Part shown: positions 1-64,000 of the stretch, piece after piece
Numbering within the stretch: position 1 is the first letter of the stretch
How the letters are laid out: each line of letters opens with the position of its first letter
Assembly (NCBI GenBank): GCA_947625085.1
Contig: CANQMV010000002.1
Span: 1,490 to 65,489 of the forward strand
Length of the DNA: 64,000 bases
Direction of reading: 5' to 3'
Source: an uncultured Bacilli bacterium
GTDB lineage: Bacteria; Bacillota_I; Bacilli_A; RF39; UBA660
Position numbers and translations under genes: made by a program
Notes under the pieces: generated by a model
What the model was told of the DNA's origin: nothing
What the model saw: only the letters and a program-made list of their open reading frames with translations
Database searches by the model: none

Positions 1-1
1 A

Positions 2-175
2 ATAGGAACAGGAATTGTTAACGATAAGGAATTTACTCATTACAAAATATTTAAAGGTTCAAGCGAATTTGATACTAAGGAGATGTCAATATTTATAGAT
101 GGTGTTATTCAAGAGTGTACTAATTTAGGAATCCCAACATTAACACCAGAAGAAGTTAAGAGGTTTAATTTATGA
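2..175 (+). CDS. Phage protein, C-terminal fragment (gene starts left of the window)
   Basis: Frame is open from the window edge (..SIFIDGVIQECTNLGIPTLTPEEVKRFNL). TGA 173-175 overlaps the next ATG (ATGA). Confidence 0.4.
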   Translation: MGTGIVNDKEFTHYKIFKGSSEFDTKEMSIFIDGVIQECTNLGIPTLTPEEVKRFNL

Positions 176-372
176 AAAAGAAAAGAGAAATATTTATAGA
201 TTGTCCAATTTGCCACTATAATAACAAACTAGATAATATAAAAAGATATGGTTCATGTAAATTATGCAAGACTGTATTAGATAAGAAAGCAAAATACAAA
301 TATGAAATGTATTGTAGATTGCATTTATGGAGCAAGAGAGGAACAGGTTTTTATGAAACTTCGAAGATATAA
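172..372 (+). CDS. Small zinc-ribbon-like phage protein
   Basis: ORF track. Two CxxC pairs (CPIC..CKLC). ATGA coupling to the upstream gene. Confidence 0.5.
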   Translation: MKKKREIFIDCPICHYNNKLDNIKRYGSCKLCKTVLDKKAKYKYEMYCRLHLWSKRGTGFYETSKI

Positions 373-613
373 TGAAAAAAAACATATGTATGAAGATTAT
401 AATGTACCAAATGAATGGAATATTAAATTAATTACCAATGATATGAATGAAATTATTAATTGTTGCCAATGTGGCAAAGAAATGAGGTTTGGTGATAGTT
501 ATACTTCTATGCAAGTACATAATGCACTTGGATTAGGTTATGCAGTTTGTGAAAAGTGCTATTACGAAAAAGAATGGGTAGAGAGGAATAAATACAGAAA
601 TGAAACAAATTGA
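302..613 (+). CDS. Small Cys-rich phage protein (start uncertain: 302, 353 or 386)
   Basis: ORF track. CCQC..CEKC zinc-ribbon-like pairs. Overlaps the previous ORF if 302 is used. Confidence 0.45.
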   Translation: MKCIVDCIYGAREEQVFMKLRRYNEKKHMYEDYNVPNEWNIKLITNDMNEIINCCQCGKEMRFGDSYTSMQVHNALGLGYAVCEKCYYEKEWVERNKYRNETN

Positions 614-881
614 TATATTTGGCAATGAAATAGATGTAAATGATATAGGACCTCAGCAATTAGAAAAACAGGGTGGAAGAATTACGTTAAGGAGTTATTT
701 TAGAAATTGCTATGGTTTTAAAGATAGTTATTACTGTAAGAATTGCAGGTATTTTAAGAAAACAATGAGAAATAAAAAAGATTATTTTAAATGTTTAAAA
801 ATGGGAACTGGTAGAACAGCAGCAACAGATATACGAAAAAATGATATAGCTTGTAATTTATATGAGCAGAAAAGGAGTTAA
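600..881 (+). CDS. Hypothetical phage protein (Cys-containing)
   Basis: ORF track; packed co-directionally. Confidence 0.5.
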   Translation: MKQIDIFGNEIDVNDIGPQQLEKQGGRITLRSYFRNCYGFKDSYYCKNCRYFKKTMRNKKDYFKCLKMGTGRTAATDIRKNDIACNLYEQKRS

Positions 882-882
882 A

Positions 883-1395
883 ATGAAAAAAATCAAGTCG
901 GGGGGCTTGGTTAAAAATAAAATAGGATTTTCAAGATGGATATTAAATTACAAAGAATATTCTAAAGAATTAAGTGATTACAGAGAAGATTATGATAAAA
1001 CAAAATTAGAATTTGAAAATAGAAAAGAAGATTTAGAAAAAGAGCTTGAATCATTAAGAAAAATTTCTAAGGCTGAAATAGATAAATTGAACGAAATTAT
1101 AGTTGAAAAAACTAATATTATAATCAGAGATACGGATTCTTTAAATGCTAGAAATAAAGAGATACAAGAGTTACATAAAGAATTATCAGATAAATTACTT
1201 GAAATTGATAATTTAAAAGCAAATATAAAGCAATTAAATTGTCAAAAAGGTGGGCTTATAAAAGAAATTAACAAATTAAAAAAGGCTAATGAATTTTTAA
1301 AAGCAAATAGAAGAGCACCAAATAAAGAAGAAATATTAGCATATGAAAAAAATATAAAGGGATTATTAAAAAGAGAGAAAGTGGCTAAATCATGA
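883..1395 (+). CDS. Coiled-coil phage protein
   Basis: ATG 883 is preceded by AAAGGAG (871-877). K/E/L-rich heptad-like sequence. The track start 862 lacks an SD. Confidence 0.55.
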   Translation: MKKIKSGGLVKNKIGFSRWILNYKEYSKELSDYREDYDKTKLEFENRKEDLEKELESLRKISKAEIDKLNEIIVEKTNIIIRDTDSLNARNKEIQELHKELSDKLLEIDNLKANIKQLNCQKGGLIKEINKLKKANEFLKANRRAPNKEEILAYEKNIKGLLKREKVAKS

Positions 1396-1466
1396 ATAAA
1401 TTATTTAGAACAATAATCATATTTATTTCGATTATTATAATACTTTTAGCTGTAATGTGGAGATAG
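1392..1466 (+). CDS. 24-aa hydrophobic mini-protein
   Basis: ATGA overlap with the upstream stop. MNKLFRTIIIFISIIIILLAVMWR is a single TM helix. Below the ORF-track cutoff. Confidence 0.3.
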   Translation: MNKLFRTIIIFISIIIILLAVMWR

Positions 1467-1480
1467 GAGAGCGATAAATA

Positions 1481-1708
1481 ATGAAAAATATATTAGGTAA
1501 TTTAATAATAGTAGTAGGTATTTTAGTTGGATTATATGTAGGATTATACCTTATGTTATATGGTGGAATAATACAAATAATTAATGGTATTAATCCATTA
1601 AATGAAAAAGATATAGCATTAGGAATAATTAGGGTATTATTTTCAGAAATTGGAGTATTACCAGCATATTTAGGAATAGTTGAGGGAATGGAAATGAAAT
1701 TTAATTAG
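1481..1708 (+). CDS. Small membrane protein (2 TM)
   Basis: ORF track. SD GGAGAG lies upstream. Hydrophobic segments. Confidence 0.55.
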   Translation: MKNILGNLIIVVGILVGLYVGLYLMLYGGIIQIINGINPLNEKDIALGIIRVLFSEIGVLPAYLGIVEGMEMKFN

Positions 1709-1763
1709 AAGCAAATTATGAATTGTTCGATTAAATAATTATAAAGTATTGGAGTGATAAATA

Positions 1764-1916
1764 ATGATTAATTGGATATATGTAATTTTGGTATGGTCTT
1801 TTATGATTTTATCTTTTGTAACAAAAGGAAATTGGCATTATATTTTTTCGGGATTACAGATGGGTGTTTTTATAGGACAAATACTCTATTTTATAGATAT
1901 TAGGAAGAAATTATGA
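1764..1916 (+). CDS. 50-aa membrane mini-protein
   Basis: SD TGGAGTGA lies 6 nt before ATG 1764. Two hydrophobic helices. Stop overlaps the next ATG (ATGA at 1913-1916). Confidence 0.4.
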   Translation: MINWIYVILVWSFMILSFVTKGNWHYIFSGLQMGVFIGQILYFIDIRKKL

Positions 1917-2140
1917 GTGATAAAGATATTAAGTTGGAAGATTTAGGATATGAAAAAATACAAGATGATGTTAATTGGTTGATATATTCTTTTCAAAAAG
2001 TTTTTAAAATATGTTTTTATAAACCTCAACAAGATTTTAAAATCGAGTGTTTAGATAATATTTATAACACTATTGACATGGAGGAATTACAAGCAATATA
2101 TAACAAATGTAAAGAATTAGGATGGTTAGATGAAAATTAA
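1913..2140 (+). CDS. Hypothetical phage protein
   Basis: ORF track. Confidence 0.5.
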   Translation: MSDKDIKLEDLGYEKIQDDVNWLIYSFQKVFKICFYKPQQDFKIECLDNIYNTIDMEELQAIYNKCKELGWLDEN

Positions 2141-2396
2141 ATTAAAAGATATTATCGAAATTCAATATTTAGAAATGGAAATCTTTGAGGTAGAAGATGA
2201 TGATTATGTAGATTATAGAACAGTTAGAGGAAAAGAAAGAGCAATTTATAATAGACTTGAAAAAATAACTGATAGCAAAGAAAAACAAAGAGAAATAAGA
2301 GATTGTATTTATAAAAATATGTGGAATATTGAAGATTTATCTTATAAGCCTATATGTGATGGATTAAGAGCTTTAGGATATGAGGTGATTAAATGA
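2130..2396 (+). CDS. Hypothetical phage protein
   Basis: ORF track. Confidence 0.5.
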   Translation: MKIKLKDIIEIQYLEMEIFEVEDDDYVDYRTVRGKERAIYNRLEKITDSKEKQREIRDCIYKNMWNIEDLSYKPICDGLRALGYEVIK

Positions 2397-2500
2397 ATAA
2401 AGAATATATAAATAAAATTAGTGATAAAGAATTAAGAGAAAAAGTGAATTATTATGAAGGCTTATTAAAAAAATATAATATTCCTTTAATTGAGAGGTAA
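2393..2500 (+). CDS. 35-aa hypothetical phage protein
   Basis: ATGA overlap with the upstream stop. Fills the gap before the next gene. Confidence 0.3.
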   Translation: MNKEYINKISDKELREKVNYYEGLLKKYNIPLIER

Positions 2501-2501
2501 A

Positions 2502-2786
2502 ATGAAAATATCAGAAATAGAAAATGGTAAATTATATTTTAAAAGTGAAGATGGAGAATACAAAGAACTAGGAACTACTACTGAATTAGAATTTGAATCA
2601 GGTAAAGAAGATGCTTTTACTGAAACTGTTCGTAAAGGTTGGGGTACCAAAGATACATTTGCAATTAGACCAATTTATAAAGTATGGTACAAAAAGAAAA
2701 AAGGTGATAGATTTGTTAGATATTATAAGATTAAACAAGGAATTGACCCCAAAATAATTAAATTATTGATAGGTGATTATACGTGA
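2502..2786 (+). CDS. Hypothetical phage protein
   Basis: ORF-track frame. ATG 2502 after GAGAGG is preferred over TTG 2490. Confidence 0.5.
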   Translation: MKISEIENGKLYFKSEDGEYKELGTTTELEFESGKEDAFTETVRKGWGTKDTFAIRPIYKVWYKKKKGDRFVRYYKIKQGIDPKIIKLLIGDYT

Positions 2787-3067
2787 TAAAGATGAGTGAA
2801 GAAGAAGCTGTAAAAATATTACAATATAAAGTTAATAATGTTAATAATGATGTTTACATTGGTGAATTAAATAAACAAAATATAGAAGCAATAAAAATAT
2901 TATTAAAATCTATCGAACAATTACAACAAGAAAAAGAAGAATTAAACAATATTTTAGCTGAATTTGAAAAATGGCTTTGGGAAAAATTGAATATTAAACC
3001 TGCAAACAAAATATATGTTGGTGAATGTTTAGAAAAATTGCAAGAATTGAAAGGAGATAGAAAATGA
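2783..3067 (+). CDS. Hypothetical phage protein (coiled-coil)
   Basis: ORF track. Confidence 0.5.
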   Translation: MIKMSEEEAVKILQYKVNNVNNDVYIGELNKQNIEAIKILLKSIEQLQQEKEELNNILAEFEKWLWEKLNIKPANKIYVGECLEKLQELKGDRK

Positions 3068-3156
3068 ACAAGAAAAATGGATTTACATTAATTGAATTGT
3101 TAGCAGTAATTATAATAATAGCAATAATAGTTTTAATATTAGGAGGTATAAGATAA
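3064..3156 (+). CDS. Minimal prepilin: 30-aa peptide consisting only of a type IV pilin class III signal plus the hydrophobic alpha1-N helix
   Basis: SD AAAGGAGA lies 7 nt upstream. ATGA coupling to the upstream gene. MNKKNG/FTLIELLAVIIIIAIIVLILGGIR has the canonical G(-1) F(+1) E(+5) prepilin peptidase motif. Stop TAA overlaps the next ATG. Confidence 0.55.
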   Translation: MNKKNGFTLIELLAVIIIIAIIVLILGGIR

Positions 3157-3551
3157 TGAAAAAGAAAATATTAATAATGGGATTAATAATTTTATGTTTA
3201 GGAACAGGTTGTGCGTTTGATAGAGATAGCGATATTGCATCATACAATGTTAGCAAAGAAGCAGATAGTTTTAGAGTGAAAAGAAGAATCACATTTATAA
3301 ATTTAAGAAGTAATGATTATTTATTTACAATTAAAGGTAATTGCTCGATTGATGATAATTCAAGTAATGAATTAGAAGTTATTTGTAAAGTTGGTGAGGA
3401 TAAATATCAAAAACATTTTCTATATAAGTCTACTGAAACTACATATATAGTTGAACAATTAGATTATAGTGAAGTATCAAAATATGATTATGAAATAATA
3501 TTTAAACCTGAAAGTATAATACCAATTAAAATTGAGACAGAAATTGATTAA
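3156..3551 (+). CDS. Phage lipoprotein (possible superinfection-exclusion type)
   Basis: Signal peptide MKKKILIMGLIILCLGTGC with a lipobox-like LGTGC. SD AGGAGG upstream. Confidence 0.55.
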   Translation: MKKKILIMGLIILCLGTGCAFDRDSDIASYNVSKEADSFRVKRRITFINLRSNDYLFTIKGNCSIDDNSSNELEVICKVGEDKYQKHFLYKSTETTYIVEQLDYSEVSKYDYEIIFKPESIIPIKIETEID

Positions 3552-3554
3552 AAT

Positions 3555-3932
3555 ATGAATATAGTAGAAGAAATAAAAGAAATAATAGTTAAATTAAATG
3601 AATTAGATAGATATTTTGAAGACTTACCACAGCAATTAGGAATTCAAGATAGCAAAGAGCAAGATATATTACACTACATAGAAGATAACAAAATAAGTGC
3701 ATTTGAAGCATATAGGCTTATAAAAGAATTAAAGAAAGTTAGATATGATAGAAGAACTATAAAAAACAATTATGAATTATTACAAATATTCAATTCCAAC
3801 AAAAATAAAATTATAAGTGAAAATAATAGGCAATTTTTATTGCAAGATTTGTACACAAAAGAAAAAAGATTAAAGGCTAAGTATAAAAATAGACAATATA
3901 GTGAAGAGGAATTAAAGGAGATTATAAAATGA
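3555..3932 (+). CDS. Hypothetical phage protein
   Basis: ORF track. Confidence 0.5.
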   Translation: MNIVEEIKEIIVKLNELDRYFEDLPQQLGIQDSKEQDILHYIEDNKISAFEAYRLIKELKKVRYDRRTIKNNYELLQIFNSNKNKIISENNRQFLLQDLYTKEKRLKAKYKNRQYSEEELKEIIK

Positions 3933-4255
3933 AATTAGAAGTAGGAATGTATGCTCGAGTTCAAGAATTAAATGAGGTAATAATTGTTAAAATTTTAAAA
4001 GTAGAAGATGATGGTTTTAATGCTGATGATAATATGTATTATATGTTTTCAGAAGTTATAAAAGCAAGTCATAACATTATAGATTTAATAGAAGTTGGAG
4101 ATTATGTTAATGGTTGTAGAGTTATTAAGATTAATTTAGAATCGCCTTTAAAATATGTAAAATGTATAAATGATAATTGTTTTGAAGAAAAAGAAATTAA
4201 AACAATTTTAACTAAAAAACAAATGGAAAATAATTGTTATAGAATAGATGATTAA
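3929..4255 (+). CDS. Hypothetical phage protein
   Basis: ORF track; ATGA coupling. Confidence 0.5.
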   Translation: MKLEVGMYARVQELNEVIIVKILKVEDDGFNADDNMYYMFSEVIKASHNIIDLIEVGDYVNGCRVIKINLESPLKYVKCINDNCFEEKEIKTILTKKQMENNCYRIDD

Positions 4256-4278
4256 TGGAAACTATAAGGGAGGATTAA

Positions 4279-4365
4279 ATGTATATAGATAGAATGATCA
4301 TAGGAATTATTTTAGGAATAGTATTTACAATAGTAGGCATTGTTAATGGTACTATAAAAATGTAA
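4279..4365 (+). CDS. 28-aa hydrophobic mini-protein
   Basis: Strong SD AAGGGAGGA before ATG 4279. MYIDRMIIGIILGIVFTIVGIVNGTIKM is a single TM helix. Confidence 0.35.
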   Translation: MYIDRMIIGIILGIVFTIVGIVNGTIKM

Positions 4366-4404
4366 GAAAAAGACCAAATAAAAATGTAGCAAATCCTACA
4401 TAAT

Positions 4405-4517
4405 TATATTGACCAAATATTACATTTTTATATTGACTTTAACATTGTTTGCAGTTGTTTTATTTTATTTGCAATTATTAACATTTATTAACAGCTATAA
4501 ACATTTGCAAACATTTT
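4405..4517. repeat. Cluster of short direct repeats in the early/late intergenic region
   Basis: TATATTGAC occurs twice (4405, 4429). AACATT occurs four times and TTTGCA three times, interleaved (AACATTGTTTGCA, ATTTGCAATTATTAACATTT, AAACATTTGCAAACATTTT). No ORF. Confidence 0.4.
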
Positions 4518-4569
4518 ATTTTTTTAATATCCATTTTGGTTTATTTTTTGTGCTTTTATTATAAATTAA

Positions 4570-4776
4570 ATTTCGTTCTCTCAAGAAATTAACAAATATA
4601 TAGAAGAAAATATTAAATTAGAATTATTAAAAAATTCTAAATCAACTTATGCAAGAGAATATAGAACATTTGATAATGAAATACCTAAAAAAGATTTAGA
4701 TAAATTTCCAATATTAAAAGAATATAATGGAAAAGATATAAGTTATATAGTTACTGAAAGTATAGAAATATTATAA
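4570..4776 (+). other. 68-codon coding-like ORF with no ATG/GTG/TTG start (gene remnant or non-canonical start)
   Basis: Open from the stop at 4567-69 to TAA 4774-76, 6 nt before the next gene. Codon usage resembles its neighbours. No SD seen. Confidence 0.25.
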
Positions 4777-4782
4777 AATTCA

Positions 4783-5256
4783 GTGGGGTTTGGTAAATAC
4801 TGGGAGGTAATAGTGAAAAATAGTCATTTAACAATTTTGGATATAAAGAAAAAATTAAGAGACTTGAATGATGATTTAGAGACGGAATTAAATAATAAAA
4901 GAATTAATTTTGAAAGAACACAGCCAGCTTCCCCGACATTGAAAGATATAATCGTAGATACATCACATAGCTCATTTGATAAGTTTGCTCATTATGTAAT
5001 TAAAAATAGTGAGTTAGATACAAAAATAGTAACGCTTTTAGAAGAAATAAATAACTATGAATCTTTAATTATAAAAAGAATAAAAAGTATAGCTTTAGCT
5101 AATGAAAAAGAAGCAGAAGTAATAATTTTACGAGAAGACGAAAAATGGAAACGTGAACATTCAGGAAAACCTATGGAGTTTCACTTAATTGCAGAAAAGG
5201 TTGGTTATAGTGAAAAGCAATGTAGAAGAATTTATAAAGATTTTTTAAATTCTTGA
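4783..5256 (+). CDS. Putative phage late-gene transcriptional regulator (C-terminal HTH)
   Basis: ORF track (GTG start). C-terminal ..IAEKVGYSEKQCRRIYKDFL resembles a sigma-70 region-4/ArpU-RinA type HTH. Lies upstream of the packaging genes. Confidence 0.35.
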   Translation: MGFGKYWEVIVKNSHLTILDIKKKLRDLNDDLETELNNKRINFERTQPASPTLKDIIVDTSHSSFDKFAHYVIKNSELDTKIVTLLEEINNYESLIIKRIKSIALANEKEAEVIILREDEKWKREHSGKPMEFHLIAEKVGYSEKQCRRIYKDFLNS

Positions 5257-5994
5257 AAGATGTCCGTTCGATGTCCGCTGTTTAATGTTAAAATGATATT
5301 ATGAAATAATTATAAGTTATTTCAGCGACAATCAAATTTCTCACTTCTCAAAACTACTATAATTTGAGTTGTTCTTTGAAAAATGTATAATGAACCGTGT
5401 GATAAACTATTGCAATATAGCACGGATGTTATCTTGTTCTTATTACCTTTTCGAGAGATTAAAAAGGGGATTGAGTATAAATAGAAGGTAACTTTTATTT
5501 TGAGAGCTACTAAGTAGTTAAAAAGATAACAGTAGTATATTATGAGAGTTTATAAGAGACAGAACTAATCGTGATAATCATAAACTCATCTAGTAGAAAA
5601 TAGATGGAATAACTTAATAGCTTACTAGATTAGCACCTAGAGAGATATTAAGAATGCTAAAAAAGTCATTGTGTAGTTGATATCTAGTGATAGATATATA
5701 AGATTAGAACTGGTATGAGTAGCACAAATCTACATGTAAAAAATTAAATTTAATGGATATTGAAGCGTCAATATTAAGTAAGTAGTGCCTATGCGTGTGA
5801 AAGTTAGTAAGAAAGATTTACTCTAACGTAAAACGGTAAAGAAGATTAGGATTAGCTACCCTATGAGGCTCTTTATTAGTTAGTGCTTGAATAATAAATG
5901 GTTATAGTATATTAATACGAGGAGTATCATTGTATATTTTTTTAAGAACAACTCAAAAATTTAGGACTAATAAGTTAATATTAGTTCTTTTTTA
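5257..5994 (+). ncRNA. Large structured ncRNA candidate (ROOL/GOLLD-class)
   Basis: About 740 nt with no ORF of 60 aa or more on either strand. A 14-bp perfect long-range helix joins 5363-5376 to 5944-5957. Many local hairpins, e.g. 5680-5697 with a GTGA loop, 5545-5587, 5612-5652 and 5756-5773. Ends in terminator 5963-5994 and abuts the tRNA genes. Confidence 0.45.
5963..5994 (+). terminator. Intrinsic terminator
   Basis: AGGACTAATA-AGTTAA-TATTAGTTCT stem (10 bp, one G-U pair) followed by a T-run. Confidence 0.6.
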
Positions 5995-5995
5995 T

Positions 5996-6072
5996 TGAGA
6001 AATAACTCAGTTGGTTAGAGTGGGGAGCTTATATCTCTCTGGTCGTGGGTTCAAGTCCTACTTTCGCAACCA
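5996..6072 (+). tRNA. tRNA-Ile, anticodon UAU (reads AUA)
   Basis: Manual cloverleaf. Acceptor TGAGAAA/TTTCGCA with one A-G mismatch at 3-70. D arm ACTC..GAGT. Anticodon loop CTTATAT. T arm GTGGG-TTCAAGT-CCTAC. Encoded ACCA end. Confidence 0.7.
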
Positions 6073-6096
6073 TTTTAATGAAAGGAAAAGATAATT

Positions 6097-6231
6097 ATGC
6101 CATGTCATAGAAAAGACGGAAATGGTACACAAAAGAAAAAGTACCAAGCACATTTTTTAAAAATAAAAGATTATACATCAAAAGGAAAAACAAACAAAAA
6201 AAAGAAAAATCCAAAAGAAAAGCAAAAGTAG
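6097..6231 (+). CDS. 44-aa lysine-rich basic mini-protein between tRNAs
   Basis: SD AAAGGAAAAG before ATG 6097. MPCHRKDGNGTQKKKYQAHFLKIKDYTSKGKTNKKKKNPKEKQK. Confidence 0.3.
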   Translation: MPCHRKDGNGTQKKKYQAHFLKIKDYTSKGKTNKKKKNPKEKQK

Positions 6232-6252
6232 AGTTATTAATACTTTTTTTAT

Positions 6253-6327
6253 TGCCTCATAGCCAAATGGTAAGGCATAAGGCTTTGAACCTTAGATATG
6301 CTAGTCCGAGTCTAGCTGAGGCAACCA
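6253..6327 (+). tRNA. tRNA-Gln, anticodon UUG
   Basis: Perfect 7-bp acceptor TGCCTCA/TGAGGCA. D arm GCCAAATGGTAAGGC. Anticodon loop CTTTGAA. T arm GCTAG-TCCGAGT-CTAGC (C at position 55 is unusual). ACCA end. Confidence 0.8.
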
Positions 6328-6333
6328 ATTTAT

Positions 6334-6407
6334 CGCAGGTTAGTGTAATGGTAACATTTTAGAATCAGTATCTAAAGATAAAGGTTCAATTCCTTTGCCT
6401 GCAACCA
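6334..6407 (+). tRNA. Atypical tRNA, anticodon CAG (nominally Leu) on a class I body with a 4-nt variable loop
   Basis: Acceptor CGCAGGT/GCCTGCA with a C1-A72 mismatch and a G-U pair. D arm GTGT-AATGGTA-ACAT. Anticodon stem TTAGA/TCTAA with loop ATCAGTA. T arm AAAGG-TTCAATT-CCTTT. ACCA end. Confidence 0.55.
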
Positions 6408-6428
6408 AAAAATGAAAGGAAGATTAAT

Positions 6429-6647
6429 ATGATAAAAGTAGAATTATTAATAGACAATTTTAAAGATAAAGAAAATTTTGATAAGCCTATTAAAGTAATA
6501 AGAAACAATAAAGAAATAACTGTTCAGGGAAAATTATTATTTAAGGGAGATATTTATGAAATTACTAAAGAAAGATATAATTATTTAGCAAAAAAAGGAA
6601 TAGTGTCAAAATTTAAAGAACCTAAAACTGAAATTCAAGGAGAATAA
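6429..6647 (+). CDS. Hypothetical phage protein
   Basis: ORF track; SD AAAGGAAG. Confidence 0.5.
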   Translation: MIKVELLIDNFKDKENFDKPIKVIRNNKEITVQGKLLFKGDIYEITKERYNYLAKKGIVSKFKEPKTEIQGE

Positions 6648-6649
6648 GC

Positions 6650-7123
6650 ATGGCAAAAAGTAAAGTTGAGAAATGGTTAACTCCTGATGGCTTAACTTTA
6701 CTAGGTGGTTGGGCAAGAGAAGGACTAACCGATGAAGAAATTGCTAGAAAAATGAAAATATCCAGGTCAACTTTAAGTGAATATAAAAAAAAATATTCGG
6801 ACATATCGGACACCTTAAAAAAGGAAAAAGAAATAGTTGACTATGAGGTTGAGAATGCTTTATTAAAAAAGTGTTTAGGTTATAATGTGAAAGTTTTAAA
6901 AAATATAAAACTTAAGAAAGTAGAATACAATTCCAAAGGATATAAAAAATCAGAAAAAGAAGAAATAGTAGAAGTTTATGATGAAGTACATATTCCAGCA
7001 GATACTACAGCTCAAATTATTTGGTTAAAAAATAGACAACCAGATAAATGGCGGGATAAACCTCAACCTAAAAATAATGAAGATGAGGGAGTTGTGATAG
7101 TTGATGACCTCTCAAATTATTAA
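6650..7123 (+). CDS. terS: Terminase small subunit
   Basis: N-terminal HTH (..LTDEEIARKMKISRSTLSEYKKKY..) typical of phage TerS. Sits immediately upstream of TerL. Confidence 0.75.
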   Translation: MAKSKVEKWLTPDGLTLLGGWAREGLTDEEIARKMKISRSTLSEYKKKYSDISDTLKKEKEIVDYEVENALLKKCLGYNVKVLKNIKLKKVEYNSKGYKKSEKEEIVEVYDEVHIPADTTAQIIWLKNRQPDKWRDKPQPKNNEDEGVVIVDDLSNY

Positions 7124-8453
7124 TAAAAAAGTTGTTAATATAAGAGATTTAATTATTCCAAAATATCATAATAATTTTGGAGATATATCTCACACTCATC
7201 AAATATATACTAGTGGCAGAGCTGGAACTAAATCAAGTCGTGGAGCTTTAAAAGCGGTTAGAAGAATAATTGACAAAAAGCCTGGTTCAGTAGTTATTAT
7301 GAGAAAGTTTCATAATAAATTAAAAAAGACGGTATTTAAAGAGGCATTAAGAGCAATTTATAGATTGAAACTTAATAAAAAAGATTTTAAGATAACAATA
7401 AGTCCAATGCAAATAACTTATAATCCAACAGGAAATACAATTTACTTCACTGGTAATGATTCAATTGATGATACTAAAGGTATGATAGATGAGGATAGAC
7501 CAATTGTATTGGTTGAATTAGATGAGGTAACAGAGTTTTTTGATAAAGGTGATGGAGAAGATGAATTACAAAACATAGAAGCAACATTTATTCGTGGAAA
7601 TGATGAAGAGTTTGTTATGGAATATTATTTTAATCCACCTAAAAATCCTAAAGCTGATATAATGCTATGGCTTGATAAAATGAAATTGAGAGAAGATTGC
7701 ATACACGTTCATACTGACTATAGAGATGTGCCTGTTGAATGGTTAGGTAAAAAGTTGATAGCAACAGCTGAAATACTTAGAAATTTAGATGAAAAAATGT
7801 ATAACTGGTTATGGCTAGGATTATGTACAGGTATAGATGAAGTAATCTATTATATGTTTAAAGAAGATATTCATGTTAAAGAATTGCAAGAAGACGAATA
7901 TCATAAAATTAATTTTTTAGCAATTGGTGTTGATTATGGGCAAATGAATCCTACAACTTATGAATGCTTTGCTTTAAATGTGGCAGATAAATGTATAAAT
8001 GGAATAGATGAATATTATCATAGCGGTAGGGAAACCGGAAAACAAAAAAGTCCTAGTGAATATGCTAAAGATTTTAAAGAATTTAGAGAAAAGGTTGAGA
8101 GCCAAACTGGTAAGAAGGTGTTATATGTGTATATAGACCCATCAGCAAAAGGTTTACAAGAGGAAATAAAAAGATTATGTCCTGATATTATTTTTCCATC
8201 TGTTGATAATACAGTCGAGTTAGGTATAAATAGAGTTCAAAAGTTGATGTCTTATAGACGTCTTTTTTTAAGTTCTAAGCAAAAGCACTTGATAGAAGAA
8301 AGATATATGTATAAATACGATGAAGATTTGCTTGATAAAGGAAAAGAAGTTCCGGTAAAACAAAATGACCATTGTTCTGATGCAGAGAGATATACAATTA
8401 TGGGATTGTGGAGATTTTTGAAAAATATGTTACCAATTTTAGAAAGAGAGTGA
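7101..8453 (+). CDS. terL: Terminase large subunit
   Basis: 450 aa. Walker-A-like SGRAGTKSS near the N-terminus. Size and position match PBSX/SPP1-type TerL. Confidence 0.85.
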   Translation: MMTSQIINKKVVNIRDLIIPKYHNNFGDISHTHQIYTSGRAGTKSSRGALKAVRRIIDKKPGSVVIMRKFHNKLKKTVFKEALRAIYRLKLNKKDFKITISPMQITYNPTGNTIYFTGNDSIDDTKGMIDEDRPIVLVELDEVTEFFDKGDGEDELQNIEATFIRGNDEEFVMEYYFNPPKNPKADIMLWLDKMKLREDCIHVHTDYRDVPVEWLGKKLIATAEILRNLDEKMYNWLWLGLCTGIDEVIYYMFKEDIHVKELQEDEYHKINFLAIGVDYGQMNPTTYECFALNVADKCINGIDEYYHSGRETGKQKSPSEYAKDFKEFREKVESQTGKKVLYVYIDPSAKGLQEEIKRLCPDIIFPSVDNTVELGINRVQKLMSYRRLFLSSKQKHLIEERYMYKYDEDLLDKGKEVPVKQNDHCSDAERYTIMGLWRFLKNMLPILERE

Positions 8454-9907
8454 TGTTACTGAGATTAAATGATTTTTTAAAAAGTAAAGGTTATGAAACG
8501 AATGATATTGAAGTAATGATGCCATATATACGAACATGGAAAAGCTGGTATGAAAATAAAGTACCTAGTTTTCAAAATTATTATATTTTCAATGGTGAAA
8601 AAAATGTAAAACAAAAAAGATATACACTAGGAATGGGGAAAAAAATACCTGAAGATTATTCTAATTTGTTATTAAATGAAAAGGCAACATTTAAAGTAGG
8701 GGAAAATGAAGAAAATAATGCATTTAATAAAATATTAGATGAAAATGATTTTTACGATTTGGCCAATTCTGGAATTGAAAGAACATTTGCAACTGGAACT
8801 GGTGCATTTGTTCTTAGTTTAGGAAATATAAATTACGATGAAAAAAATGAAACTTTTAGCTTTGATAACGCCAATTTAGTTATTGAATTTGTAAGTGCTG
8901 AAAAGATAAAGCCTTTAACATATAATCGAAAAAAAGTAACAGAATGTGCTTTTGGTGTAGAAAGAGTTATTAATGGTAAAAAATATCTATATGTTACTAT
9001 GCATAAAAAAAATAATATTGGCAATTACGTTATTCAAAATTATTTGTTTCAAGTTGATAGAGGAGATAATTTAATAGATGTTTCTGACAAAATAGATAAT
9101 ACATTTTTAGAATTTGATACTGAAAGTCCTAATCCTTGGTTTTCAATTTTACGACCAGGCATAGAAAATAATATAAGTGAAGATAGTCCATTTGGAATGG
9201 CTATTTATGCTAATTCAATAGATTTATTAAAAGGTACTGATTTAACTTATGATTCTTTTTGCAACGAGTTTATTCATGGCAAAAAAAGAGTTATGGTTAG
9301 AATGGAGGCAGTTAAAGCGGATGTTATTGATGGAACAATAAAGAGGAGTTATGACCCTAATGACGTTGTATTTTATGTATTACCAGAATCTGATTACAAA
9401 AATGGCGAAGTAGTTAAAGAGATAGATATGAAATTAAGAATAGCTGAGCATGAGGAAGGGGTACAATTAGCATTAAACTTATTAAGTGAAAATGTAGGTC
9501 TTGGAACAGGTTATTATAAATTTGAAAAAAATAAAGTAGCAACGGCTACTGAGGTTATATCTGAAAATAGTGCTTTGTTTAGGTCGATAAGAAAACATGA
9601 AATAAGAATAGAGAATTGTCTTTATGATTTATTTAAAACAATTTGTTATATCGCAGGCCATTTTTTACATCTTCCACTAAATGAAGATATGGAAATATCA
9701 ATTGACTTTGATGATAGTATATTTGAAGATAAAAAAGAGATTAAAGCAACAGCTATGTTAGAACTTAACAATGACCTAATAAATCCTATTCAATATTATA
9801 TGAAAGTTTATAAAATGACAGAAAGCCAAGCAAAAAAATATTACAAGAAAGTTAAAGCGGGATTAGAAGAGAAAAAACAAGAAGATGATGAGCCTGGTGA
9901 AGAATAA
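8453..9907 (+). CDS. Portal protein
   Basis: About 485 aa directly after TerL. ATG 8453 overlaps the TerL stop (ATGA). The track start 8408 lies inside TerL. Confidence 0.8.
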   Translation: MLLRLNDFLKSKGYETNDIEVMMPYIRTWKSWYENKVPSFQNYYIFNGEKNVKQKRYTLGMGKKIPEDYSNLLLNEKATFKVGENEENNAFNKILDENDFYDLANSGIERTFATGTGAFVLSLGNINYDEKNETFSFDNANLVIEFVSAEKIKPLTYNRKKVTECAFGVERVINGKKYLYVTMHKKNNIGNYVIQNYLFQVDRGDNLIDVSDKIDNTFLEFDTESPNPWFSILRPGIENNISEDSPFGMAIYANSIDLLKGTDLTYDSFCNEFIHGKKRVMVRMEAVKADVIDGTIKRSYDPNDVVFYVLPESDYKNGEVVKEIDMKLRIAEHEEGVQLALNLLSENVGLGTGYYKFEKNKVATATEVISENSALFRSIRKHEIRIENCLYDLFKTICYIAGHFLHLPLNEDMEISIDFDDSIFEDKKEIKATAMLELNNDLINPIQYYMKVYKMTESQAKKYYKKVKAGLEEKKQEDDEPGEE

Positions 9908-11544
9908 TGAACAAAATTCAATTTGATAGATTATTAAAGCCATTAATAGAAATATATGATGATATAGAATTGGATTTAATAAACAATATTTTAAATAGAA
10001 TTGAAAATTATAAAAATGTGAAAGGTAGTTTAGAGTGGTATTTAGATAAATTAGCAGAACTAGGTATTTTAGAAAATGATAATCTTAAAGTATTAAAGAA
10101 AAATAAATCTAAAATTGAAAAAGTTTTAAAAGAAATAGTAAATAATACTGGAAGGCATAACGAAAATTTAGAACTATTAACATCATATTATGAAAAAGGA
10201 TTATTAAATGTTAATCCACTTGAGATATATAATAGTGAATCAATAAATAATTTAGTTAATAATGCTTTAAAAGATTCAGAAGATATACTTGAATTAATTA
10301 ATACTAAAGCTATTGAAGGTGCCAATCAAACATATAAATATATAATAAATAAAGCATATGTCGAAACAGCTAGTGGAGTTTATACTTATACTGAATCAAT
10401 TAGAAAAGCCTTAAATGAAATGGCTGAAATAGGTATTGAAACAGTACATTATAAAAGTGGTAGAAGTATAGGCATTGAATCAGCAGTTAGAAGAGATGCC
10501 ATAACAAGAATGAATAAATTAGTAGGAGATGTTGAGTTAAAACATTGTGAAGAATTAGGGACTAATCTAGTCTATGTTGACCAACATTTAGGTGCTAGAG
10601 TTAGAACTAAATATACTAAGAACGATTATGAGGCACATGCTGAATGGCAAGGCAAAAAATATATGATAGATGGTTCTAATGATAAATACGATAATCTTTA
10701 TGAAAAAACTGGTTATGGTGAGATGTTAGGTCTTAAAGGGATTAATTGTTATCATAACATGAGACCAACTTGGGAATGGGAAGAAATACCAGATGTTATT
10801 GATGAAGTTGCTAATAAAGAAAAATATGAATTATATCAACAACAAAGAGCTTATGAAAGAAAAATTAGAAAATTAAAAAGAAAAAGATTTGTTAGTGAAA
10901 AAACAAATGATAGTAATTACGAAAACATTAATAAAAAATATCAAGAAACAAGCAAAGAATTTAATAATTGGTTAAAAGAAAATGGCTTAAATAGAGATTA
11001 TGCTAGAGAATATGTTAGTGAAAATATTAAAAATACAGAAAATTTAGCAAGTAATCAAAAAAGTGAATTTGATAAAGTGATTTTTAAAGAATATTTGAAA
11101 AATATTTCTGGAAGTGATTATTTTGAAAAAATAAAAAAATATGAAGATGATATATTTAATCAACCAATTGAAAATGCTATAATAATAGAAGAAAATGGTG
11201 ATGTTTATAAATTTACAGGTGTAGAAGACTATGTAAATATTGATGGTAATTTTAAAAATGCTATAATTACTCATAATCATGTTACTTTTAAAGATGAATT
11301 AGGAGGTTCATTTGGTAAAGATGATTTTAATTTATTAGTAAAACATCAAGATATAAAAGAACTTAGAGCAGTTGATGAAAAGTATCTTTATAAAACGAAA
11401 GTATTAACTAAAATTTCTGAAAATGATTATGATGATGCATATATAAATGTTATTTCAATTGATGACAATGATTATAAACATTTAGTTATGAAAGTTTTAA
11501 ACGAAAGAGGATTGATTGAATATGAAAGAACAATTAGAAAATGA
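9907..11544 (+). CDS. Minor head protein (MuF/SPP1 gp7-like) with a ~190-aa C-terminal extension
   Basis: Position after the portal. The N-terminal ~330 aa look like a minor capsid/MuF protein. The C-terminal part is unrelated and contains ITHNHV..GGSFGKDD. Confidence 0.6.
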   Translation: MNKIQFDRLLKPLIEIYDDIELDLINNILNRIENYKNVKGSLEWYLDKLAELGILENDNLKVLKKNKSKIEKVLKEIVNNTGRHNENLELLTSYYEKGLLNVNPLEIYNSESINNLVNNALKDSEDILELINTKAIEGANQTYKYIINKAYVETASGVYTYTESIRKALNEMAEIGIETVHYKSGRSIGIESAVRRDAITRMNKLVGDVELKHCEELGTNLVYVDQHLGARVRTKYTKNDYEAHAEWQGKKYMIDGSNDKYDNLYEKTGYGEMLGLKGINCYHNMRPTWEWEEIPDVIDEVANKEKYELYQQQRAYERKIRKLKRKRFVSEKTNDSNYENINKKYQETSKEFNNWLKENGLNRDYAREYVSENIKNTENLASNQKSEFDKVIFKEYLKNISGSDYFEKIKKYEDDIFNQPIENAIIIEENGDVYKFTGVEDYVNIDGNFKNAIITHNHVTFKDELGGSFGKDDFNLLVKHQDIKELRAVDEKYLYKTKVLTKISENDYDDAYINVISIDDNDYKHLVMKVLNERGLIEYERTIRK

Positions 11545-11716
11545 ATTAAAAAAGTGGGAAAAAGAGTATTTAAAAGAAAAAAGGCGATTGGAAAATGAAT
11601 ATCCCTATAGAGATAATCAATTAAATAATCTACATCCTCTTAATGAATTAAACAAAAAATATTTTGAAAAGAAAAGAAAAATAATAGAAAAATATAAAGC
11701 ACTCAAAAATAAATAA
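11516..11716 (+). CDS. Small hypothetical protein overlapping the MuF gene end
   Basis: ORF track; overlaps the upstream gene by 29 nt. Confidence 0.4.
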   Translation: MNMKEQLENELKKWEKEYLKEKRRLENEYPYRDNQLNNLHPLNELNKKYFEKKRKIIEKYKALKNK

Positions 11717-11727
11717 AGTGCTTTTAT
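11696..11727 (+). terminator. Intrinsic terminator
   Basis: AAAGCACT..AGTGCTTT 8-bp stem followed by a T-run. Confidence 0.55.
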
Positions 11728-11739
11728 TATGGCGAAGAA

Positions 11740-11973
11740 ATGAAAAAAGAAGATATATTAAATAATTATGTAGAGAATATTAAACAATTAGGTAAAGAGT
11801 TAATAGATAATGCAGAAGCAATAGTTTATGACAAAATCCCTATGATTAGAGAGATTGAAATTTACACTAAAATAACATCAGGTGAAATATCAACATGGGA
11901 TTTGCATTACTCATATATGAGTAATATATCTAAATTAGACTCAAAAAAAACCCAAAGTAAGAGAAAAACATGA
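11740..11973 (+). CDS. Hypothetical phage protein
   Basis: ORF track. Confidence 0.5.
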   Translation: MKKEDILNNYVENIKQLGKELIDNAEAIVYDKIPMIREIEIYTKITSGEISTWDLHYSYMSNISKLDSKKTQSKRKT

Positions 11974-12236
11974 AACAAAAATTAGAAACTGGAGCGATGC
12001 TAAATCCAAAATGTCAAGAATGTTCTAAACGTGATAGTTGCAACAACAAAACATTATGTGCTTATTTAATACCACCAAATAATACTAAAATGAATAAAAG
12101 TCTCATTGATTTACAAGAAGTATTATCTGTTCCATTAAAATTAAATCCAGAGATGATTCAAAAAGAAATGATTAAAAAAGCTATTGAAATAAATATGGGT
12201 ATTGATAATGCAAGTTTAATGGGGTTAAGAAAATAA
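11970..12236 (+). CDS. Hypothetical phage protein (Cys-rich N-terminus)
   Basis: ORF track; ATGA coupling. Confidence 0.5.
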   Translation: MKQKLETGAMLNPKCQECSKRDSCNNKTLCAYLIPPNNTKMNKSLIDLQEVLSVPLKLNPEMIQKEMIKKAIEINMGIDNASLMGLRK

Positions 12237-12370
12237 CACTACTTTATAGGTAGTGTGAAATCTATTATTCAGGGATACGAGGGCTGGATAGGTTTCACAG
12301 TGCTTATAAAATAGCACTCCGACATTTATGTCGGTAACTGTTTAAGTCGATAGAAATATCGGCTTTTTTC
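12237..12370 (+). ncRNA. Array of five consecutive stem-loops ending in a terminator (structured RNA of unknown class)
   Basis: Hairpins at 12237-12255, 12256-12298 (11 bp), 12299-12318 and 12319-12334. The last, 12346-12363, has a GAAA loop followed by T6. Confidence 0.4.
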
Positions 12371-12486
12371 ATGTCCTAAGCATGACATATAAAAGGCAAA
12401 TATACTCTAACGTGTCGAGATATAAATTCACGTTATGCAAAGATGAGCAAACATCGTTTAAAAAACATGCATAGGAAAGGGAAAAT

Positions 12487-13023
12487 ATGGATTTTAAAGA
12501 AATCTTAGGGGATTTATATACTGATGAAATTGGTAATAAAATTAACAATTCTGGTATTAAATTTGCTGATTTATCTAAAGGTGAGTATGTTTCCAAAGAT
12601 AAATATGAAACGGCCGATAACGAGGCAAAAACATACAAAAACAAATATGAAAAATTGTTTAGTTCGAGAGAAGATATTTCTTCAAAAGAATTAGTCAAAG
12701 TAACCGCGGAAAGAGATGACTATAAATCAAAATTTGAGGAAACATCTAATAAACTAAATGGTTTAGAAAGAAGTATCAAAGTAAAAGAAGCTAAAATCGA
12801 TGATAAGTTTAAAGATTTTGTAATAAGTGAAGTTACTAAATTAGTTGATGATAAGACAGATTTTGATACAGCTTTAAAGAACTTTATAGAAAAAAATCCA
12901 CAATATAAAGTTTCTGAAAATACGAGAAGAGTTAACTCTTCTTTTTCTGTTAGTGGAAATAATCAAACTACTACTTCCAATGTCTTTAATGAAGCACTTT
13001 TAAAGGCAGTAGGTAAAAAGTAA
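12487..13023 (+). CDS. Scaffolding protein
   Basis: 178 aa, charged and helical. Lies directly upstream of the major capsid gene. SD AGGAAAGGG. Confidence 0.7.
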   Translation: MDFKEILGDLYTDEIGNKINNSGIKFADLSKGEYVSKDKYETADNEAKTYKNKYEKLFSSREDISSKELVKVTAERDDYKSKFEETSNKLNGLERSIKVKEAKIDDKFKDFVISEVTKLVDDKTDFDTALKNFIEKNPQYKVSENTRRVNSSFSVSGNNQTTTSNVFNEALLKAVGKK

Positions 13024-13038
13024 AGGAGAGTGATATAA

Positions 13039-14001
13039 ATGGAAGGAAATGTAGATGCAATTTTAAGACCTGGTGTTGAATCATTAATACCAGAAGAAAA
13101 TTCAAAAGAAATTATACAAGGAGCAATAGCTCAAAGTGCAGTTTTAAGCCGTTTTAAAAGATTACCAAATATGGCTTCTAATAAGTTAAGAATGCCTGTT
13201 TTAGACCTTTTACCAATGGCTTACTTTTTAAATGGAGATACTGATAAAAAGAAAACTACTAAAATGGCTTGGGATAAGAAGGAACTTGTTGCAGAAGAGA
13301 TTGCTGTAATTGTTCCAATTCCAGAGGCAGTTTTAGATGATGCTAGAGATAATGGCTATGATATTTGGGGAGAAGTTACTCCAAGAGTACAAGAAGCTTT
13401 CGGTAAAGTAATTGATAATGCTGTTATTTTTGATGAAGGAAAACCAACTTCATGGAGAGATGGTATCGTAGCAACAGCTGAAAAAGCAAATGCTAAAGTT
13501 GAAGCAACTGAAGACTTCTTTACAGATGTTTATGGTGAAGATGGGGTAATTGCTAAAGTTGAGAAATCAGGATTTATGCCAAATGGTGTAATTGCTGGAG
13601 TAAATCTAAGAGGTAAATTAAGAGGTTTAAAAGATAGTACAGGAAGACCTTTATATTTACAAGATTTAAAAAATGGTACTCAAAGTTATTCTGTTGATGG
13701 AATGCCAACACAATTTTTAGTAAATGGTGCTTATGATGATAAAAAAGCAGAATTAATTATTGGTGATATGGAACAAGCAGTTTATTCAATTAGACAAGAT
13801 TTAACCGTTAAATTACTAACTGAAGGTGTAATTCAAGACCCATCAACTAAAGAAATCGTATACAATCTTGCTCAACAAGATATGGTTGCTTTAAGATTTG
13901 TTATGAGACTTGGTTGGGAATTACCTAATCCAATTAATGCATTAGAACCAGATAAATCTAAGAGATGTCCATTTGCAATTTTAAAAAAAAAAGTAGACTA
14001 A
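13039..14001 (+). CDS. Major capsid protein
   Basis: 320 aa after the scaffold. SD AAAGGAGAG. Ordinary codon composition consistent with high expression. Confidence 0.8.
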   Translation: MEGNVDAILRPGVESLIPEENSKEIIQGAIAQSAVLSRFKRLPNMASNKLRMPVLDLLPMAYFLNGDTDKKKTTKMAWDKKELVAEEIAVIVPIPEAVLDDARDNGYDIWGEVTPRVQEAFGKVIDNAVIFDEGKPTSWRDGIVATAEKANAKVEATEDFFTDVYGEDGVIAKVEKSGFMPNGVIAGVNLRGKLRGLKDSTGRPLYLQDLKNGTQSYSVDGMPTQFLVNGAYDDKKAELIIGDMEQAVYSIRQDLTVKLLTEGVIQDPSTKEIVYNLAQQDMVALRFVMRLGWELPNPINALEPDKSKRCPFAILKKKVD

Positions 14002-14396
14002 ATGAAATAAAAGTAAGTGTTCCTAGTGGTGAAACATCTTTAAATCTTGGAGAAAAGACAGCTCAAGATTTATGTGAAAATTTAAGCATTGATGATACTG
14101 GCAAAGTAACAGGTACTTTAAAACACATAGATAATTGGACTGAATTTTCAAAAACTGATAACTCAGGTAACTTTATTCCTTTATATTTTGAAGAGGCAAA
14201 AGGGCAAGTTAAAGGTACTATTAAGTGTGAACTTAAAGGAACTGGTGCTAAATTAAAGAAACCAGTTGCAGTAGATGAAAAAGATGGTTTAATTGTGTTT
14301 CAGGTGCATAACAAAGACAACACTATTGAAATAACATCAGAAGGTAAAGAAACTAAAACACTTACATTAAGTGAAGTTGATTTAAAAACTGAATAG
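13965..14396 (+). CDS. Beta-rich (Ig-like?) ORF in the -1 frame of the capsid 3' end; possibly a frameshift extension or decoration protein
   Basis: ORF track. Overlaps the capsid gene by 37 nt and lacks a good SD. The A10 run at 13983-13992 lies in the overlap. Confidence 0.5.
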   Translation: MSICNFKKKSRLNEIKVSVPSGETSLNLGEKTAQDLCENLSIDDTGKVTGTLKHIDNWTEFSKTDNSGNFIPLYFEEAKGQVKGTIKCELKGTGAKLKKPVAVDEKDGLIVFQVHNKDNTIEITSEGKETKTLTLSEVDLKTE

Positions 14397-14409
14397 GAGA
14401 TGATAAGGT

Positions 14410-14814
14410 ATGCTAACTGAATTAGTAGATTATGAATATTATAAAAATTTATATGGAGATTCTAGCATACCTGAATCTTCATTTAAAAAATATGCAATTA
14501 GTGCAAGTAGTAAAATAAATCTTTATACGTTCAATAGAATTAATAAGGATACATTAGATGATAATATAAGAAATACAACTTGCGAATTAATTAATCTTTT
14601 ATTTGAACAAGACCAATTAATTGCTAAACTGAACGAACCTAATTCAGAAAAAGCAAGTGAAACAGTTGGCCCACATTCTGTTAGTTATGTTAATAAATCT
14701 AATTTAAAATTTCAAAGAATATTGAATAGAGATGAATTAAATAAGGCATGTTATCAAATAATTGCGGACCATTTACTAATGACTGGCTTGATGTATTGTG
14801 GAGGTAGATATTAA
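14410..14814 (+). CDS. Head-tail connector/adaptor protein (putative)
   Basis: Size and position after the capsid gene. Confidence 0.45.
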   Translation: MLTELVDYEYYKNLYGDSSIPESSFKKYAISASSKINLYTFNRINKDTLDDNIRNTTCELINLLFEQDQLIAKLNEPNSEKASETVGPHSVSYVNKSNLKFQRILNRDELNKACYQIIADHLLMTGLMYCGGRY

Positions 14815-15203
14815 TGTTTCCGCATAAAATAACGATATTTAATATTACTAAAGAAAATGGCGTTGTTAAATATAACAGAAAAATAGTAAATGATGTCTTT
14901 TATTATACACAAAAAGCAATATCTGAAGAGGGAAAAGGAGATAAATATTCTTATTTATATCATGTTATATTTTCAAATGATGCTTTAAAGGATTATTTGG
15001 AAAATAGTCAATATTCAAAGTTAGAAGATAAAAATAAAAATTATACTTTGAAAGAAAAAGATATAATTGTTCTTAATGAATGTGAAGAGATAACAGATTT
15101 ATTAGATTTACAAAATTCTGATAAAAATTATTTTTTTATTAGGAAAATAAATGATAATCGTTATGGCAGTGATGATTTGCAAAATATAGAGGTAACTAAC
15201 TGA
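14814..15203 (+). CDS. Head closure / head-tail joining protein (putative)
   Basis: Position only. Confidence 0.4.
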   Translation: MFPHKITIFNITKENGVVKYNRKIVNDVFYYTQKAISEEGKGDKYSYLYHVIFSNDALKDYLENSQYSKLEDKNKNYTLKEKDIIVLNECEEITDLLDLQNSDKNYFFIRKINDNRYGSDDLQNIEVTN

Positions 15204-15697
15204 AAATTAAAGCTAAATTAAAATTACCTAATACTACTGAACTTATGGAAAGTGTAGGATTGGATAGTGGTGGAGAAGTGCAAAAATACATAGATAGTTT
15301 TGTACTTTATCATTGTGAACCTTATTTACCTGGTAGAAGACATCTTCATGAATCAGGTGTTAATGCTACTAAACTAGGAAGTGGTATGGTTATTTGGAAT
15401 TCTCCTGATGCTAATTATTTATATGAAGGAAAATTAATGGTTGACCCTATTACTAAAGTTGGTGCTTTTCCAATTAGAGGTGGAAAAATCTCTTTTAAAG
15501 AAAGTGATGGAGATATTGAAGTTTTTGTTAGTAGAAAAAATACTCAAAAAATCATGGACCCTAAAAATAGAGATTTACGATATTATGGTGGTAGTTTAAG
15601 AAGAGACCATTGGTTTGATAGAATGATAAATAATGAAATAGACGATTTAGTTAAAGGAGTTCAACAAAAGATAAACGGAGGTAAAAATGGAAGATAG
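15200..15697 (+). CDS. Neck/tail-attachment protein (HK97 gp10-like position); probable CTG start
   Basis: Frame is open from 15200. CTG overlaps the upstream stop (CTGA) and has SD AGAGGT 7 nt upstream. The first ATG is at 15245. Confidence 0.45.
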   Translation: MKIKAKLKLPNTTELMESVGLDSGGEVQKYIDSFVLYHCEPYLPGRRHLHESGVNATKLGSGMVIWNSPDANYLYEGKLMVDPITKVGAFPIRGGKISFKESDGDIEVFVSRKNTQKIMDPKNRDLRYYGGSLRRDHWFDRMINNEIDDLVKGVQQKINGGKNGR

Positions 15698-16148
15698 TAA
15701 AGCAATTATTGAATGTGTTAAAGATTATTTTAAAAGATGCCCGTATTTAGATAAACTGGCAGAAATAAATGTTGATTATTTGAATATGGATGCTAAAGAC
15801 CATGAGTATTGGTCTATTGAACCATTGGAAGTGCCTATTATACTAAAAAGAAATGTTTTAGGAACTATGACTGAACGGCAATGTCAATTTATATTAGCAA
15901 GTCGTTCTTTTTTTAATCCTCTGGTTGATACTCAAAATATTAAAAATTTACATTTGTTTGAAAAGATAGCAGAATGGCTTTATCAAAACAATAGAAAAAA
16001 AATATTTCCGACTTTAAATGAAGGGGAAATTGTTAAAAGTATTGAAGTTACAACAGGAGGATATTTATATGGCACTAATAATGATAATACAATTGCTAGA
16101 TATCAAATGCAATGTAAATTAGTTTATAAAAAGAAGGAGATGAAATAA
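15687..16148 (+). CDS. Tail completion protein (putative)
   Basis: Position before the major tail gene. Confidence 0.4.
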   Translation: MEDSKAIIECVKDYFKRCPYLDKLAEINVDYLNMDAKDHEYWSIEPLEVPIILKRNVLGTMTERQCQFILASRSFFNPLVDTQNIKNLHLFEKIAEWLYQNNRKKIFPTLNEGEIVKSIEVTTGGYLYGTNNDNTIARYQMQCKLVYKKKEMK

Positions 16149-16151
16149 GTT

Positions 16152-16694
16152 ATGGCTTTAACTTTATTAAAAGGTAAAAACGAATTTAATCGTGAAGACC
16201 ATATCACGATGTTTAATTCAAATATCGAAAAAATAGATGAAAATGGTATTGTTTATAATGAAGAAGATGCAACTTGGGTTCCATTTGGAGAAGATAATGA
16301 TGAGATTACAAGAGAAACTAATAATGAAACTGATGCTACCAAGAATGTATTAGGAAGAACAAAAGTAAAACATACACCAGGTCCGCAAACTACTGAAATT
16401 GACCCTATTGCAATCAAAGGCAATGATGCTTTGTCAACAATTCTTTATTATATGTTTAAATATAATTTAACTGGAGATAAGGCGAAACTTCAATGTATGG
16501 AAGTAACTTTAGCTGATGAGCAAGAAGATGGTAGTTATGGTGCATTTACTGAAACAGCTATTGTTAATTTGAATTCTTGGGGTGGAGATACTACTCAATT
16601 AAATAGTCCAATTACATTAAATTGGCTAGATGATAGAGTTCATGGAACTTATAAAACAGCAGATAATAAATTTACACCAACTGTCGCTGAATAA
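16152..16694 (+). CDS. Major tail protein
   Basis: 180 aa, followed by a strong terminator, then the chaperone pair and tape measure. Confidence 0.65.
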   Translation: MALTLLKGKNEFNREDHITMFNSNIEKIDENGIVYNEEDATWVPFGEDNDEITRETNNETDATKNVLGRTKVKHTPGPQTTEIDPIAIKGNDALSTILYYMFKYNLTGDKAKLQCMEVTLADEQEDGSYGAFTETAIVNLNSWGGDTTQLNSPITLNWLDDRVHGTYKTADNKFTPTVAE

Positions 16695-16700
16695 TTTTTT

Positions 16701-16732
16701 GGGGCTTATATAAAATAGCCCCTCATTTTTTT
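16701..16732 (+). terminator. Intrinsic terminator
   Basis: GGGGCT-loop-AGCCCC stem followed by a T-run. Confidence 0.7.
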
Positions 16733-16750
16733 ATAAAGGAAGGGAAAAAT

Positions 16751-17215
16751 ATGAGTTTAATAATAAAAAATAAATTTGTAAAGGAAGAATTAAAAGATGA
16801 AAATGGAAATGTATTAGGTTATTTACAATTTAATCCAAATGATTCAAGAATAATAAATAAATTGTCAAAAATTGTAAATGATTTAAGTAAAGATTTAAAA
16901 CAATTAAATAAAATTGGAGATTTTCCTAATTTATCAGATAAAAAATTAGAAAGCATAGAAGATTTTGAAAATGTAGCAAGTGAATTTGAAAAAATAAACG
17001 AAGCTTTAACAATAGAAGATAAAGCAATCGATAGTGTAATAAATGATTTATCAGAAGTTTTTGGAAGAGATACAATAGAACTATTTACAGGTGGAACTAA
17101 AGATATAATGACAATATTACCTTTGATTGAATTTATTATGCCTTATGTTAAAGAGGCAAGAGAAAAAAATATGAGTAAATATTTAAAAAATGGTAATAGT
17201 GATGTGATGGAATAA
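16751..17215 (+). CDS. Tail assembly chaperone (gpG-like position)
   Basis: Acidic 154-aa protein between the major tail and tape measure genes. Confidence 0.55.
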   Translation: MSLIIKNKFVKEELKDENGNVLGYLQFNPNDSRIINKLSKIVNDLSKDLKQLNKIGDFPNLSDKKLESIEDFENVASEFEKINEALTIEDKAIDSVINDLSEVFGRDTIELFTGGTKDIMTILPLIEFIMPYVKEAREKNMSKYLKNGNSDVME

Positions 17216-17799
17216 TGAATATTCTAACATCGGTGCTACCAAAAAAAATAAAAATAAAAAATAAAATTTATGATATTAATTATGATTATAGAACTATTAT
17301 TAATATTTTAATAGCCTTTGAAGATGTTAATTTAACAAATGTTGAAAAAATGTACATTTTGTTAAAAAACTTTTATAAAGAAGATATTCCAGAAGAAGAA
17401 ACTGAAGAGGCTATTGAAAAGGCAATAAAATTTATAGATTTAGGTAAAATCGATAATAATCAATCAAAGAAATCAAATGTTAGATTATATTCGTTTGAAA
17501 AAGATGGAAATTATATTTTTTCTGGAATTAATTCAACTCATAATATTGATATTGAAAAAGAAACAGATTTACATTGGTGGAAATTTATGCCTTATTTTAT
17601 GGATATGAATCCAGAATGTATGTTTGGAGAATTAACATACTATAGAACTCGTAAAGCTGAAGGTAAATTGACTAAAGATGAAAAGAAGAAATATGAACAA
17701 ATTAAAGATATAATCGAATTAGAAGACGTAAAAGTACAATCAGAAGCTAGAAAAAAATTCTTCGAAGAATATCATAAATCACAAAAAAATAAAAGGTAG
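17215..17799 (+). CDS. Second tail chaperone-position protein (own ATG)
   Basis: ORF track; lies in the -1 frame relative to the previous gene but has its own start. Confidence 0.5.
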   Translation: MNILTSVLPKKIKIKNKIYDINYDYRTIINILIAFEDVNLTNVEKMYILLKNFYKEDIPEEETEEAIEKAIKFIDLGKIDNNQSKKSNVRLYSFEKDGNYIFSGINSTHNIDIEKETDLHWWKFMPYFMDMNPECMFGELTYYRTRKAEGKLTKDEKKKYEQIKDIIELEDVKVQSEARKKFFEEYHKSQKNKR

Positions 17800-17807
17800 G
17801 TGATTTA

Positions 17808-20048
17808 CTGACTATAAAAAAAGGCGCTGTTGTTATAGATACTCAGTTAGATAATAGCAAAATTAAAGCAGATTTTAAAAATTTAGAAAAAGATACTCAA
17901 TCTTTAATAAATAAATACAATAAGTCTGTTGACAGTATAAAATCACAAGAATTAGCAATTGAAAAAGTTAAGCAAAGAATTTCTGATATACAAAGTGGTA
18001 ATGTTGTTCCAAGTAGTATGAAAGAATTAAATTCTCAACTTTTTCAAAATGATAAAGAATTACAAAAGGTTTTAGCAAGGATTAATGAATTATCTACAAA
18101 AAGAGTTACAACCACAGTAGAAGATGCAGAATTGCAAAAATTGGAACAAGCTAAAGTAGATTTAACTCAAATAATTTCTGAAATAAAAGAGGAAATTAAC
18201 ACAGCTAAATTAGCAAATCCTGAAATACAAGAATTAGCATCAAAATTAGAGTTAATGAATAGTAGGTTAAAACAAACCAAATCGGAAGCTAATCAAGTCA
18301 AAGACAAAATAATAGATGCATTTAATCAAAAAAGTGTAACTAACTTTGGTGGTTCTATAAATGAAATAGGAACTAAAATTGATAAATTTAAAAATAGAAT
18401 GACTAGATTAATAGGAACGGTTGCTATATTTAATTTATTAAGACAAGGTTTAACTTCTTTAAGAAATGGCTTTATTTCAACGTTAAAAACTGATGATGCT
18501 TTTAGCAATAGTTTAAATCAAATAAAAGCAAATTTAATGACAGCATTTATGCCTATTTATAATGCAATTTTGCCAGCAATTAATACCTTAATGAGTGCAT
18601 TGTCTAAATTGACAGGAACAATTGCAGTATTTATTGCTAATTTATTTGGCACTAAATTAGAAGATGCAAAAAAACAAGCCCAAGGATTATCTAATGCATT
18701 AGATAAAACTTCTAAAAGCGGAAAAAAAGCAAGTGGTTCTCTTGCTAGTTTTGATAATTTGGAAGTAATAAGCGATTCTTCTTATGATTCCGCTGGTTCC
18801 GGTGGCGGAAGTGGAATTGATTATAGTCAAGATATTGAATATAGTTCAAGACTATTAGAATTTTTAAACAAAATCAAAGATTTTGTTACTACCAACAAAG
18901 ATGGAATAATAGCATTTTTAGCAGGAGTTGCTGGCGGAATAGCCGCTATAAAACTTGGATGTGATGGATTTTTAGCATTAGGTATAGGATTAGTAATTGC
19001 TGGAATTGTAACTTTGGTACAAGGAATAATTGATTTTATGAAAGACCCAAGTTGGAATAATTTTGCAACAATTTTACAGGGTCTAGCATTAATACTAGCT
19101 GGTGTGGCAGTTGCAATGATTGCATTTAATGCAACAAATCCAGTTGGATGGATAATGCTTGCAATTGCAGCTATAACAGCATTGGTTGCTTTAATTATAA
19201 AAAATTGGGATAAAATATATGCTTGGTTATGTAAAATTGGTACATGGATATATGATAATGTGATTAAGCCTATTGGCGATTTTTTTGTTAATCTATTTAA
19301 TTCGATTGTAAACGGAATTAAAGAACGTTGGCAATTAGTAATATCTATATTATCGATTGTAGCAAATTGGATTTATTCAAATGTAATAAAGCCAGTAACT
19401 GATTTCTTTGTGAATTTATGGAATAATCTCAAAACTGGTGCTAAAAATGCCTGGGAGGGTATCAAGTCTGTTTTTAGTACAGTATCTTCATTTTTTAAAA
19501 ATATTTTTTCTAATGCTTGGGAAAGTGTAAAAAAAGTTTTTTCAACAGGTGGGAAAATATTTGATGGTATAAAAGATGGAATTGTAAATTCTTTCAAAAC
19601 TATTGTTAATGCAATAATTAGAGGAATTAATAAGGTAGTATCAATTCCATTTAAAGGAATAAATACGGCTTTATCTAAAATAAAAGGAATTGATATTTTG
19701 GGAATGAAACCATTTGGTTGGCTTTCAACAATTAAAGTACCACAGATACCTGAACTTGCAACTGGTACGGTTATTCCACCTCGACATAGATTTGCAGCCA
19801 TTTTAGGAGACCAAAGACATGGCACAAATATTGAAGCTCCACTTGATACAATTAGACAAGCGGATGAAGAAGCAATGGAAAAAGTTATGAATAAATATTT
19901 TGATAATTTGAATTCTCAAGAAAAAGAAATTGTATTTAGAAATATGACATTTATCCTTCAGTTTGGCAATGCAGAAGCTAAAAAGTGGATATTAGATATG
20001 ATGAGATTAAATGAAAAGGATATGGGTAAACCATTGCTATTAAATTAG
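17808..20048 (+). CDS. Tape measure protein; probable CTG start
   Basis: Helical N-terminus, a central Gly-rich and multi-TM segment, and large size. The frame is open from 17793 with no ATG/GTG/TTG before 18018. CTG 17808 follows SD AAAGGTAGGTGA. Confidence 0.8.
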   Translation: MTIKKGAVVIDTQLDNSKIKADFKNLEKDTQSLINKYNKSVDSIKSQELAIEKVKQRISDIQSGNVVPSSMKELNSQLFQNDKELQKVLARINELSTKRVTTTVEDAELQKLEQAKVDLTQIISEIKEEINTAKLANPEIQELASKLELMNSRLKQTKSEANQVKDKIIDAFNQKSVTNFGGSINEIGTKIDKFKNRMTRLIGTVAIFNLLRQGLTSLRNGFISTLKTDDAFSNSLNQIKANLMTAFMPIYNAILPAINTLMSALSKLTGTIAVFIANLFGTKLEDAKKQAQGLSNALDKTSKSGKKASGSLASFDNLEVISDSSYDSAGSGGGSGIDYSQDIEYSSRLLEFLNKIKDFVTTNKDGIIAFLAGVAGGIAAIKLGCDGFLALGIGLVIAGIVTLVQGIIDFMKDPSWNNFATILQGLALILAGVAVAMIAFNATNPVGWIMLAIAAITALVALIIKNWDKIYAWLCKIGTWIYDNVIKPIGDFFVNLFNSIVNGIKERWQLVISILSIVANWIYSNVIKPVTDFFVNLWNNLKTGAKNAWEGIKSVFSTVSSFFKNIFSNAWESVKKVFSTGGKIFDGIKDGIVNSFKTIVNAIIRGINKVVSIPFKGINTALSKIKGIDILGMKPFGWLSTIKVPQIPELATGTVIPPRHRFAAILGDQRHGTNIEAPLDTIRQADEEAMEKVMNKYFDNLNSQEKEIVFRNMTFILQFGNAEAKKWILDMMRLNEKDMGKPLLLN

Positions 20049-20059
20049 GAGGTGATGCA

Positions 20060-20485
20060 CTGAAACAAATAAGAATTAGTAATACGCAAAATGAAAATGA
20101 TTATTTTGATATTCCTTGGGAGTGGTTACCACGAGGAACCCAAGGGCCTACTTTAAATGATTTGGAATCTAGTGCTGAAAGAGGTAAGATGACAGGTGCA
20201 TTGGCAAGAGTAAGATGTGCTGAGGTTCCAGCAGCAACTTTAGATATTGATGAAAGATTAACTCAAAAAGAAATATATCCATTATTAAAATTATTAAAAA
20301 AAGTAGAAATAAATATTAATTATTTTGAAAAATACCTAAATAAATATATAACAATGAAATTTTATGCTAAAAAGCCTAATCCTCCAATTTGGAAAATCCC
20401 AGAAAATGATAATACAGATGATATTATTTATGATACTTTTACAATAGAATTCTCAGGATATGAAGGGATAAATGATAATGATTAA
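20060..20485 (+). CDS. Distal tail protein (Dit-position); probable CTG start
   Basis: Frame is open from 20057. CTG 20060 lies 4 nt after SD AGGAGGTGA. The track start is TTG 20162. Confidence 0.5.
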   Translation: MKQIRISNTQNENDYFDIPWEWLPRGTQGPTLNDLESSAERGKMTGALARVRCAEVPAATLDIDERLTQKEIYPLLKLLKKVEININYFEKYLNKYITMKFYAKKPNPPIWKIPENDNTDDIIYDTFTIEFSGYEGINDND

Positions 20486-22952
20486 AGATTTTGATAATAA
20501 AAAAATTCAAGAATTTGAATATAAAAAAAGTATAAACGTTGATGGTGAAATAATTGGAACTTGTGAATTAGGAACAGCAGAATTTCAAATATTAAATAAT
20601 ACCAACGAATATAATAATTTAAAAGGTCAATGGATAAAGACTATCCATGGCTCTTTTTATATTTATAATGTAGAACCAGTTCAAGAAAAAATTAATATAA
20701 AAATAAGTTGTTATGATATTAAATACAAATTAGATACTCCTTATGATAGCAATTTATATTCGTGGCCTATGAATATGAAAGAATGGAGAAATAAAATAGG
20801 TTTTAATTGTGGTGTAGTATTTGATGATTCTGATTTTCCTAATAGTGATTTAATTTTAGAAAATCAACCATATATCGGAGAAAAACCAAGTAATAGAAAT
20901 GTTATACAACAAATAGCAAAAGCAGGTTGTAGTTTTGTTGATAATGATGAAAATGATATCTTATATTTTAATTGGTTTGAAGATAAAATTTATAAAGTAG
21001 ATGATTGGATAGAATTGACAACAGAAAGTAAAAAAACAGAACCTATAAATGTGGTAGTTTTAGGTCGAGGAGACGTTGAGGATAATGTTTATTGGCCAGA
21101 AGATTTGCCAGAAAATAAAGTTGAATTTAGAATTGATAATAATTATATATTAGACCCTCAAGATACGGAAACAAATTATGATAGAAGATATGATGTTATA
21201 AAATCAATCTATAATAGAGTAAATGGATTTTCATATTTGATATTTAATATGAGAACTCAAAAATTGGAAAAAAGATTATCTTTAAAATTAGGTCAAAAAA
21301 TTTCATATTCAGATATATGGGGTAATACATTAGAAGCTTATGTTATGAGTAAAACAATTAAATATTTAGGTGGAGATTCTACTATTGAAAACAATTATGA
21401 GGTTATTATATCAGCTTCAGAAATTAAAGAAAATTCCAGTGAATTTTCATATGCCTCTAATGTTGAAAAAAGACTTTTATCAGTTTCAAGAAAAACCGAT
21501 AAAAATGGTGGCAAAATAGAGGATTTAGTAAAATCACAAGATGAACAGTCAAAGAGGATGGCTCAATTAGAAATTGATAACAAGAGTATTACAGAAACTG
21601 TTGAAAGTGTACAACAGGATATTAAGAATTTAGAAGATACATATACTTTTAGCACCGATTTAGATATTAGTAATTTAATAATACCATCAAATGAAAGATT
21701 ACCTATAGAAACAGGTGATTTTTTTATTAATTATTATTCGTATTTTAAAGGGAAACAAGTAACTCCAATCGTGAGTATCCCTTCAAAAATAGAAGGATTA
21801 GAGATTACTAGCAATGATTCTCAATTAAAAATATCTGTTAGTTCAGAAACTCCAATTGCTAATCTTAACAACGAAGTTGAAATTAACTTTTTATATACAG
21901 AAGATGATTATGTTTATTCCGCTATGAAAAAGGTTATGATTACATTGGCACCAAAAGGAGTAGATGGTAAAGATGGAGAACCAGGAATACAAGGTCCACC
22001 TGGTGAAGATGGAGAACAAACATATTTTTATGTTAAATATTCCAAAAATTCTACAGGAGAATCAATGACCGATATTCCGAATGAAGAAACTGAATATATG
22101 GGTGTTTCAAGTACAACAAGTTCAATAGCCCCAACAAGTCCTAGTGCATATACATGGTCAAAAATTAAAGGTGAAAATGGAAAAGATGGGGAAAATGGTC
22201 AAAATGGTACTCCTGGTAAAAATGGAGAAGATGGAAGAACATCATATTTACATATTAAATATTCTGATGATGGAGTAACTTTTACAGAAGCAGATGATAT
22301 TTATGGCGAAGGTGAAAGACCAAGTTCATGGCGAGGAGAATATGTTGATTTTACACCAGAAGATAGTATCGAATTTAGTGATTATGAATGGTATAAATTG
22401 ACCGAAAGCATTGATGATACATTAAATGATTTACAAAATCAAATAAATGATACTTCAACAAAATCAGACAACAATTATCAAGATTTAGTTAACCAATTAG
22501 GTGACTATGCCAAAGAAGAAAGCATTACAGAAATAAGAAATCAAGTAACACAATATCAAACTTCAACTGAATCTAATATAACAGTTTTAGAAGAAAGAAT
22601 TAGGGATGGAGTAAAAGAAATTACAACTGAAACTGGGTATACATTTGGAAAAGATGGCTTAAAAATTTCTAAAACTGGTGCTCCAACTGGGTTAACAATT
22701 GATGAAAGTGGCCAAGAAGTAGTCGATAAAACTGGTGCTTCAGAACAAACGTTACAATATAACGGTTATGTTGATGATTCTATTGCAACTAAAACCCCAT
22801 TTTTAGATAATTATAAAGGTCAGACAGTCAACTATTCTAAAAATTTAATTTTTGAACAGTATTTAGCATCTCAAAATTTTAGAATGGAAGAATTTCAAGA
22901 TAGTGAGCAAGGGATTTGTTTAGGATTTTTCTATACTGGAGGTGGTAAATAA
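20472..22952 (+). CDS. Tail-associated (Tal-position) structural protein with collagen-like repeats
   Basis: 826 aa after Dit. Two Gly-X-Y runs (GVDGKDGEPGIQGPPGEDGEQ and GENGKDGENGQNGTPGKNGEDGRT) plus a coiled coil. Confidence 0.7.
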   Translation: MIMIKDFDNKKIQEFEYKKSINVDGEIIGTCELGTAEFQILNNTNEYNNLKGQWIKTIHGSFYIYNVEPVQEKINIKISCYDIKYKLDTPYDSNLYSWPMNMKEWRNKIGFNCGVVFDDSDFPNSDLILENQPYIGEKPSNRNVIQQIAKAGCSFVDNDENDILYFNWFEDKIYKVDDWIELTTESKKTEPINVVVLGRGDVEDNVYWPEDLPENKVEFRIDNNYILDPQDTETNYDRRYDVIKSIYNRVNGFSYLIFNMRTQKLEKRLSLKLGQKISYSDIWGNTLEAYVMSKTIKYLGGDSTIENNYEVIISASEIKENSSEFSYASNVEKRLLSVSRKTDKNGGKIEDLVKSQDEQSKRMAQLEIDNKSITETVESVQQDIKNLEDTYTFSTDLDISNLIIPSNERLPIETGDFFINYYSYFKGKQVTPIVSIPSKIEGLEITSNDSQLKISVSSETPIANLNNEVEINFLYTEDDYVYSAMKKVMITLAPKGVDGKDGEPGIQGPPGEDGEQTYFYVKYSKNSTGESMTDIPNEETEYMGVSSTTSSIAPTSPSAYTWSKIKGENGKDGENGQNGTPGKNGEDGRTSYLHIKYSDDGVTFTEADDIYGEGERPSSWRGEYVDFTPEDSIEFSDYEWYKLTESIDDTLNDLQNQINDTSTKSDNNYQDLVNQLGDYAKEESITEIRNQVTQYQTSTESNITVLEERIRDGVKEITTETGYTFGKDGLKISKTGAPTGLTIDESGQEVVDKTGASEQTLQYNGYVDDSIATKTPFLDNYKGQTVNYSKNLIFEQYLASQNFRMEEFQDSEQGICLGFFYTGGGK

Positions 22953-24346
22953 TGTCACTTTTAAAAGGAACAATAGTTGGTGGTAATGCCAAATATGTTA
23001 ATTATTATCTAGAATATACATTAAATTCACAAAATATTGCCTCTAATACTTCTAATATTACATTGCATATGTATGCACAAGCAACGTCTACTTCTGTTGG
23101 AACTTACAATACTTCTGGTTGTCCAGTAAAGATTTATTATACAAAAAATGGCGTTACAACTAATGTTGTAAATAGAAATCAAGGAATTGATTTTAGAAAT
23201 AAAAAAGTTGTTGATATGGGTAGTTGGACCGGTAATATTGAACATAATTCTGATGGTACATTAACAATTGGTATTGGAGGAAGTTTTTCAGGCACTGGTT
23301 CTTCATGGGTTACATCTGGTACAGTTAGTGGTAACTGGACATTAACAACAATTCCTAGAGCAAGTTCATTTACAGTTTCCAATCCAATTATCGGAGAGAC
23401 AGCAACAATTTCTATAAATAGAGCTAGTAGTGGTTTTACGCATACTTTATCATATTCATTTGGAACTTTAAGTGGTACAATTGCTAGCAATGTAGGTAGT
23501 AGTTGTAATTGGGCAATTCCTACTTCTTTTTATAATCAAATTCCAACATCTACTAGTGGCAATTGTACTATAACTTGTGTTACTTATAGTGGTTCTACTG
23601 AAATTGGTAGAAGTTCTAAAGTAGTTACAATCACATGTAATAAATCTGATTGCATACCAACGTTAAGTGTGACAGTTGTTGATGTTAATTCTAAAACAAC
23701 ATCTTTAACAGGAAATAGTTCAAAATTAGTTAGACATGTTTCTACAGCAAGGATTACTCCAAAGGCAACAGGCAAAAATGGTGCTAGCATTGCTAAAATA
23801 ACAGTTGGTGGAACAACAATAAGTTCATATTTAGATATACCTAACATAAACGAAGATTCTTTTATAGTTACAGCAATAGATAGCCGTGGATATTCAAACA
23901 CAACAATTATATATTTAACTTCATCGATGATTGATTATGTTCTATTAACCTGTAATGCTATTTTTAAAAGAACAACTCAAACAGGTGGAACAGTTCAATT
24001 AGAATATTCAGGTAATTATTTTAATGGAAGTTTTGGTGGAACAAGTAACACTTTAACACTTAAATGGTCTTATAGAGTTAAAGGAAGTTCAAGTTGGATA
24101 ACAGGTGGTAATTTATCACCAACAAAAAGCGGAAATACATATAGCGGCAAAATTACTTGTGGTTCAAATTTTAATTATCAAACAGATTATGAATTTATAA
24201 TTTATTATAGTGATAAATTAAATGACTTAGATACTAAAGCAATACCTCTTTATAAAAGTGTATCTCCATTTGCTATTTGTCAAAATGGGATTTTGCTAAA
24301 TGGTGTATTTTTAGGAGTAGAAATTGTAGATGAATGGGAGGAATAA
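22952..24346 (+). CDS. Tail fibre / receptor-binding protein (S/T/G-rich)
   Basis: 464 aa, beta-rich and low in charge. Position after Tal. Confidence 0.55.
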   Translation: MSLLKGTIVGGNAKYVNYYLEYTLNSQNIASNTSNITLHMYAQATSTSVGTYNTSGCPVKIYYTKNGVTTNVVNRNQGIDFRNKKVVDMGSWTGNIEHNSDGTLTIGIGGSFSGTGSSWVTSGTVSGNWTLTTIPRASSFTVSNPIIGETATISINRASSGFTHTLSYSFGTLSGTIASNVGSSCNWAIPTSFYNQIPTSTSGNCTITCVTYSGSTEIGRSSKVVTITCNKSDCIPTLSVTVVDVNSKTTSLTGNSSKLVRHVSTARITPKATGKNGASIAKITVGGTTISSYLDIPNINEDSFIVTAIDSRGYSNTTIIYLTSSMIDYVLLTCNAIFKRTTQTGGTVQLEYSGNYFNGSFGGTSNTLTLKWSYRVKGSSSWITGGNLSPTKSGNTYSGKITCGSNFNYQTDYEFIIYYSDKLNDLDTKAIPLYKSVSPFAICQNGILLNGVFLGVEIVDEWEE

Positions 24347-24371
24347 AAAATGTATAAAATTACAAAAACTA

Positions 24372-24399
24372 TTGACACAATAAACAGTTGTGCTACGAT
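24372..24399 (+). promoter_or_regulatory. Promoter-like element
   Basis: TTGACA (24372-77), 16-nt spacer ending in TGc, then TACGAT (24394-99). The predicted TSS falls at the start of the ACAT repeat. Confidence 0.35.
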
Positions 24400-24444
<45 letters not shown>

Positions 24445-24512
24445 AGTGCTTACGCACAAAAACAAATTACAAAAACTCCGAAAGGAGGATTTTAGGGGCA
24501 TAGGTGATTTAA

Positions 24513-24875
24513 TTGGCTGAAGTTAAATCATTTAAATTTAAAAATACTTATTTAGATTTATCAGGCATAAATGCAAAGGGAATTATAAAAATTGTTGATT
24601 CAGCCTTAACTATTCCTACTCCAACAAGGGCAGGACAAGGTGGATATATTAATCAAGTAGTAACGATACCATCAGGTTATACATCTATTTCGGCTATTTT
24701 TGAAAGTTCATCAATAAGTGATTCCTCTGGTCTTCAGTTAACACCAATTTATGGCTTTTTAAATAAAACCGGTTCAACTACTGTTTGGGTTCAATATTAT
24801 TCGCCGAATATAATTAATAATGCCGATGCATTAAGAATAAAACTTATTTGTATAAAAAGCAGTCTATTAAGTTAA
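24513..24875 (+). CDS. Small beta-rich tail-fibre-associated protein (TTG start)
   Basis: ORF track. SD AGGTGA. N-terminal KSFKFKN motif is shared with the next ORF. Confidence 0.5.
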   Translation: MAEVKSFKFKNTYLDLSGINAKGIIKIVDSALTIPTPTRAGQGGYINQVVTIPSGYTSISAIFESSSISDSSGLQLTPIYGFLNKTGSTTVWVQYYSPNIINNADALRIKLICIKSSLLS

Positions 24876-24897
24876 TAATTGTCCTTAATAAAAAGAT

Positions 24898-25287
24898 ATG
24901 AAAAGCATAAAATTTAAAAATAATATGTTTTTTGATGGAGAAATATGTGACATTGGGTCAAATGCAAATAATACTTATGTAAAATGGGCTAATGGATTGA
25001 TGATATGTTTTAGAATAACTGAAGAAAATTCAGCATCATATCAGTTTAAATGGGGAGAGCATTATGTATTTAAAATACCATATGCTTATGATTTTCCAGA
25101 AAAGTTTATAGAACCACCTTTTTTGATGTATGATATATTACCAACATCAAATTATGGTTGTTATAAAATAGGATATGCTTCACCAACCGTTACAGCTAAT
25201 AGTATTTCAGATTTATATGTCGCAAGAACGGATGCTTCATCATACACATATAAAATTTGGTTTCTAGCTATTGGTTATTGGAAATAA
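24898..25287 (+). CDS. Small beta-rich tail-fibre-associated protein (paralogous N-terminus KSIKFKNN)
   Basis: ORF track. Confidence 0.5.
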   Translation: MKSIKFKNNMFFDGEICDIGSNANNTYVKWANGLMICFRITEENSASYQFKWGEHYVFKIPYAYDFPEKFIEPPFLMYDILPTSNYGCYKIGYASPTVTANSISDLYVARTDASSYTYKIWFLAIGYWK

Positions 25288-25308
25288 ATAGGAAAGGTAG
25301 GTAATAAA

Positions 25309-25608
25309 TTGGAAAAATTTATGAAAAAATTAAAAAAATACTGGGGGTGGACAACTTTAACGGTAACTATATTAGCAGCCATTTTTGGTTGCTTTTTTAA
25401 AGTATTTAAATATTTTGATGAACAAAATGAAGAAATGGCTGAAACTCAAAAAATAGCTCAACAAGCTTTAATTTGGAATAAAGAAATCCCGACAGTTCAA
25501 AGAGCAGAAGTATGTGATATTTATTTGTCAAAAGGATTTGATAGTTACACAAAAAAGTTGTGTGAAAATGTAATTTTAGCAGATGAAAGTTTAAAAGTAG
25601 AAAGGTAG
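25309..25608 (+). CDS. Single-TM membrane protein (lysis-cassette position)
   Basis: ORF track. TM segment WTTLTVTILAAIFGCFF. Confidence 0.45.
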   Translation: MEKFMKKLKKYWGWTTLTVTILAAIFGCFFKVFKYFDEQNEEMAETQKIAQQALIWNKEIPTVQRAEVCDIYLSKGFDSYTKKLCENVILADESLKVER

Positions 25609-25617
25609 GAGACATAT

Positions 25618-25878
25618 ATGGAAATAACATTTGAATTAATATTTTCTGTTGTAACAGCAGTATTAACCGCATTATTAGGTACATTCTTTAAAGATAGAGT
25701 AGTACCAGCAAGATTTATTCCAATTCAAAATATCATAATTGGATTAATTGCAGCATTTGTTGCTGTATATTATGGCTTATTTAATGATGTAGCAACAGCA
25801 ATAATCATATCATTAGCATTATCACTTGGGGTTGGTGGTGCGTATGATGCTTTAAAAACTAAAAAAGAGGAGAAATAG
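25618..25878 (+). CDS. Holin
   Basis: 86 aa with 2-3 TM helices and a charged C-terminus (KTKKEEK). Lies immediately upstream of the endolysin. Confidence 0.75.
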   Translation: MEITFELIFSVVTAVLTALLGTFFKDRVVPARFIPIQNIIIGLIAAFVAVYYGLFNDVATAIIISLALSLGVGGAYDALKTKKEEK

Positions 25879-25881
25879 TAT

Positions 25882-26625
25882 ATGAGTAAATATGTTCAAG
25901 ATAATGAATGGGGTACTAAGTATCCAAATTTTAGAAAGGAAGAATTTAAGTGTCCATGCTGTGGTTCATATGGAAATGGTATAGCTACAACTTTACTAGA
26001 TACTTTACAAGAATTAAGAACGAGAACAGGTAAAGCTATAAATATTTCAAGTGGTTACAGATGTTCAAAATTCAATAAAAAAGTAGGTGGAGCTGTTAAT
26101 TCAGCACATATGAAAGGTTCAGCCGCTGATTTTTATTTTGCAGATGGAAGTTTAGGTAATCAAAATACAAGAATATCCTTAGTAAATGAATTAAAAAAAA
26201 CTAAATATTATCATTGGTGTTATTGTAATGTAAATGGAAATTATCCAAACATGGGAGCAGCAATTCATTTTGATAGCCAATTAATAGATTCAACATCTTC
26301 AAGCAGAGAAGAAAGAGTTAAATCACTTCAAAGAGCGTTAAATGCCGACTACAAATGCGGATTAGTTGTCGATGGTTCATTTGGTCCTTTAACAGAGAAT
26401 GCAAGTCATAACAATTATTTATATTATCTAAAAAAAGGAGCTACTAACCATATTAAGTGGCTACAAACTAGATTAATTGAATTAGGTTATTCTGTAGGTA
26501 GTAGTGGAGTAGATGGTTCGTTTGGACCTGATACTTTAGCAGCAGTTAAGAAGTTCCAAAAAGATAAAGGACTTATAATTGATGGAAATGTTGGAAAGGC
26601 AACTCATAAAGAATTAATTAAATAG
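25882..26625 (+). CDS. Endolysin: peptidase M15A-type domain plus two PG_binding_1 repeats
   Basis: N-terminus FRKEEFKCPCCG..SGYRC..NSAHMKGSAADF has the M15 zinc motifs. C-terminus carries a duplicated LQ..L..G....DG.FGP.T motif. Confidence 0.85.
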   Translation: MSKYVQDNEWGTKYPNFRKEEFKCPCCGSYGNGIATTLLDTLQELRTRTGKAINISSGYRCSKFNKKVGGAVNSAHMKGSAADFYFADGSLGNQNTRISLVNELKKTKYYHWCYCNVNGNYPNMGAAIHFDSQLIDSTSSSREERVKSLQRALNADYKCGLVVDGSFGPLTENASHNNYLYYLKKGATNHIKWLQTRLIELGYSVGSSGVDGSFGPDTLAAVKKFQKDKGLIIDGNVGKATHKELIK

Positions 26626-26684
26626 TATAATTTATTGTTATTGGTATTATATTAGTAGTGATATAGTTAAATTTTGAAAAATAG

Positions 26685-26714
26685 TTGACAAAACATAAAA
26701 AAATATGATAATAT
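26685..26714 (+). promoter_or_regulatory. Promoter-like element driving a ~230-nt leader
   Basis: TTGACA 26685-90, about 17 nt, then TGATAATAT. Confidence 0.4.
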
Positions 26715-26919
26715 TTAGGTACTTGATTGAGTTAAACGACTTAATTGTTATTTTGTGCTCTTTTAAGCAATATAGTATTTATGCAATATATTAACTATAT
26801 TTATGAATGAATAGGGTGTAAATTTTCTTCTTGCACTAACGCTTATTTTTTAATAAGTTTGAGTAACTTTTAAAGTGAAAGTATACATGTAGGACTGGGA
26901 GACTACTTCATTCATATTG

Positions 26920-26950
26920 CCCACACAATATAGTGTGGGTTATTTTTTGG
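26920..26950 (+). terminator. Intrinsic terminator at the end of the leader
   Basis: CCCACAC-AATATA-GTGTGGG followed by TTATTTTTT. Confidence 0.65.
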
Positions 26951-26958
26951 GGTATTTT

Positions 26959-27345
26959 ATGACAAAAAATAGATTTGTGAAAGAAGTTGGGTATATAACA
27001 CAAGATGTTGTAGATAAATATGGTTTGTATGAATACAATAAAAAACCAATCGTACGTTCATTAGATTTATATGCACACATCGAAAAGCATAAGGAAGATT
27101 TTCAAAGTAAGGAAAGTTTTTATTATTCTGTTGATAATATTGATTTAATAATACAAAATCCTGATTTTGTTTATTATGAAAAAGATAGAAATAGTTTATT
27201 ATATTTAAAAAAATTATATGAAAATATTTGTGTTGTTGTAAAATTGAAATTGAGAGATAATAAAAATTCGTACGTTGCTTCTATATATCCAATAAGTGAA
27301 TATAAAATCCAAAAACTTATAGAAAAAAGTTATATAAAAAATTAA
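26959..27345 (+). CDS. PBECR-like (phage Barnase-EndoU-ColicinE5/D-RelE-like) nuclease-domain protein, putative
   Basis: Pattern ..HIEKHKEDF..IDLIIQNPDFVYYEKDRNSLLYLKKL..VVVKLKL..NSYVASIYPI.. resembles that family. ATG 26959 is chosen because the 26917 extension is the terminator hairpin. Confidence 0.4.
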   Translation: MTKNRFVKEVGYITQDVVDKYGLYEYNKKPIVRSLDLYAHIEKHKEDFQSKESFYYSVDNIDLIIQNPDFVYYEKDRNSLLYLKKLYENICVVVKLKLRDNKNSYVASIYPISEYKIQKLIEKSYIKN

Positions 27346-27348
27346 AAT

Positions 27349-27385
27349 AGGTAGGTATGTTTAATCGCATATCTACCTTTTTTTA
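27349..27385. terminator. Bidirectional terminator between convergent genes
   Basis: AGGTAGGTATG..CATATCTACCT 11-bp stem followed by T7. Confidence 0.65.
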
Positions 27386-27387
27386 AT

Positions 27388-27885
27388 TTATAGAAAATTT
27401 CTTTTAAATATTTCTCTAAACTCTTCTTTAGTTTTATGATAATATTGCATGAATCTTTGCTGACCTAATTTATGCCAATAGTCGTTAAAAGATTTATCTT
27501 CTTGCCATCTTTCATGGCATTTCCAACACATCCTAAGGCATAATCCATATTTCATAGAATTAGCTCTATTTTTACCTCTAAAAATTTCATGCCAAGTTAA
27601 ATCAGTTGTATTATCGCAAAACATACATTCATCTTTATTATCAGAAAATAAACTAAACCTATTTTTTTCTAATTTAGCAAGTTTATTTGATTTAGATTTT
27701 ATTTTTTTGTCAATCATTGTATTTTTTGTTGTTTTATTTTGCTGATTTGCACAATTTTTAGGATTTATTGTGCATTTATATTCTTTATATTTACAATTCT
27801 TACAATCATTTAAGGTTATCATTTTATTATTTAATTTGCACTCTAGTTTATGGTTTAATTTTTGCTTTAAATATTTACAATTCAT
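27388..27885 (-). CDS. Cys-rich zinc-binding / HNH-like protein at the prophage end
   Basis: ATG 27885 has SD GGAGGA. Multiple CxxC pairs and a C-terminal CMFC..WHEIFRGKNR..CWKCH motif. Confidence 0.4.
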   Translation of the reverse strand: MNCKYLKQKLNHKLECKLNNKMITLNDCKNCKYKEYKCTINPKNCANQQNKTTKNTMIDKKIKSKSNKLAKLEKNRFSLFSDNKDECMFCDNTTDLTWHEIFRGKNRANSMKYGLCLRMCWKCHERWQEDKSFNDYWHKLGQQRFMQYYHKTKEEFREIFKRNFL

Positions 27886-27914
27886 AGTATCCTCCACGAA
27901 TATCGTGAAGGTGC

Positions 27915-28112
27915 CTATTCCTCAGTTCCAATATCAGTTAATAAAGCTTTTCCTCGATTATCAGGCATTGTATATCTTTGATTTAAATATCTAAAAGCGG
28001 CAGCTAATTCCCCATTGGAACCACCATATTGAGTAACTAGCATTTTAGCTATTCTTAAATCTTTTTTCTTAATATTTACAGGATACTGTAATCTTTTTTC
28101 ATATTTCCACAT
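27915..28112 (-). pseudogene. cotJC: cotJC (spore-coat Mn-catalase family), N-terminal 65 codons only; interrupted by the prophage
   Basis: MWKYEKRLQYPVNIK..QYGGSNGELAAAFRYLNQRYTMP..LLTDIGTEE matches the CotJC N-terminus up to the conserved TDIGTEE(FAHLE). A TAG follows at the phage junction. Confidence 0.8.
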
Positions 28113-28113
28113 C

Positions 28114-28590
28114 CTACATCTCCCATGGCCACTTATCTTGTTCCCAACTAAATGGAACTTTTGTCATGTCATTACTATCTACATTCAAAGGACCATATCT
28201 CCTTTCATAATTTTTAACAAGTTCAACTGCCATTTTTCGATACTTATTAAATAAATTTAAAGCTTCCATATCATTTGGAAAATTATCTAAATACAAATTC
28301 AATTCATGAGCAGCAAAAGAAATTTGACCAATATTTAATAGCATTTCTTCTTTCTCACTTTTTACATTAATTCTAGCTGGTTGATAATTTTTATAAGCGT
28401 TATATAAATTTTTAAATAAATTACCTCTTATATAACCTTCATATGGTTGATATAAAGATAATTTATTATTATTACTTGATTCATTATAATTTAAAAGTCC
28501 AAGTGGTGAATCATCATCATTATTATTCATACCTTGATTTCCTTTAAAATTAGTAAAATAATCAATTTCATCAAACATACTATAGTTCAT
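28114..28590 (-). CDS. cotJB: Spore coat protein CotJB
   Basis: ..FAAHELNLYLDNFPND.EAL..Y......YERRYGPL......PWPWE are CotJB hallmarks. Adjacent to cotJC. Confidence 0.8.
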   Translation of the reverse strand: MNYSMFDEIDYFTNFKGNQGMNNNDDDSPLGLLNYNESSNNNKLSLYQPYEGYIRGNLFKNLYNAYKNYQPARINVKSEKEEMLLNIGQISFAAHELNLYLDNFPNDMEALNLFNKYRKMAVELVKNYERRYGPLNVDSNDMTKVPFSWEQDKWPWEM

Positions 28591-28652
28591 ATTTCCTCCT
28601 CAATATAATTTATTTAAATAAAAAAAATAGTTATATGACAAATAACTATTTC

Positions 28653-28973
28653 TTAAAAGATTTTTATATCTTTTATATCATCAATCTTAATAATTTCATT
28701 ATCCATAGTAATTATATGATTATTAACAACCCCAGCAATTTGACAACTTCTTTCTTTATCATCCGTAACAATTTCTACTTTGGTATTAAAAATATAACTA
28801 TTTTGGTTAATTAATTCTTTAATTTTTTCTCTAACAGTTAAATTATTATAATTTTGATTTTCAATTTTTGGATTAGGATGTTCTAAATCATCTTTTAAAC
28901 TATCAAATACTTCTTTATTATTACCACTTTTTTTCGAAAGTTGATTTTGATATATTTTAGGTAACTTTTTCAA
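28653..28973 (-). CDS. Hypothetical protein in the cotJA position (no CotJA motif seen)
   Basis: ORF track; lies upstream of cotJB on the same strand. Confidence 0.4.
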   Translation of the reverse strand: MKKLPKIYQNQLSKKSGNNKEVFDSLKDDLEHPNPKIENQNYNNLTVREKIKELINQNSYIFNTKVEIVTDDKERSCQIAGVVNNHIITMDNEIIKIDDIKDIKIF

Positions 28974-29038
28974 AATATCACTCCCATATAATAATATGTT
29001 ATTTGTATAGATTTATTAATTTTTTTCATAATAATAAT

Positions 29039-30157
29039 ATGAAAACAAATAAAATAACTTTAAATATTGTATTTTCGATTATTATTTTTATAATTGTTAG
29101 TATATTGTCAATTTATACAACTAAAGTTTTTTTAAAGGGAAGTTTAGATAATCTTTATTTAAAACAATTATTATTTTATGTTATAGGTAGTATTTTAACA
29201 ATTTTTATTACTTATAAAGGTTTTTCGCTTTTTAAAACTTATCATTATTTAATTTATATAGGTATTAATGTTTTACTATTAGGTCTTTTAATGTTTGGAA
29301 TTAGTGTTAATGGAAGTAAATGTTGGTTTTTAGTTGGACCAATTAGTTTTCAACCTAGTGAACTTATGAAAATAAGTCTAATTATTACTTTAGCAGAAGT
29401 AATTTCTAAATATAAGGATAAAAAACATTTAAAAAGAATGAAAGATGAATTTTTTTTACTGTTAAAACTTTTTATAATAACGCTTATTCCTAGTATTTTA
29501 ACCTTTTTAGAGCCTGATACAGGAGTAGTTATAATTTATTTTTTAATTTTATTTGTCATGATTTTTTTTACAGGAATTAGTAAAAAATGGTATTTAATCT
29601 TTTCTTTAATGGTGGTTTTTATAGGAGCAACTTTAACTTATTTATATATATTTCAAGAAAATTTCTTTTTATCATTAGTTGGCAATAGTATTTTTTATCG
29701 AATGGAGCGAATTTTTAACTGGGCTAGTAGTAATGGTTATCAACTAGAAAATAGTTTAATTGCAATTGGAGCAAGTGGGTTAACTGGTTTTGGATTTAAT
29801 CAAAATCCGGTTTATTTTCCAGAACCGCAAACGGATTTTATTTTTACAACTTATACAGCAAACTTTGGCTTTTTAGGCGCTTTGTTTTTAATTTTCGTTA
29901 TTCTTATTTTTGATACTTCCATTTTAAGACTTTCTTTAAAAAAAATTAAATTAGATGATAAATATATAATTTTAGGAATCTTTATCATGCTTTTTTATGG
30001 GCAACTTCAAAATATTAGTATGACAATTGGACTTTTACCAATTACCGGAATTCCGCTTCCATTTATTAGTTATGGAGGTTCTAGTTTAATTTCTTATATG
30101 TTTATTATAGGAATAATTTTAAATATTAATCGGGAAAGGTTAAAATATCGTAATTGA
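29039..30157 (+). CDS. SEDS-family peptidoglycan polymerase (RodA/FtsW/SpoVE)
   Basis: About 10 TM helices. Motif GSKCWF..GPISFQPSELMKI. C-terminal PFISYGGSS. Start is 29039 (ATG) or 29003 (TTG). Confidence 0.8.
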   Translation: MKTNKITLNIVFSIIIFIIVSILSIYTTKVFLKGSLDNLYLKQLLFYVIGSILTIFITYKGFSLFKTYHYLIYIGINVLLLGLLMFGISVNGSKCWFLVGPISFQPSELMKISLIITLAEVISKYKDKKHLKRMKDEFFLLLKLFIITLIPSILTFLEPDTGVVIIYFLILFVMIFFTGISKKWYLIFSLMVVFIGATLTYLYIFQENFFLSLVGNSIFYRMERIFNWASSNGYQLENSLIAIGASGLTGFGFNQNPVYFPEPQTDFIFTTYTANFGFLGALFLIFVILIFDTSILRLSLKKIKLDDKYIILGIFIMLFYGQLQNISMTIGLLPITGIPLPFISYGGSSLISYMFIIGIILNINRERLKYRN

Positions 30158-30212
30158 GAAGATAATAGGCTAAATTTTTCTTTTTTAGCATAAACTTATT
30201 ATAGGTGATTTA

Positions 30213-31412
30213 ATGCAAAAAGTAGTTATTAATGCAAGTTTAGGAGGAAATATTGAAGGTGGGGTTAATGCTAATTTAGTTGAAAAAGATTTTAATTTAG
30301 AAATATCTAAGTTAATTTATGATAAACTTCGAAGTCTTGGAGTTGATGCGTATTTAGTAAGAGATGATGATAGTACGTTAAGTGATGAAGAAAGACTTTC
30401 AATAATTAATCAATATTTAAATGGAGACTCTGGAATTGTTTTAACTAATAAACTAGCAAGTGGCTTGGATTCTGGAGCCGAAGTTATTTATGCTTTAAAA
30501 GATGCTGATACCTTAGCTATGCAAATTAGTAATAGTATTGAATCTCTTGGTCAAAATATTTTAAAATTTTATCAATTACGAGACCCTAATAATACCGCTT
30601 TAGATTTTTATTCAATTATTAGAGAAGTTCCTGAAAAGGTTGAAAGTCTTATTGTTAGTTATGGTTATTTAGATTCTTCAAAAGATATTGATTTTCTGCA
30701 AACTAAAAAAGAAGAATTAGCAACTAATATTGCTCTTACTATTTATGATTATTTAAATAAAAATAATATTTATGTAGTTAAAGAGGGTGATAGTTTATAT
30801 ACTATTGCTCGTAAATATGAAACAACTGTAGCTAAATTAAAAGAACTTAATAATTTGGTAACTAATAATTTAGCAGTTGGTCAAGAATTAATAATTCCAA
30901 GTAATAAGCAAAATGGTTTGAATTTGTCCGAGCAAGACTTTTTAATTTATACTGTTAAACCAGGAGATACGTTATATACAATTGCAAGAGCAAATAATAC
31001 TACAATAGATGTTTTAAAAGAAATTAATAATTTAGAAAGCGATAATTTAAATTTAGGAGAAATATTAAAAATTCCAACGAAAATTACGAATGAAGATATG
31101 GAAAATTATCAAATATATGTTGTCAAACCTTTAGATAATTTATATGATATTGCGAAAAGATTTAATGTTAGCGTTCTTGAAATTAAAAATTTAAATGGGT
31201 TAAGCAGTGATAATTTAACAATTGGTGAAGTTTTAAAAATTCCAAATCAAAGTAATAAGTCTAATTATTTTAATTATGTAGTTAAAAAGGGTGATAATTT
31301 ATATAAAATTGCTAATTTATATCAAACTACTGTTTCAGAACTTAAAAATTTAAATAATTTAGAAAATAATGATTTAACAGTTGGTAAAGTTTTGAAAGTT
31401 CCCAAAGTTTAA
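30213..31412 (+). CDS. Amidase_3-like domain (zinc ligands substituted) plus four LysM repeats
   Basis: The N-terminus aligns to the MurNAc-L-Ala amidase fold, but GHGG is SLGG and SIHxN is VLTNK. Four Y.V..GD.LY.IA......L..LN repeats follow. Confidence 0.65.
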   Translation: MQKVVINASLGGNIEGGVNANLVEKDFNLEISKLIYDKLRSLGVDAYLVRDDDSTLSDEERLSIINQYLNGDSGIVLTNKLASGLDSGAEVIYALKDADTLAMQISNSIESLGQNILKFYQLRDPNNTALDFYSIIREVPEKVESLIVSYGYLDSSKDIDFLQTKKEELATNIALTIYDYLNKNNIYVVKEGDSLYTIARKYETTVAKLKELNNLVTNNLAVGQELIIPSNKQNGLNLSEQDFLIYTVKPGDTLYTIARANNTTIDVLKEINNLESDNLNLGEILKIPTKITNEDMENYQIYVVKPLDNLYDIAKRFNVSVLEIKNLNGLSSDNLTIGEVLKIPNQSNKSNYFNYVVKKGDNLYKIANLYQTTVSELKNLNNLENNDLTVGKVLKVPKV

Positions 31413-31476
31413 TTGGTAAAAACTGTAATTTGCTCTAATTTAGCATTTATGTTATAATTAAGTGCAAGGAGATTTT

Positions 31477-32247
31477 ATGAAATTATTTTTAAATACGATG
31501 TTAAAGGGGTTAGCAACAGCATTAGTCGTGGTGTTATTGGGCGGTTATTTATATATAAATGTAGCCTTAAAAAATACAAACAACAATACTACTAGTTTAA
31601 AACTTATTTCATCTAGTCTTGTTAATTCTTTATCAACTAATAAAATAAATGATGAAGAAACTCTTGAAAATGAACAAGAAAACTTAGATTCTAAACAAGA
31701 AGAAACTAAAGAGATAGAGCCTGAAGAAATTACTACTAAAAGTGAAACTAAACTTGAAACAGAAACGAAAAAAGAAGTAGAAATTAAAGACGAAGAAAAA
31801 GAAATAGAAGTAGATAACCAAAATTCTTTGAAAGAAGAAGTTGGTAATGAAAATAAATATGACCCTAATTTAGAAGTTTTAGAAACAGCTGAAGTTTTAC
31901 AAACTTATCAAGGAAAAATTACCGGTTATGGACCAGATTGTGCTGGTTGTAGTGGGGTTACAGCAAGTGGTTTTAATGCTAAAGATGGCAACATTTATTA
32001 TGATGATAAAACTTTTGGAACGATAAGAGTCGTTGCTGCTGATAAATCAATTCCTTTTGGTTCAATTGTTAAAATAGAAGGTCTTGATATCTCACCACTT
32101 TTAGCAATTGTCCTTGACCGAGGAGGAGCAATTGGTTTTTCTGAAGGAAAACATGCTTACTTTGATTTATTATATGAAAATGAAACTGGAGCCTTAGCCT
32201 TTGGAAGAAAAGATGCTACATTCGAAATCTTAAGACTAGGTTATTAA
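31477..32247 (+). CDS. 3D-domain (RlpA/MltA-like) cell-wall protein
   Basis: TM anchor, acidic linker, and C-terminal GKITGYGPDCAGCSG.TASG..VAAD...PFGS.V.I..LDRGGAI. Confidence 0.7.
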   Translation: MKLFLNTMLKGLATALVVVLLGGYLYINVALKNTNNNTTSLKLISSSLVNSLSTNKINDEETLENEQENLDSKQEETKEIEPEEITTKSETKLETETKKEVEIKDEEKEIEVDNQNSLKEEVGNENKYDPNLEVLETAEVLQTYQGKITGYGPDCAGCSGVTASGFNAKDGNIYYDDKTFGTIRVVAADKSIPFGSIVKIEGLDISPLLAIVLDRGGAIGFSEGKHAYFDLLYENETGALAFGRKDATFEILRLGY

Positions 32248-32323
32248 AAAAATAGTAAAATAAAGTCAATCTCCTTTAATTTAGATTTGTTTTTGATATA
32301 ATCTAATTAAAGGAGAATTTTTA

Positions 32324-33070
32324 ATGTTAGAAAAAAATTTAATCACGAAAGAAAAGAATGAAAAGGGAGCTATTGTTAAAATACCATATAAAGATTCACT
32401 TACTATTATAAGTAAAAAGGGAATTTTACTTAATAACCAAAAGAAAAAACAAACTTCTACTAATAAAATAACGGTTGCTTTACAATTTTTAGAATACGAA
32501 TTACCTTATTTAAAACTTCAAGATAATAAATTAGAATTAAATATACTTTTAAAAGATGATGATAAACCTTATCTTTTAAAACAAAAATTAAACTTTTTAT
32601 TACCAAAAACTTTTATAGTTGATAGTAGGGAAATTTTAGAATTATTGTCCTCAAATACTAATTATATTTTTGATTTAGATGGTAATTTTTATACTTTAGA
32701 TAATTTCTTACCCCAAAAAAAAGATGTTTTAAAAAGCTATCAAGATTATTTGTATAAAAAAGCTAAATTACAAATGCTAGCCATATCAGATAATCCCTTA
32801 ATAAATCAATTTTATATTAATCATTATATGGAGAATTTAAAAACGATTAATAATTTATCAATTGATTTAGTTCCAGATGATTTTTATGATTATTATCATT
32901 ACTTACTTGTTAATATCGAAAATGGAACTTTCAAAATTCAAAAATTAGATATTAGTCCTAGAACTTTCCAAGATTATCAAATAAAAATTAGTAATCCTAA
33001 ATTTAATTTTTCAAATTTAACTTATTTAGACCCTGAATCATCAAAAGTCAAAATAAAAAAACATGAATAA
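32324..33070 (+). CDS. Hypothetical protein
   Basis: ORF track; SD AAAGGAGAA. Confidence 0.5.
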   Translation: MLEKNLITKEKNEKGAIVKIPYKDSLTIISKKGILLNNQKKKQTSTNKITVALQFLEYELPYLKLQDNKLELNILLKDDDKPYLLKQKLNFLLPKTFIVDSREILELLSSNTNYIFDLDGNFYTLDNFLPQKKDVLKSYQDYLYKKAKLQMLAISDNPLINQFYINHYMENLKTINNLSIDLVPDDFYDYYHYLLVNIENGTFKIQKLDISPRTFQDYQIKISNPKFNFSNLTYLDPESSKVKIKKHE

Positions 33071-33331
33071 TTATCTCATGTTTATACTTAAACTTGGTTC
33101 ATTTAATTTAGTTTCTAAAGCTTTAAGATTTAAAATATTACCTTTATATGTATCAATTTCTTCACCTAAACAGTTTATAGAAGCATTTTCTAAAGCTTTG
33201 ATATAATTTTCAAGTAAGTTTTTATAGCCTTTTCCAATTAACATTCTATAATGAGTTAAAATACTATAATAATATCTTTGCCAAGTTTTAAAATCAAGTT
33301 TCTTTGTTTTTATTGTTTCAATATCACTCAT
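33071..33331 (-). CDS. Hypothetical small protein
   Basis: ORF track; SD GGAGG. Confidence 0.45.
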   Translation of the reverse strand: MSDIETIKTKKLDFKTWQRYYYSILTHYRMLIGKGYKNLLENYIKALENASINCLGEEIDTYKGNILNLKALETKLNEPSLSINMR

Positions 33332-33366
33332 AAGACCTCCTGAAGAGAGTATTATATCATTAATTT

Positions 33367-33645
33367 TTAATTTTGCAAGAAATCTTGATATTTTAACCGA
33401 TATTTTATATATAAATTAAAAACCTTATCATAATTTTCTTCACTTAAATAATTTTTAGCTTCCTTAAAAACTAACATATAATTATTACCTAATAAGAATT
33501 GATAATTATTTTTTAAAGTTTTAAAAATATAGGTAGCCTCTTTTTCAGTTAAAGTTATATCATTTAAAGAGGCAAATTTTAATATATCAGCTATTTCTAA
33601 TTTATTAATATATTCCCGAAAAATTAATTCATACACAAACATCAC
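33367..33645 (-). CDS. Hypothetical small protein
   Basis: ORF track. Confidence 0.4.
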   Translation of the reverse strand: MMFVYELIFREYINKLEIADILKFASLNDITLTEKEATYIFKTLKNNYQFLLGNNYMLVFKEAKNYLSEENYDKVFNLYIKYRLKYQDFLQN

Positions 33646-33703
33646 CTAATCAATTATATTCATAAAAGTTTTAAAAATACTAATAATATAAATGGTGATT
33701 TAA

Positions 33704-35665
33704 TTGCAAACAAAAATTAATTTTTTAAATATCTTTATGTATCTAATCTTTATCGTTATTATGGGAAGACTTTATTATCTTCAAATCATTAATTATGATT
33801 ATTATTTAGATAAATTAAATGCTTTAAATAATAAGACGGTTTTAGGAGATTCAATGCCAAGAGGGAGAATTTATGATTGTAATGGGGTTTTACTGGTTGA
33901 TAATACATTAGTTAAAACCATTTATTATAAAAAAGAAGCTGGAATAACGACTACTGAAGAAATTGCCTTAGCTTATAAAGTTAAAGACTATTTAGATTTA
34001 AATTATTCAAAACTAACTACTTCTTATTTAAAAGATTTTTATATTTTAACTCATGAAGAAGAAGTAAATTCTTTAATTACTGAATCAGAATATAATCTTT
34101 ATAAAAGACATAAACTAAGTGAAAATGATTTTTATAAATTAAAAAAATCAAAGATAAAAGAAAGTGATTTAGAAATATATAAAGAAGATGATAAAAAAGC
34201 AATTTATCTTTATTATTTAATGAATAATGGTTATTCTTATGATGATAAAATAATAAAAGTTTATGCAACTGAAGAAGAATTTGCCTATTTTTCCGAAAGT
34301 AATTCTAAATTACAAGGATTTGATACTAAATATACTTATGATAGGTTATATTTATATGGTGATACTTTAAAAAATATTTTAGGAACAACGGGCAAGATTA
34401 CAAGTGAAAATAAAGATTATTATTTAAAAAATGGTTATAGTTTAAATGATACAGTTGGACTTAGCAATTTAGAATATGTATATGATTCTTATTTAAAGGG
34501 TGAAAAAGAAACTTATTTAGTTCAAAATAATGAAAAAATTTTAATTAAAGATGGAAAAGTTGGTAATGATTTATATTTAACTATTGATATTAAACTTCAA
34601 AAATTAGTTGATGATACCTTAACTAGGGAAATTAAAACAGCAAAAAGTTCAATTAATACTAAATATTTTGACCGAAGTTATGTAACTATTTCCAATCCAA
34701 ATGATGGAAGTATTAAAGCGATAAGTGGTAAATTATATCAAAATGGAAAAATATCTGATTATGGAATTGGGGCCTTAACTGATACTATGACTAGTGGAAG
34801 TGTTGTAAAAGGAGCAAGTATTTTAGTTGGTTATCAAGAAGGGGCTGTTAAAGTAGGCGAGTTTATGGTTGATGAATGCATTAAATTAAAAGCAACTCCT
34901 AAAAAATGTTCAATTTATACTATGGGTTATATTAATGATTTAGGAGCCATTATTAATAGTAGTAATGTTTATCAATTTAAAATTGCTCTTCGAGTTGGAG
35001 GGGTTAATTACCGAGAAAATGCACCTGCTTATGTAAAAAAAGAAGCCTTTGATACTTACCGGGAATATTTTTCAAGATTTGGATTAGGAGTAAAAACCGG
35101 GATAGATTTACCAAATGAAAGCAGTGGTTATAAAGGTGATTTAGTAAATGCTGGACTTCTAATGAATTTAGCAATTGGTCAATATGATACTTATACCAAT
35201 GTTCAATTAAATCAATATATTTCAACACTTGCAAATGGGAAAACTAGATATAAACTTCATTTATTAAAAGAGATAAAAAATCAGGATGAAACTTTAGTTT
35301 TATATGAAAAAGAAGCTTTAAACAATATTAATATAGATGATAATTATTTAAATCGCGTTAAAAAAGCTTTAAATTTAGTAATTAAAGAAGGAACTGGGCG
35401 TAATTATATAGATTTAAAATATAATCCAAGTGGTAAAACCGGAACCAGTGAAACCTTCGTTGATAGTAATTTAGATGGAAAATTTGAAACCGAATCAATT
35501 TCTACAGCCTTTGTTGCTTATTTTCCAACTGATAACCCCGAGTATGCCATTTCTATAAGTAGTCCTAATATTAGTTATATCAATAATAAAAGTAGTTATA
35601 TTTATCCCTTTAATAAAATAGTTATAAGAAAAATAACTGACAATTTATATTCAGTTATTAGTTAA
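33704..35665 (+). CDS. Penicillin-binding protein 2 (class B transpeptidase; PBP2/SpoVD-like)
   Basis: N-terminal anchor, PRGRIYDCNG, and the SGSVVK (SxxK), SSN and KTGT motifs. TTG start after GGTGA. Confidence 0.85.
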   Translation: MQTKINFLNIFMYLIFIVIMGRLYYLQIINYDYYLDKLNALNNKTVLGDSMPRGRIYDCNGVLLVDNTLVKTIYYKKEAGITTTEEIALAYKVKDYLDLNYSKLTTSYLKDFYILTHEEEVNSLITESEYNLYKRHKLSENDFYKLKKSKIKESDLEIYKEDDKKAIYLYYLMNNGYSYDDKIIKVYATEEEFAYFSESNSKLQGFDTKYTYDRLYLYGDTLKNILGTTGKITSENKDYYLKNGYSLNDTVGLSNLEYVYDSYLKGEKETYLVQNNEKILIKDGKVGNDLYLTIDIKLQKLVDDTLTREIKTAKSSINTKYFDRSYVTISNPNDGSIKAISGKLYQNGKISDYGIGALTDTMTSGSVVKGASILVGYQEGAVKVGEFMVDECIKLKATPKKCSIYTMGYINDLGAIINSSNVYQFKIALRVGGVNYRENAPAYVKKEAFDTYREYFSRFGLGVKTGIDLPNESSGYKGDLVNAGLLMNLAIGQYDTYTNVQLNQYISTLANGKTRYKLHLLKEIKNQDETLVLYEKEALNNINIDDNYLNRVKKALNLVIKEGTGRNYIDLKYNPSGKTGTSETFVDSNLDGKFETESISTAFVAYFPTDNPEYAISISSPNISYINNKSSYIYPFNKIVIRKITDNLYSVIS

Positions 35666-36220
35666 ATATTTAAGTTTTATTTTAGCAATTATCTTTTGAT
35701 AAATTACTTTCATATCCTTCTCATTAACTACTTTTGAAATATCAGAAATATTTATCCAGGAAACACTAGAGTTTTCATCTTCTTTATTTTTAATAAAATC
35801 TTTATCGTTAGCTTGAAAAAGATAAGTTACATTTAAATGAGAATGCGAAGATACAAATTTTTGATTTTTAAAATGTGAAGAAACTGCTAATATCTCTAAA
35901 CTAAAAATATTTTTATCTAAAATTTGAAAATTTTCAAGACTACTTTCTTCTTTAGTTTCTCTAATTGCAACATTTAAAAAGTTGCTATCCAAGTCTACAT
36001 GTCCTCCTAAAAAAGAATAAGATTTATAAATATTATGATAAGCCATTAATACCTTAGTAAAATCTTGATTTACAATAAAAGCACTACTGGTAAAATGACC
36101 AAAAACGTTTTCTCTTCTTAGACAATCATCAAAAGTATTTAAATATTTTAACATTACTAGTTTATCATTTTCTTCTTGAACATTAAACGGTTCATAATTT
36201 TCAATCATTTCTTTTATCAT
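35651..36220 (-). CDS. NUDIX hydrolase
   Basis: Nudix box GGHVDLDSNFLNVAIRETKEESSL. ATG 36220 has SD GGTGAT. Confidence 0.75.
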   Translation of the reverse strand: MIKEMIENYEPFNVQEENDKLVMLKYLNTFDDCLRRENVFGHFTSSAFIVNQDFTKVLMAYHNIYKSYSFLGGHVDLDSNFLNVAIRETKEESSLENFQILDKNIFSLEILAVSSHFKNQKFVSSHSHLNVTYLFQANDKDFIKNKEDENSSVSWINISDISKVVNEKDMKVIYQKIIAKIKLKYLTNN

Positions 36221-36254
36221 AATATCACCACTTGTTATTATATAAGAAAATAAT

Positions 36255-37232
36255 TTATCTAACAAGATAATTAATTAATTTTTCTAATTTATGTAAAAAC
36301 GGATAAAAGATTAAAATGGAAAAAAAGTTAAAGAGAGTATGGATAAGTGCAATTTTAAAAGAATTAACTGAATTAGTTAAAAATTCTAAATTAAATAATT
36401 TAGCAAGATAAAAAATAATTAAAAAAATAATAGTTCCAATTAGATTATATAAAAGATGACTAACCGCCACTTTTTTAGCATTTTTAGAAGTATTAATACT
36501 AGCTACTAAGGTTGTAAGACAAGTCCCAATATTTTCACCCATAATAATTGGCGTAGTTGTATAATAAGTTAATTTAGTTGTTTCTGATAGGGTTTGTAAA
36601 ATAGCGATCGTTGCACTTGATGATTGAATTAAAGTCGTTGCAACAAGACCAGTTAAAACCCCAATTATTGGATTATTAAAAGAACTTAGCAAATTTTTAA
36701 ACCAAGCATACTCTTTTATTGGTTCTAAACTTTTTCCAATCATTAATAAACCTAACATAAAAAGTCCAAAGCCAAGCAAAACTTCACTTTTATTTTTTTT
36801 ACCTTTAAATCTTAAAATAAGACCAATTACTAAAATTAAAGGAATATAATTATTAGGATTTAAAAAAATTAAAAGGTTATTACTTTCTTTTAAATTTAAA
36901 AGAGAAATAATAAAAGAAGTAATACAAGTTCCCAGATTTGCTCCCATCATTATTCCTAAAGAATTATGAAAGGTTAAAAGATTTGAATTTACTAAACTAA
37001 CTGTTGAAATAGTAGTAATAGTTGAACTTTGAATAATTGCTGTTAAAATAGTTCCAAAGATAATACCTTTTAAAGGAGTTTTGGTATATTTTTCTAAAAT
37101 TAATTTAATCTTTTTTTGATATAAATTACCAAGAGCTTTGGAAAATAAGTTGATACCAAAGATAAATAAAATTAAACTAATTAAAAATTTTATTACTATA
37201 TTCATAGTATTATTTATTAAAATTATTTTCAT
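36255..37232 (-). CDS. Na/Pi cotransporter family membrane protein
   Basis: Duplicated QSS(T/S)..T motifs (QSSTITTIS and QSSSATIAIL). Polytopic. Confidence 0.7.
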   Translation of the reverse strand: MKIILINNTMNIVIKFLISLILFIFGINLFSKALGNLYQKKIKLILEKYTKTPLKGIIFGTILTAIIQSSTITTISTVSLVNSNLLTFHNSLGIMMGANLGTCITSFIISLLNLKESNNLLIFLNPNNYIPLILVIGLILRFKGKKNKSEVLLGFGLFMLGLLMIGKSLEPIKEYAWFKNLLSSFNNPIIGVLTGLVATTLIQSSSATIAILQTLSETTKLTYYTTTPIIMGENIGTCLTTLVASINTSKNAKKVAVSHLLYNLIGTIIFLIIFYLAKLFNLEFLTNSVNSFKIALIHTLFNFFSILIFYPFLHKLEKLINYLVR

Positions 37233-37362
37233 TTAATTCCAAAATATGTTAGGAGTTTTAATATTTTTTTGGATTTTCTAATTTCTTTATTGTCAAATTA
37301 AGAAAAATTTATTATAATAATAAACAATTTATGGGGATAATTATTTCGTTTATGGAGGAGTT

Positions 37363-38097
37363 ATGAGAATTGCGGTATTTTCTGATATTCATGGTAATTT
37401 AGAAGCTTTAAAAGAAATTTTAAATGATATAGAAAATGAAAAAATTGATGAAGTTATTTGTTTAGGAGATGTTATAGGTCTTGGACCGGAAAGTAAAGAA
37501 TGCCTAGATTTAATAATTTCTAAAAAAATTAAATTTATTTTAGGTAATCATGAACTTTGTTATTTATTTGGTTTTAATATTGATAAAAGTGTTGATTTAA
37601 AAAGAAGTGAACATTATAAATATATTGATAAAATTTTAGGAGAAGAAGAACATAGATTTTTAGAGAAATGTCCGTTGTTTATTGAATGTAAATATTTAGA
37701 TAAAAAGATTTTGTTTGAGCATTTTTTAATTAAAGATAGAAATTTAAAATATCCTTATTATAGTTTAAATATTTTAACGAGTTTAAAAGATAGTTTAGGG
37801 GAAATTGTAAAAAAGACAGGAAATGATTATATTTTTATAGGTCATGAACATACAGGATTTGAATTTGAGGTTGATGATATTAAATTGATTGATATTGGTA
37901 GTAGTGGATGTGTTAAAAATAATATAATTTTTTATACCATTATTGAATTTAAAAATGATATTTCTGTTATGAAAAAGGTTATTACTTATAATAAAGGAAA
38001 ATTAGAAAAAGCATTGTTAAAAGAAGATTATCCTGAAAGATTAGAAATAGCTTCGAAATTTTTTGGAATAAATATTGAAAAAGAAAATTCAAATTGA
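37363..38097 (+). CDS. Metallophosphoesterase (YfcE/MPP family)
   Basis: MRIAVFSDIHGN..GD..G.GP..GNHE..GHEH motifs. Confidence 0.8.
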   Translation: MRIAVFSDIHGNLEALKEILNDIENEKIDEVICLGDVIGLGPESKECLDLIISKKIKFILGNHELCYLFGFNIDKSVDLKRSEHYKYIDKILGEEEHRFLEKCPLFIECKYLDKKILFEHFLIKDRNLKYPYYSLNILTSLKDSLGEIVKKTGNDYIFIGHEHTGFEFEVDDIKLIDIGSSGCVKNNIIFYTIIEFKNDISVMKKVITYNKGKLEKALLKEDYPERLEIASKFFGINIEKENSN

Positions 38098-38103
38098 TAT
38101 AAT
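38075..38103 (+). promoter_or_regulatory. Promoter of leader copy 1
   Basis: TTGAAA 38075-80, 17-nt spacer ending in TGa, then TATAAT 38098-103. Confidence 0.5.
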
Positions 38104-38134
38104 AAAATCATCTAATAAAATAGGATGTGATATT

Positions 38135-38203
38135 ATGTATAAAATAGATGTAAATTATGAAGAAAAAGAAGTTGACAATTTGTCAACCTGGGGGGGGGTA
38201 TAG
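38135..38203 (+). CDS. Leader uORF copy 1 (22 aa, MYKIDVNYEEKEVDNLSTWGGV) containing the palindrome and G9 tract
   Basis: SD AGGATG lies upstream. Inverted repeat GTTGACA-ATT-TGTCAAC at 38171-87. G9 at 38190-98. TAG at 38201-03. The C-terminus and nucleotide core are conserved in copies 2 and 3. Confidence 0.6.
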   Translation: MYKIDVNYEEKEVDNLSTWGGV

Positions 38204-38242
38204 TACTTAAATATCAACTAAATTCTCAAAAATTAAAAGAGT

Positions 38243-38293
38243 AACACTTAAAAAATTGGTAAGAAATTTACCAAATTTTTAGGTGTTTTTTTA
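38243..38293 (+). terminator. Leader terminator copy 1
   Basis: 20-bp stem AACACTTAAAAAATTGGTAA / TTACCAAATTTTTAGGTGTT (one G-U pair, one mismatch), loop GAAAT, then T7. Lies 25 nt before ATG 38318. Confidence 0.8.
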
Positions 38294-38317
38294 AGTTAAA
38301 AAAGAAAGAAGGATTTT

Positions 38318-41305
38318 ATGAATAAAAAAAGTATAATAATTAGTCTAATCGTTTTAACAATCGTATTAATAATTGGAAGTAGTTATGCTTATTTAAAAGC
38401 AGAACGTGAATCTGAAGAACAAAGTTTAAGTATGAAAAACTTTGGAGTAATTTTATTAAAAGATATGGTTTCTGTAACACTAGATAAAACAGTGCCAATG
38501 AGTGATGAAGATGGAATATATAATGAAAGTACAACTTTTGAAATTCAAAATACCGGAAATGTATCAGCAAATTACAAAGTAAGTTTAGTTGATAAAGAAA
38601 CTAAAAGTACAATGAGTAATAATGATATAAGATATCGATTAACTAGGATAAGTTCAATAGATAATACCAAAGAAACTTTTGAAATCAGAAATTTAGATAG
38701 CAACGGAATAATTGATGAAGGAGTAATTGAAGTATCTGAAATAATAACTTATGAAATAGTATTATGGATAGATATAGATGCTAATCCATTAGGTCAAACT
38801 TTTAATAAAGTAGTAGAAGTAGATGCATTTCAAAATAATTCTCTTGATAGAAGTGGAGCTAATCCGCCTGAAATGCTTGCTAGTATGATACCCGTATATT
38901 ATGAAAAACAAACAGATGAAAGTGGAATATGGAAAATTGCTGATATAACCAATAGAAATAAACATTATGCATGGTATAACTATGCTGATTATAAAAAAAG
39001 TGATGCTGAAGATGTAAAAACAATGGTAGCAACTATTTTACCAAGTGGAGATATATCATTAGATGGAACAGATGATTATGTTAATTTAGGATATGAAAAT
39101 TATGATTTTAAAAATAATATTAGTGTAGTAGCAAGATTTAAAGTAAATAGTTTTCCAAGTAATTTTTTTGGTTATATAATAGGAAATGCAGAAGGAGCTG
39201 GTTTTTATTTTGGTGTATTAAATAATAAGAAAATTCGAGTAGGAATTCATGTAAATGGTGGTTATAAAGATTTAACTTCTACAATGACGATAAATGGAAA
39301 TACTTGGTATACAGTAGTCGCCACTTATGATAACAATAAAATTAAATTATATATATATCAAAATGGTAGTTTATTAGAAGAAAATGAAATGTCAGTTACA
39401 GGAGCAATAAAACCTTCAATTGCACCATTAATGTTAGGTGGAAATCCTGGTGTTGATGGAAAACCTTATGGAGAATTCTTAAATTATATAATAAGTGATA
39501 CATTAGTTTACACAGATACGTTAACTGATACCGAAATAAAAAATTATTTTACAAATGAGATAATAGATTATCCAAAAGATAATTTACTAGTTGAAAAAAT
39601 AGGCTTTTTAGAAAGCGAATCTAACAGGTGGGCTAATGTTATAACCTTGAAAGAAGGGGAAAGAAAATTAGTTGATGAAACCTTCACTAGTATTCCAGAT
39701 ACAAAATATTATGAAATTTTAGATAATGGAGATATTTATTTAGATGGAGTTAATGATTTTTATAATTTAGGTCATGCTAATGAAGAATTAGGAAGTAATA
39801 TTAGTTTAGTTGCAAGATTTAAATTAAATAGTTTAAACAATGAAACCCGTATAATTTCCAATACCCAAGGTGGAGGATGTATGATACGAATTCTGTCAAC
39901 TAAAAAAATTGGCTTTAGTATTCATATTAATGGAGCCTATCGTGATCTTATGAGTACTAATTTAATTGAGGTAGGAAAGTGGTATACAGTAGTTGCTACC
40001 TACGATAATTCTAAAATGAAACTTTATGTTTATCAAGAAGGAAAACAAATTGAAACTAAAGAGCAAGAACAAACTGGTGCAATAACTAAATCAGCAGCTC
40101 CTTTTACGCTAGGCTCTGAACCAGATGCCTTTGGATTTCCTGTAGATATTACTTCTATAAATGGAACAATAAGTAAGGCAATAATATATAAAGATACTTT
40201 AACTTTAGAAGAAATTACTAATAATTTTACTAATGAAATAACAAATTATCCTGAAGATAATATTTTAATAGATGTTGGAAAGGGAAAATATATTGAACAA
40301 AAGAATTATTATACAATAAATGACCAAGGAGAAATAACTTTTAATGGGCAAGATAATTTTTTAAATCTTGGCTATGAAAATTATGATTTTAAAAATAATG
40401 TTAGCCTTGTTACTAAATTTAAGATATTTTCTTTAAATAAAAGCAATAATAGTTTAATTGGAAATGCTGAAGGTGGTGGTATAAGTCTTTATGTAAATAA
40501 TAATAATATTAGATTTGAAGTTCATACGGGAGGAAGTTATCATTACCTTGCAAGTGATATGACAATTAACGAAAATAAATGGTATACGGCAGTAGGAACT
40601 TATGATGGAAGTAAAATGAAATTATATATCTATCAAGATGGAAAACAACTGGAAGTTAAAGAACAAGCTCAAACTGGTGCAATAACTAAATCACCTGCTC
40701 CTTTAATGTTAGGTGGTAATCCTAATGCTTATGGTTTTCCTACTGATAGTTTTCTAAATGGTTCTATAAGTTCAACCTATGTCTATAATGATACTTTAAC
40801 TGATATGGAAATTGAAAGTATCGGAAATGATATAAAACAATATCCAAAAAATAACTTATTAATAGCTTATGAAGATTTTAAAGAAAAAAGTGAAAGAGAA
40901 ATTTTATTAAAATCTGAACCAGGAACTGAGATTAAGACGGAAAATATAGCAAATGTATGGGTTTGGATACCAAGATTTAAATATAATAGTTTAAATGAAA
41001 GTGTTAATTTTTCAAATGGAATCAAAAAAGAAGAAACTACTCTGCAAGCATTTACCAATGAAAATAAAGAACTAGTAGGTTTTTATGTAAGTAAAGAAGA
41101 TATAAATAATTTAGAAGAAGTAAAACAAAATATAATAGATAATAATAAAAATTATGAGGTTCATACAATAAATGATAATGAAAAAGCAGCCGCCAATTAT
41201 CTTTTAAATTCAAAATATGGAAATAAATCTCAGTTGGGAAACACTTTAACTAATAATCGAGCAGTTATTGATATATACCATGAATTTCCTTGGCTTAACG
41301 AATAG
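38318..41305 (+). CDS. Large secreted/anchored protein (paralog A)
   Basis: Domain order: N-terminal anchor, beta-sandwich domain, three LamG/ConA-like repeats, and a truncated FGE-like C-terminus. The N-terminus MNKKSIIISLIVLTIVLIIGSSYAYL resembles SipW/camelysin-type signals. Each LamG-like repeat has DG.DD/NF.NLG....NIS.VA.FK...WYTVVATYD..K.KLY.YQ.G. The C-terminus carries WVWIPRFKY and ..LVGFYVSKE.. homologous to paralog B. Confidence 0.8.
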   Translation: MNKKSIIISLIVLTIVLIIGSSYAYLKAERESEEQSLSMKNFGVILLKDMVSVTLDKTVPMSDEDGIYNESTTFEIQNTGNVSANYKVSLVDKETKSTMSNNDIRYRLTRISSIDNTKETFEIRNLDSNGIIDEGVIEVSEIITYEIVLWIDIDANPLGQTFNKVVEVDAFQNNSLDRSGANPPEMLASMIPVYYEKQTDESGIWKIADITNRNKHYAWYNYADYKKSDAEDVKTMVATILPSGDISLDGTDDYVNLGYENYDFKNNISVVARFKVNSFPSNFFGYIIGNAEGAGFYFGVLNNKKIRVGIHVNGGYKDLTSTMTINGNTWYTVVATYDNNKIKLYIYQNGSLLEENEMSVTGAIKPSIAPLMLGGNPGVDGKPYGEFLNYIISDTLVYTDTLTDTEIKNYFTNEIIDYPKDNLLVEKIGFLESESNRWANVITLKEGERKLVDETFTSIPDTKYYEILDNGDIYLDGVNDFYNLGHANEELGSNISLVARFKLNSLNNETRIISNTQGGGCMIRILSTKKIGFSIHINGAYRDLMSTNLIEVGKWYTVVATYDNSKMKLYVYQEGKQIETKEQEQTGAITKSAAPFTLGSEPDAFGFPVDITSINGTISKAIIYKDTLTLEEITNNFTNEITNYPEDNILIDVGKGKYIEQKNYYTINDQGEITFNGQDNFLNLGYENYDFKNNVSLVTKFKIFSLNKSNNSLIGNAEGGGISLYVNNNNIRFEVHTGGSYHYLASDMTINENKWYTAVGTYDGSKMKLYIYQDGKQLEVKEQAQTGAITKSPAPLMLGGNPNAYGFPTDSFLNGSISSTYVYNDTLTDMEIESIGNDIKQYPKNNLLIAYEDFKEKSEREILLKSEPGTEIKTENIANVWVWIPRFKYNSLNESVNFSNGIKKEETTLQAFTNENKELVGFYVSKEDINNLEEVKQNIIDNNKNYEVHTINDNEKAAANYLLNSKYGNKSQLGNTLTNNRAVIDIYHEFPWLNE
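39040..40870 (+). repeat. Three tandem ~600-680-bp intragenic repeats (LamG-like modules)
   Basis: Repeat cores start near 39060, 39740 and 40340. The 24-mer CAAACTGGTGCAATAACTAAATCA occurs at 40070 and 40670, exactly 600 nt apart. Confidence 0.8.
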
Positions 41306-41306
41306 A

Positions 41307-41335
41307 CTATTGATTTATAATCAATAGCTATTTTA
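41307..41335 (+). terminator. Probable terminator
   Basis: CTATTGAT-TTATA-ATCAATAG stem with a weak T-run. Confidence 0.45.
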
Positions 41336-41407
41336 ATTATTGAATAAGAATTTAATTTTAGTTATAATATTTTTATAAATGTTTAAAATTAAATGAAAGG
41401 AAATTTT

Positions 41408-42634
41408 ATGAATATAGTTGATATAATAAATAAAAAAAGAGTTAAAGAAGAACTTACTAAAGAAGAACTTGAATATGCTTTTAATGGCTATTTAAATAAT
41501 TATGTTAAAGATTATCAAATGGCATCTTTATTAATGGCTATTTGTATAAATGGAATGAGTGAACGAGAAACCTTTGATTTAGTTGATATTTTTATTAAAA
41601 GTGGTGATACTCTTGATTTAAGTTTTTTACCTGGTATTAAAGTTGATAAACATTCAACTGGTGGAATTGGAGATAAAATAACCTTAATTATCGGGCCAAT
41701 TGTTGCATCGTGCGGCGTAGTTGTTCCTAAAATGAGTGGCCGAGGATTAGGTTATACCGGAGGAACGATTGATAAATTAGAAAGTATTAAAGGTTTTAAT
41801 GTTTCGCTTTCTGAAGATGAGTTTTTAAATGCTTTAAAAAAAGTTGGGTTTGCTGTAACTGGTCAAACTAGTAATCTTTGTCCACTTGATAAAGTAATTT
41901 ATGCCCTACGAGATGTAACAGGTACCACCTCATCAATTCCTTTAATTGCAACTTCTATTATGGCTAAAAAAATTGCTGGTGGTGCTGATAAAATTTTAAT
42001 TGATATAAAATGTGGTAAAGGAGCTTTAATTACTAATTTAGAAGAGGCTAAAAAATTAAAAACTTTAATGGAGAAAATTGGTAACTTTTATAATCGTGAG
42101 ACAATTTGCGAAATAAGCGATATGAATACTCCTCTTGGCACTAATATAGGAAATAGTTTAGAAGTTTTAGAAGCAATCGAAGTTTTAAAAGGAAAAACTG
42201 GACCTTTAACAGATTTAGCTATTAAAATAGCAAGTGAAATGATTAGTCTTTCCAAAGAAATACCATTAAATGAAGCTAAAAGTTTAGTTTTAAAATCATT
42301 ACAAGAAGGTCTTGCCTACAAGAAATTTCAAGAATTTGTTGAAAATCAAGGTGGTGATTTAAATTCTTTAGAAATTAGCAAACATAAAGAAATTATTAAA
42401 AGTCCTAAAAAAGGTAAAGTTATCAGTATTAATGCTTTAAATATTGGTAAATTATCTTGTAGTCTTGGGGCAGGCAGAATAAATAAAGAAGATAAAATTG
42501 ATTATGGAGTTGGAATTGTTTTAAATAAATTAGTAGGAGATTACGTAGAAGTTAATGATGATTTATTTACCTTATATAAAAAAGATAACAATAAAATAAA
42601 TCTTAATCTTGAAGATTACTATGAAATAAAATAA
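41408..42634 (+). CDS. pdp: Pyrimidine-nucleoside phosphorylase
   Basis: ..DYQMASLLMAI...GM...E......VDKHSTGGIGDK..MSGRGLG.TGGT.DKLE.. ATG 41408 follows AAAGGAA. Confidence 0.9.
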   Translation: MNIVDIINKKRVKEELTKEELEYAFNGYLNNYVKDYQMASLLMAICINGMSERETFDLVDIFIKSGDTLDLSFLPGIKVDKHSTGGIGDKITLIIGPIVASCGVVVPKMSGRGLGYTGGTIDKLESIKGFNVSLSEDEFLNALKKVGFAVTGQTSNLCPLDKVIYALRDVTGTTSSIPLIATSIMAKKIAGGADKILIDIKCGKGALITNLEEAKKLKTLMEKIGNFYNRETICEISDMNTPLGTNIGNSLEVLEAIEVLKGKTGPLTDLAIKIASEMISLSKEIPLNEAKSLVLKSLQEGLAYKKFQEFVENQGGDLNSLEISKHKEIIKSPKKGKVISINALNIGKLSCSLGAGRINKEDKIDYGVGIVLNKLVGDYVEVNDDLFTLYKKDNNKINLNLEDYYEIK

Positions 42635-42665
42635 AATTAATAGCATATTCTTAAGTGGTGAGATT

Positions 42666-42896
42666 ATGAATTTATCAGAATTTCAGAATAAAGATGTTAT
42701 TAATATTAAAGATGGCAAAAAAATTGGTAATATTATAGATTGTAGGATAGAACCTGTTAGTGGAAGAATAATCTCTTTTTTAATAGAACCATCAAGAAGT
42801 GTTTTTTCATTAAGAGGAAGTGCTAAAATTGAAATTGATTATGAAAATATTAGTAAGATAGGAGAAGATGTAATTTTAATAAATTACCATGAATAA
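42666..42896 (+). CDS. ylmC: YlmC/YmxH-family PRC-barrel sporulation protein
   Basis: 76 aa; ..DVINIKDGKKIGNI.D..I....GRI.S..I.. pattern. Confidence 0.75.
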   Translation: MNLSEFQNKDVINIKDGKKIGNIIDCRIEPVSGRIISFLIEPSRSVFSLRGSAKIEIDYENISKIGEDVILINYHE

Positions 42897-42898
42897 AG

Positions 42899-43615
42899 AT
42901 GAAAAAGTATAAAAAAAGTGATTTAGAAACATATACATTAGGAACAACTTTAACCCTTGAAGGATTAAATAAAAAAGTAAAATATGCTAAAAGAGTATAT
43001 ATTCATTCTAAACAAGAGAAAAATGAAACTTATGAAAAAATTATAAAAATATGTAATACTAATAAAATTGAAATAATTTTTAGTGATAAAACTATAAATA
43101 CTTTATCAGATAAAGAAAATTGCTTTATTATTGGAGTTTTTGAAAAGTTTAACGAAGAAATTGATTATTCCAAAAATCATGTTGTTTTAGTAAATCCTTC
43201 AAATATGGGAAATTTAGGAACTATTATTAGAAGTTCAGTTGGATTTGGGATTTGTGATTTAGCAATTATAAAACCGGCAGTTGATATATTTGACCCTAAA
43301 GTAATAAGAAGTAGTATGGGAGCAATTTTTAATCTTCGATTTACTTATTTTGATAGTATTGAAGAATATCTTGAAAAAACGAAAGGAAGAAGTTATTATC
43401 CTTTTATGTTAAAAGCGAAAACGGTTCTTCAAGATGTTAAAAATGAAGGAATTTATTCTTTAATTTTTGGAAATGAAGCAACGGGACTTCCTGATTCTTA
43501 TTTAAATCTTGGGACTAGTGTTATTATTAAGCATACTACTAACATTGATAGTTTAAATTTAGATAATGCAGTTGCAATTGCCTTATTTGAATTTACAAAA
43601 AATGATTTTAAATAG
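42899..43615 (+). CDS. TrmH/SpoU-family RNA 2'-O-methyltransferase
   Basis: SpoU motifs: NPSNMGNLGTIIRS, GNEATGL and LN.AVA.A. Confidence 0.8.
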   Translation: MKKYKKSDLETYTLGTTLTLEGLNKKVKYAKRVYIHSKQEKNETYEKIIKICNTNKIEIIFSDKTINTLSDKENCFIIGVFEKFNEEIDYSKNHVVLVNPSNMGNLGTIIRSSVGFGICDLAIIKPAVDIFDPKVIRSSMGAIFNLRFTYFDSIEEYLEKTKGRSYYPFMLKAKTVLQDVKNEGIYSLIFGNEATGLPDSYLNLGTSVIIKHTTNIDSLNLDNAVAIALFEFTKNDFK

Positions 43616-43664
43616 TTGACATTTTAAAAAATAATTAGTATATATTTGTCTATGAGGTGATGAT

Positions 43665-45698
43665 ATGGATTTAGTAATAGTTGAATCCCCAGCTAAAAGT
43701 AAAACAATTGAAAAATACCTTGGAAAAAATTATAAAGTTGTAAGTAGTATAGGTCATATTCGCGATTTAGCAACAACTGGTAAATATGGACTTGGAATAG
43801 ATATAGATAATAACTTTACCCCTAATTATGTACCAATTAAAGGTAAAAAGAAAGTTATAAGTGATTTAAAAAAATTAGTTAAAGAAGCTTCCAAAGTTTA
43901 TCTTGCAACCGACCCCGACCGAGAAGGGGAAGCTATTTCTTGGCATTTATATGATACCCTTGGCATTAAAAATAAAGACTATTCAAGAGTCTTATTTTAT
44001 GAAATTACTAAAGATAAAGTTTTAGAGGGAATCCAAAAGCCTCGAAAAATTGATTATAATTTAGTTAAGAGTCAAGAGACAAGGCGTTTTTTAGACCGAA
44101 TTATTGGATTTAGACTTAGTAAACTTATGCAATCAAAGACTAGTGGAACAAGTGCTGGTCGGGTTCAAAGTGTTGCTTTAAAATTAATCGTTGATAGAGA
44201 AAGAGAAATTGCAGCTTTTAAAAGTGAGGAGTATTATACTGTTACTGCCTTTTTTAACGATTTTGCTGAACCTTTTACTTCAGAACTTTTTAAATATAAA
44301 GAAGCGGATATTGAGATAAAAACTGAAAATGAAGCTAAAGAGATACTAGCCAAGTTAAGTGCTAATTTCAAATTAGAAAACATTGAAACGAAAACGAAAA
44401 ATAAAGCTAGTAAATTTCCATTTACAACGTCAACTTTGCAACAAGAAGCTTCAACTAAACTTAATTTTAATGCTAAAAAAACGATGATGTTAGCTCAAAA
44501 AATGTATGAAGGTATTGATATAGGTAGTGAAACTGTCGGATTAATTACTTATATGCGTACGGATTCTATTCGGTTAAGTGATGAATTTACAGGTAGTGCT
44601 TTTAAATATATTGAAGAAAAATTTGGAAAAGAGTTTGTTGGGTATATTAAAAGAAGTAAAAAAACTGAAAATGTTCAAGATGCTCATGAAGCAATAAGAC
44701 CAACAAGTATTTTAAGAGAACCTAAAGATTTAGAAAAATATTTAACAGCTGATGAATTTAAATTATATAATTTGATATATAAACGAACACTTGCTTCTTT
44801 GATGAGTGATGCTAAAACTTTAGCAACAACCATCATTCTAGATAACAATGATTATAAGTTTAAAACAACTGGTTCAGTGGTTACTTTTAAAGGTTATTTA
44901 GATGTTTATCAAGAGTTTGAAGATACAAAAGATACGATTTTACCAGATTTAAATGCTAAATTAAATCAAGAAATTGAATCTTCAGAAATTAAATATGAAC
45001 AACATTTTACTAAGCCTAAGCCAAGATATACTGAAGCAAGATTAATTCATGAAATGGAAGAGTTAGGAATTGGAAGACCTTCAACTTATGCAACTATTAT
45101 GTCTAATATAAGAGATCGTGGTTATGTAATTTTGGAAGATAAAAAATTTGTTCCAACTGAAGTTGGAATTCAAGTAACAGATCGCTTGCAGGAATATTTT
45201 AGTAATATTATTAATGTTCGTTATACTGCTAATATGGAAGAAGATTTAGATAAAATTGCTCAAGGTGAATTAAATAATTTAGAGGTTTTAACTAATTTTT
45301 ATCAAATTTTTGATGAAACTCTTCAAAAGGCTTTTAAGGGAATGGAAAAAGAAAAACCTGAAGAAACCGGAGAAGTTTGTCCTGAATGTGGTAATCCTTT
45401 GGTAGTTCGAAAAGGAAGATATGGGGAATTTGTTGCATGTAGTAATTATCCAAATTGTAAATATATAAAAAAAGAAACTCCAGATATTAAAGAAATTATT
45501 GATTGTCCAAACTGTTCTGGTAAAATTGTTGAGAAGCATACTAAAAAAGGTAAAGTTTTTTATGGTTGCAATAATTTTCCAAAATGTAAAACTGCATATT
45601 GGGATATGCCAACTGGGGAGTTATGCCCTAATTGCAACGAAATGTTAGTTAAGAAAAATGATAAAATTAAATGTTCAAAATGTGATTACGAAAGGTAA
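43665..45698 (+). CDS. topA: DNA topoisomerase I
   Basis: TOPRIM N-terminus (LVIVESPAK..DPDREGEAI), active-site YMRTDS, and C-terminal CxxC zinc ribbons. Confidence 0.95.
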   Translation: MDLVIVESPAKSKTIEKYLGKNYKVVSSIGHIRDLATTGKYGLGIDIDNNFTPNYVPIKGKKKVISDLKKLVKEASKVYLATDPDREGEAISWHLYDTLGIKNKDYSRVLFYEITKDKVLEGIQKPRKIDYNLVKSQETRRFLDRIIGFRLSKLMQSKTSGTSAGRVQSVALKLIVDREREIAAFKSEEYYTVTAFFNDFAEPFTSELFKYKEADIEIKTENEAKEILAKLSANFKLENIETKTKNKASKFPFTTSTLQQEASTKLNFNAKKTMMLAQKMYEGIDIGSETVGLITYMRTDSIRLSDEFTGSAFKYIEEKFGKEFVGYIKRSKKTENVQDAHEAIRPTSILREPKDLEKYLTADEFKLYNLIYKRTLASLMSDAKTLATTIILDNNDYKFKTTGSVVTFKGYLDVYQEFEDTKDTILPDLNAKLNQEIESSEIKYEQHFTKPKPRYTEARLIHEMEELGIGRPSTYATIMSNIRDRGYVILEDKKFVPTEVGIQVTDRLQEYFSNIINVRYTANMEEDLDKIAQGELNNLEVLTNFYQIFDETLQKAFKGMEKEKPEETGEVCPECGNPLVVRKGRYGEFVACSNYPNCKYIKKETPDIKEIIDCPNCSGKIVEKHTKKGKVFYGCNNFPKCKTAYWDMPTGELCPNCNEMLVKKNDKIKCSKCDYER

Positions 45699-45711
45699 AA
45701 GAATTACATAA

Positions 45712-45743
45712 AAGAATTTAGAAATAATTTAAATTCTTTTTTG
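45712..45743 (+). terminator. topA terminator
   Basis: AAGAATTTA..TAAATTCTT stem followed by T6. Confidence 0.65.
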
Positions 45744-45798
45744 CTTGATTAAATTCTAAAAATATTGTATTCTTAATATAAGAATAGGAGAACTTGAG

Positions 45799-45876
45799 AT
45801 GGAAAATAAGTTAAAATATTATAAAAATTATCAAAGAAAAGAAGTTGACAAATTGTCAACCATGGGGGGGGGATAG
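45799..45876 (+). CDS. Leader uORF copy 2 (25 aa, MENKLKYYKNYQRKEVDKLSTMGGG)
   Basis: SD AGGAG. Palindrome GTTGACA-AAT-TGTCAAC at 45844-60. G9 at 45864-72. TAG at 45874-76. Confidence 0.6.
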   Translation: MENKLKYYKNYQRKEVDKLSTMGGG

Positions 45877-45915
45877 TACTTAAATATCAAGTAAATCCTT
45901 TGAACTTAAAAGAAT

Positions 45916-45966
45916 AACACTTAAAAAATTGGTAAGAAATTTACCAAGTTTTTAGGTGTTTTTTTA
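45916..45966 (+). terminator. Leader terminator copy 2
   Basis: Near-identical to copy 1 (20-bp stem plus T7). Lies 23 nt before ATG 45989. Confidence 0.8.
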
Positions 45967-45988
45967 AGTTTATTTAGGAGGATGAAAG

Positions 45989-47443
45989 ATGAAAAATAAA
46001 AGAAATTTAATCTTAGTAATTATGGTAATTACAATAATAAGTATTATTTATGTAAAGGTAGATAAAGAAATTAATTTACAAAAAGAAGTAGGAAAAGCAA
46101 TTATTAGTAAGCAAGAAGTAAATGCCGGAGAAGAAAACTATAAAGATGCAACTTTAAAAGGAGCAGACCCAGTTATTAGTGGTAAGTTAATCCCGGTAAC
46201 AATTGATAAAAAAGGGAAAGTAACATATGCCAATATAAAAAAAGAATGGTATAACTATCAAAAGAAAGAGTGGGCTAATGCAGTAATCTTAGTAGATAAT
46301 CCCAGTTTAAACTATAAAGTTGGCAGTGAAATAAAAGAAAGTGATATTGAAAGTTATTTTGTTTGGATACCAAGGTTTAAGTATAAGTTATGGAATGCAA
46401 ATCAAAAAGATGGAAATTATTCTATAGGAAATATAACTGACGATGCAAATTCCTTAACATCATATCGAATGCTTTTTGGAAATACAAGACTAATCGAAAT
46501 AGAGTTTGAAAATAATAAAACAAATAAATCAAATAATACAACTAATGGAGAGTGGCTAACTCATCCAGCCTTTACCTTAAATGGCAAAGAATTAAATGGA
46601 ATTTGGGTTGGTAAATTTGAAACTGGTTATAATCAAGGGGATTCTGGAAAGCCAATTGAAAATACAACAACATGGACATTTGCTAAAGCCCAAGTTGATA
46701 AAGTTGAAAGCGATAAAATAATAGTAAAACCAAACGTTTATTCATGGCGAAATTCAACAGTTTCTAACTTTTTTAAAAGTGCCTATAACTATAACCGAGA
46801 TTTAGATAGTCATATGATGAAAAATACCGAATGGGGAGCAGTCGCTTATTTATCACATTCTTTATATGGAATTGGAAAAGAAATAAATATTAACAATAAT
46901 AATCAATATAAAACAGGTTACTCAGCCGTTATTGGAACCGACCAAAGTAGTTATACGGGAACTGCTGGAACTACATCTAATATAACTTTACCTTATAATA
47001 CTCCAACCGGTTATCTGGCATCAACAACTGGAAATATAACCGGAGTCTATGATATGAGTGGAGGAACTCACGAATATATGGCTGCCTATAGACCATCTTC
47101 AACTAAAGATGAAAGTGGTTTTACAGAAGAAGAATTAACGAAATATGCTGCTTATTTAGATAAGTATGAAAATGCAACCACAACATCATATAGTAAAAAA
47201 ATCTTAGGAGATGCAACGGGAGAGATGGGCCCATTTTATTACTACTTTGATAAAGATAATTCTAAAAGATATCATAATGCCTGGTTCGCCGACATGTCGC
47301 ACTTTGTTGACTCCACTGGTCCGTGGTTCGATCGTGGCGGCGGTCACACGGACGGAGTAATCGCTAGTCAGTTCTACTTCGCTAGGTACACTGGTACGAC
47401 CTACACTTACATCGCCACTCGGCTTGTAGTTACAGGAATTTAA
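45989..47443 (+). CDS. Secreted/anchored protein (paralog B) with an FGE-sulfatase/C-type-lectin-like C-terminal domain
   Basis: N-terminal TM anchor and FVWIPRFKY motif. ..HPAF..G.ELNGIWVGKFE.., ..NTEWGAVAYL.., GVYDMSGGTHEYM and ..RGGG..R..TRLVV resemble the FGE/CLec fold seen in DGR targets. Confidence 0.75.
   Translation: MKNKRNLILVIMVITIISIIYVKVDKEINLQKEVGKAIISKQEVNAGEENYKDATLKGADPVISGKLIPVTIDKKGKVTYANIKKEWYNYQKKEWANAVILVDNPSLNYKVGSEIKESDIESYFVWIPRFKYKLWNANQKDGNYSIGNITDDANSLTSYRMLFGNTRLIEIEFENNKTNKSNNTTNGEWLTHPAFTLNGKELNGIWVGKFETGYNQGDSGKPIENTTTWTFAKAQVDKVESDKIIVKPNVYSWRNSTVSNFFKSAYNYNRDLDSHMMKNTEWGAVAYLSHSLYGIGKEININNNNQYKTGYSAVIGTDQSSYTGTAGTTSNITLPYNTPTGYLASTTGNITGVYDMSGGTHEYMAAYRPSSTKDESGFTEEELTKYAAYLDKYENATTTSYSKKILGDATGEMGPFYYYFDKDNSKRYHNAWFADMSHFVDSTGPWFDRGGGHTDGVIASQFYFARYTGTTYTYIATRLVVTGI
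47279..47440 (+). other. Compositionally aberrant 3' segment (last 54 codons): DGR variable-region-like
   Basis: Sharp switch from AT-rich to about 55% GC. 22 of 54 codons are NNC (GCC TTC GCC GAC CAC GAC TCC TTC GGC GGC CAC GAC ATC TTC TAC TTC TAC ACC TAC TAC ATC GCC). Confidence 0.55.
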
Positions 47444-47463
47444 AAATTATAGTAATTATTAAA

Positions 47464-47511
47464 ATATAGTAAAATAGATGTTAAATAAACTAAAATTACT
47501 ATATTTTTTTT
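47464..47511 (+). terminator. Probable terminator
   Basis: ATATAGTAA..TTACTATAT 9-bp stem (large loop) followed by T7. Confidence 0.45.
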
Positions 47512-47544
47512 ATTAACTATGGTAAAATTATTTTGGGTGTTTGT

Positions 47545-48567
47545 ATGGAAAATATATACAATAAAACATTTAATGAATTAAATGAGTACTTTAAACAACT
47601 TGGAGAAAAGACCTATCGTACTCGTCAAGTATTTGATTGGTTATATATAAAAAGAATTAAAGATTTTCAAGAAATGACCAATTTAAAAAAAGAAATTATT
47701 GAAAAATTAAAAACAGATTTTTTTATTGATGATATAGAAATTATTAAAAAAGAAAGTGATGTACTTGTTAATAAATATTTATTAAAATTAAAAGATGCAA
47801 ATACAATTGAAGCGGTTTTAATGCAACATGATTACGGAAATAGTTTATGTATCTCTTCAGAAGTTGGTTGTAATATGGCTTGCTCTTTTTGTGAATCTGG
47901 AAGAATTAAAAAAATCCGTAACGTTTCAAGTGGTGAGATGGTTTTACAAATTTTAAAAATTGAAAAAGATTTAAATATTCGTATTTCTCATGTTGTTATA
48001 ATGGGAATTGGCGAACCATTTGATAATTATCAAAATATTTGCAAATTTATAGAAACTGTTAATTCTCCGTTTGGAATTAATTTAGGAAGTAGGCATATAA
48101 CTGTTTCAACTTGTGGAATTGTTCCAAAAATTTACGAATTTTCAAACTTTCCTTATCAAGTAAATTTAGCAATTAGTCTTCATGCCCCAAACGATACTTT
48201 AAGAAGCAAATTAATGCCAATTAATAAAGCATATAATTTAAAAAGTTTAATTGAGGCCGTTAAAAAGTATATAGAAAAAACAAATAGACGAGTTACTTTC
48301 GAATATATTATGTTAGATAAGGTAAATGATACCGAAGAATGTGCCATAGAACTTGCTAATTTATTAAAAGGACTTAATGCTTATGTTAATTTAATCCCTT
48401 ATAACGAAACAAATAATATAGGCTATAAAAGAAGTTCAAAAGAACGAATTTTAAAGTTTTATGATTGTTTAAAAAAGCATAATATTAGTGTTACAATCAG
48501 AAAAGAATTTGGTTCAAAAATTAGTGCTGCTTGTGGACAGTTAAAGACAATTAAGGAGGCTTCATGA
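47545..48567 (+). CDS. rlmN: 23S rRNA/tRNA A2503 methyltransferase RlmN (radical SAM)
   Basis: CNMACSFCESG radical-SAM motif and a typical ..YR..Q...W.. N-terminus. Start is ATG 47545 or TTG 47533. Confidence 0.9.
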   Translation: MENIYNKTFNELNEYFKQLGEKTYRTRQVFDWLYIKRIKDFQEMTNLKKEIIEKLKTDFFIDDIEIIKKESDVLVNKYLLKLKDANTIEAVLMQHDYGNSLCISSEVGCNMACSFCESGRIKKIRNVSSGEMVLQILKIEKDLNIRISHVVIMGIGEPFDNYQNICKFIETVNSPFGINLGSRHITVSTCGIVPKIYEFSNFPYQVNLAISLHAPNDTLRSKLMPINKAYNLKSLIEAVKKYIEKTNRRVTFEYIMLDKVNDTEECAIELANLLKGLNAYVNLIPYNETNNIGYKRSSKERILKFYDCLKKHNISVTIRKEFGSKISAACGQLKTIKEAS

Positions 48568-49316
48568 AAAGTTTTTATTTAACCGATGTTGGGAAAGTTC
48601 GGGACCATAATGAAGATAGTGTCATTATTTTAAAAAATGAAAAAGAAGAATATTTACTTGCGGTTGCCGATGGACTAGGAGGACATCGAGCTGGAGAAGT
48701 TGCATCAAGTATTGCAATAACTTATCTTAGTAAACATTTTCAAGAAACATTTTATAATTTAACTAAAGAAGAAGCTATAATTTGGCTTAATGATGTAGTT
48801 TTAAATATAAATAAACAAATTTTTAAATATGAAGAAGGACATAAAGATAGTGTTGGCATGGGAACAACTTTAGTAGTTGCTTTATATACTAAAGATTATT
48901 TATTATTTGGAAATATTGGAGATTCCAGTGGTTTTGTCTTAAAAAATAAAAAATTGCATAAAGTTACAGTGGACCATTCTTTAGTCAATTTATTAGTTGA
49001 AGCTGGAGAAATCACAGAAGATGAAGCAAGAGACCATCCAAGAAAAAATGTTTTAATGAAATGTCTTGGAGCAAGTCTTGAAATTGAAGCGGATATTTTT
49101 GAAGTTGACGATGTAAGAAGTGTTCAAGGTGTATTACTAGCAAGTGATGGCTTGACTAATATGCTTGATTTAGATAAAATAGAAAGTGTAATAAATAGTC
49201 GTGAGGAGATTGAAGAGCGAATTGTAAATTTAATTCAAAAAGCTAATAATTCAGGTGGAATGGATAATATTTCAATCGCATATTTAGAAAAAGAAGAAGA
49301 AGGTGGAATGAATTGA
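48564..49316 (+). CDS. stp: PP2C-family Ser/Thr phosphatase (Stp/PrpC)
   Basis: ..NEDS..ADGLGGH.AGE.AS..MGTT..SDGL.. motifs. Adjacent to the kinase. Confidence 0.9.
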   Translation: MKSFYLTDVGKVRDHNEDSVIILKNEKEEYLLAVADGLGGHRAGEVASSIAITYLSKHFQETFYNLTKEEAIIWLNDVVLNINKQIFKYEEGHKDSVGMGTTLVVALYTKDYLLFGNIGDSSGFVLKNKKLHKVTVDHSLVNLLVEAGEITEDEARDHPRKNVLMKCLGASLEIEADIFEVDDVRSVQGVLLASDGLTNMLDLDKIESVINSREEIEERIVNLIQKANNSGGMDNISIAYLEKEEEGGMN

Positions 49317-51046
49317 TAGCAAAAGGGCAAAAGATAAATGATCGTTATGAAATCATTCGAAGTATAGGCGAAGGTGGTATGGCTAATGTTTATTTAGCTA
49401 AAGATATTATTTTAGATAGAAATGTTGCAATAAAAATATTAAGAGGCGATTTAGCAGGCGATGAAAAATTTGTTCGCCGCTTTCAAAGAGAAGCCTTATC
49501 AGCCTCATCTTTATCACATCCTAATATTGTAGAAATGTATGATGTTGGAGAAGATAATGGCACTTATTATATTGTCATGGAATATGTTTCAGGAATGACT
49601 TTAAAGCAGCTTATTAAGAAAAAAGGGGCTTTGTCTTTATCTGAGGCAATTGATATTATGCTTCAAATAACAGATGGGATTAAAGAAGCCCATGATTCTT
49701 ATATAATTCATCGGGATTTAAAACCTCAAAATATTTTGATTAAAGATAATGGTGAAATAAAAATTACCGATTTTGGAATTGCTATGGCCTTAAATAGTAC
49801 TCAATTAACCCAAACAAATTCCGTTATGGGAAGCGTTCATTACTTACCACCAGAACAAGCAAGTGGTAAAGGGGCTACTATTAAAAGTGATATTTATTCA
49901 ATGGGAATTTTATTTTATGAGTTATTAACTGGTAAACTTCCTTTTAAAGGCGATAATGCTGTTGAAATAGCTTTAAAACATATGAAAAATGATATTCCAA
50001 GTGTAAGAGAAGCTAACAATACAATTCCACAGAGTGTTGAAAATATTATCTTAAAAGCAACAGCGAAAAATCCAAAAAATCGTTATGAAACAGCTAAAGA
50101 TATGCATGAAGATTTATTAACTTGTTTAAATGAAGATAGATTAAATGAAAAAAAATACGAATTTCTTTATCCAGAACACGATAGTGATTCTGAAAATAAA
50201 AAGCCAGTTCTTTTAGAAGATACAAATAAAAATCAAGATAAGTTAGTTTCCGAAGATGGAATTTTAGATAATGATGATGCTTCTAAAAATACTTGGATAT
50301 GGATATTATCATCAATTTTTATCTTTATTATTTTAGTATTAGTTGGTATTTTTATCATTTATCCCAAAGTAACGGAAGTTCCAGATGTAAAAATTCCAAA
50401 TGTTGCTGGAATGACAATTCAAAAAGCAGAAGAAACTTTAAAATCTAAAGGATTTGAAGTGGCAATTAAAGTTGAACATGTAAGTGATGAAAATATTGCT
50501 GAAGGCTTAGTTGTTAAAACTTCACCTTCAATTGGGCGGGTTGTTAAAAAAGGAGTTACAATAACATTATTTGAATCCCTTGGAAATACCGTTTATGAAA
50601 TTGAAGATTACACTGGAAGAAACTATATTGAAGTAAAAACAATTTTAGAAAATCAATATAATCTTGAGGTTACCGTTGAAAAAGTAGATGTTTCATCAGA
50701 TGAAGAGTATGATGAACAAGAAATAATTCGTCAAGATTTAGAAGTTGGAACTAAAGTATCAAAGGGTAGTAAAATAACTTTATATATTCCAAAAATTGTT
50801 GATGAATATCCAAACTTTGTTGATGAAGCTTGGTCAATTGAAGAAATTCAAAGTTTCTGTGACCAATATGGAGTAGTTGTAACTTTTGTTCCAAAACAAA
50901 GTGCTGATTTGGCTGAAAATACAATTATTAGTCAAAGTAGAGCGGCTGGTACTCCAATTGTATCTGGAGCAACTTTAAGAATTGTTTATGCAGTAAAAGA
51001 TGAGGCAACTGAAGAAGAACCAACGGTAAGTGACCAAGATAATTAA
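49313..51046 (+). CDS. prkC: Ser/Thr protein kinase PrkC with PASTA repeats
   Basis: Kinase motifs GEGGMANVY, HRDLKPQN and DFGIA. A TM segment, then PASTA-like repeats. Confidence 0.9.
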   Translation: MIAKGQKINDRYEIIRSIGEGGMANVYLAKDIILDRNVAIKILRGDLAGDEKFVRRFQREALSASSLSHPNIVEMYDVGEDNGTYYIVMEYVSGMTLKQLIKKKGALSLSEAIDIMLQITDGIKEAHDSYIIHRDLKPQNILIKDNGEIKITDFGIAMALNSTQLTQTNSVMGSVHYLPPEQASGKGATIKSDIYSMGILFYELLTGKLPFKGDNAVEIALKHMKNDIPSVREANNTIPQSVENIILKATAKNPKNRYETAKDMHEDLLTCLNEDRLNEKKYEFLYPEHDSDSENKKPVLLEDTNKNQDKLVSEDGILDNDDASKNTWIWILSSIFIFIILVLVGIFIIYPKVTEVPDVKIPNVAGMTIQKAEETLKSKGFEVAIKVEHVSDENIAEGLVVKTSPSIGRVVKKGVTITLFESLGNTVYEIEDYTGRNYIEVKTILENQYNLEVTVEKVDVSSDEEYDEQEIIRQDLEVGTKVSKGSKITLYIPKIVDEYPNFVDEAWSIEEIQSFCDQYGVVVTFVPKQSADLAENTIISQSRAAGTPIVSGATLRIVYAVKDEATEEEPTVSDQDN

Positions 51047-51903
51047 TGGGTATTACAATGACAGGACAAGTTGTTAAAGTTATCAGTAATCAGTTTTTTG
51101 TCTTAGTTGATGATAAAATAATCGAATGCAAAGAACGTGGTAAATTAAAAAAATTAAAAACACTTCCCCTAGTTGGGGATTTTGTTGTAGTTAATACAGA
51201 AACCAAAACAATTGAAAAAATCTTAGAACGAAAAAATATGATTGTAAGACCAAATGTTGCTAATATTACCCAAGCTTTTATAGTAACCAGTTTTAAAAAT
51301 CCTGATTTTAGTACTAATTTACTTGATAAATTATTAGTTCAATTAGAAATAAATCATATAAAAGCTGTCATTTGTCTTACTAAACGTGATTTAATAAATA
51401 ATTTAGAATATAAAAAATATCAAGAAATTTTAAAATATTATGAAAATCTTGGTTATCCAGTTGTTTTTAATACTGAACTTTCAAAAATTAAGAAAATGTT
51501 AGAAAATGAAGTTACAGTTATGACTGGGCAAAGTGGAGCTGGAAAAAGTACCTTACTTAACAAATTATTTAAAGATTTAAATATTAAAACTGGTGAAGTT
51601 TCCTATGCTCTTGGTCGAGGCAAACATACAACTAGACATGTAGAAATTATTATTCATAAAAATATTAAAGTATTAGATACCCCAGGCTTTTCAGCCTTGT
51701 CGTTTCTAAATTATGAAAAAGAAGATGTTCGCGATTCCTTTAAAGAATTTTTAAAGTATCCATGCTTATATAAAGATTGTATGCATGATAAAGAAAGCGA
51801 ATGTATGGTAAAAAAAGCTAAAGACGAAGGGAAAATTTTACCAAGTCGTTATGAAAATTATCTTAATTTTTTACATGAATTTGATACTAAAAAGAGGTGG
51901 TAA
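51046..51903 (+). CDS. rsgA: Ribosome small-subunit-dependent GTPase RsgA
   Basis: Circularly permuted GTPase (TKRDL, GQSGAGKSTLLN, DTPGF) plus a C-terminal Cys cluster. Confidence 0.9.
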   Translation: MGITMTGQVVKVISNQFFVLVDDKIIECKERGKLKKLKTLPLVGDFVVVNTETKTIEKILERKNMIVRPNVANITQAFIVTSFKNPDFSTNLLDKLLVQLEINHIKAVICLTKRDLINNLEYKKYQEILKYYENLGYPVVFNTELSKIKKMLENEVTVMTGQSGAGKSTLLNKLFKDLNIKTGEVSYALGRGKHTTRHVEIIIHKNIKVLDTPGFSALSFLNYEKEDVRDSFKEFLKYPCLYKDCMHDKESECMVKKAKDEGKILPSRYENYLNFLHEFDTKKRW

Positions 51904-51905
51904 AG

Positions 51906-52535
51906 ATGAAAATATCAGCATCATTTTTAGGAAGTTCCAATATTCCTTTAACCCTAACTAAATTAAATATAACCGATGTTGATTACATTCACGTTGATGT
52001 AATGGATGGTAAATACGTTTTAAATAAAACCTTCACTTTTTCACAATTTAAAGAAATTCCTTTATATACTAGAAAAAGATTAGATATTCATTTAATGGTT
52101 TTAAATCCTTTAAAATTAATTGATGATTATGCTAATTTAAATGTTGAATTTATAAGTGTTCATCTTAATATTTTAGATGATATCGATGAAGTTATTAAAA
52201 AATGTCATGACTATGGAATAAAAATCGGTTTGGCTGTAAATCCCAGTGATGATGTTAGAATAGTTTATCCCTATTTAGATAAAATAGATTTAGTTTTATT
52301 AATGAGTGTTAATCCTGGACTTCCCGGTCAAGAATTTATTAAAACAACCTTAACCAAAATTAATACCTTAAAAGATGAAATAAAAAGACGTAAATTAGAA
52401 ACTTTAATAAGTGTTGATGGAGGAATTAATTTTTCCAATCATAAATTACTAAAAGATGTTGATATCATTGTTTCCGGTTCTACAATTATTAAATCCTCTG
52501 ATTATCAAGAGGCAATTACCAAATTAAGACAATAA
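51906..52535 (+). CDS. rpe: Ribulose-phosphate 3-epimerase
   Basis: ..HVDVMDG..V.N..F......D.HLMV..P......H.......G.A.NP...MSVNPG..GQ.F..VDGGI... ATG 51906 follows AGAGGTGG. Confidence 0.85.
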   Translation: MKISASFLGSSNIPLTLTKLNITDVDYIHVDVMDGKYVLNKTFTFSQFKEIPLYTRKRLDIHLMVLNPLKLIDDYANLNVEFISVHLNILDDIDEVIKKCHDYGIKIGLAVNPSDDVRIVYPYLDKIDLVLLMSVNPGLPGQEFIKTTLTKINTLKDEIKRRKLETLISVDGGINFSNHKLLKDVDIIVSGSTIIKSSDYQEAITKLRQ

Positions 52536-52588
52536 TTTGCTAAATTAAAAAAAATAGTATATACTATAAAACCAAAGGAAGTGATTAA

Positions 52589-53557
52589 ATGACTTTATTT
52601 GAACAATTAAAGTTATTTCCTAAAGTTGATTTACATGTTGATTTATTAGGTTCCATTCAAAAAGAAACTATTTCCAAATTAACTAATACCGAATCAATTC
52701 AAAAAATTGAAGAGTTAGTTGAACTTGAAAGTTTAAAAGATTATAACAAATTAAAACAATTTGTTTCCAAGTTACTTGATACATTAGAAAATATTGAGAT
52801 AGCTTTTACCGATTTAATTAATAAATTACAACAAGATAATTTAATTTATGCTGAAGTTTATGTTAATTTAGATTTATTTACTACTAAATTAAATAAAAAA
52901 GATATTTTAAAAACCCTTTTAAAAGTTATCAATAAAAGTAATATAAAAATAAATTTAGTTTTAGAAATTAATTCTGAAATTAAAGAACTTGAATTAACTA
53001 ATAATTTAAATTTACTTTATGAATTTTATAAAAAAGGTATAAATGGAGTTTGCTTTTTAAAATCAAAACAAGAAAATTTTGATTCTTATCAATCATTATT
53101 TTCTAAATTTATTAAAGATAAAATAGATTATATTGTGGTTTTAGATTCCAAATTAACCAATCAAAATAAAGAAATATATTATAATGCTAAAAGAATTATT
53201 TATAATGTTTTAGAATTACCTGATACAAATTTTTTAAATATTATAAGAGATACTGAAATTATTTTAGAATTTCCAATTACTTATCAAAATTATTTTAATT
53301 TATACGATGACTTAACTAATCATTTTATATATGATTTATATAAAGAAAATATTAAAGTAGCTTTTACAACTTGTGATATGATGTTACTTGATACTGATTT
53401 ATTAAATGAATATTGTAAGTTATTTAATGTTTTTCCATTTAATTTACATGATTTAGTAACGATTACTTTAAATATTTTAAATAAGTTAAATATAAGTGAT
53501 GAAGTTAAGAATAGTTTAATTTTAGAATTTAGAGAAAAAGCTAATGAGTTATTTTAG
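52589..53557 (+). CDS. Adenosine-deaminase-like amidohydrolase fold protein (degenerate), uncertain
   Basis: N-terminal PKVDLHVDLLGS resembles the ADA metal motif (the usual HxH is H-V-D here). Confidence 0.3.
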   Translation: MTLFEQLKLFPKVDLHVDLLGSIQKETISKLTNTESIQKIEELVELESLKDYNKLKQFVSKLLDTLENIEIAFTDLINKLQQDNLIYAEVYVNLDLFTTKLNKKDILKTLLKVINKSNIKINLVLEINSEIKELELTNNLNLLYEFYKKGINGVCFLKSKQENFDSYQSLFSKFIKDKIDYIVVLDSKLTNQNKEIYYNAKRIIYNVLELPDTNFLNIIRDTEIILEFPITYQNYFNLYDDLTNHFIYDLYKENIKVAFTTCDMMLLDTDLLNEYCKLFNVFPFNLHDLVTITLNILNKLNISDEVKNSLILEFREKANELF

Positions 53558-53584
53558 AAAAATTTTCTAAATTATGGAGGTAAT

Positions 53585-54661
53585 ATGGATAAATTAAAAC
53601 TAATCGTTATGGAAAGTTGCAAGGAGTTAGGGGAAAAGGTTAATTTTCATCTTAAAAATATTATGGGCTCAACTGATGATTTTATTATTCCCATTGATGA
53701 AGTAAGATTTAATAATGGAGAAGGTAAGATTGTTATTAAAGAAAGTGTTAGAAAAAAAGATATATATATTTTAACAGATATATTAAATCATTCAATTACA
53801 TATAAAATGTATAATTATTATAATCATAAAAGCCCAGATGACCATTATGTTGATGTAATTAGAACTTTATCGACGATTAGAAATCAAGCTGATTCAGTTT
53901 CCTTAATAATGCCGTTTTTATATGAATCAAGGCAGCATAAAAGAGAAGGGCGAGAATCACTTGACTGTGCTGTTGCTCTCCAAGAATTTATTGACCAAGG
54001 AGTAAAAAATATTATTACTTTTGACGCTCATGATACAAATGTTCAAAATGCAATTCCAAGGTCATCCTTTGATAATTTTTATCCAACTAATATTTTACTT
54101 GAAAAATTTATAACTTTAGAAGATGTTAAAAATGATAATTTACTGGCCGTATCTCCAGATAATGGGGCTTTAAAAAGAACTAGATTTTATGCTAATATGT
54201 TAGGGTGTGAACTGGGAGGTCATTTTGAAAAACATCGAGATTTATATACGATTATTGATGGTAAAAATCCAATTTTAGAGCATGAATATATTGGTAAAGA
54301 TGTAAAAAATAAAGATATTATTATCGTTGATGATATGATTGCTAGTGGAGAAAGTATGTTAGATGTCGCCTTTGAACTAAAAAAGCGAGGAGCAAAGCGA
54401 ATTTATATGTTTTCAGCCTATGCAATGTTTACTAAAGGAATAGAAGTTTTTGATAAAGCTTATCAAGATGGACTTTTTAACAAATTATTTTCAACTAATT
54501 TAGCTTATATAAGTGATGAAGCTAGAAGTAGAGACTGGTTAGTAATTGCTGATTGTTCCGAGTATCTTGCCAAAATTATTTATAATTATCATATTGGTGG
54601 GGCTATTTCACCTATTTTAACAGCTACCTCAAAAGTTTTAGAAGATTTTTCTAAAAAATAA
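53585..54661 (+). CDS. prs: Ribose-phosphate pyrophosphokinase family protein
   Basis: ..FDAHD.., PRPP loop IIVDDMIASGESM, and size about 358 aa (long form). Confidence 0.75.
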   Translation: MDKLKLIVMESCKELGEKVNFHLKNIMGSTDDFIIPIDEVRFNNGEGKIVIKESVRKKDIYILTDILNHSITYKMYNYYNHKSPDDHYVDVIRTLSTIRNQADSVSLIMPFLYESRQHKREGRESLDCAVALQEFIDQGVKNIITFDAHDTNVQNAIPRSSFDNFYPTNILLEKFITLEDVKNDNLLAVSPDNGALKRTRFYANMLGCELGGHFEKHRDLYTIIDGKNPILEHEYIGKDVKNKDIIIVDDMIASGESMLDVAFELKKRGAKRIYMFSAYAMFTKGIEVFDKAYQDGLFNKLFSTNLAYISDEARSRDWLVIADCSEYLAKIIYNYHIGGAISPILTATSKVLEDFSKK

Positions 54662-54668
54662 ATGTTAT

Positions 54669-54700
54669 CTGAATATTATTAATTTAATATTCAGTTTTTT
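54669..54700 (+). terminator. Intrinsic terminator
   Basis: CTGAATATTA..TAATATTCAG 10-bp stem followed by T6. Confidence 0.75.
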
Positions 54701-54757
54701 CATGGCCAAAAGCCTAGTCTTTTAATTCAAATAACCATATAATACACCGGTGATTAG

Positions 54758-56146
54758 ATGCAATTAAAAGAAATTCTTGATACAAAAAAATATCCCAATA
54801 TTAAATTTAGAAATATTTGTTTAAATACATTGTATCTTAAAGAAGGAGATTTATTTATTCCTTATGGAGGATTAAATCGTGAAAAATATATAACAGAAGC
54901 TATTAATAAAAAATGTAGTTTAGTTATAACTGATAAATTTTATCCAAGTGAAAAAGTAATTCAAGTTAAAAATTTAAATAAGTTAATAATTGATATCTTT
55001 AATCGTTACTATGATTATCCTTTAAAAAAATTTAATTTAATTGGGATAACTGGAACTGATGGTAAAACGACTCTTTCAAGTATCCTAAGTGATTTATTAG
55101 CTTGTCCTTCAATTGGCACCAATGGGTTTAAATTTCAAAATAAAAATTATCCTTTAACGAATACGACTCCTTCAATTGATATTTTATATAATTGTTTTGA
55201 AAAATCTTTACAAGCTAACTATAAAAATATTGTGATGGAAGTATCAAGTGAAGCTTATTTAACAAATCGAATTGGTGATTTACCATTTACTGTTTCGATA
55301 TTTACCAATATTACAAAAGAACATTTAGATAAACATAAAACCTTTGCTAATTATTTAGAATGTAAACTAAAATTATTTCGAAATAGTCGAATTGCTATTT
55401 TACCAAGAGATAGTAAATATTATTATCGGTTTAAAGATAATGCTAATATTTCTTATTCTTATGGCTTTAAAAAAGGTTCTACTCTTCAAATTTTAAATTA
55501 TAAATTATATTTTGATAAAACTATTTTAACCTTTAAGTATCAAACTAAAAAATATAAAATAACTATTCCTTTACTAGGTAAATTTAATGTTTATAATATA
55601 GCAGCTGCTATTTTAACTCTTTTAAGTCTTGGTTATGATATGAATTTTATTCAAAAAAGACTGAAATATTTAACTAAAGTTTCTGGGCGAATGGAAATAG
55701 TCTATAATAAAAACTTTTTAATTGTTCTAGATTATGCTCATACAACTAATGCAACTTATAATGTTTTAAAGTTTTTTTCTAAATTTAAAAAAAATATTAT
55801 TACTGTTGTTGGATGTGCTGGGGGGAGGTATAAAGAGAAACGAAAAGAAATTGGAAAAATTGTCTTAAAATATTCTAAATTAGTAATTTTTACAAGTGAT
55901 GACCCAAGGTTCGAAGACCCCAACCAAATTATTAATGAAATGTTAGAAACAAAAACGAAAAAAAATTATGTTAAAATTATCGACCGAGAAGAAGCAATTA
56001 GATATGCAATTTCGAAAACTAAAAAAGATGGAGTAGTTTTAATACTAGGAAAAGGTCGTGATAATTATATGTTAGTTGAAGATAAAAAAATACCTTACAG
56101 TGATTATGATACAGTTTTAAAAATTCTAAAAGAAAACAACCTTTAA
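54758..56146 (+). CDS. murE: UDP-MurNAc-tripeptide synthetase MurE
   Basis: GITGTDGKTT P-loop, DYAHT, and Mur ligase layout. Confidence 0.85.
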   Translation: MQLKEILDTKKYPNIKFRNICLNTLYLKEGDLFIPYGGLNREKYITEAINKKCSLVITDKFYPSEKVIQVKNLNKLIIDIFNRYYDYPLKKFNLIGITGTDGKTTLSSILSDLLACPSIGTNGFKFQNKNYPLTNTTPSIDILYNCFEKSLQANYKNIVMEVSSEAYLTNRIGDLPFTVSIFTNITKEHLDKHKTFANYLECKLKLFRNSRIAILPRDSKYYYRFKDNANISYSYGFKKGSTLQILNYKLYFDKTILTFKYQTKKYKITIPLLGKFNVYNIAAAILTLLSLGYDMNFIQKRLKYLTKVSGRMEIVYNKNFLIVLDYAHTTNATYNVLKFFSKFKKNIITVVGCAGGRYKEKRKEIGKIVLKYSKLVIFTSDDPRFEDPNQIINEMLETKTKKNYVKIIDREEAIRYAISKTKKDGVVLILGKGRDNYMLVEDKKIPYSDYDTVLKILKENNL

Positions 56147-56223
56147 ATTTCTAAATTATAATGCTTATTACTTGAAAATTTGATATAATAAATTAAAAAA
56201 GAGATATTTTAAAGGAGAATTTT

Positions 56224-57033
56224 ATGGATGAAATAAATTATGATAAAGTTGAAGAAGAAACTAATCCTAAAATAAAACAATTATATTGGAATATAGCCTT
56301 TGGTCTTCAAGATGTTGATGGAATAAAACCTTCTAAATACATGAAAAAGTTATCAGAAGAACATATTAAAGGACAAAAGACCTATCAAGAAGTTCAAAAT
56401 GAAATAAATTCCTATTATAGTAAAAATAAAGATAATTATGATAAATTAGAAGAAGAAGCCGATGAAGTTGCAACAGCTATATATGAAATATTAAGTGATA
56501 AATCATTTCGATTTGACTATCTAACTTTTAAAAATTATCATAAAAGATTATTTATTAATTTAGATAAAGAAAAATATAATCCAGGAGTATTTAGAACTTA
56601 TAATTTTACAAAAGATGAACCTATTTTAAGAGGAGATACCGTAAATTATCAATCTTATGATTTAATTGAAGAAACTTTAAAATATGATTTTAATGAAGAA
56701 AAAGAAATAGATTATACTAAATTTAATGAAGAAGAATTAATCAATAGAATAGTTGAATTTACTTCTAGGATATGGCAAGTCCATCCATTTCAAGAAGGAA
56801 ATACTAGAACCACCGCTTTATTTATTCAAAAATATTTAATAAGCATGGGATTTAATATTAATAATGAATTATTTAAAGAAAATGCCCTATATTTTAGAAA
56901 TGCTTTAGTAAGAGCAAATTATACTAATTATAGTAAAGGTATTAAAGAAACAGATAAATATTTAATTATGTTTTTTGAAAACTTATTGTTAAATAAAAAT
57001 AATCCTTTAAATAATACAGATTTAAAAATATAA
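56224..57033 (+). CDS. Fic/Doc (Fido) family protein with a non-canonical motif
   Basis: HPFQEGNTRTTA differs from the canonical HPFx(D/E)GNGRxxR (G to T, last R to A). The N-terminus ..FGLQDVDGIKPS.. resembles a VbhA-like inhibitory module. Confidence 0.7.
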   Translation: MDEINYDKVEEETNPKIKQLYWNIAFGLQDVDGIKPSKYMKKLSEEHIKGQKTYQEVQNEINSYYSKNKDNYDKLEEEADEVATAIYEILSDKSFRFDYLTFKNYHKRLFINLDKEKYNPGVFRTYNFTKDEPILRGDTVNYQSYDLIEETLKYDFNEEKEIDYTKFNEEELINRIVEFTSRIWQVHPFQEGNTRTTALFIQKYLISMGFNINNELFKENALYFRNALVRANYTNYSKGIKETDKYLIMFFENLLLNKNNPLNNTDLKI

Positions 57034-57128
57034 AACTAAAAATTAACATAACTATAAATTTTTATTCTTCTTAATTATTTACAATTTATTAGACAAATAG
57101 TATAATGGTTTTAGAATAGAGGGATAAA

Positions 57129-58694
57129 ATGATAGTTCGAAAACCATATGCTTTTTTGATTAAATATTTTAAAATAATTCATATATTACTTTTTATTTTA
57201 ATGACTTATTTACTTTTTAGAACCAGAAATATCTATATGTTTTTTAAAGGTTATTTACAAACAGGAACTTATACCTTTGTTGAAAATATGGTTAATAATT
57301 ATATTAACGTATTAATGATTATCTCAACAATTATCTTAATTGTGTTGTTGCTGCTTATTTACTTTTTAATGCGACAAAAAGAAAAACCGGTTTTTTATTA
57401 CCTCGTTGCAACTATTTTTTATACCGTAATGTTTATTCTCTTTTTATATTTAATGACTGTCTTTTCTAATTTAGAATATCAAACTTATTCTAATCAGTTT
57501 TTAGTTATAATGCGAGATATTTCCATGGTTTTATATTATCTAAGTTTTTATTTTCTAGCTATTTCCTTTATTAGAGGGTTTGGATTTAATGTTAAAAAGT
57601 TTAACTTTGAAAAAGATATTAAAGAATTAGATATAACTGCTGAAGATAGAGAAGAAATTGAAGTTGGAGTTGAAATAGATGTTGATAATGTATCCAATTT
57701 CATTAGAAAAGGTAAAAGAAATTTTGGTTATTATTTAAAAGAAAATTCCTTTATTTTAATTTTACTTTTAGTATTAATAATTATTTTTAGTACTTCCTAT
57801 ATTTTAGTTTATAAATTAGTTTTACATAAAACTTATCATGAAGACGATTTAATTACTATCAATGAAATAGATTACAAAATAAAAGATTCTTATCTTACAA
57901 ACAAAGATAAATTTGGTAATTATATTAAAGATAAAGATACTAATTATTTAGTTATTTTGTTTGAAGTTACTAATAAAAGTGAAAATAATAAAAAATTAGA
58001 AACTAAGAATTTACGAGTTAAAGTTAAGGATAAATATTATTATCCAATTTCTAATACTTCAAATAAATTCACTGATTTTGGAACAATTTATCGAAGTCAA
58101 AGTTTACGTTATAATGTTTCTAATAATTACATTTTAGTTTTTGAAATTGACAAAGTAAAAAGAAATATTATTTTTGAATTATATAAAGGAAAAAGAGTAT
58201 CTAAAGGTGAAGTTCGTTTATTTTATGAACAAGTTAAATTAGCACCTAAAAAGTTTAAAGAAAGTAATTTAGGAACTTATCAATTACTTAGTAAAGTTGA
58301 TTTAAGTAAGACTTATTTAGGTAAAGGAGAATTTATTCTTAATAGTTATCAAGTTTTAGATATGGTTGATTATACTTATACAAAATGTAATGAAAAAATT
58401 GAAAATGGTAAATGTATTGATTATAAAGCTAGTGTTGTACCGGGAAATTCTAAAAAGATTTTAAAAATTGATTATACAATAAATTTAGAAAATGTAAATC
58501 TTTTTGATTATTTAGAAATTTCTTATTCAACCGATAATTCTGCTAAAGTTCTTAGTGGTGATACATTAAAAAATGTAACGCCAGTTAATTATCAAGATAA
58601 AGCTATTTTATTTGAAGTACCTGCTAATTTTTCTTTAGCAGATGACGTTAAATTTAATTTTAATGTAAGAGGAGCTCTGTTTGTTTATGAATAA
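57129..58694 (+). CDS. Polytopic membrane protein with a large extracytoplasmic C-terminal domain, unknown function
   Basis: ORF track. About 5 N-terminal TM helices plus one later TM. Overlaps the pseudopilin gene start. Confidence 0.5.
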   Translation: MIVRKPYAFLIKYFKIIHILLFILMTYLLFRTRNIYMFFKGYLQTGTYTFVENMVNNYINVLMIISTIILIVLLLLIYFLMRQKEKPVFYYLVATIFYTVMFILFLYLMTVFSNLEYQTYSNQFLVIMRDISMVLYYLSFYFLAISFIRGFGFNVKKFNFEKDIKELDITAEDREEIEVGVEIDVDNVSNFIRKGKRNFGYYLKENSFILILLLVLIIIFSTSYILVYKLVLHKTYHEDDLITINEIDYKIKDSYLTNKDKFGNYIKDKDTNYLVILFEVTNKSENNKKLETKNLRVKVKDKYYYPISNTSNKFTDFGTIYRSQSLRYNVSNNYILVFEIDKVKRNIIFELYKGKRVSKGEVRLFYEQVKLAPKKFKESNLGTYQLLSKVDLSKTYLGKGEFILNSYQVLDMVDYTYTKCNEKIENGKCIDYKASVVPGNSKKILKIDYTINLENVNLFDYLEISYSTDNSAKVLSGDTLKNVTPVNYQDKAILFEVPANFSLADDVKFNFNVRGALFVYE

Positions 58695-59151
58695 TAAAGG
58701 GTTTGTCTTACTAGAAACTTTAGTTGTAACTATTTTTACTTTATTTATTTTTTCTGTTTTATATAGTAGTGTAGTTCCTCTTTTAGGACGTTATGAAGAA
58801 ATTTCTTATTATAATGACTTAGATACAACCTATGATTTATATCATCTTCGAAAATTTATTTTAAATGACCCAAATAGAAATACTATTTTCGCTTCTAATT
58901 ATCAAAGAATTACCTGTAACAATGGAAGTATTTTAAATCAAGAGGCTTGTTATAATCTCTTTACTTTCTTTGGAATAGATAGTACTATTGATGAAGTTAT
59001 CTTTTTAAATCCAACTTATATTGAAGATTTAAAAAAAGATAATAGTTATTCAAGTTATGTAAGAGATTATTTAAATTACATTAACGTTGATAACAATATC
59101 CTTATTTTACAAAATGATGGTTATGTTTCTTATTTAAATATTTTACCTTAA
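58687..59151 (+). CDS. Type IV pilin-like protein (pseudopilin; prepilin N-terminal methylation motif)
   Basis: MNNKG/FVLLETLVVTIFTLFIF has the G(-1) F(+1) E(+5) motif. Confidence 0.7.
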   Translation: MNNKGFVLLETLVVTIFTLFIFSVLYSSVVPLLGRYEEISYYNDLDTTYDLYHLRKFILNDPNRNTIFASNYQRITCNNGSILNQEACYNLFTFFGIDSTIDEVIFLNPTYIEDLKKDNSYSSYVRDYLNYINVDNNILILQNDGYVSYLNILP

Positions 59152-59152
59152 T

Positions 59153-59182
59153 AATCAGGTTTTAAAACTTGATTATTTTTTT
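59153..59182. terminator. Bidirectional terminator between convergent genes
   Basis: AATCAGGTT-TTAA-AACTTGATT stem followed by T7. Confidence 0.6.
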
Positions 59183-60510
59183 AGTAATTTTTTAGTTTTT
59201 AAATAATTTTTTAAGTATAAAACTTTAGAAACATCTAAAATATTTCCAACAATAAAATAGGGTTTATCTTCAGTTGGTAAGGTTAGAGGATGATATTTTA
59301 AAAATAAAATGCCAATTCCTGAGTTATTAACCCAATCACGAACTTTTTCAATAGAGTCATCAAGTAAAATAGAATTTCTAGATGGAAGAGCTTCGGATTT
59401 TTTAATCTTAACTGGAATTGTAAAACAATTAATATCATATTCTTTAAGACTAGAAAACTTAGCCATTCCTTCATTTTCATAAGTATTTCTGTTACTTGCA
59501 ACCGCGACACTTTTAAAAATATTTAAATTTTTAAGTTTTAAAAGTTGACTTCTGGCATTATCAATTTCCTTTGACTCATTTATTAAATCTTTCCAATCAA
59601 CATTTAAAAAATAATCATCAATAATATCATTCCAAATACTATCTCTTTTAATTTTATTAATTAAATAATAACTATCATCTTTAAAAATACCTTGCTTTTG
59701 GTCTTCTTTTTGTTTCAATTTTAAAAGTTGATTTATATATCCTAAAGCTGTTGTATGAGTATCAAATATTACACCATCATAATCCGAGAAAAAATAAATT
59801 TTATCTTCATCATTTAATGCTTGTAATTCTTTTATATATTTACTTTCTAAAAAGGCTTCACTATCTATACTTAAAATATCTTTAATAACAAAGTCATCAC
59901 CTAAATAACTATTATTAACTTCACTTTCTAAGATTAAATCATTAACTTTTTCTAAATTTTTTAAATCATCAATAATAAAATAAGGTTGATTAGCTCCAAG
60001 TTGATAAGGTTTAACTATATCTTTAAAAGTTGGATAAGAAGTTTTAAGACTTTGAACAAAGAAAACTCCATAACCACCATTTTTTTGCCAACCTAAGATA
60101 TTTTTTAAACTATTATCAACTAAAATATTACCTTTAACCATATCCTTAACATATTCATGTTTAGGGGTTGTAATTGGAACTGGAATTAATTCAACTTCCG
60201 GAAGATATTTTTGATAATTTTTCTTTTTAACTTCAATTTCATTACTTATATATTTTCCATTAAAAAGAGAATAAGCAGATAAAGCATAAATCTTTAAAAA
60301 AGTATTAGTACTTAAAAGATTTTTAATTCTTGAAACCGAATTATTTAAAATTCCCCCAACTGAAAATAAAATATTCCAATCAAAACTTCCAAAAAAGTTA
60401 GTTATTTCTAAACTATTTTTTAAATTAACTCCTAATCTTTTCATTTCATGAAAAGCAAAAACTTCAGTATTAAAAGTTACTCCATCACAGTCAATAAATA
60501 AGATTTTCAT
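59173..60510 (-). CDS. Tandem HAD-like (5'(3')-deoxyribonucleotidase-like) two-domain protein, putative
   Basis: Two DxDGV-type motifs (FIDCDGVTF at the N-terminus, FSDYDGVIFDT mid-protein). Confidence 0.4.
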   Translation of the reverse strand: MKILFIDCDGVTFNTEVFAFHEMKRLGVNLKNSLEITNFFGSFDWNILFSVGGILNNSVSRIKNLLSTNTFLKIYALSAYSLFNGKYISNEIEVKKKNYQKYLPEVELIPVPITTPKHEYVKDMVKGNILVDNSLKNILGWQKNGGYGVFFVQSLKTSYPTFKDIVKPYQLGANQPYFIIDDLKNLEKVNDLILESEVNNSYLGDDFVIKDILSIDSEAFLESKYIKELQALNDEDKIYFFSDYDGVIFDTHTTALGYINQLLKLKQKEDQKQGIFKDDSYYLINKIKRDSIWNDIIDDYFLNVDWKDLINESKEIDNARSQLLKLKNLNIFKSVAVASNRNTYENEGMAKFSSLKEYDINCFTIPVKIKKSEALPSRNSILLDDSIEKVRDWVNNSGIGILFLKYHPLTLPTEDKPYFIVGNILDVSKVLYLKNYLKTKKLLKK

Positions 60511-60640
60511 TAAGACCTCCTAAAAAACTAAAACTAAAATAATTATAACAAAATAACTAAATAAAATAAATTCTTTCTTTATAAATAACCTAAAAACTAT
60601 AGTTCTAATTTTTAATAAAATAAAATAAACTATACTGAAT

Positions 60641-60868
60641 ATGAAAAAAATAAAAGAATATTTAAATTCAACTAAATTAAAGATGAATTACGAAGATAAT
60701 CGCTTAAATATAATAAATTATGATGAAATTCTTCTTTTGACTGAGGCTAAAATTGTTATTTTAAAAGATGGTAATAAAATTACTATCAGTGGTTCAAATT
60801 TATCTTTACTAAAATTACTTGATTTAGAAATATTAATTCAAGGAGCGATTAAAACAATAGAATTGTAG
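60641..60868 (+). CDS. yqfC: Sporulation protein YqfC
   Basis: 75 aa with a YabP/YqfC-like pattern (..I.NY..IL......I.I........I.G..L.......E..I.G.I..IE). Confidence 0.7.
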   Translation: MKKIKEYLNSTKLKMNYEDNRLNIINYDEILLLTEAKIVILKDGNKITISGSNLSLLKLLDLEILIQGAIKTIEL

Positions 60869-62011
60869 GTGGTTATGCAAAATATTTATATCATAAAATT
60901 AGATGAAAAGTATTTTTCTAAATTACTAAAATATCATATATATATAAATAAAATTAAAAAACGAAAAGGATATTATCTTTTATATTTAGATTATGATAAC
61001 TATCAAAAATTATTAAAATTTAAAAAAATTTATCAAATAGAATTAGTAGGTTATAAAGGATTAATTAAATATGAAAAGATATTAAAAAAACATTATCTTT
61101 TTTTAATTATTAGTGTTTTAGGTTTACTTTATTTAATTTTTTTAAGTAATCTAATTTTTGAAATTGATATTAAAACGAATGATAAAGAACTTAAAAATTT
61201 ACTTCAAAAGGAATTAGAAACTAATAATATTAGTTTATATAAAAAAGTTAAATCTTTTTCTTTAAAAGAAGAGATTAAGAAGAAAATATTAGAAAATAAT
61301 AAAGATAAGTTAGAATGGATGGAAATAACTAGAGTTGGGTCTAAATATGTTATTGAGGTTGAAAAAAGAATTAAAAATAATGAAGAAATTGATAATACAC
61401 CTAGAAATATTGTTGCTTTAAAGAATGCCATTATTTTATCAATTGAAGCTAAAAGAGGAAGTATTGTTAAAAAATTAAATGATTATGTTAAAAAAGGAGA
61501 AGTAATTGTAAGTGGAGAAATAACTCATAAAGAAGAAATAGTTGATTTAGTTAGAGCGGATGCTACAATTTATGGAGAAACTTGGTATAATGTTCATGTT
61601 TCCTATCCAATTTCTTATTATGAAAAAACTTATTCTGGAAAGGTTAAAAAAAGACTTAGTTTAGAAATTTTATCTAAAAAGTTTAATTTTTTTGATAAAG
61701 AAAAATATAAAGATGAAGAAATTAAAGAAACTAAACTTTTATATCATAAATTTTTACCTTTTAAATTAAGTTTAGAAACGGTTTATGAAGTTTTAGAAAT
61801 AGATGATATTTATACAGTTGAAGAAGCTAGTAATAAAGCGCTTGAAGTTGCTAGAAAAAAGATTTTAAAGGCTCTTCCTGCTGATTCTCGAATTTTATCA
61901 CAAAAAAAATTGAAAATTATTGTAAATGATAGTACAATAGATGTAGATGTTTTTTTTAAAGTCTATGAAAACATAACCGCAACAAGTATAATCGAGGTTA
62001 AGGGAGATTAA
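60869..62011 (+). CDS. yqfD: Sporulation protein YqfD
   Basis: About 380 aa with a central TM. Conserved yqfC-yqfD-..-ybeY neighbourhood. Confidence 0.7.
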   Translation: MVMQNIYIIKLDEKYFSKLLKYHIYINKIKKRKGYYLLYLDYDNYQKLLKFKKIYQIELVGYKGLIKYEKILKKHYLFLIISVLGLLYLIFLSNLIFEIDIKTNDKELKNLLQKELETNNISLYKKVKSFSLKEEIKKKILENNKDKLEWMEITRVGSKYVIEVEKRIKNNEEIDNTPRNIVALKNAIILSIEAKRGSIVKKLNDYVKKGEVIVSGEITHKEEIVDLVRADATIYGETWYNVHVSYPISYYEKTYSGKVKKRLSLEILSKKFNFFDKEKYKDEEIKETKLLYHKFLPFKLSLETVYEVLEIDDIYTVEEASNKALEVARKKILKALPADSRILSQKKLKIIVNDSTIDVDVFFKVYENITATSIIEVKGD

Positions 62012-62012
62012 T

Positions 62013-62606
62013 ATGTTCAAGTTAGCAAATGATTTATTATTCGTTATGGCAACTACTTGGCCAATTGTTACCATTACTGTCGTTGCAATTATTTCACTTA
62101 GAATTACTTATTTAATTAAATATAAAAGTAAATTTGTTTTATATGAAGAATTATTATTATTAATTTTTGTTGTTTATTTGTTAATGTTTTTCCAAGTTGT
62201 AACATATCAAGATGTAATTTCTTATGGTAATAATTTTATTCCTTTTAAAGAGGTAACTAGATATCAATTTGGTTCAAGTTTATTTTATAAAAATGTTATT
62301 GGAAATATATTACTTTTTATGCCATATGGTTTTTTTGCTTCTTATTATTTAAAATTAGATAAGAAAAGAATCACTTGTCTTTTGATTTTGATTGTATCTT
62401 TATCAATAGAATGCGTTCAACTTTTAATTGGAAGATGTTTTGATGTTGATGATATTTTATTAAATTTAATTGGGGGAATGCTTGGTTATTTTGTTTATTG
62501 GTTACTTGATATAATAACTGATAAAATGTCAAAGCGAACAATTAGTACGTTGTTAATAACAGCAATTATTATTTTAATTATTGCACTTTTATATATAATG
62601 ATGTGA
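62013..62606 (+). CDS. VanZ-family membrane protein
   Basis: Four TM helices; ..N..LF.P.GF......D..LN..GG..GY pattern. Confidence 0.7.
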   Translation: MFKLANDLLFVMATTWPIVTITVVAIISLRITYLIKYKSKFVLYEELLLLIFVVYLLMFFQVVTYQDVISYGNNFIPFKEVTRYQFGSSLFYKNVIGNILLFMPYGFFASYYLKLDKKRITCLLILIVSLSIECVQLLIGRCFDVDDILLNLIGGMLGYFVYWLLDIITDKMSKRTISTLLITAIIILIIALLYIMM

Positions 62607-62614
62607 GGTATAAC

Positions 62615-63058
62615 ATGAAAATTGGAATATTTAATGAAACAAATGAAGATATAAAAAAGGAATTAAAGATTGTTTTAAAAGTTTTAAAAAGAGGATTAAA
62701 ATATTTAAAAATAACTAAGGTTGAATTTAATGTTATTATTGTAGATAATAATTATATTCATGAACTTAATAAAACTTATCGAGGGGTTGATAGGGAAACG
62801 GATGTTATAAGTTTTGCTTTGGAAGATGATAAAACTTTTAATCCTGAAAATCGGGTTTTAGGAGATATTTATATTTCAATTGATAAAGTATATAGTCAAG
62901 CTTTGGAATATGGACATTCTAATTTACGGGAACTTGCTTTTTTAGCAGTTCATGGAATGTTACATTTACTTGGTTATGACCATATGAAAAAAGAAGATGA
63001 GGAAGTTATGTTTAAACTTCAAGAAGAAATTTTAAATCAAAGTAAGATTACAAGGTAA
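62615..63058 (+). CDS. ybeY: rRNA maturation endoribonuclease YbeY
   Basis: HGMLHLLGYDH zinc motif. ATG 62615 follows GAGGT. Confidence 0.9.
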   Translation: MKIGIFNETNEDIKKELKIVLKVLKRGLKYLKITKVEFNVIIVDNNYIHELNKTYRGVDRETDVISFALEDDKTFNPENRVLGDIYISIDKVYSQALEYGHSNLRELAFLAVHGMLHLLGYDHMKKEDEEVMFKLQEEILNQSKITR

Positions 63059-63078
63059 ATAATTTATCAAAAAAATAG

Positions 63079-63107
63079 TTGCTATTCTAACTTTCTTGTG
63101 ATATTAT
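63079..63107 (+). promoter_or_regulatory. Promoter of leader copy 3
   Basis: TTGCTA 63079-84, 17-nt spacer ending in TGa, then TATTAT 63102-07. Confidence 0.45.
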
Positions 63108-63133
63108 TTTTATAGAAAATAGAAGGTGATTTC

Positions 63134-63199
63134 ATGGTTAAAATAGAAAAATTAAGTCAAAAAGAAGTTGACAAATTGTCAACCTGGGGGGGGGTATAG
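63134..63199 (+). CDS. Leader uORF copy 3 (21 aa, MVKIEKLSQKEVDKLSTWGGV)
   Basis: SD GAAGGTGA. Palindrome GTTGACA-AAT-TGTCAAC at 63167-83. G9 at 63186-94. TAG at 63197-99. Confidence 0.6.
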   Translation: MVKIEKLSQKEVDKLSTWGGV

Positions 63200-63245
63200 T
63201 ACTTAATTTAAAGGGTAACTGTATTTTAAAAATAGACAAAATAAG

Positions 63246-63289
63246 ACACATAAAACTAGTAGAATAAGACTAGGTTTTATGTGTTTTTA
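63246..63289 (+). terminator. Leader terminator copy 3 (different sequence, same position)
   Basis: ACACATAAAACTAGT / ACTAGGTTTTATGTGT stem (1-nt bulge), loop AGAATAAG, then T5. Confidence 0.7.
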
Positions 63290-63359
63290 AATGCATAAAT
63301 ATTGCTAAACAGGGGCAAACGTGTTATTATAAAAATATAAAAAATAGGAGAGGTAGAAA

Positions 63360-64000
63360 ATGAAAAATAAGAAAAGAAATATTATATTAATGTGTATCTT
63401 GATAGTCTTAGTTTTACTTGTTAGTATAGGAATAACCTATGCATTTTATTCATATTCCAAAACAGGAAGTAGTAATAGTCAGTTAGTAGCCGGAGATATT
63501 TATATGCATTATAAAGAAGGTGATGCTATAAATATGCCAAATGCAATGCCAAGTGCAACATATGATGAAAGTAAAGTATTTGAATTTACAATTGATGGCA
63601 AGAATACATATACAGAAAAGGATATATGGTATGAAATAATATTAACACGTGGCGAAGTACCAGAAGGAAAGACGGAAGAAAACCGAATAAAAGATAAAGA
63701 TTTAAAGTTTACGTTAATAGAAACGAAAACTGGAGAAGACCCTAAAACAGTATTAGATGGAGTAAGTTATGACAATTTAATAAATAAAAGAATTTGGGTA
63801 AATACAATTCCAAAGAATACAAACGATAAAATAGAAATAACCTATAAATTATACATGTGGATAAGTGATGAAACGGTAATTGGAGAAATAGAAGGAGAAA
63901 GTGATACAGTTGACTATTCAATTAGTGAATGGAATGATATTTTTGCAAGTATCAAAGTAAATGTAAAAGGAGACTTTGAAGAAAAAGAGATTAAAAGTGA
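63360..64000 (+). CDS. Secreted/anchored protein (paralog C), 5' part; continues beyond the window
   Basis: SD AGGAGAGG. MKNKKRNIILMCILIVLVLLVSIGITYAFYSYSKTGSSNSQLVAGD.. resembles a SipW/camelysin-type signal. The following domain parallels the paralog A N-terminal domain. Open to the window end and not in the ORF track. Confidence 0.7.
   Translation, partial: MKNKKRNIILMCILIVLVLLVSIGITYAFYSYSKTGSSNSQLVAGDIYMHYKEGDAINMPNAMPSATYDESKVFEFTIDGKNTYTEKDIWYEIILTRGEVPEGKTEENRIKDKDLKFTLIETKTGEDPKTVLDGVSYDNLINKRIWVNTIPKNTNDKIEITYKLYMWISDETVIGEIEGESDTVDYSISEWNDIFASIKVNVKGDFEEKEIKS

Follow-up and report, generated by a model that had tools for sequence, protein, structure and literature searches.

The window, by which we mean the whole 64,000-nucleotide stretch of DNA analysed here, carries a prophage whose genes are tightly packed around a gap at positions 5257-5995. 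Directly upstream of the gap lies an ORF of 157 amino acids (4783-5256) that has no family assignment and gave a sub-threshold hint of a sigma-70 region-4 helix-turn-helix (E 0.13), and downstream follow tRNAs, small ORFs, and then the genes for TerS, TerL, portal, minor head protein, and capsid. The same gene order was found at a related locus, L023, where the ORF in the corresponding place is 29% identical to the 157-aa one. An ORF at 3156-3551 matches the Phage_VG64 family (PF25682) and, among the PHROGs, phrog_478, a recombination directionality factor, which fits an integrated temperate phage. Between 29 and 64 kb, the window encodes RodA, PBP2B, topoisomerase I, a PASTA kinase, and MurE, so that the host (around 25% GC) is of the Gram-positive type. 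The tRNAs that follow the gap are these:

5996-6072, + strand: tRNA-Ile (anticodon UAU)
6253-6327, + strand: tRNA-Gln (UUG)
6334-6407, + strand: class-I-shaped tRNA with anticodon CAG

A sequence-only reading of this DNA had let all three tRNA genes begin 2 nucleotides past a terminator, which holds for the first one at 5996 but not for the others, since the three are not contiguous. It had also described the gap as ORF-free and rich in hairpins, and this was borne out by an ORF scan in which all ORFs overlapping 5257-5995 on either strand measure 33-40 amino acids, the longest one 40. Equally confirmed, by an inverted-repeat search, was a perfect 14-bp complementarity between TTTGAGTTGTTCTT (5363-5376) and AAGAACAACTCAAA (5944-5957), which is the longest perfect inverted repeat of the region and was reached in none of 300 dinucleotide-preserving shuffles (shuffle maximum 13 bp). 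The + strand also folds more stably than shuffled sequences do (z = -3.1). Positions 5276-5327, which separate the upstream ORF from the element described below, form a small branched set of hairpins with GCTG/CAGC as closing strands; this structure has no T-run and shows no conservation among relatives.

The earlier proposal for this gap had been a large noncoding RNA of the ROOL or GOLLD class, to be checked by a covariance-model search, and this search was positive for ROOL: Rfam model RF03087 matches 5371-5947 (+) over its full length (model 1-574 of 574) with 136.6 bits and an E-value of 5.8e-30, above the gathering cut-off of 99.1 bits. The match came from an Rfam scan of 1 kb (5100-6100) and was reproduced when that 1 kb was scanned in gathering mode, and the scan of 5100-6100 returned nothing for other large-RNA models. 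The GOLLD half of the proposal is ruled out: the 1-kb scan gave no match to the GOLLD covariance model even when hits up to E <= 10 were admitted, and scans of the whole window gave none either. In size, the element measures 577 nt by the Rfam match and 595 nt with the extension of its closing stem P1 (see below), compared to a family mean of 581, and in the alignment to the model the uppercase ROOL consensus blocks UAUAA, GGUAnnAGUAGC, GUGAAAGUU, GAAUA, and UUGA are present in the window. Every defining ROOL feature that can be tested appears to be present in this copy.

The window nevertheless carries a divergent new copy of this already known RNA family. Its GC content is 29% and its score the lowest of all ROOLs scored here, compared to 154.5 bits for the closest relative (L023), 184.8 bits for L163, and 219-340 bits for typical members. 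When the covariance-model structure is projected onto the window, 25 of 150 pairs are non-canonical, most of them due to register shifts of the model alignment in P1 and three hairpins. One small hairpin of the Rfam model (around positions 449-459) is missing from the window as well as from the majority of the subfamily; at this hairpin, L169, L168, L184, and L180 instead show an extra insertion of up to around 60 nt (A2 columns 601-664; alignment A2 is introduced below).

Scan length was decisive for detection. Rfam scans of the entire 64-kb window returned only the three tRNAs, with gathering as well as E-value thresholds, and the ROOL was still missed with more permissive filters. The loss is therefore due to how the filters act on long AT-rich sequence rather than to a weak match. 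The ROOL of L023 (3215-3801) was likewise missed by Rfam scans at 50-64 kb, again with both kinds of threshold, and found at around 1 kb. Since scans of such length lose ROOLs that score above the cut-off, this RNA is probably under-annotated in AT-rich or low-GC genomes.

Relatives of the element were sought. Neither the region nor positions 1-12000 of the window had a BLASTN match among 50,697 GenBank phage records, and an exact-protein look-up of TerS returned one 1.7-kb contig only, which begins past the ROOL. Searching with a 20-base pattern derived from the best-conserved block identified 18 loci each in GTDB genomes and IMG/VR; this pattern was specific, whereas an earlier, loose 14-base pattern had mostly given chance matches in IMG/VR. 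The genome loci belong to metagenome-assembled genomes of uncultured Bacilli, Clostridia, and other Bacillota from rabbit, mouse, yak, and other samples. Together with the window, 28 distinct relatives form alignment A2 (29 sequences, mean column identity 57%).

We then projected the Rfam consensus structure onto the window and compared it on A2 with slid controls in which partners were moved by 1-3 columns. For P1, the pairing projected from the covariance model was 1 nt out of register and was dropped in favor of the ungapped pairing. The ROOL fold pairs 79.3% of cells, compared to 39-48% in slid controls, and compensatory change is seen at 108 of 162 pairs (51-68 in slid controls), so that the covariation check in homologous phages suggested by the sequence-only reading came out positive. 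The covariation score of 0.387 compares to 0.08-0.13 for slid controls and was reached in none of 500 shuffles. Without any prior structure, RNAalifold arrived at the same architecture on A2, with 112 pairs of which 86 are compensatory. Conserved G-U pairs (e.g., A2 columns 119/145, 464/565, and 666/711) fit the + strand only, which identifies it as the RNA strand.

These patterns of substitution also bear on the idea that the locus serves as a DNA-level feature, i.e., a pac or cos packaging site upstream of terS, or as a short protein-coding gene. Packaging sites often lie just upstream of terminase genes, which is where the element is found, and an ORF of 40 amino acids is present at 5369-5491. 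However, substitutions keep RNA base pairs including the strand-specific G-U pairs, the closest terminase relatives lack the element, and stops and frameshifts interrupt the counterpart of the ORF in relatives, which settles a check for a coding alternative that had been proposed earlier. With the ORF broken in relatives, 5363-5957 reads as noncoding, and we regard a packaging site or small gene as vanishingly improbable.

Taken together, we assign 5363-5957 (+) as the gene for a ROOL RNA (RF03087) borne by a prophage in a low-GC, Gram-positive-type host, with a probability of around 93%. Its parts, all on the + strand and as predicted from the covariance model and A2, are as follows:

5363-5393, + strand: 5' strand of the closing stem P1, containing the 14-nt arm 5363-5376 and partly beyond the Rfam model
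5395-5425, + strand: hairpin CCGTG...CACGG with inner CTAT/ATAG (Rfam alignment; 98% of cells paired, compensatory changes)
5427-5531, + strand: multi-branch domain closed by 5427-5435/5523-5531 (A2 covariation, RNAalifold)
5439-5475, 5476-5502, and 5506-5518, + strand: three hairpins within the multi-branch domain
5534-5558, + strand: 5' strands of long-range helices with partner 5886-5913 (RNAalifold consensus, compensatory changes)
5560-5575, + strand: 5' strands pairing with 5702-5712 (invariant CTAATC/GATTAG core) and with 5665-5669
5587-5606, + strand: variable hairpin taken as P7 by position in the Rfam structure (cryo-EM naming of PMC12286853)
5613-5652, + strand: hairpin taken as P8, bearing loop L8 (Rfam alignment, A2 covariation)
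5630-5635, + strand: L8 loop bases TTAGCA, complementary to and covarying with 5655-5660
5655-5660, + strand: J6/8 bases TGCTAA, partner of L8 and counterpart of bridge B4 in the published octamer
5671-5676, + strand: 5' strand of a pseudoknot, GTGTAG (98.9% paired)
5682-5695, + strand: hairpin with GTGA tetraloop at 5687-5690 (Rfam alignment, A2, RNAalifold)
5697-5723, + strand: most conserved block, TATAAGATTAG...GGTATGAGTAGC (uppercase in the Rfam consensus, invariant in A2, source of the search pattern)
5730-5735, + strand: 3' strand of the pseudoknot, CTACAT, partner of 5671-5676
5736-5792, + strand: variable linker (local insertion in the covariance-model alignment), containing stem 5756-5773
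5793-5805, + strand: conserved block GCGTGTGAAAGTT, closing the linker helix with 5723-5725
5806-5822, + strand: hairpin AGTAA...TTACT (51 cells changed on both sides)
5834-5879, + strand: long hairpin with loop TAGCTA at 5853-5858, the positional counterpart of the conserved GUCGCU loop of ROOL
5886-5913, + strand: 3' strands of the long-range helices, partner of 5534-5558 (RNAalifold consensus)
5915-5927, + strand: small hairpin ATAC-GAGGA-GTAT just within P1 (100% paired, compensatory changes)
5927-5957, + strand: 3' strand of P1, containing the arm 5944-5957

Six local stems had been proposed by the sequence-only reading, and four of them (5446-69, 5587-5607, 5612-52, and 5680-97 with its GTGA loop) correspond to conserved ROOL helices. 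The other two were rejected: the bases of 5545-87 pair over long range with 5886-5913 and 5702-5712, and 5756-73 lies within the variable linker and is not conserved. The linker itself is conserved neither in length nor in sequence (A2 columns around 480-555) and, by analogy, would be the equivalent of the disordered loop inside the ROOL cage (PMC12286853).

Covarying stacks outside the nested fold were searched for in A2, and in this way one of the published pseudoknots of ROOL could be placed (5671-76/5730-35); a U-A/C-G swap is seen there in 14 of the 29 sequences. A hairpin that RNAalifold had proposed instead (5719-22/5730-33) was rejected, as changes on both sides are seen only for the pseudoknot. 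By their position in the Rfam structure, 5630-35 and 5655-60 appear to correspond to L8 and J6/8. When ROOL env-120 was solved by cryo-EM, these two elements were seen to pair between separate molecules, as bridge B4 of the cage (PMC12286853). At these sites, most relatives carry GUGGU/ACCA, three carry UCGC/GCGA, and one carries UUGAUA/UAUCAA. Considered together, the ten pairs of the pseudoknot and the L8-J6/8 contact are 92.8% paired (24-63% when slid), and 38 of their cells show change on both sides, compared to 2-8 in slid controls. The window matches over 6 bp with a sequence unlike that of most relatives, which indicates that the L8-J6/8 interface is maintained, and its sequence would fit pairing in cis or in trans alike.

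The same evidence weighs on the suspicion that the window holds a decayed remnant that is no longer under selection. Such decay could account for the lowest ROOL score found here (136.6 bits versus 154-340 bits for the others), for the missing hairpin, and for the loop in the L18-equivalent position, which reads UAGCUA and not GUCGCU or AUCGCA as in most relatives. Against it, 109 of the 110 RNAalifold consensus pairs with residues in the window are canonical, the L8/J6-8 match is perfect in spite of its unusual sequence, the pseudoknot is intact, P1 spans 28-30 bp and is followed by a terminator, and the missing hairpin is a lineage trait given that most of the subfamily lacks it. The near-complete set of canonical consensus pairs therefore marks the ROOL copy as structurally intact, and we consider a relic very improbable.

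The ends of the RNA are best approached from P1. Its arms are 31 nt long and 87% complementary, with 28 canonical pairs, and the 14-bp helix that had first drawn attention is the outer part of this stem of around 30 bp. P1 exceeds the Rfam model, which starts at 5371, by around 8 bp on the outside. Every relative shows such an outward extension by a few bp with different sequences (e.g., TAATGTTC/GAACATTA, ACTATTG/CAATAGT, or TTAGTTG/CAACTAA), and pairing despite differing sequence argues that the extension is real and that the RNA starts at or before around 5363. Two local signals flank the stem:

5358-5363, + strand: TATAAT, a -10-like hexamer and candidate promoter element immediately 5' of P1
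5963-5994, + strand: terminator-like hairpin (5963-5988; 10-bp AT-rich stem, -8.7 kcal/mol) followed by the T-run TTTTTTAT

The sequence-only reading had noted a promoter-like TTGAGT-16-TATAAT (5364-5391) overlapping the 5' arm. This site is present and does overlap the 5' strand of P1, but it is probably not a functional promoter: both strands of P1 covary and hence must be part of the RNA, whereas transcripts from this site would be without the covarying 5' strand, and its -35 element is not conserved in A2. Promoter-like sites are in any case not in excess in the region (11 versus 10.5 expected from shuffles). The TATAAT at 5358-5363 is a lead only, and no clear -35 element was found upstream of P1 in the window. 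Several relatives without an upstream tRNA show -35/-10 pairs, recognized by eye, that end 5-35 nt before P1.

In the 25-35 nt directly before P1, seven relatives that are without an upstream tRNA (L163, L023, L177, L192, L189, L195, and L171) have a small hairpin with a TATAA-like loop and a covarying stem (GTATC/GATAC, GTGCC/AGCAC, CTGTT/AACAG). It is preceded by GGTAYAGT/AGTACAGT in four of the seven and could be a promoter or processing element; the window lacks it. At the other end, the intrinsic terminator that had been proposed at 5963-94 stands as a weak AT-rich hairpin, which a consensus terminator scan missed because its stem has fewer than three G-C pairs. A hairpin and T-run after P1 occur in 14 of the 29 aligned sequences, the window included, with unrelated sequences.

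In its prophage, the ROOL lies between the regulator-like ORF and the terminase genes. Of the 46 IMG/VR loci whose large terminase is related (57-84% identity), a ROOL homologue was found in L023 only, and related phages such as L004 have tRNAs but no ROOL at this spot, which suggests that the RNA is accessory cargo in a variable slot. A same-strand tRNA is adjacent to the ROOL in about half of the relatives, and typical high-scoring ROOLs found here also lie in or beside tRNA arrays. This neighborhood invites the alternative that the element acts only in cis, for instance in processing or antitermination, as a leader to the tRNA genes or to the late operon, with no function as a free RNA. Its location directly upstream of tRNAs and terminase genes would fit, as would the nine relatives in which the 3' end of a tRNA lies around 2-9 nt before the start of P1, implying co-transcription and processing. 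Yet the neighbors of ROOL differ considerably between relatives, which have promoter-like elements and terminators of their own; 44 of 46 related-terminase phage loci do without ROOL while many of them keep the tRNA; and other ROOLs accumulate as free, abundant RNAs that assemble alone (PMC12286853). We therefore hold a mere leader to be highly improbable and continue with ROOL as an RNA in its own right.

What such an RNA may do can be framed by work on other members of the family. ROOL env-120 forms a protein-free, D4-symmetric homo-octameric cage that is around 28 nm wide, holds the disordered linker inside, and is stable at nanomolar concentrations (PMC12286853). According to the account of Ling et al. 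in PMC12515178, assembly involves a strand exchange that makes a quaternary kissing loop, and the cage tolerates RNA fused to the 3' end of ROOL, including a tRNA precursor. By extension from these structures, the window transcript would fold into a flat monomer closed by P1 (5363-5393/5927-5957), and eight copies would assemble without protein into a hollow cage of around 28 nm in which L8 (5630-35) of one chain pairs with J6/8 (5655-60) of its neighbor and the variable linker (5736-5792) faces the lumen. Judging from the local signals, transcription would begin at 5363 or slightly upstream and in most cases end at the weak terminator (5963-5994), and read-through would join the ROOL RNA to the downstream tRNAs.

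To our knowledge, none of the ROOL RNAs has an established biological function. From its context in the window and in relatives, we judge a phage-serving role tied to tRNAs or translation to be the likeliest, with low confidence. A more specific version, in which the cage of this AT-rich gut subfamily works physically together with the linked phage tRNAs, is speculative and unlikely: read-through or unprocessed ROOL-tRNA transcripts would put or hold tRNAs on the P1 stalk at the cage surface. If true, the cage could protect the tRNAs of the phage against anticodon nucleases of the host, or supply them in large amounts while late genes are expressed.

With ROOL as described for RF03087 (Weinberg et al. 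2017, PMC5737381), the window copy shares the multi-junction fold, a pseudoknot, the variable linker, and the setting in a prophage with tRNAs, and it differs from typical members by its low GC content and score, a P1 that is around 8 bp longer on the outside, the loss of one small hairpin, and variant sequences of L8/J6-8 and of the loop at the L18 position. Compared to the octameric nanocage of ROOL env-120 (Kretsch et al. 2025, PMC12286853), P1, P7, P8/L8, J6/8, the pseudoknot, and the linker can be placed in the window, whose copy has UUAGCA/UGCUAA as L8/J6-8 and UAGCUA in the loop equivalent to L18, the conserved loop of the symmetric bridge B6. The cages of ROOL-Efa and ROOL-Firm (Ling et al. 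2025, as reported in PMC12515178) are built by the same RNA family. The ROOL of Ligilactobacillus salivarius, an RNA of the same class in a Bacillota host, is reported to reach the abundance of 16S rRNA and to be non-essential (Cousin et al. 2017, as relayed by PMC5737381 and PMC12286853).

Like ROOL, GOLLD belongs to the large ornate RNAs that phages and prophages carry close to tRNAs, and it too builds an RNA-only cage (a 14-mer), but it is over 800 nt long and unrelated to the window ROOL in sequence and fold. In GOLLD, tRNAs have been reported within the linker. Among the ROOLs aligned here, the linker of L189 (A2 columns around 500-540) contains GAGGGTTCGAATCCC, which resembles the T-arm of a tRNA.

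A ROOL in a prophage beside tRNAs is in its expected setting and constitutes no new kind of element, yet it is one of very few natural RNAs that build a protein-free cage. The 29 related AT-rich ROOLs from phages of gut Bacilli and Clostridia provide clear covariation and a longer P1, and their variant L8/J6-8 pairs could be used as naturally occurring compensatory mutants for the cage interface. In 2 of around 47 related-terminase phages, the RNA occupies the same slot, bounded by a regulator-like gene and terS, and this distribution lends itself to genetic comparison of phages that have ROOL and phages that lack it. As a practical warning, routine Rfam annotation of long AT-rich sequence drops ROOL at the filter stage.

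Several minor observations concern the neighborhood of these RNAs. Between tRNA-Ile and tRNA-Gln of the window lies a very lysine-rich ORF of 44 amino acids (6097-6231; MPCHRKDGNGTQKKKYQAHFLKIKDYTSKGKTNKKKKNPKEKQK) that has no PHROG match and is followed by a T-run. In L056, a sub-threshold match to RAGATH-36 RNA (7409-7600; 38.8 bits, gathering cut-off 70) falls between a typical ROOL and a downstream tRNA cluster. The tRNA-Ile(UAU) at 5996-6072 reads AUA directly and has an A3:G70 mismatch; tRNAs of this type recur beside ROOL in L178, L175, L183, L168, L180, and L056. The tRNA with anticodon CAG was called as tRNA-Leu, but at 74-75 nt it is without a long variable arm and hence of class-I shape. 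It occurs in the window (6334-6407), in L023 (4066-4139), and on a short ENA contig, L001 (159-232), as well as in L002, L003, L004, L005, L008, L010, L013, L014, L016, L018, L024, L040, and L041, where it lies around 700-900 nt upstream of TerL; the loci comprise 15 related phage loci and the ENA contig, most of them without ROOL. Across at least 16 loci, the stems of this tRNA covary and the UCAG core of the anticodon loop is conserved. The A at position 72 always faces a mismatched C or A at position 1, and U or A occupies position 37.

Follow-up and report, generated by a model that had tools for sequence, protein, structure and literature searches.

A prophage interrupts cotJC at a recurrently used glutamate codon in an uncultured gut Bacilli bacterium

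RESULTS

Insertion of a prophage in cotJC

In the 64-kb stretch of DNA analysed here (the window), a prophage lies inside the sporulation gene cotJC and breaks its reading frame at the GAA codon of Glu65 (TEE|LAH). A sequence-only reading of this DNA had proposed such an insertion; comparison with related elements, many of which interrupt the same codon, bears it out and finds the site to be both precise and recurrent. We consider it likely that a temperate tailed phage integrated site-specifically at Glu65 and that it can be excised so as to rebuild the gene. The host side of the junction comprises the following features.

27915..28112, minus strand: cotJC 5' fragment, codons 1-65 and a phage-derived stop (Pfam, tblastn, alignment)
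27918..27920, minus strand: GAA codon of Glu65, common to attB, attL and attR (junction alignments, attP dyads; see below)
28114..28590, minus strand: intact cotJB (PF12652, E 5.5e-25; orthologues at 57-77% identity in related genomes)
28653..28973, minus strand: conserved ORF in the cotJA position (60-74% identical ORFs upstream of cotJB in L088-L096)
29003..31412, plus strand: RodA/FtsW/SpoVE-family gene and an amidase gene with LysM domains, on the host side of the junction (syntenic with related genomes)

The cotJC ORF begins with an ATG at 28112 on the minus strand and runs for 65 codons to a C terminus reading ...ALLTDIGTEE; the GAA of Glu65 (27920..27918) is followed directly by a TAG stop (27917..27915). 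Both the ORF reading and the profile match agree with the earlier assignment of these codons to cotJC and with their ending in the TAG: residues 1-65 correspond to positions 1-66 of the 284 positions of Pfam Mn_catalase (PF05067, E 1.8e-20), at a score of 73.6 bits that exceeds the gathering cut-off of 27. Solved Mn catalases align to the same residues, with the alignment ending exactly at ...EE, and the 65-residue fragment is 78-94% identical to CotJC homologues, the 65 codons being 94% identical, by hand count, to the intact homologue P0141. From published Mn-catalase structures, we take Glu65 to be the Glu of the E-x-x-H manganese-binding motif. Intact CotJC homologues read LAH[LV]EM after TEE, so that the family does continue past the break point, as had been claimed.

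The cotJC start lies 1 nt from the cotJB stop, directly downstream of that gene, and the same cotJB-cotJC order with an intact cotJC occurs in L088 to L097. The statement that cotJB and the gene upstream of it are intact also holds, given the PF12652 match and the conservation of the ORF at 28653..28973; for this ORF, a profile search returned no CotJA family match and one weak CotO match under the cut-off. The RodA/FtsW/SpoVE-family and amidase genes run divergent from cotJ. In B. subtilis, cotJC is expressed in the mother cell. A tblastn search of the 64-kb window with full-length CotJC recovered no further CotJC fragment and no second intact cotJC; such a copy, together with a lack of detectable excision, had been named beforehand as refuting the reading as an intervening element. 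An independent 861-bp ENA contig (L001, sample ERZ27249481) matches at 100% identity from cotJB through the 5' part of cotJC and across the phage junction, so that it includes the 65 cotJC codons and reaches 89 nt into the foreign DNA; thus, the junction is not an artefact of a single assembly.

The prophage left of the junction

The DNA left of 27917 had been called prophage, and the identification of terminase, portal, head, capsid, tape measure, holin and endolysin genes substantiates this.

1..27917, plus strand: right-hand ~28 kb of the prophage (ORF strands, PHROG and Pfam assignments)
5996..6407, plus strand: three phage tRNA genes, Ile-TAT, Gln-TTG and Leu-CAG (ARAGORN)
6650-7123, plus strand: terminase small subunit (terminase pair: phrog_309 at 5e-49; phrog_10250, phrog_3717)
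7101-8453, plus strand: terminase large subunit (same terminase pair assignments)
8408-9907, plus strand: portal (phrog_533 at 3e-93)
9907-11544, plus strand: minor head protein (phrog_581 at 7e-76)
12487-13023, plus strand: scaffold (phrog_2303)
13039-14001, plus strand: major capsid protein (phrog_10 at 2.5e-46)
18018-20048, plus strand: tape measure protein (phrog_1535 at 6e-66)
20472-22952 and 22952-24346, plus strand: distal tail / host-range proteins (tail and adsorption PHROGs)
25618-25878, plus strand: holin (phrog_1299)
25882-26625, plus strand: endolysin with Peptidase_M15 and PG_binding_1 domains (PF08291, PF01471)
26917..27345, plus strand: PBECR3-family predicted nuclease or toxin-like accessory gene (PF18812 at 2e-15)
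27349..27378, no strand: hairpin then T-run, between the convergent PBECR3 gene and junction ORF
27388..27885, minus strand: first phage gene after the junction, 165 aa, CxxC-rich (phrog_7566 at 1.7e-16)
27892..27917, minus strand: phage-side half-site (P' arm) TAGGCACCTTCACGATATTCGTGGAG, the first three bases of which are the TAG stop (weight matrix)

Early genes occupy 1-6400 and late genes 6650-26625, and the long prophage ORFs all lie on the plus strand, save the final gene at 27388..27885. Judged by its gene content, with packaging, head, tail and lysis modules all present, the prophage looks complete and fully lytic-competent. A homologue of the PBECR3 gene is found at the equivalent position in the L008 phage. 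The hairpin at 27349..27378, the sole terminator-like site in 27200-29100, is probably a bidirectional terminator. Between two tail genes (24280-24520), a short tandem repeat encodes (YVCM)n or, read from the opposite strand, (HTYI)n and is probably non-coding low-complexity DNA.

Neither an integrase or recombinase nor a repressor is visible within the window, which thus starts inside the prophage; the left-end lysogeny module would lie left of position 1. Searches for close relatives of this DNA gave little: 25 kb of prophage DNA had no megablast match among 50,697 deposited phage records, an exact-protein look-up of the two leftmost window ORFs returned none either, and the leftmost ORF has no useful relatives in genome or viral contigs and one weak, unrelated match in metagenome contigs.

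Glu65 as a recurrent insertion site

The genomes nearest to the window are uncultured Bacilli from rabbit and other gut metagenomes, with CotJB proteins 57-77% identical. The comparison with uninterrupted relatives, proposed earlier as a check, found cotJC intact (~186 aa) in eight of the ten nearest loci, in the same cotJA-cotJB-cotJC context, and the site in these intact alleles reads ...GGN ACN GAR GAA CTN GCT CAT.... The remaining two loci are cut off by the end of the contig, in one case exactly at codon 65. In this last case, a contig of a related metagenome-assembled genome (L092:10467-10662, ending ...GAGGAAT), the contig end suggests the assembly break expected for a population polymorphic for a prophage at Glu65.

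Among the 120 best homologue clusters, 88 leave CotJC sequence directly after DIGTEE, several of them on contigs of 100-900 kb, and many of their ORFs are exactly 68-72 aa long. The search with the N-terminal fragment returned only short proteins, an apparent ranking or prefilter bias, and the one with the C-terminal part mostly intact proteins of 185-192 aa; hence, the frequency of split cotJC is not estimable from these searches. An identical layout at the junction, made up of cotJB, a 68-72-aa cotJC 5' piece and a phage lysis module on the opposite strand, is shared by loci with different host flanks (L002 with L003, L006, and L169 to L178). Read from these assemblies, dozens of unrelated prophages split cotJC at the Glu65 codon. 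Two of the cotJC-integrated prophages carry a reverse transcriptase gene (RVT_1) beside a Phage_tail_APC gene (L002:12409-13473, L006:12423-13484), a pair that looks like a diversity-generating retroelement acting on the tail protein.

The window block at 28114-31462, which runs from cotJC and cotJB through the ORF in the cotJA position to the rodA-family and amidase-LysM genes, is itself conserved in relatives. Compared with most related genomes (L089 and L096 were compared), it stands in the reverse orientation to the genes from 31462 onward, and in L096 the amidase gene alone is relocated. The gene order would agree with an inversion of the entire block, cotJC included. Because the nearest genomes differ in how genes are ordered around cotJ, synteny cannot place the cotJC 3' part.

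The other prophage end in relatives

Full-length CotJC, searched against IMG/VR, gave 80 loci, almost all with a 5'-truncated cotJC at a prophage edge; in seven of them the fragment starts at residue ~62-66. In relatives, the prophage end next to the cotJC 3' part encodes a large serine recombinase (LSR) of 513-719 aa that combines Resolvase, Recombinase and Zn_ribbon_recom domains; 13-50 bp separate the end of its gene from a cotJC 3' ORF that starts (L)AH[LV]E. In L011, L046 and L081, for instance, the LSR (516-718 aa) is encoded on the strand of the cotJC 3' ORF and stops 13-31 bp short of it, and in L085 the LSR homologue ends 46 bp before the cotJC fragment (tblastn). Over the whole viral scan, a serine recombinase homologue ends no more than ~150 nt upstream of the cotJC fragment in 48 of the 80 loci, and a tyrosine integrase was seen next to the fragment in none of the 80.

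A 118-aa C-terminal fragment (P0332) occurs on four contigs (L165 to L168) that have identical host flanks and two different prophages. Their recombinases, of 513 and 719 aa and with the same three domains, end 40 bp before the fragment and are encoded in a lysogeny operon behind a CI-like repressor. Two different phages thus occupy one Glu65 site within one host species.

The att sites and the fit of the window

When intact genes (attB), 5' junctions and 3' junctions are aligned, only GAA is common to all (GAG in one case). The comparison of both junctions that had been suggested for finding the att core therefore yields GAA, from the junctions of relatives and the right junction of the window. 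The phage arms of the family carry GATAAC on one side and GTTATC on the opposite side, each at a distance of ~20 nt, and a pattern scan recovered attP sites in free-phage contigs as near-perfect dyads centred on the GA of GAA. In L216, attP reads TGATAACATCTATGTGCAAGC-GAA-TTGGCACATAGATGTTATCA, a near-perfect dyad with the symmetry expected for a serine integrase. From these alignments and dyads, crossover would take place at the GAA of 27918..27920, the attP dyad being centred on its GA.

One phage yielded the complete set of three sites. Its attP lies at the start of a 44-kb contig (L219), its attL at the end of the same contig (L232, where the recombinase and the 3' part of cotJC also lie), and its attR in L123, which comes from another sample and is identical to L219 over 1637 nt. 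The common core of the three is GAATTAGGTCAT, and the host arms of L232 and L123, when joined, give DIGTEELGHLEMVG, in frame. The ~75 nt of L219:1-75 are the same as those preceding the attL core at L232:14280-14374 (IMGVR_UViG_3300006143_000032); with this stretch repeated at both contig ends, the assembly holds the circular attP junction plus the integrated form, which suggests that the phage was excising in that sample. The arrangement of skin and SPbeta, to which the window had been likened, is thereby found in relatives with its recombinase, its 3' gene part and its in-frame rejoining; for the window prophage, the left end is extrapolated from them.

The window was compared with this family through a weight matrix derived from 33 other P' arms of the cotJC site. 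Its own P' arm (27892..27917) scores 16.9 bits, close to the family median of 17.4, and no other 26-mer among the 127,948 in the window, both strands included, reaches this score. It has the geometry of the family (GA, 4 nt, GCAC, 4 nt, then a TAT-containing motif), with GATATTC as a variant of the consensus GTTATC. A search by pattern for the P arm predicted to pair with it gave 0 matches. With its GAA boundary and its phage half-site, the window junction by this comparison fits the LSR att family at Glu65.

The junction ORF

Phage DNA had been said to begin within ~17 nt of the cotJC stop, with the first phage gene starting at 27885-97. A GTG start at 27897 lies 17 nt past the stop; more likely, the gene starts at the ATG at 27885, which is 29 nt past the stop and behind a GGAGG. 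It is read in the same direction as cotJ. Its 165-aa product shows the motifs CxxC...H...N...CxxCH, and the homologue in L007 has sub-threshold matches to DUF968 (1.6e-5) and HNHc_6, so that, from its motifs, the product resembles DUF968 / HNH-type proteins. A single-sequence AlphaFold model (pLDDT 46) was too poor to read the fold, and tblastn against the 50,697 phage records returned no match.

An unrelated phage (L169 to L178) also has a phrog_7566-type gene at this junction, 11 nt behind the stop. In other phages, the family is found in the early region, 5-9 kb from att, and in L007 a 410-aa tyrosine integrase lies directly upstream of the homologue (47% identity) across the presumed attP. 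A role as recombination directionality factor was considered and not adopted: the L007 homologue sits beside a tyrosine integrase, homologues elsewhere are 5-9 kb away from att, and the only family hints are DUF968 and HNHc_6.

No terminator was found between the truncated cotJC and the junction ORF, which shares the direction of cotJ; in the lysogen, the ORF is therefore readable only from host transcription. It is nonetheless doubtful that the host's sporulation-specific cotJ promoter would be captured and drive the ORF in the lysogen. After excision, the ORF would come to lie downstream of the integrase gene across attP. If promoter capture were true, the onset of sporulation would activate a function of the phage within the mother cell, for example excision control or a nuclease.

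Other insertion sites in cotJC

A second and more heavily used site lies near residue 28 (TQ|YGG), as in L012-L024, L013:8545-10537 and many of L008-L083. There, a serine recombinase of ~479 aa ends 11-100 bp before a cotJC remainder starting YGGPDGE. A third recurrent site, again in a Glu codon, falls near residue 137 within EDMAAE|QKARA (P0149, P0194; L118, L150-L152, L160, L163); it has its own conserved phage arm (...GNACGA...TAAGAACAAC), and on long contigs two 142-aa products both end in ...EDMAAEETITFT. Some cotJC genes are split in three by two prophages at once (L159:3836-5460, L151:8548-10400, L155), for example at the residue-28 site together with either the Glu65 site or the residue-137 site, and a middle piece of ~38-110 codons is left.

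In L008:7518-10486 (on the contig of L138), the right end of the phage is related to that of the window, with endolysin, PBECR3-like gene and junction-ORF homologue; it borders the 3' remainder of cotJC at the residue-28 site and is oriented the other way round with respect to cotJC. One phage end module is thus found with another insertion site and another orientation.

DISCUSSION

A mechanism for the insertion and its alternatives

In the mechanism that we propose, the host, an uncultured low-GC gut member of the Bacilli, would have undergone site-specific recombination into cotJC of its cotJ operon, with the crossover falling within the GAA codon of Glu65. Integration would leave codons 1-65 by the lysis end of the phage, whose DNA would provide the stop, and would place codons 66 to ~186 at the left prophage end, beyond the window. 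The enzyme, we infer, would most likely be a phage-encoded LSR at that left end; this is less than certain for the window prophage, as modules are mosaic and L007, a phage with a related right end, carries a tyrosine integrase beside the junction-ORF homologue. Precise excision, by the recombinase and a directionality factor, would rejoin GAA to CTN-GCN-CAT and give an intact cotJC. By analogy with known elements, it is possible that excision takes place in the sporulating mother cell. Within the window, no directionality factor was identified, and upstream of cotJ no trustworthy sigma-E/sigma-K promoter was found, promoter calls being unreliable at ~25% GC.

A developmental role is not needed to account for the insertion. 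It is quite possible, if somewhat short of an even chance, that a conserved and dispensable cotJC merely offers phages a safe landing site, with excision only on induction; such a lysogen would sporulate with cotJC interrupted, possibly by means of paralogues. Different recombinase families use three different conserved motifs of cotJC, which is what targeting governed by conservation alone would predict, and some genomes hold two prophages in one cotJC (L159, L151). In C. difficile, mutants of the cotJC-like genes cotCB and cotD have no major coat defect, and paralogues are common (PMC11222575, PMC13492147). It also speaks for this view that neither a sporulation promoter nor a directionality factor was found here and that the prophage looks fully capable of lytic growth. 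On the other hand, both gene halves remain open and conserved across many lineages (in a sampling biased to conserved pieces), and skin, SPbeta, vfbin, vrin and gin, which share the architecture, excise in the mother cell (PMC4191935, PMC5595907). The data fit the use of cotJC as a safe landing site and as a developmental switch equally well.

It is unlikely that the window phage integrates by a tyrosine recombinase acting in the same region of cotJC on a short identical core. L007, the closest relative of the junction ORF, does have its 410-aa tyrosine integrase beside the ORF homologue, and PhiS63 uses a 10-nt core in sigK, the class of its recombinase being unstated in the part of that report available (PMC3442830). 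However, the window junction shares only GAA with attB, its phage arm has the dyad half-site geometry of att sites beside serine recombinases, and the fragment is accompanied by a serine recombinase in 48 of the 80 loci of the viral scan and by a tyrosine integrase in none.

A gene that is beyond rebuilding, left by a deletion or rearrangement beside the prophage in which the cotJC 3' part was lost or moved, is very improbable. The 3' fragment is indeed absent from the 64-kb window, and the inversion of the cotJ block against the nearest genomes does attest to a local rearrangement in the lineage. Yet the break falls exactly at the core codon of the family and is followed by a phage arm of the family type, and an illegitimate deletion would not give both; cotJB, the upstream ORF and the 65 codons (94% identical to P0141) are undamaged, and the turning of the entire block, cotJC with it, accounts for the inversion. 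An assembly chimera of host and phage reads is hardly credible: the relatives are metagenome assemblies and the window possibly comes from a metagenome-assembled genome too, but the identical junction is present in the independent contig L001 and the same type of junction at the same codon in dozens of other assemblies.

Relation to known elements

Site-specific integration by an excisable phage, the reading preferred here, has a close parallel in SPbeta, which splits spsM in B. subtilis and is served by the recombinase SprA and the directionality factor SprB; in both cases, a complete, inducible-looking prophage divides a spore-envelope gene of the mother cell. As with SPbeta, an LSR at one end abuts a gene half in the window's relatives and precise excision rebuilds the ORF (PMC4191935, PMC5499854). 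The two differ in target (spsM versus cotJC), in host lineage and in phage, and, unlike SPbeta, the window presented neither an SprB-like factor nor a mother-cell promoter.

The skin elements in sigK (with SpoIVCA in B. subtilis and with CD1231 and the directionality factor CD1234 in C. difficile) are, as in the relatives, serine-recombinase elements in a sporulation gene. For the recombinase behind a CI-like repressor in L165 to L168, a directionality factor would be the timing device, as in C. difficile (PMC5025042). Skin is, however, a defective remnant in a regulatory gene essential for sporulation, whereas the window has a complete-looking phage in a coat gene, structural or enzymatic, that the host can probably do without. 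PhiS63 of Clostridium perfringens is, in the available part of its description, a functional, inducible siphovirus in a sporulation gene; it differs from the window in its target, sigK, and in its 10-nt identical core (PMC3442830).

Insertions in cotJC have been noted before. It is a frequent target of phage and transposon insertion (Abe et al. 2013, as cited in part of bioRxiv 10.1101/2021.11.22.469490), and in Laceyella sacchari it is interrupted by a skin-like element, according to the available text of bioRxiv 10.1101/2022.02.25.481979. In the accessible portions of these two preprints, the reports are brief genome-survey remarks without insertion codon, att structure or site multiplicity (10.1101/2021.11.22.469490, 10.1101/2022.02.25.481979). 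In C. difficile R20291, the gene of a CotJC-like Mn catalase, CDR20291_1465, adjoins prophage phi027 (PMC11222575). This prophage may be another phage integration in or beside a cotJC paralogue.

The window is a clean cotJC case in an uncultured gut lineage and confirms a known design rather than revealing a new mechanism. Mobile elements that act as developmental switches have a classic example in prophages that divide sporulation genes and are excised in the mother cell. To our knowledge, only a handful have been characterised experimentally, namely those in sigK, spsM, spoVFB, spoVR, gerE and yabG. The comparative data make cotJC a heavily used landing pad with at least three separate sites, of which the Glu65 site has a well-defined dyad att, and these sites are ready-made natural attB/attP pairs for serine integrases. 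They also raise the question whether lysogeny alters the spore-coat catalase content of gut spore-formers.

Follow-up and report, generated by a model that had tools for sequence, protein, structure and literature searches.

A length-variable poly-G tract in leader uORFs ahead of intrinsic terminators: a possible phase-variable attenuator of surface-protein genes in an uncultured gut Bacilli lineage

Phase variation at simple sequence repeats (SSRs) follows two main routes, in which a change in repeat length either breaks the gene's own reading frame or alters promoter spacing. SSR contingency loci with poly-G or poly-C tracts are found, for example, in Campylobacter jejuni, at Neisseria pilC and siaD and at the tpr genes of Treponema; at meningococcal siaD the premature stops lead to Rho-dependent polarity inside the gene itself, and no dedicated leader is involved. 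At cwpV of Clostridioides difficile, phase variation of a surface protein is achieved by an intrinsic terminator that does or does not form in the 5' leader. Leader-peptide attenuation serves as a metabolic or antibiotic sensor, and at E. coli pyrBI the leader ORF spans the terminator and a closely following ribosome blocks the hairpin. Since transcription-translation coupling is poor in Bacillus subtilis, attenuation of the occlusion type in Bacilli would need a pause.

In the ermC leader, a frame change in the leader ORF in the presence of ketolides lets ribosomes pass the leader stop into a structured spacer, and the gene is turned on (PMC5009743). In the Roseiflexus IS630 transposase gene a nascent-RNA stem-loop lies directly 5' of a slippery motif of about 10 nt (Penno et al. 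2015, as reported in PMC5009743). The leader of Helicobacter pylori tlpB carries a length-variable G repeat that is targeted by the RepG sRNA and tunes a surface-related gene (PMC8295292).

Here we analysed a 64-kb stretch of DNA (the window, 25.9% GC) in which a leader cassette with elements of these systems occurs three times (copies W1, W2 and W3). An earlier note on this DNA had placed a promoter, a short upstream ORF (uORF), a palindrome, a G9 tract and a terminator ahead of a gene for a 995-residue protein, and every element was found where it had been put, correct to the base. The features of copy 1 are:

38075..38103, + strand: promoter-like site TTGAAA-17 nt-TATAAT (11/12 matches), -10 preceded by TG
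38135..38203, + strand: uORF MYKIDVNYEEKEVDNLSTWGGV, 22 codons plus TAG 38201-03, with an AGGA Shine-Dalgarno sequence ahead
38171..38187, + strand: perfect palindrome/RNA hairpin GTTGACA-ATT-TGTCAAC, -7 kcal/mol
38190..38198, + strand: G9 homopolymer, codons tGG GGG GGG Gta, the proposed slippage site
38199..38210, + strand: two-frame stop trap TATAGTACTTAA
38199..38244, + strand: long-frame extension GGGIVLKYQLNSQKLKE, reached with G10 or G7
38238..38292, + strand: intrinsic terminator, -20.0 kcal/mol, core stem from 38243, loop 38263-67, T7 38286-92
38318..41305, + strand: gene for a protein of 995 aa, signal-anchor at the N-terminus, three LamG_3 (concanavalin-like lectin) domains

The promoter-like site shares bases with the stop codon that ends the metallophosphoesterase gene upstream, and the last G of the tract lies 11 nt from the 3' end of the palindrome. 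Within the stop trap, TAG 38201-03 ends the G9 frame and TAA 38208-10 ends the second frame, and the third (ATA GTA CTT AAA...) passes through open. With 25 nt between the end of the terminator and the gene, there is no room for a further promoter. Copies 2 and 3 share the layout of copy 1, so that the three-fold recurrence described in the earlier note holds:

45799..45876, + strand: copy 2 uORF MENKLKYYKNYQRKEVDKLSTMGGG, TAG, with hairpin 45844-60 and G9 45864-72
45911..45965, + strand: copy 2 terminator, -20.4 kcal/mol, T7
45989..47443, + strand: copy 2 gene for a signal-anchored protein of 484 aa, member of a very large family
63079..63107, + strand: copy 3 promoter-like site TTGCTA-17-TATTAT with TG
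63134..63199, + strand: copy 3 uORF MVKIEKLSQKEVDKLSTWGGV, TAG, with hairpin 63167-83 and G9 63186-94
63243..63288, + strand: copy 3 terminator, -17.6 kcal/mol
63302..63330, + strand: second promoter-like site, 3' of the copy 3 terminator
63360..64000, + strand: copy 3 gene for a signal-anchored protein, which continues past the window end

The promoter of copy 2 is weak or unclear. Its tract is set in the context AT+G9 rather than T+G9+T, which leaves length and frame unchanged. The second promoter-like site of copy 3 lies beyond the terminator, and the copy 3 gene could thus be partly independent of read-through.

The three copies are built on a 48-nt core, AAAAGAAGTTGACAA(A/T)TTGTCAACC-(T/AT)-G9-(T)ATAGTACTTAA, with 90-98% identity among them over the 48 nt. 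Every core sits within a short ORF served by its own Shine-Dalgarno sequence, with a hairpin terminator (-18 to -20 kcal/mol) further on. A G9 run had been called very unexpected in DNA this rich in AT, and the counts bear this out: across the 64 kb, runs of at least eight G are confined to the three leaders (six overlapping matches against 0.07 expected, a count reached in 0 of 100 shuffles). The 18-nt palindrome is likewise restricted to the three leaders (0.11 expected in the window), and GGG makes up 10% of the Gly codons. The leader architecture at the three sites is far beyond chance.

As in SSR contingency loci, the homopolymer in the leader is over-long for the base composition and polymorphic in length between copies and assemblies, a difference of one nucleotide in either direction alters the reading frame, and the genes concerned are of the surface or host-interaction kind. 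Unlike in those loci, the tract lies outside both the structural gene and the promoter spacer, in a dedicated uORF of 16-25 codons before an intrinsic terminator, so that a frame change would act on read-through rather than by truncating the protein. The order of promoter, short leader ORF, intrinsic terminator and gene is that of pyrBI and of the antibiotic-responsive leader ORF attenuators of Firmicutes, and a hairpin in the leader could synchronise ribosome and polymerase as in attenuators of the pyrBI type. The input would differ, being a heritable DNA length and not charged tRNA, nucleotide pools or a drug. The cassette also differs from leader-peptide attenuators in that no alternative antiterminator helix was found (no conserved one appears in the minimum free energy (MFE) folds of the leaders) and in having no function-related regulatory codons: metabolite-sensing codons were absent, the GGG Gly codons are the sole unusual ones, and the downstream genes are not those of glycine metabolism. 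From cwpV, where the switch is a site-specific DNA inversion without uORF or homopolymer, it differs in mechanism.

We give about even weight to the reading that the cassette is a slipped-strand, phase-variable, ribosome-mediated attenuator for surface-protein genes. The promoter would begin the leader transcript, and a ribosome would load on the short uORF and always enter the poly-G tract in the same frame. DNA slippage would alter tract length (8-10 G), and this length would set the frame in which the ribosome exits. Two of the three frames would run into a conserved pair of stops that frees the ribosome 32 nt or more ahead of the terminator; after this early release a hairpin of 17-20 bp with its U tract would form and transcription would end (OFF). 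In the third frame translation would continue as far as the terminator's 5' arm, enter it or pass through it, and the ribosome, by occluding this arm, would let RNA polymerase read into the gene (ON). RNA polymerase is probably the target of the conserved hairpin ahead of the tract, which may pause it until the ribosome has caught up or may favour slippage on the G run. With 8, 9 or 10 G in the leaders, it would probably be the length of the run that governs ribosome access to the terminator, and with it whether the gene is turned on. Such an attenuator would be a new variant that joins two known principles, slipped-strand phase variation and leader-peptide attenuation.

Homologous leaders, which the earlier note had proposed to seek in other genomes, are present in a Bacilli metagenome-assembled genome (MAG) from rabbit gut and in gut metagenome contigs. 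Five further DNA copies were recovered: R1 (L005), R2 (L006) and R3 (L011) from the rabbit-gut MAG and, from two gut metagenome contigs, S1 (L013) and a second strain of copy 3 (L012). About ten more copies are known as called ORFs of 36-58 aa, in which a KV[DN]x[LMEV]ST[WMC]GGG motif is followed by a tail. Relative to copy 3 itself, the version from the second strain keeps G9 and shows an in-frame indel of 3 nt, and the neighbouring YbeY is 100% identical between the strains. A motif common to copy 3 and R3, AGGGGCAAAYGT, was not significant. Contig L001 breaks off 32 nt ahead of the copy 1 tract.

The earlier note had named invariance of tract length as a finding that would speak against a switch. 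The length does vary, with 8, 9 or 10 G across copies: the three paralogous leaders of the one MAG carry G8, G10 and G9, and at the R2 locus the MAG has G10 and another assembly G9, the latter inferred from an exact long-frame peptide (P0123). For L012 and L013, at 1.4-2x coverage, it should be kept in mind that homopolymer lengths in low-coverage metagenome contigs can be miscalled. Natural alleles of both kinds exist. The short frame ("OFF") is found in W1-3, L012, R1 and R2, and the long frame ("ON") in R3, S1 and the roughly ten called 36-58-aa ORFs. The window species' own copies, three paralogues and one second strain, all (4/4) have G9 in the same short frame. The G9 short frame could itself be selected, since copy 2 keeps both length and frame by compensating changes (AT-G9- vs T-G9-T). 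Taken overall, the attenuator reading put forward in the earlier note is partly supported: it gains from the homologous leaders, from the relation of frame to terminator described below, from the varying tract and from the natural alleles in both frames, and it loses by these four G9 short copies, by the weak significance of the frame/terminator relation, by the second promoter-like site of copy 3 and by the claim of a single downstream protein family.

The cassette is rare. An exact-core scan of 185,579 species genomes gave one real match and three chance matches, a scan of JGI metagenomes gave one chance match and no real one, and a scan of IMG/VR gave no match. This rarity, together with the very low coverage of several contigs, would fit a non-functional repeat, such as a mobile fragment or what remains of a small gene once duplicated, with differences in the G run that are assembly or sequencing errors. 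We consider this very improbable: the uORF frame has been held through at least five independent indels, the G run is kept in 8 of 8 DNA copies at 25% GC, the terminator carries compensatory changes (for example GGUAAG/UUACC vs GGUCC/GGACC), both frames are seen in many independent assemblies, and the cassettes always lie upstream of genes for signal-anchored proteins on the same strand.

The frame of Shine-Dalgarno sequence and ATG relative to the core is identical in 8 of 8 DNA copies, in which 6, 6, 11, 12, 12, 15, 16 and 23 codons precede the core Val. Every indel is thus a multiple of 3, the 3-nt one between the two strains with identical YbeY included. This constant frame into the G run, despite an N-terminal length of 6-23 codons, indicates from sequence comparison that the uORF is translated in the leader copies. 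The peptide itself is not conserved: most substitutions in the core change the amino acid (E>K, D>N, K>N, L>E), and a comparison of the W1 and W2 long-frame tails gives four non-synonymous codon differences and one synonymous.

Among the seven leaders with DNA to the terminator, two of the frames past the G tract close within 0-9 codons, and the third reaches the terminator in 7/7. With one G added, the frame in the window copies ends where the earlier note had given it, at TAA 38242-44 in copy 1, abutting the terminator stem, at TAA 45915-17 in copy 2, at the stem base, and in copy 3, after passing through the terminator 5' arm, at TAA 63265-67 in the loop. Relative to the start of the stem, the long-frame stops of the seven leaders lie at -2, -2, +22, +45, +42, -1 and about +4 nt, those at +22, +45 and +42 being in the loop or just after the hairpin. 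Before the stem the long frame is free of stops in all seven leaders, and the other frames hold 1-5 stops over the same span. The claimed relation of the +1 frame to the terminator extends to homologous leaders in the form of one frame that reaches it in every case, against a chance of 0.40-0.57 per leader: about 40-57% of shuffled spacers still had some frame without a stop before the stem. The chance product for an open frame to the stem is 0.013 over six leaders, of which W1/W2 and R1/R2 are not independent, and the frame/terminator relation taken alone is only weakly significant. The shift needed to enter the long frame is +1 base in W1-3 and R1, -1 in R2 and 0 in R3 and S1. A prfB-like +1 frameshift at the stop that follows the Shine-Dalgarno-like G run was rejected, as the +1 frame meets TAA two codons on and re-pairing of the P-site codons is impossible.

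Since long-frame ORFs of 36-58 aa are called in several assemblies, and LSxKEVDKLST(W/M)GGG loosely resembles LSxxELxxIxGG, we considered whether the long-frame uORF is a real gene for a small peptide, for example a secreted one of the double-glycine type with a ...LSTxGG leader and a variable core, which would have its own terminator and its own phase variation and would stand before surface-protein genes by coincidence. To this we attach hardly any weight. Searches of the long-frame peptides against Pfam and NCBIfam, double-glycine leader models included, returned no relevant peptide or leader family at E <= 10. Past GGG the tails of different leader types bear no relation to one another and change non-synonymously, and what likeness there is tracks the nucleotide sequence of the terminator. 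A C39-peptidase/ABC-transporter domain was found in 0 of 8 flanking ORFs scanned around copies 1 and 2 (37363-48567). The downstream genes, moreover, have no promoter of their own in W1, W2, R2 and R3, where the 25-45 nt from terminator to start codon are promoter-free.

Terminators are present in all seven leaders that extend that far (-13 to -25 kcal/mol, U5-U7). In copy 2 the MFE fold contains an extended helix that pairs UCCUU with the downstream AGGAGGA Shine-Dalgarno sequence, and a ribosome in the long frame would also open this helix. By analogy, the ermC leader is a precedent for a frame change that sends ribosomes into a downstream structure to activate a gene (PMC5009743). The shift described there is drug-induced, takes place on the ribosome and relieves a translational block, whereas the frame of the cassette is set by the DNA tract, and the structure in the cassette is a transcription terminator, with the Shine-Dalgarno-sequestering helix in addition in copy 2. 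Pairing of the poly-G run with a C/U-rich terminator arm as an antiterminator, of the B. subtilis pyrG type, was discarded because the arms are A/U-rich and have no C tract.

In six of the eight copies a stem of 7-8 bp comes to an end 1-3 nt before the G run. In R2 (-4.0 kcal/mol) and R3 (-0.6 kcal/mol), where the palindrome has asymmetric mismatches, the hairpin is degraded and is thus not strictly required. In R1 and R2 a hairpin begins directly 3' of the tract. The position of the stem raises the alternative that the frame changes at the level of RNA or ribosome and not by a heritable DNA switch, through polymerase slippage at the hairpin or a shift of ribosomes at G GGG GGG. Some share of the ribosomes, fixed or regulated, would then enter the long frame and relieve termination, with genomic G9 in the short frame as the normal state. 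A hairpin, 1-3 nt and a homopolymer of 8-10 nt have the geometry of an intrinsic terminator and of hairpin-stimulated transcriptional slippage (PMC5009743); the cassette shares with IS630, as described there, a stem-loop just 5' of the homopolymer. It differs from IS630 as described in having G8-10 in place of U5C5, an AU-rich stem (-7 kcal/mol) and a slip direction that varies by copy. Nine identical bases equal the length of the RNA-DNA hybrid, the palindrome is conserved at the level of nucleotides and not of peptide, and G GGG GGG matches the slippery pattern X XXY YYZ. The uniform G9 short frame of the species' own copies, upheld in copy 2 by the compensating changes, fits as well. Against a programmed shift, the direction needed (+1, -1 or 0) is not conserved between leaders, the differences in length exist in the DNA, the hairpins of R2 and R3 are weak, and no structure lies at the 5-9-nt spacing usual for -1 frameshifting. 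We regard a change at this level as rather unlikely.

The same palindrome, perfect in the window copies, with TTGACA on both strands and conserved as nucleotides, could together with the G run also be the site of a trans-acting factor, such as a repressor or roadblock on the 7-3-7 palindrome, or a C/U-rich sRNA or the anti-Shine-Dalgarno sequence that pairs with the G repeat in the way RepG does at tlpB. Tract length would tune binding, with only a secondary part for the uORF frames. There are known cases of sRNAs that target variable G repeats in 5' leaders (PMC8295292), and the G run is strongly Shine-Dalgarno-like. We think this distinctly unlikely, for a pure binding site has no need of a translated ORF in fixed frame, stops in two frames and an open third frame, and the mismatches in R2 and R3 are asymmetric. 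Nor does the 64-kb window hold a C-rich intergenic element, its only + strand C5 lying within a minus-strand ORF. With Rfam 15, the gathering score returned only three tRNAs in the window and no family match to the leader, where permissive thresholds gave sub-threshold hairpin matches only. The tlpB repeat is untranslated; the repeat of the cassette, in contrast, lies in a conserved translated frame, with frame-specific stops and a terminator beyond it. Phase variation of a promoter spacer, in which the TTGACA of the palindrome would be the -35 and TATAGT past the tract the -10, was also set aside: this would make a spacer of 21 nt, and a -10 is missing from the corresponding position in the rabbit-MAG copies.

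What the cassettes stand before is more varied than had been supposed. The earlier note had assigned the three downstream proteins to one paralogous family. They do have a common N-terminal signal-anchor, but BLASTP E values are only 2e-5, 0.026 and 0.39, so that the claim was overstated and, from these comparisons, the three proteins are not clearly one paralogous family. The controlled genes, LamG lectin-like, signal-anchored and, in R2, a proven target of a diversity-generating retroelement (DGR), are typical targets of contingency switching. The family of the copy 2 484-aa protein is a DGR target in relatives, and the leader is absent upstream of its homologues at 57% identity (L007, L008) and 59% identity (L010). 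As such homologues in other lineages lack it, the leader is an added regulatory module.

It is quite possible, though we hold this tentatively, that a portable phase-variable attenuator cassette of this kind represents an undescribed class of contingency switch, spread before unrelated surface-protein genes, including a DGR-diversified one. If so, ON/OFF switching would be laid on top of sequence hypervariation in an uncultured, AT-rich lineage of gut Bacilli. A heritable, stochastic length change that feeds a leader-peptide attenuator would constitute a third route to phase variation. Such a cassette would leave the coding sequence intact, could be moved ahead of any gene, and would escape current phase-variation predictors, which examine ORFs and promoters. 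Its occurrence in a poorly known gut lineage, on lectin-like and DGR-diversified proteins, bears on surface variation towards host immunity and phages, and the conserved hairpin with its G run may offer a natural system in which to study how a hairpin assists slippage or pausing of polymerase.

An IMH-like element of a DGR was rejected as an identity for the leader, which lies 5' of the genes, whereas VR and IMH lie at the 3' end. Among the downstream window proteins, the N-terminus of the copy 3 protein resembles that of the 995-aa copy 1 protein, and a short motif, VWIPRFKY, occurs in two of the three.

The earlier note had placed three leaders in the window, and when the regions were reread and the ORFs and folds recomputed, each of its coordinates was reproduced. 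As it had described, one architecture recurs: copies 2 and 3 have the layout of copy 1, in which a promoter-like site, a uORF carrying a palindrome and a G tract, and a terminator precede the gene:

38075-38103, copy 1 promoter-like site, TTGAAA-17-TATAAT with an upstream TG (11 of 12 matches, top score of the region)
38135, ATG of the 22-codon copy 1 uORF, with AGGA before it; stop TAG at 38201-03
38171-87, copy 1 perfect palindrome GTTGACA-ATT-TGTCAAC
38190-98, copy 1 G9
38238-38292, copy 1 terminator hairpin (-20 kcal/mol), then T7; the gene starts 25 nt further on
45799-45876, copy 2 uORF
63134-63199, copy 3 uORF

A 48-nt core is 90-98% identical across the three copies, and copies 1 and 2 share 85% identity over 169 nt. 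The G9 tract had been called unexpected, and indeed, in a window with 25.9% G+C and GGG as only 10% of Gly codons, G runs of at least eight are restricted to the three leaders within 64 kb (0.07 expected); the palindrome likewise has no other occurrence there (0.11 expected). On the minus strand, the palindrome together with a T-rich run derived from K codons scores as intrinsic-terminator-like in all three copies (38169-38189, 45843-45861 and 63165-63185), with no convergent gene present.

The comparative search for the core that the earlier note had called for, made as an exact scan of 185,579 species (one genome each), returned one true homologue, leader R1 (contig L005) of the uncultured rabbit-gut Bacilli MAG GCA_947630865.1; the remaining three matches were chance palindromes. 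Two further leaders on another contig of this MAG (R2 and R3; L006/L011) came from looking up a homologue of the window's 484-aa protein, and an identical-protein look-up for YbeY, encoded upstream of copy 3, yielded L012, which carries copy 3 from a second strain. A profile of six leaders translated in the long frame, the third frame that reaches the terminator, matched seven ORFs already called by gene callers and, in a library-wide HMMER search, three more; one profile-found ORF was retrieved as DNA (leader S1, L013). L012 and L013 are contigs of 1.4-2x coverage. Because scans of JGI metagenomes and IMG/VR for the core gave no real match, the leader appears to be restricted to a sparsely sampled lineage of about 24-28% GC. 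Homologues of the 484-aa protein from other lineages (57% identical in L007 and L008, 59% in L010) have ordinary upstream regions with no leader, which argues that the leader is an added module and not part of the gene family.

The Shine-Dalgarno sequence and ATG stand in one frame relative to the core in all eight DNA copies, at ATG-to-core-Val distances of 6, 6, 11, 12, 12, 15, 16 or 23 codons. Since this frame is constant at differing lengths, all N-terminal indels are multiples of three; a 3-nt indel separates even the two strains of copy 3, whose neighbouring YbeY protein is identical. The uORF is thus under selection for translation, and ribosomes have to arrive at the tract in one set frame. 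Most substitutions in the core change the amino acid (E>K, D>N, K>N, L>E), post-tract tails are unrelated across leader types, and the tails of copies 1 and 2 differ by four non-synonymous codons versus one synonymous; a search of Pfam and NCBIfam peptide families, double-glycine leaders included, found no family for the uORF peptides. The peptide itself is not the conserved entity. Codons of the palindrome arms show no synonymous variation, and selection on a peptide does not give rise to a palindrome; the constraint acts at the nucleic-acid level, on a 7-8-bp hairpin. This hairpin, 5' of the tract, folds at -7 to -10.8 kcal/mol and is weakened in R2 and R3.

Two frames are closed right after the tract, by TATAGTACTTAA in the window copies, TCTAGTACTTAG in S1 and CTTAGAAAATAG in R1 and R2, with the short-frame stops 2-10 nt past the tract, except in R3, where they come 6 and 25 nt past it. 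The remaining frame, which had been predicted to end at the terminator in homologous leaders too, has no stop before the terminator in any leader reaching it. Its stop lies at -2 nt (copies 1 and 2) or -1 nt (R3) from the first stem base; S1 has it within the 5' arm, copy 3 in the loop, and R1 and R2 just past the hairpin. When spacers were shuffled, 40-57% of the trials for a given leader left at least one frame without a stop as far as the stem, giving a six-leader product of 0.013 in which copies 1 and 2, and R1 and R2, are related; taken alone, the frame-terminator relation is only weakly significant. The terminators themselves are strong, from -13 to -25 kcal/mol, their pairing preserved by compensatory changes between genomes. 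In R1 (L005 7901-7922) and R2 (L006 2876-2897), a 9-10-bp hairpin, CUUAGAAAA-N3-4-UUUUCUAAG, begins right after the G run and encloses both short-frame stop codons; it has no counterpart in the window copies.

All eight DNA copies carry a G run of variable length: R1 has G8, R2 has G10, and the other six (the window's three, the second-strain copy 3, R3 and S1) have G9. Moreover, the called ORF P0123 is the exact long-frame product of R2, which needs G9, whereas the MAG has G10 at this locus. Given these differences, the tract changes one G at a time within constant flanks. Both allelic states occur, six DNA copies being in a short frame (uORF closing soon after the tract, the proposed OFF state) and two, R3 and S1, in the long frame (proposed ON); about ten called ORFs are further long-frame alleles, found precisely for being long. 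A rival to a heritable DNA switch takes short-frame G9 as the working state, with the frame changing during transcription or translation. This view is in keeping with the window's species, in which each of the four copies has G9 in one shared short frame, kept in copy 2 through a compensating pair of differences (AT-G9- vs T-G9-T); against it, the direction of the shift needed varies by leader (+1, -1 or 0 nt).

The simplest model in which every conserved part has a use is a ribosome-mediated attenuator that works by occlusion and takes tract length as its input; we give it roughly an even chance. In a short frame, the ribosome would be released at least 32 nt ahead of the stem, the terminator would form and only a short leader RNA would result. 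In the long frame, it would halt on, or pass through, the 5' arm. Because a ribosome covers ~12-13 nt of mRNA 3' of its A site, the stem's lower half could then not form beside the U tract, and polymerase would continue. In the MFE fold of copy 2, the gene's Shine-Dalgarno, AGGAGGA, is paired with a UCCUU from the long-frame region, and translation across this region could additionally open the gene's ribosome-binding site. Since ribosomes trail RNA polymerase in Bacillus subtilis, occlusion in a member of the Bacilli would need a pause. The 3' end of the palindrome hairpin lies 11-12 nt from the last G, the spacing of a hairpin-dependent pause, and this hairpin may synchronise ribosome and polymerase and/or promote slippage. 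The attenuator interpretation of the earlier note is partly supported, in that its comparative predictions hold. The sequences show the architecture, a conserved uORF frame, tract-length polymorphism, both allelic states and the geometry of frame and terminator; occlusion, heritable switching and a consequence for expression are inferred.

For copies 1 and 2, R2 and R3, the terminator-gene interval has neither room nor signal for a promoter, and the genes therefore depend on read-through. The promoter of copy 2 is unclear from sequence. Past the terminator of copy 3 lies a second promoter-like site (63302-63330, TTGCTA-17-TATTAT with TG), its hexamers identical to those of the leader promoter at 63079-63107, which may be a duplicated promoter bypassing the attenuator.

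The element would behave as a combination of two known systems, the simple-repeat contingency locus and the leader-peptide attenuator as in pyrBI or antibiotic leaders. At the sequence level it resembles contingency loci: its homopolymer is anomalous and polymorphic in length, length changes alter a reading frame, and the targets are surface proteins, but its tract lies in a dedicated uORF instead of a gene or promoter. Structurally it shares with ribosome-mediated attenuators a leader ORF that is translated and is followed by an intrinsic terminator; its long frame overlaps or abuts the terminator, so that ribosome position might set whether the terminator forms. It lacks both an antiterminator helix and meaningful regulatory codons. 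An Rfam search placed the leader in no family, and a literature search found no description of a homopolymer-gated leader-peptide attenuator. Its nearest conceptual relatives include the inversion-terminator switch of C. difficile cwpV and the Rho-dependent polarity that poly-C frameshifts cause in meningococcal siaD. They also include the G repeat of H. pylori tlpB that RepG targets (PMC8295292), and ermC leader frameshifting, in which ketolides make ribosomes leave the frame of the leader and the ribosome-binding site is opened (PMC5009743), as the opening at copy 2 would parallel. Hairpin-stimulated transcriptional slippage in a Roseiflexus IS630 element has the same hairpin-tract geometry (PMC5009743).

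Assignment of the three downstream proteins to one paralogous family was overstated: all are N-terminally signal-anchored, and otherwise they share just a short motif or weak N-terminal similarity (pairwise E = 2e-5, 0.026 and 0.39); judged by sequence, they do not clearly belong to one family. The 995-aa protein of copy 1 has three LamG_3 domains (Pfam), and a Pfam search gave no match for the products of copies 2 and 3. Corresponding to the three domains, the 995-aa gene (39035-40663) has three internal repeats of ~600-680 nt with 62-76% DNA identity. In the leader-controlled proteins, the signal ends are of the form G(S/T)SYA(Y/L)L, suggestive of processing by a SipW-type peptidase. In L010 (1-2963), from another relative, a family member is preceded in one operon by an S26 (SipW-like) signal peptidase, a DUF5305 protein and a 197-aa protein.

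The 484-aa protein of copy 2 and the R2-controlled protein belong to one family of more than 7,900 proteins. The last 156 nt (VR) of the R2-controlled gene match at 92% a template repeat (TR) 406 nt downstream, after which come MutS_I-like, bAvd and reverse-transcriptase genes:

L011 4796-4951, VR
L011 5202-5357, TR
L011 5675-7405, genes

Template adenines account for 11 of the 12 VR/TR mismatches, and the twelfth is at a template T two bases from the repeat's 3' end. This homologue of the window's 484-aa protein is thus a genuine diversity-generating retroelement (DGR) target. L010 has the same DGR arrangement as L011, and no TR for the window's 484-aa copy was found in 27-64 kb of the window. 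If the model is true, ON/OFF switching and targeted hypermutation would be joined on one surface protein.

Window positions 1-26625 are a siphovirus-like prophage:

5996-6404, three tRNA genes, within the prophage region
7101-8453, terminase large subunit
8408-9907, portal
13039-14001, major head protein
18018-20048, tape measure
20472-22952, tail or host-range protein
25882-26625, endolysin

Four tandem degenerate repeats of ~141 nt (30758-31402; 61-74% identity, period 159-177 nt) lie inside a 399-aa ORF (30213-31412), which probably encodes a repetitive surface protein.

Follow-up and report, generated by a model that had tools for sequence, protein, structure and literature searches.

A candidate phase-variable leader-peptide attenuator with a G-homopolymer in front of secreted-protein genes of an uncultured gut Bacilli lineage

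Overview

Three genes for secreted or surface proteins in the window, a 64-kb stretch of DNA (~26% GC) from an uncultured Bacilli bacterium, are each preceded by a leader in which the length of a G-homopolymer sets the frame in which a short upstream open reading frame (uORF) is exited, and only one of the three frames reaches the intrinsic terminator in front of the gene. By analogy with the logic of the pil1 locus of Streptococcus gallolyticus, here it is proposed that this leader is probably a phase-variable leader-peptide transcription attenuator. The features of the three copies, of which copy 2 was the starting point of the analysis, are given in Table 1.

Table 1. Features of the three leader copies and of the neighbouring genes in the window.
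Feature	Position	Strand	Details
Leader copy 1	38135..38292	+	uORF 38135-38203; palindrome 38171-87; G9 38190-98; long-frame stop 38242-44; terminator 38245-38285 + U tail
Gene behind copy 1	38318-41305		995 aa, LamG repeats
topA, directly upstream of leader copy 2	43665-45698		Pfam identification
topA end hairpin	45710..45742	+	AU-rich, then U6; -11.2 kcal/mol, z -2.9; terminator-like
Expected promoter region, copy 2	45743..45785	+	candidate hexamers noted by eye
uORF Shine-Dalgarno AGGAG	45786..45790	+	8 nt before ATG
Leader copy 2	45799-45966
uORF, present short frame	45799..45876	+	25 codons, MENKLKYYKNYQRKEVDKLSTMGGG, stop TAG 45874-76
Palindrome GTTGACA-AAT-TGTCAAC, GTTGACAAATTGTCAAC	45844..45860	+	perfect 7-3-7, within uORF
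G9 homopolymer	45864..45872	+	proposed hypermutable frame selector
Long-frame extension ...GGGIVLKYQVNPLNLKE	45873..45917	+	read at G10 or G7
Double-stop module TAGTACTTAA	45874..45883	+	TAG ends present frame; TAA 45881-83 ends another
Intrinsic terminator	45916..45966	+	core stem 45918-45958, -15.5 kcal/mol, then U7
Structural-gene Shine-Dalgarno AGGAGG	45976..45981	+
Regulated gene behind copy 2	45989..47443	+	484 aa, hydrophobic signal or anchor at N-terminus
Leader copy 3	63134..63288	+	uORF 63134-63199; palindrome 63167-83; G9 63186-94; terminator 63247-63283 + U tail; long-frame stop 63265-67 in terminator loop
Gene behind copy 3	start 63360		unrelated secreted protein

Organization of leader copy 2

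Between 45786 and 45988 the window has, in order, a Shine-Dalgarno sequence (SD), the uORF containing the palindrome and the G9 tract, a spacer, the terminator, a second SD and the start of the structural gene. The original prediction had placed a leader of this kind, with uORF, G-tract and terminator, in front of gene 45989-47443, and it holds. The AGGAG with the ATG at 45799 and the 25-codon uORF were borne out, as were the positions of the palindrome and of the G9. Folded as RNA, the palindrome of copy 2 gives a hairpin of -6.0 kcal/mol, and the minimum free energy folds of the leader leave the terminator intact. The spacer between tract and terminator (45873-45915, ~40 nt) is unstructured, its folding being on a par with that of shuffled sequence (z 0.07). 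No alternative antiterminator hairpin competing with the copy 2 terminator was found; with an unstructured spacer, the model proposed here needs none. Among the Rfam families, only tRNAs pass the gathering threshold in the window, and at E<=10 the only matches on the terminator are hairpins of the miRNA type.

Because topA ends in a terminator-like hairpin, the copy 2 leader probably has a promoter of its own. A scan of 45743-45785 called no convincing plus-strand promoter; by eye, a candidate was noted with TTGATT (45745-50) and TATTCT (45768-73) separated by 17 nt. The promoters of copy 1 (38075-38103, TTGAAA-17-TATAAT) and copy 3 (63079-63107, TTGCTA-17-TATTAT) were both rated good. In copy 2 only 22 nt lie between the terminator tail and the ATG of the gene, too few to accommodate another promoter there.

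Comparison of the three copies in the window

Three leader copies were found in the window, one more than the two named originally. From the palindrome to the terminator tail, copies 1 and 2 are identical at 115 of 127 nt (90.6%), in good agreement with the ~125 nt at ~90% estimated before. Their terminators are nearly identical, as had been said, the figure being 98% (50/51) and not ~95%. The 5' halves of the two uORFs match at 62% ungapped and the peptides encoded there are unrelated, which was also part of the first description. The difference in the flanks of the tract, ATG..GGA in copy 2 and TGG..GTA in copy 1, is real: relative to copy 1, copy 2 has gained a base before the tract and lost one after it, arriving at the same TAG stop. 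Since this gain and this loss offset each other, the two copies keep the same three-frame layout. Copy 3 shares the 48-nt core, at 98% identity with copy 1, but its spacer differs and its terminator is unrelated.

The three G9 tracts are the sole G-runs longer than six in the window, and G8 or longer runs gave 6 matches against 0.07 expected by chance. GGG accounts for 9.8% of the Gly codons of the window; because of this rarity, and because no other G-run exceeds six, the G9 tracts cannot be due to chance. The palindrome, allowing up to three mismatches, gave 7 matches in the window against 0.23 expected by chance.

Homologous leaders in other assemblies

The exact pattern of the palindrome followed by CCNNGGGGG had one match in 185,579 species genomes, L001, from an 'uncultured Bacilli' MAG of the rabbit gut, and no match in the JGI metagenomes. 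A looser leader pattern returned 8 loci from the JGI metagenomes, with no true homologue among them (L008 and L012 represent a separate poly-G gene), and no match in viral contigs. A profile of four hypothetical '+1G' peptides, searched against 5.8 billion predicted proteins, recovered five annotated small ORFs (P0121-P0125, 36-58 aa) that correspond exactly to the long frame. These include P0121 (MINNYKYYSKKEVDKLSTMGGGIVLKYQVNPWNLRE), the long-frame counterpart of copy 2, annotated as an ORF in another assembly. A profile of these five, searched against 1.84 billion cluster representatives, added the more distant P0127 and P0128. At least eight distinct long-frame uORF proteins are annotated in other assemblies (nine identifiers, P0121-P0125 and P0127-P0130). 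The DNA of six long-frame leaders (L004, L005, L006, L015, L016 and L017) was examined, and all six loci have an SD, a uORF, a palindrome or near-palindrome, a G9 or G10, a terminator and then a gene whose product has an N-terminal hydrophobic signal.

Together with the three copies of the window and L001, this makes ten copies, the seven outside the window coming from related low-GC gut Bacilli assemblies, and all ten share one design. The uORF has an SD and an ATG in every copy, and every copy has a terminator with a stem of -10.9 to -23.5 kcal/mol and a U tail, the terminator sequences differing among lineages with their pairing maintained. The distance from the uORF ATG to the tract ranges from 38 to 89 nt. 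Neither this length, nor the N-terminal half of the uORF, nor the long-frame peptide is conserved, which suggests that it is translation that matters and not its product. The leader is absent from the distant family members L002 and L003, which also lack any G-run of seven or more, so it is limited to a narrow clade.

Frame geometry

The tract lengths of the copies were edited in silico to follow the frames of the uORF. With the tract as found, the uORF of the window copies stops one codon past the G-run. Removal of one G moves the stop 7 nt downstream, to the TAA of TAGTACTTAA, and addition of one G or removal of two leaves the uORF open up to the terminator. In copy 2, the TAA at 45881-83 is the stop of the frame reached at one G fewer or two more, and both short-frame stops lie within 1-4 codons of the tract, at a distance of 34-41 nt from the terminator. 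The long frame of this copy has 14 open codons before the TAA at 45915-17, which abuts the terminator stem.

The same geometry was found in all copies. Two of the three frames stop 23-48 nt before the terminator in 10/10 copies, by means of double stops 7 nt apart in eight of the ten. The stop of the third frame falls at the foot of the terminator in copies 1 and 2, in its 5' arm in L004 and L016, in its loop in copy 3, L005, L017, L006 and L015, and in the U tail in L001. The relation between tract, frame and terminator, which was absent from the original prediction, is the feature that explains the module.

The spacers are rich in AT and in TAA and TAG triplets. In five diverged lineages, however, the spacer is free of stops in the long frame and contains 1-4 stops in each of the other two frames. 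In shuffled spacers, the probability of an open long frame is 0.24-0.37 per lineage; the product over the five lineages is ~1.6e-3, a value that includes copies whose openness is partly guaranteed by ascertainment, since the six long-frame DNA copies were found via protein annotation. For the three lineages found without frame bias (copies 1 and 2, copy 3, and L001) the product is ~0.02. This bias-free statistic is supportive of openness beyond chance rather than overwhelming, and the case is strengthened because the same frame is open in every copy.

Tract-length differences

Every copy has a run within G8-G10, and G8, G9 and G10 all occur among the homologues, these length differences being between diverged homologues or assemblies. 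Two comparisons link a change in length to a change of frame. With the same flanks, L001 (CCATG-G8-CTTAGAAAATA) is in the short frame and L006 (CCATG-G9-CTTAGAAAATA) in the long frame; similarly, copy 3 (T-G9-TATAG) is in the short frame and L005 and L017 (T-G10-CATAG) are in the long frame. The G10 form of L005 and L017 comes from two ENA samples, and the cluster of the corresponding protein also has an NCBI source (longest contig 23 kb). For several of the long-frame copies the ENA contig has a coverage of only 1.4-4.2x, which makes homopolymer errors possible. Copies 1, 2 and 3 and L001, the four found without frame bias, are all in the short frame with an immediate TAG, and one common short frame in 4/4 copies is somewhat unexpected under free switching.

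Proposed mechanism

In the proposed attenuator, transcription would begin upstream of the short, well-translated uORF, and slipped-strand gain or loss of a G in the tract would change the frame in which the ribosome exits. With the present G9, and equally with G8 or G11, translation would stop early, the terminator hairpin would form and most transcripts would end there, giving a state that is OFF or low. At G10 or G7, translation would go on for 14 further codons, until the ribosome has its A site on the TAA at 45915-17; there it would shield the initial 9-10 nt of the stem's 5' arm and prevent the hairpin from forming, and RNA polymerase would read into gene 45989-47443, giving the ON state. 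The three switches of the window would act separately on one secreted or surface protein gene each, so that mixed combinations would be expected in a population. By analogy with pil1 of S. gallolyticus, we infer that the tract would switch frequently within the population and that translation into the terminator would raise transcription. Against this model, ribosome-polymerase coupling is weak in some Firmicutes.

In copies 1 and 2 and in L004 there is no room for a promoter after the terminator, so readthrough would be the sole route to expression of these genes. Leaders of the copy 3 type have a conserved promoter-like element after the terminator, and the switch there may therefore only add to a basal level.

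The palindrome and its possible roles

The attenuator model leaves the palindrome unexplained. It is perfect in seven of the ten copies, where the loop alone varies (AAT, ATT or ATA, giving K/N and L/M in the peptide). L006 has one A·C mismatch, and in L015 and L016 the pair 4-14 is changed from G-C to A-T, a compensated change, and the pair 5-13 is broken; no stable palindrome hairpin is predicted in these three copies. As the design survives without a stable hairpin, the palindrome is inessential to the proposed core mechanism. The original prediction had centred conservation on the palindrome, the G-tract and the terminator; the G-run and the geometry of frame and terminator are kept, and the emphasis on the palindrome is weakened, as it is degraded in L006, L015 and L016. 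By analogy with the trp and his leaders, the palindrome may form a hairpin at which the polymerase pauses until the ribosome has caught up, ahead of the terminator. It may instead promote polymerase slippage on the run that follows, as in a Roseiflexus insertion sequence (IS) element (Penno 2015, as described in PMC5009743).

The second of these roles leads to a different explanation, in which frameshifting at the tract is programmed and non-heritable and the attenuator is a rheostat, replacing a heritable switch or added to one. On every template a fixed share of the ribosomes would pass into the long frame, either through a hairpin-induced slip of RNA polymerase or through a ribosomal -1 slip on G GGG GGG, the latter of which should lead into the downstream frame of +1G, i.e. 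the long frame. Such a role would agree with the perfect hairpin (-6 kcal/mol) located 2-3 nt 5' of the run in seven of ten copies, with the same geometry of stem-loop-stimulated slippage documented for the Roseiflexus IS element (Penno 2015, as described in PMC5009743), and with the short frame of all four bias-free copies, which fits a template that is OFF by default. However, the hairpin is lost in L006, L015 and L016 with the remaining design kept, and differences in tract length do exist at the DNA level among the homologues. Moreover, the documented hairpin case loses one nucleotide, which here would lead to the second short frame and not to the long one. We regard programmed frameshifting as doubtful. 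The idea that palindrome and G-run form a slippage module, possibly dependent on the nucleotide pool, that layers a tunable rheostat on a heritable three-state switch is a speculation held with similarly little confidence; if it were true, the terminator would be under the joint control of replication, transcription and translation slippage at one tract.

The palindrome could also be a site on DNA. The original prediction offered GTTGACA-N3-TGTCAAC as a possible operator of a dimeric DNA-binding protein, in which case the three genes would form a regulon and the G-run would be secondary. Three copies with identical stems in front of three secreted-protein genes, against 0.23 matches expected, would suit an operator, as would the G-to-A change at position 4 of both half-sites in L015 and L016, of the kind expected with a co-evolving symmetric binder. 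However, an RNA stem predicts this paired change equally well, so that it fits both readings. The site is also inside the translated uORF and not at the likely promoters, which are 40-90 nt further upstream; none of the copies has a linked regulator gene, and the G-run, the double stop and the open third frame would be left unexplained. An operator is considered a possible but unlikely role, and the phase-variable attenuator remains the preferred reading.

The leader peptide and other readings

A reading of the uORF as a sensing or arrest peptide (...LST[W/M]GG-stop) that stalls on a metabolite or on the supply of Gly- or Trp-tRNA, as in an attenuator or TnaC-like system, would draw on the conservation of KEVDxLST[W/M]GG plus stop in seven copies and on the rare GGG codons, which could slow decoding. 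However, the sequence becomes KYVNN[LM]ITTGG in L015 and L016, M or T can stand in place of the W, the leader shows no alternative antiterminator structure, the downstream genes encode secreted proteins and not biosynthetic enzymes, and the residues that are conserved are those at the palindrome and the G-run, where conservation at the nucleotide level explains them. An arrest- or amino-acid-sensing peptide thus seems unlikely because the peptide is not conserved in the distant copies, and stalling of this kind on a metabolite or on charged tRNA is given very little credence. The earlier argument that nucleotide features matter at least as much as the peptide is supported by the same copies, in which VD[KN]LST[W/M]GG is changed to VNN[LM]ITTGG with the G-run and the geometry kept. 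An amino-acid-sensing attenuator of the trp/his type was likewise rejected, there being no antiterminator and no regulatory codons that match a pathway product.

It is also highly improbable that the G-run is a variable promoter spacer between a -35 element within the palindrome (a perfect TTGACA, at 45845-50 in copy 2) and a -10 element after the run (TATAGT or GATAGT, a -10-like hexamer being present in copies 1-3), as the spacing of 21 nt is outside the working range (16-19 nt) and would need G5-G6 to function, L001 and L006 carry CTTAGA with no -10 element, the promoter scan does not call the site, and the terminator would still separate such a promoter from the gene.

Three further candidates were set aside. 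An sRNA partner for the G-run was looked for in the window, where the only C-rich run is one C5 within a gene region. Recombination between the three direct repeats was discarded on account of the essential genes (topA, rlmN and others) between the copies. Genetic code 4 was also rejected, since table 11 gives full-length housekeeping ORFs, and TGA was taken as a stop.

Regulated genes and host context

All three regulated proteins start with a hydrophobic signal or anchor. The 995-aa protein behind copy 1 has three LamG_3 domains (Pfam). The 484-aa protein behind copy 2 has no match in Pfam and belongs to a very large unnamed family without a Pfam entry (at least 7,975 matches). FGE-sulfatase matches 8 of 20 members of this family weakly (best E 1e-4), so the 'FGE/lectin-like' label given at first has weak support from relatives and none from a Pfam match in the protein itself. 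The term 'paralog' was overstated, the 995-aa and 484-aa proteins sharing only a 25-residue motif. The best PDB match is 5VF4 (E 0.0046), which is cited in the paper on the variable protein of a Thermus aquaticus DGR. For the 484-aa protein, the AlphaFold model, with a pLDDT of 40, is too poor to use.

A homologue with 59% identity, L002, is a genuine DGR target, with a VR/TR identity of 91% and with bAvd and a reverse transcriptase (RT) adjoining. No TR-like repeat or RT was found in the 64-kb window, so gene 45989-47443 does not qualify as a DGR target there; a DGR elsewhere in the source genome is possible. The genes of the window include a Mur ligase, a PASTA kinase and YqfD, as in a wall-forming Firmicute that bears sporulation genes.

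Implications

As a device, the proposed leader would switch a surface protein on and off without a truncated product, and several unlinked genes could switch independently; in the uncultured gut Bacilli considered here, the products would be putative adhesion or surface proteins. One of them belongs to a family that, in a relative, is diversified by a retroelement; on/off variation would then be coupled with sequence hypervariation. If phase variation through a leader peptide and a terminator has been invented independently with a plain G homopolymer, this would show the principle to be a general one. Such switches should be easy to recognise by sequence: a homopolymer inside a uORF, with two of the frames closed and the third open as far as a terminator. 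For annotation, the lesson would be that the 36-58 aa 'hypothetical proteins' carried by public MAGs (P0121-P0131) are leaders in the ON state.

Comparison with known systems

In classical attenuators (trp, his), the ribosome that translates the leader decides whether a downstream intrinsic terminator forms, and an early leader hairpin could be the pause signal that couples ribosome and polymerase. Unlike in these systems, the input here would be the length of the tract, that is, the genotype, and not the supply of charged tRNA. Furthermore, no run of regulatory codons and no antiterminator were found here, and the downstream genes are not biosynthetic.

Phase variation by homopolymers in coding regions or promoter spacers is known from Neisseria, Campylobacter, Haemophilus and others. 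The leaders described here resemble it in the G8-10 run within a low-GC genome, in the surface protein genes and in one ON state out of three. In contrast, the tract is in a separate uORF and not in the structural gene or in a -35/-10 spacer, and it would act through termination, so that the protein would never be truncated. Clostridioides difficile has, in the cwpV type of regulation, a heritable switch in the 5' leader, in which site-specific DNA inversion sets whether a terminator forms. A heritable leader switch on an intrinsic terminator ahead of a surface protein gene would be common to both, with homopolymer slippage read by the ribosome here in place of DNA inversion.

In the Roseiflexus IS630-type element, a nascent hairpin formed by an inverted repeat is located directly 5' of the slippage run (Penno 2015, as described in PMC5009743). 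The leaders similarly have an inverted repeat just 5' of a slippage-prone run. They differ from the element in having G9 and not U5C5, a linker of 2-3 nt and no hairpin in some copies, and their output would be the control of attenuation, whereas there it is the synthesis of transposase.

The closest comparison is with pil1 of S. gallolyticus, in which a leader ORF with GCAGA repeats is followed by a stem-loop terminator, an arrangement that has been proven genetically (Danne 2014, PMC3894217). With 22 repeats, the leader stop lies 39 bp before the terminator and expression is low; an out-of-frame change in repeat number moves the stop into the terminator or beyond it, the ribosome blocks the hairpin and pili are highly expressed (PMC3894217). 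S. gallolyticus isolates whose leader ends 28 nt or more ahead of the terminator mostly show low expression (PMC3894217). In the literature searched, phase variation by a leader peptide and a terminator is shown for pil1/pil3 of S. gallolyticus only. As in pil1/pil3, where the terminator comes 30-40 nt after the leader ORF, the leaders of the window have a translated leader ORF with a simple repeat, a terminator and surface genes. Also as in pil1/pil3, the short form of the leader stops well short of the terminator, the longer form stops at, within or after it, and the device is found at several loci of one genome.

The differences from pil1 concern both the repeat and the context. The repeat is a homopolymer of G8-G10 here and 13-23 units of GCAGA in pil1; no GCAGA array, taken as a proxy for homology with the pil1 leader, was found across the window, which points to an analogue by mechanism and not a homologue. 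A single long frame of three is open here, with TAG-N4-TAA closing the other two, and pil1 lengthens at 21 or 23 repeats. The tract is preceded by a conserved palindrome, unlike in pil1. The genes regulated here would be single ones (LamG-repeat, DGR-target-like), as opposed to the sortase pilus operons of pil1 and pil3, and the host is an uncultured gut Bacilli lineage of 26% GC known from sequence alone, as opposed to the experimentally tested pil1. Judging from the sequences compared, the G-run, the double stop, the one ON frame of three and the palindrome ahead of the tract would be what is new here with respect to pil1.

Leader sequences

Copies 1 and 3 of the window leaders are 98% identical over the 48-nt core, yet their terminators are unrelated. 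Similarly, L006 (337-470), a homologous leader locus from a related low-GC gut assembly, combines a core like that of L001, another such locus, with a terminator of the copy-3 kind. Judged at the sequence level, the leaders are mosaics, and this mosaicism suggests recombination or gene conversion among leader copies.

Directly 3' of the G-run, some lineages have a second hairpin, and in these both short-frame stops of the uORF fall inside it; copies 1 and 2 show this structure weakly or not at all. This hairpin could be a frameshift stimulator or a chance feature.

A promoter-like element of the type TTGCTA-N17-TATTAT, which includes a TG and carries GGGGCAAA within its spacer, is located between the terminator and the gene in copy-3-type leaders, being conserved 3' of the terminators in the homologous loci L005, L015, L016 and L017; it is absent from copies 1 and 2 and from L004. 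The genes behind copy-3-type leaders may therefore be transcribed at a basal level from a promoter of their own, outside the control of the proposed phase-variable switch.

MAGs and metagenome assemblies list P0121-P0131 as small 'hypothetical proteins' (36-58 aa). These are leader peptides of the proposed switch in its long frame, the presumed ON state, and not genuine protein genes.

Coordinates of the leader, poly-G and DGR features
Feature	Location	Details
48-nt core, copy 1	window 38163-38210	
48-nt core, copy 2	window 45836-45883	
48-nt core, copy 3	window 63159-63206	
Second hairpin (small)	L001 7901-7922	CUUAGAAAA-UAGU-UUUUCUAAG
Second hairpin (small)	L006 377-398	close variant of that in L001
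Second hairpin, copy 3	window 63195-63223	10-bp stem
Promoter-like element, copy 3	window 63302-63330	with TG, GGGGCAAA within the spacer
Poly-G locus	L012 about 1530-1330, minus strand	JGI metagenome Ga0099364, GC 0.5
Poly-G locus	L008 11600-11761	JGI metagenome Ga0099364, GC 0.5
DGR VR	L002 11372-11522	91% identical to TR
DGR TR	L002 11725-11875	91% identical to VR

Poly-G loci

Two loci from the looser pattern search, L012 and L008, have a promoter and SD followed by ATG..AAAATGTCAACTTGG and G12 or G13 ('MSTWGGGG'). In L012, the reading frame from this start runs on into a type-IV-pilin-like ORF (KRAFTLVELLVVIAI...); with G11 it would end after three codons. Neither the palindrome nor the terminator is present at these loci, which probably represent a poly-G phase-variable gene unrelated to the window leaders, their likeness having probably been imposed by the search pattern.

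Other features of the window

Positions 1-27000 contain a block of numerous small ORFs, all on the same strand, and three tRNA genes (5996-6404); by gene layout alone, the block looks like a prophage. ORF 30213-31412 includes four tandem units of about 160-180 nt (30758-31402; 61-74% identity), and its predicted product is a repeat-containing protein.

Diversity-generating retroelement in L002

Neither a TR nor an RT was found in the 64-kb window itself. The 484-aa protein encoded behind copy 2 has a homologue (59% identity) in L002 (10001-13966), which is a DGR target, with bAvd and reverse transcriptase genes immediately 3' of it.
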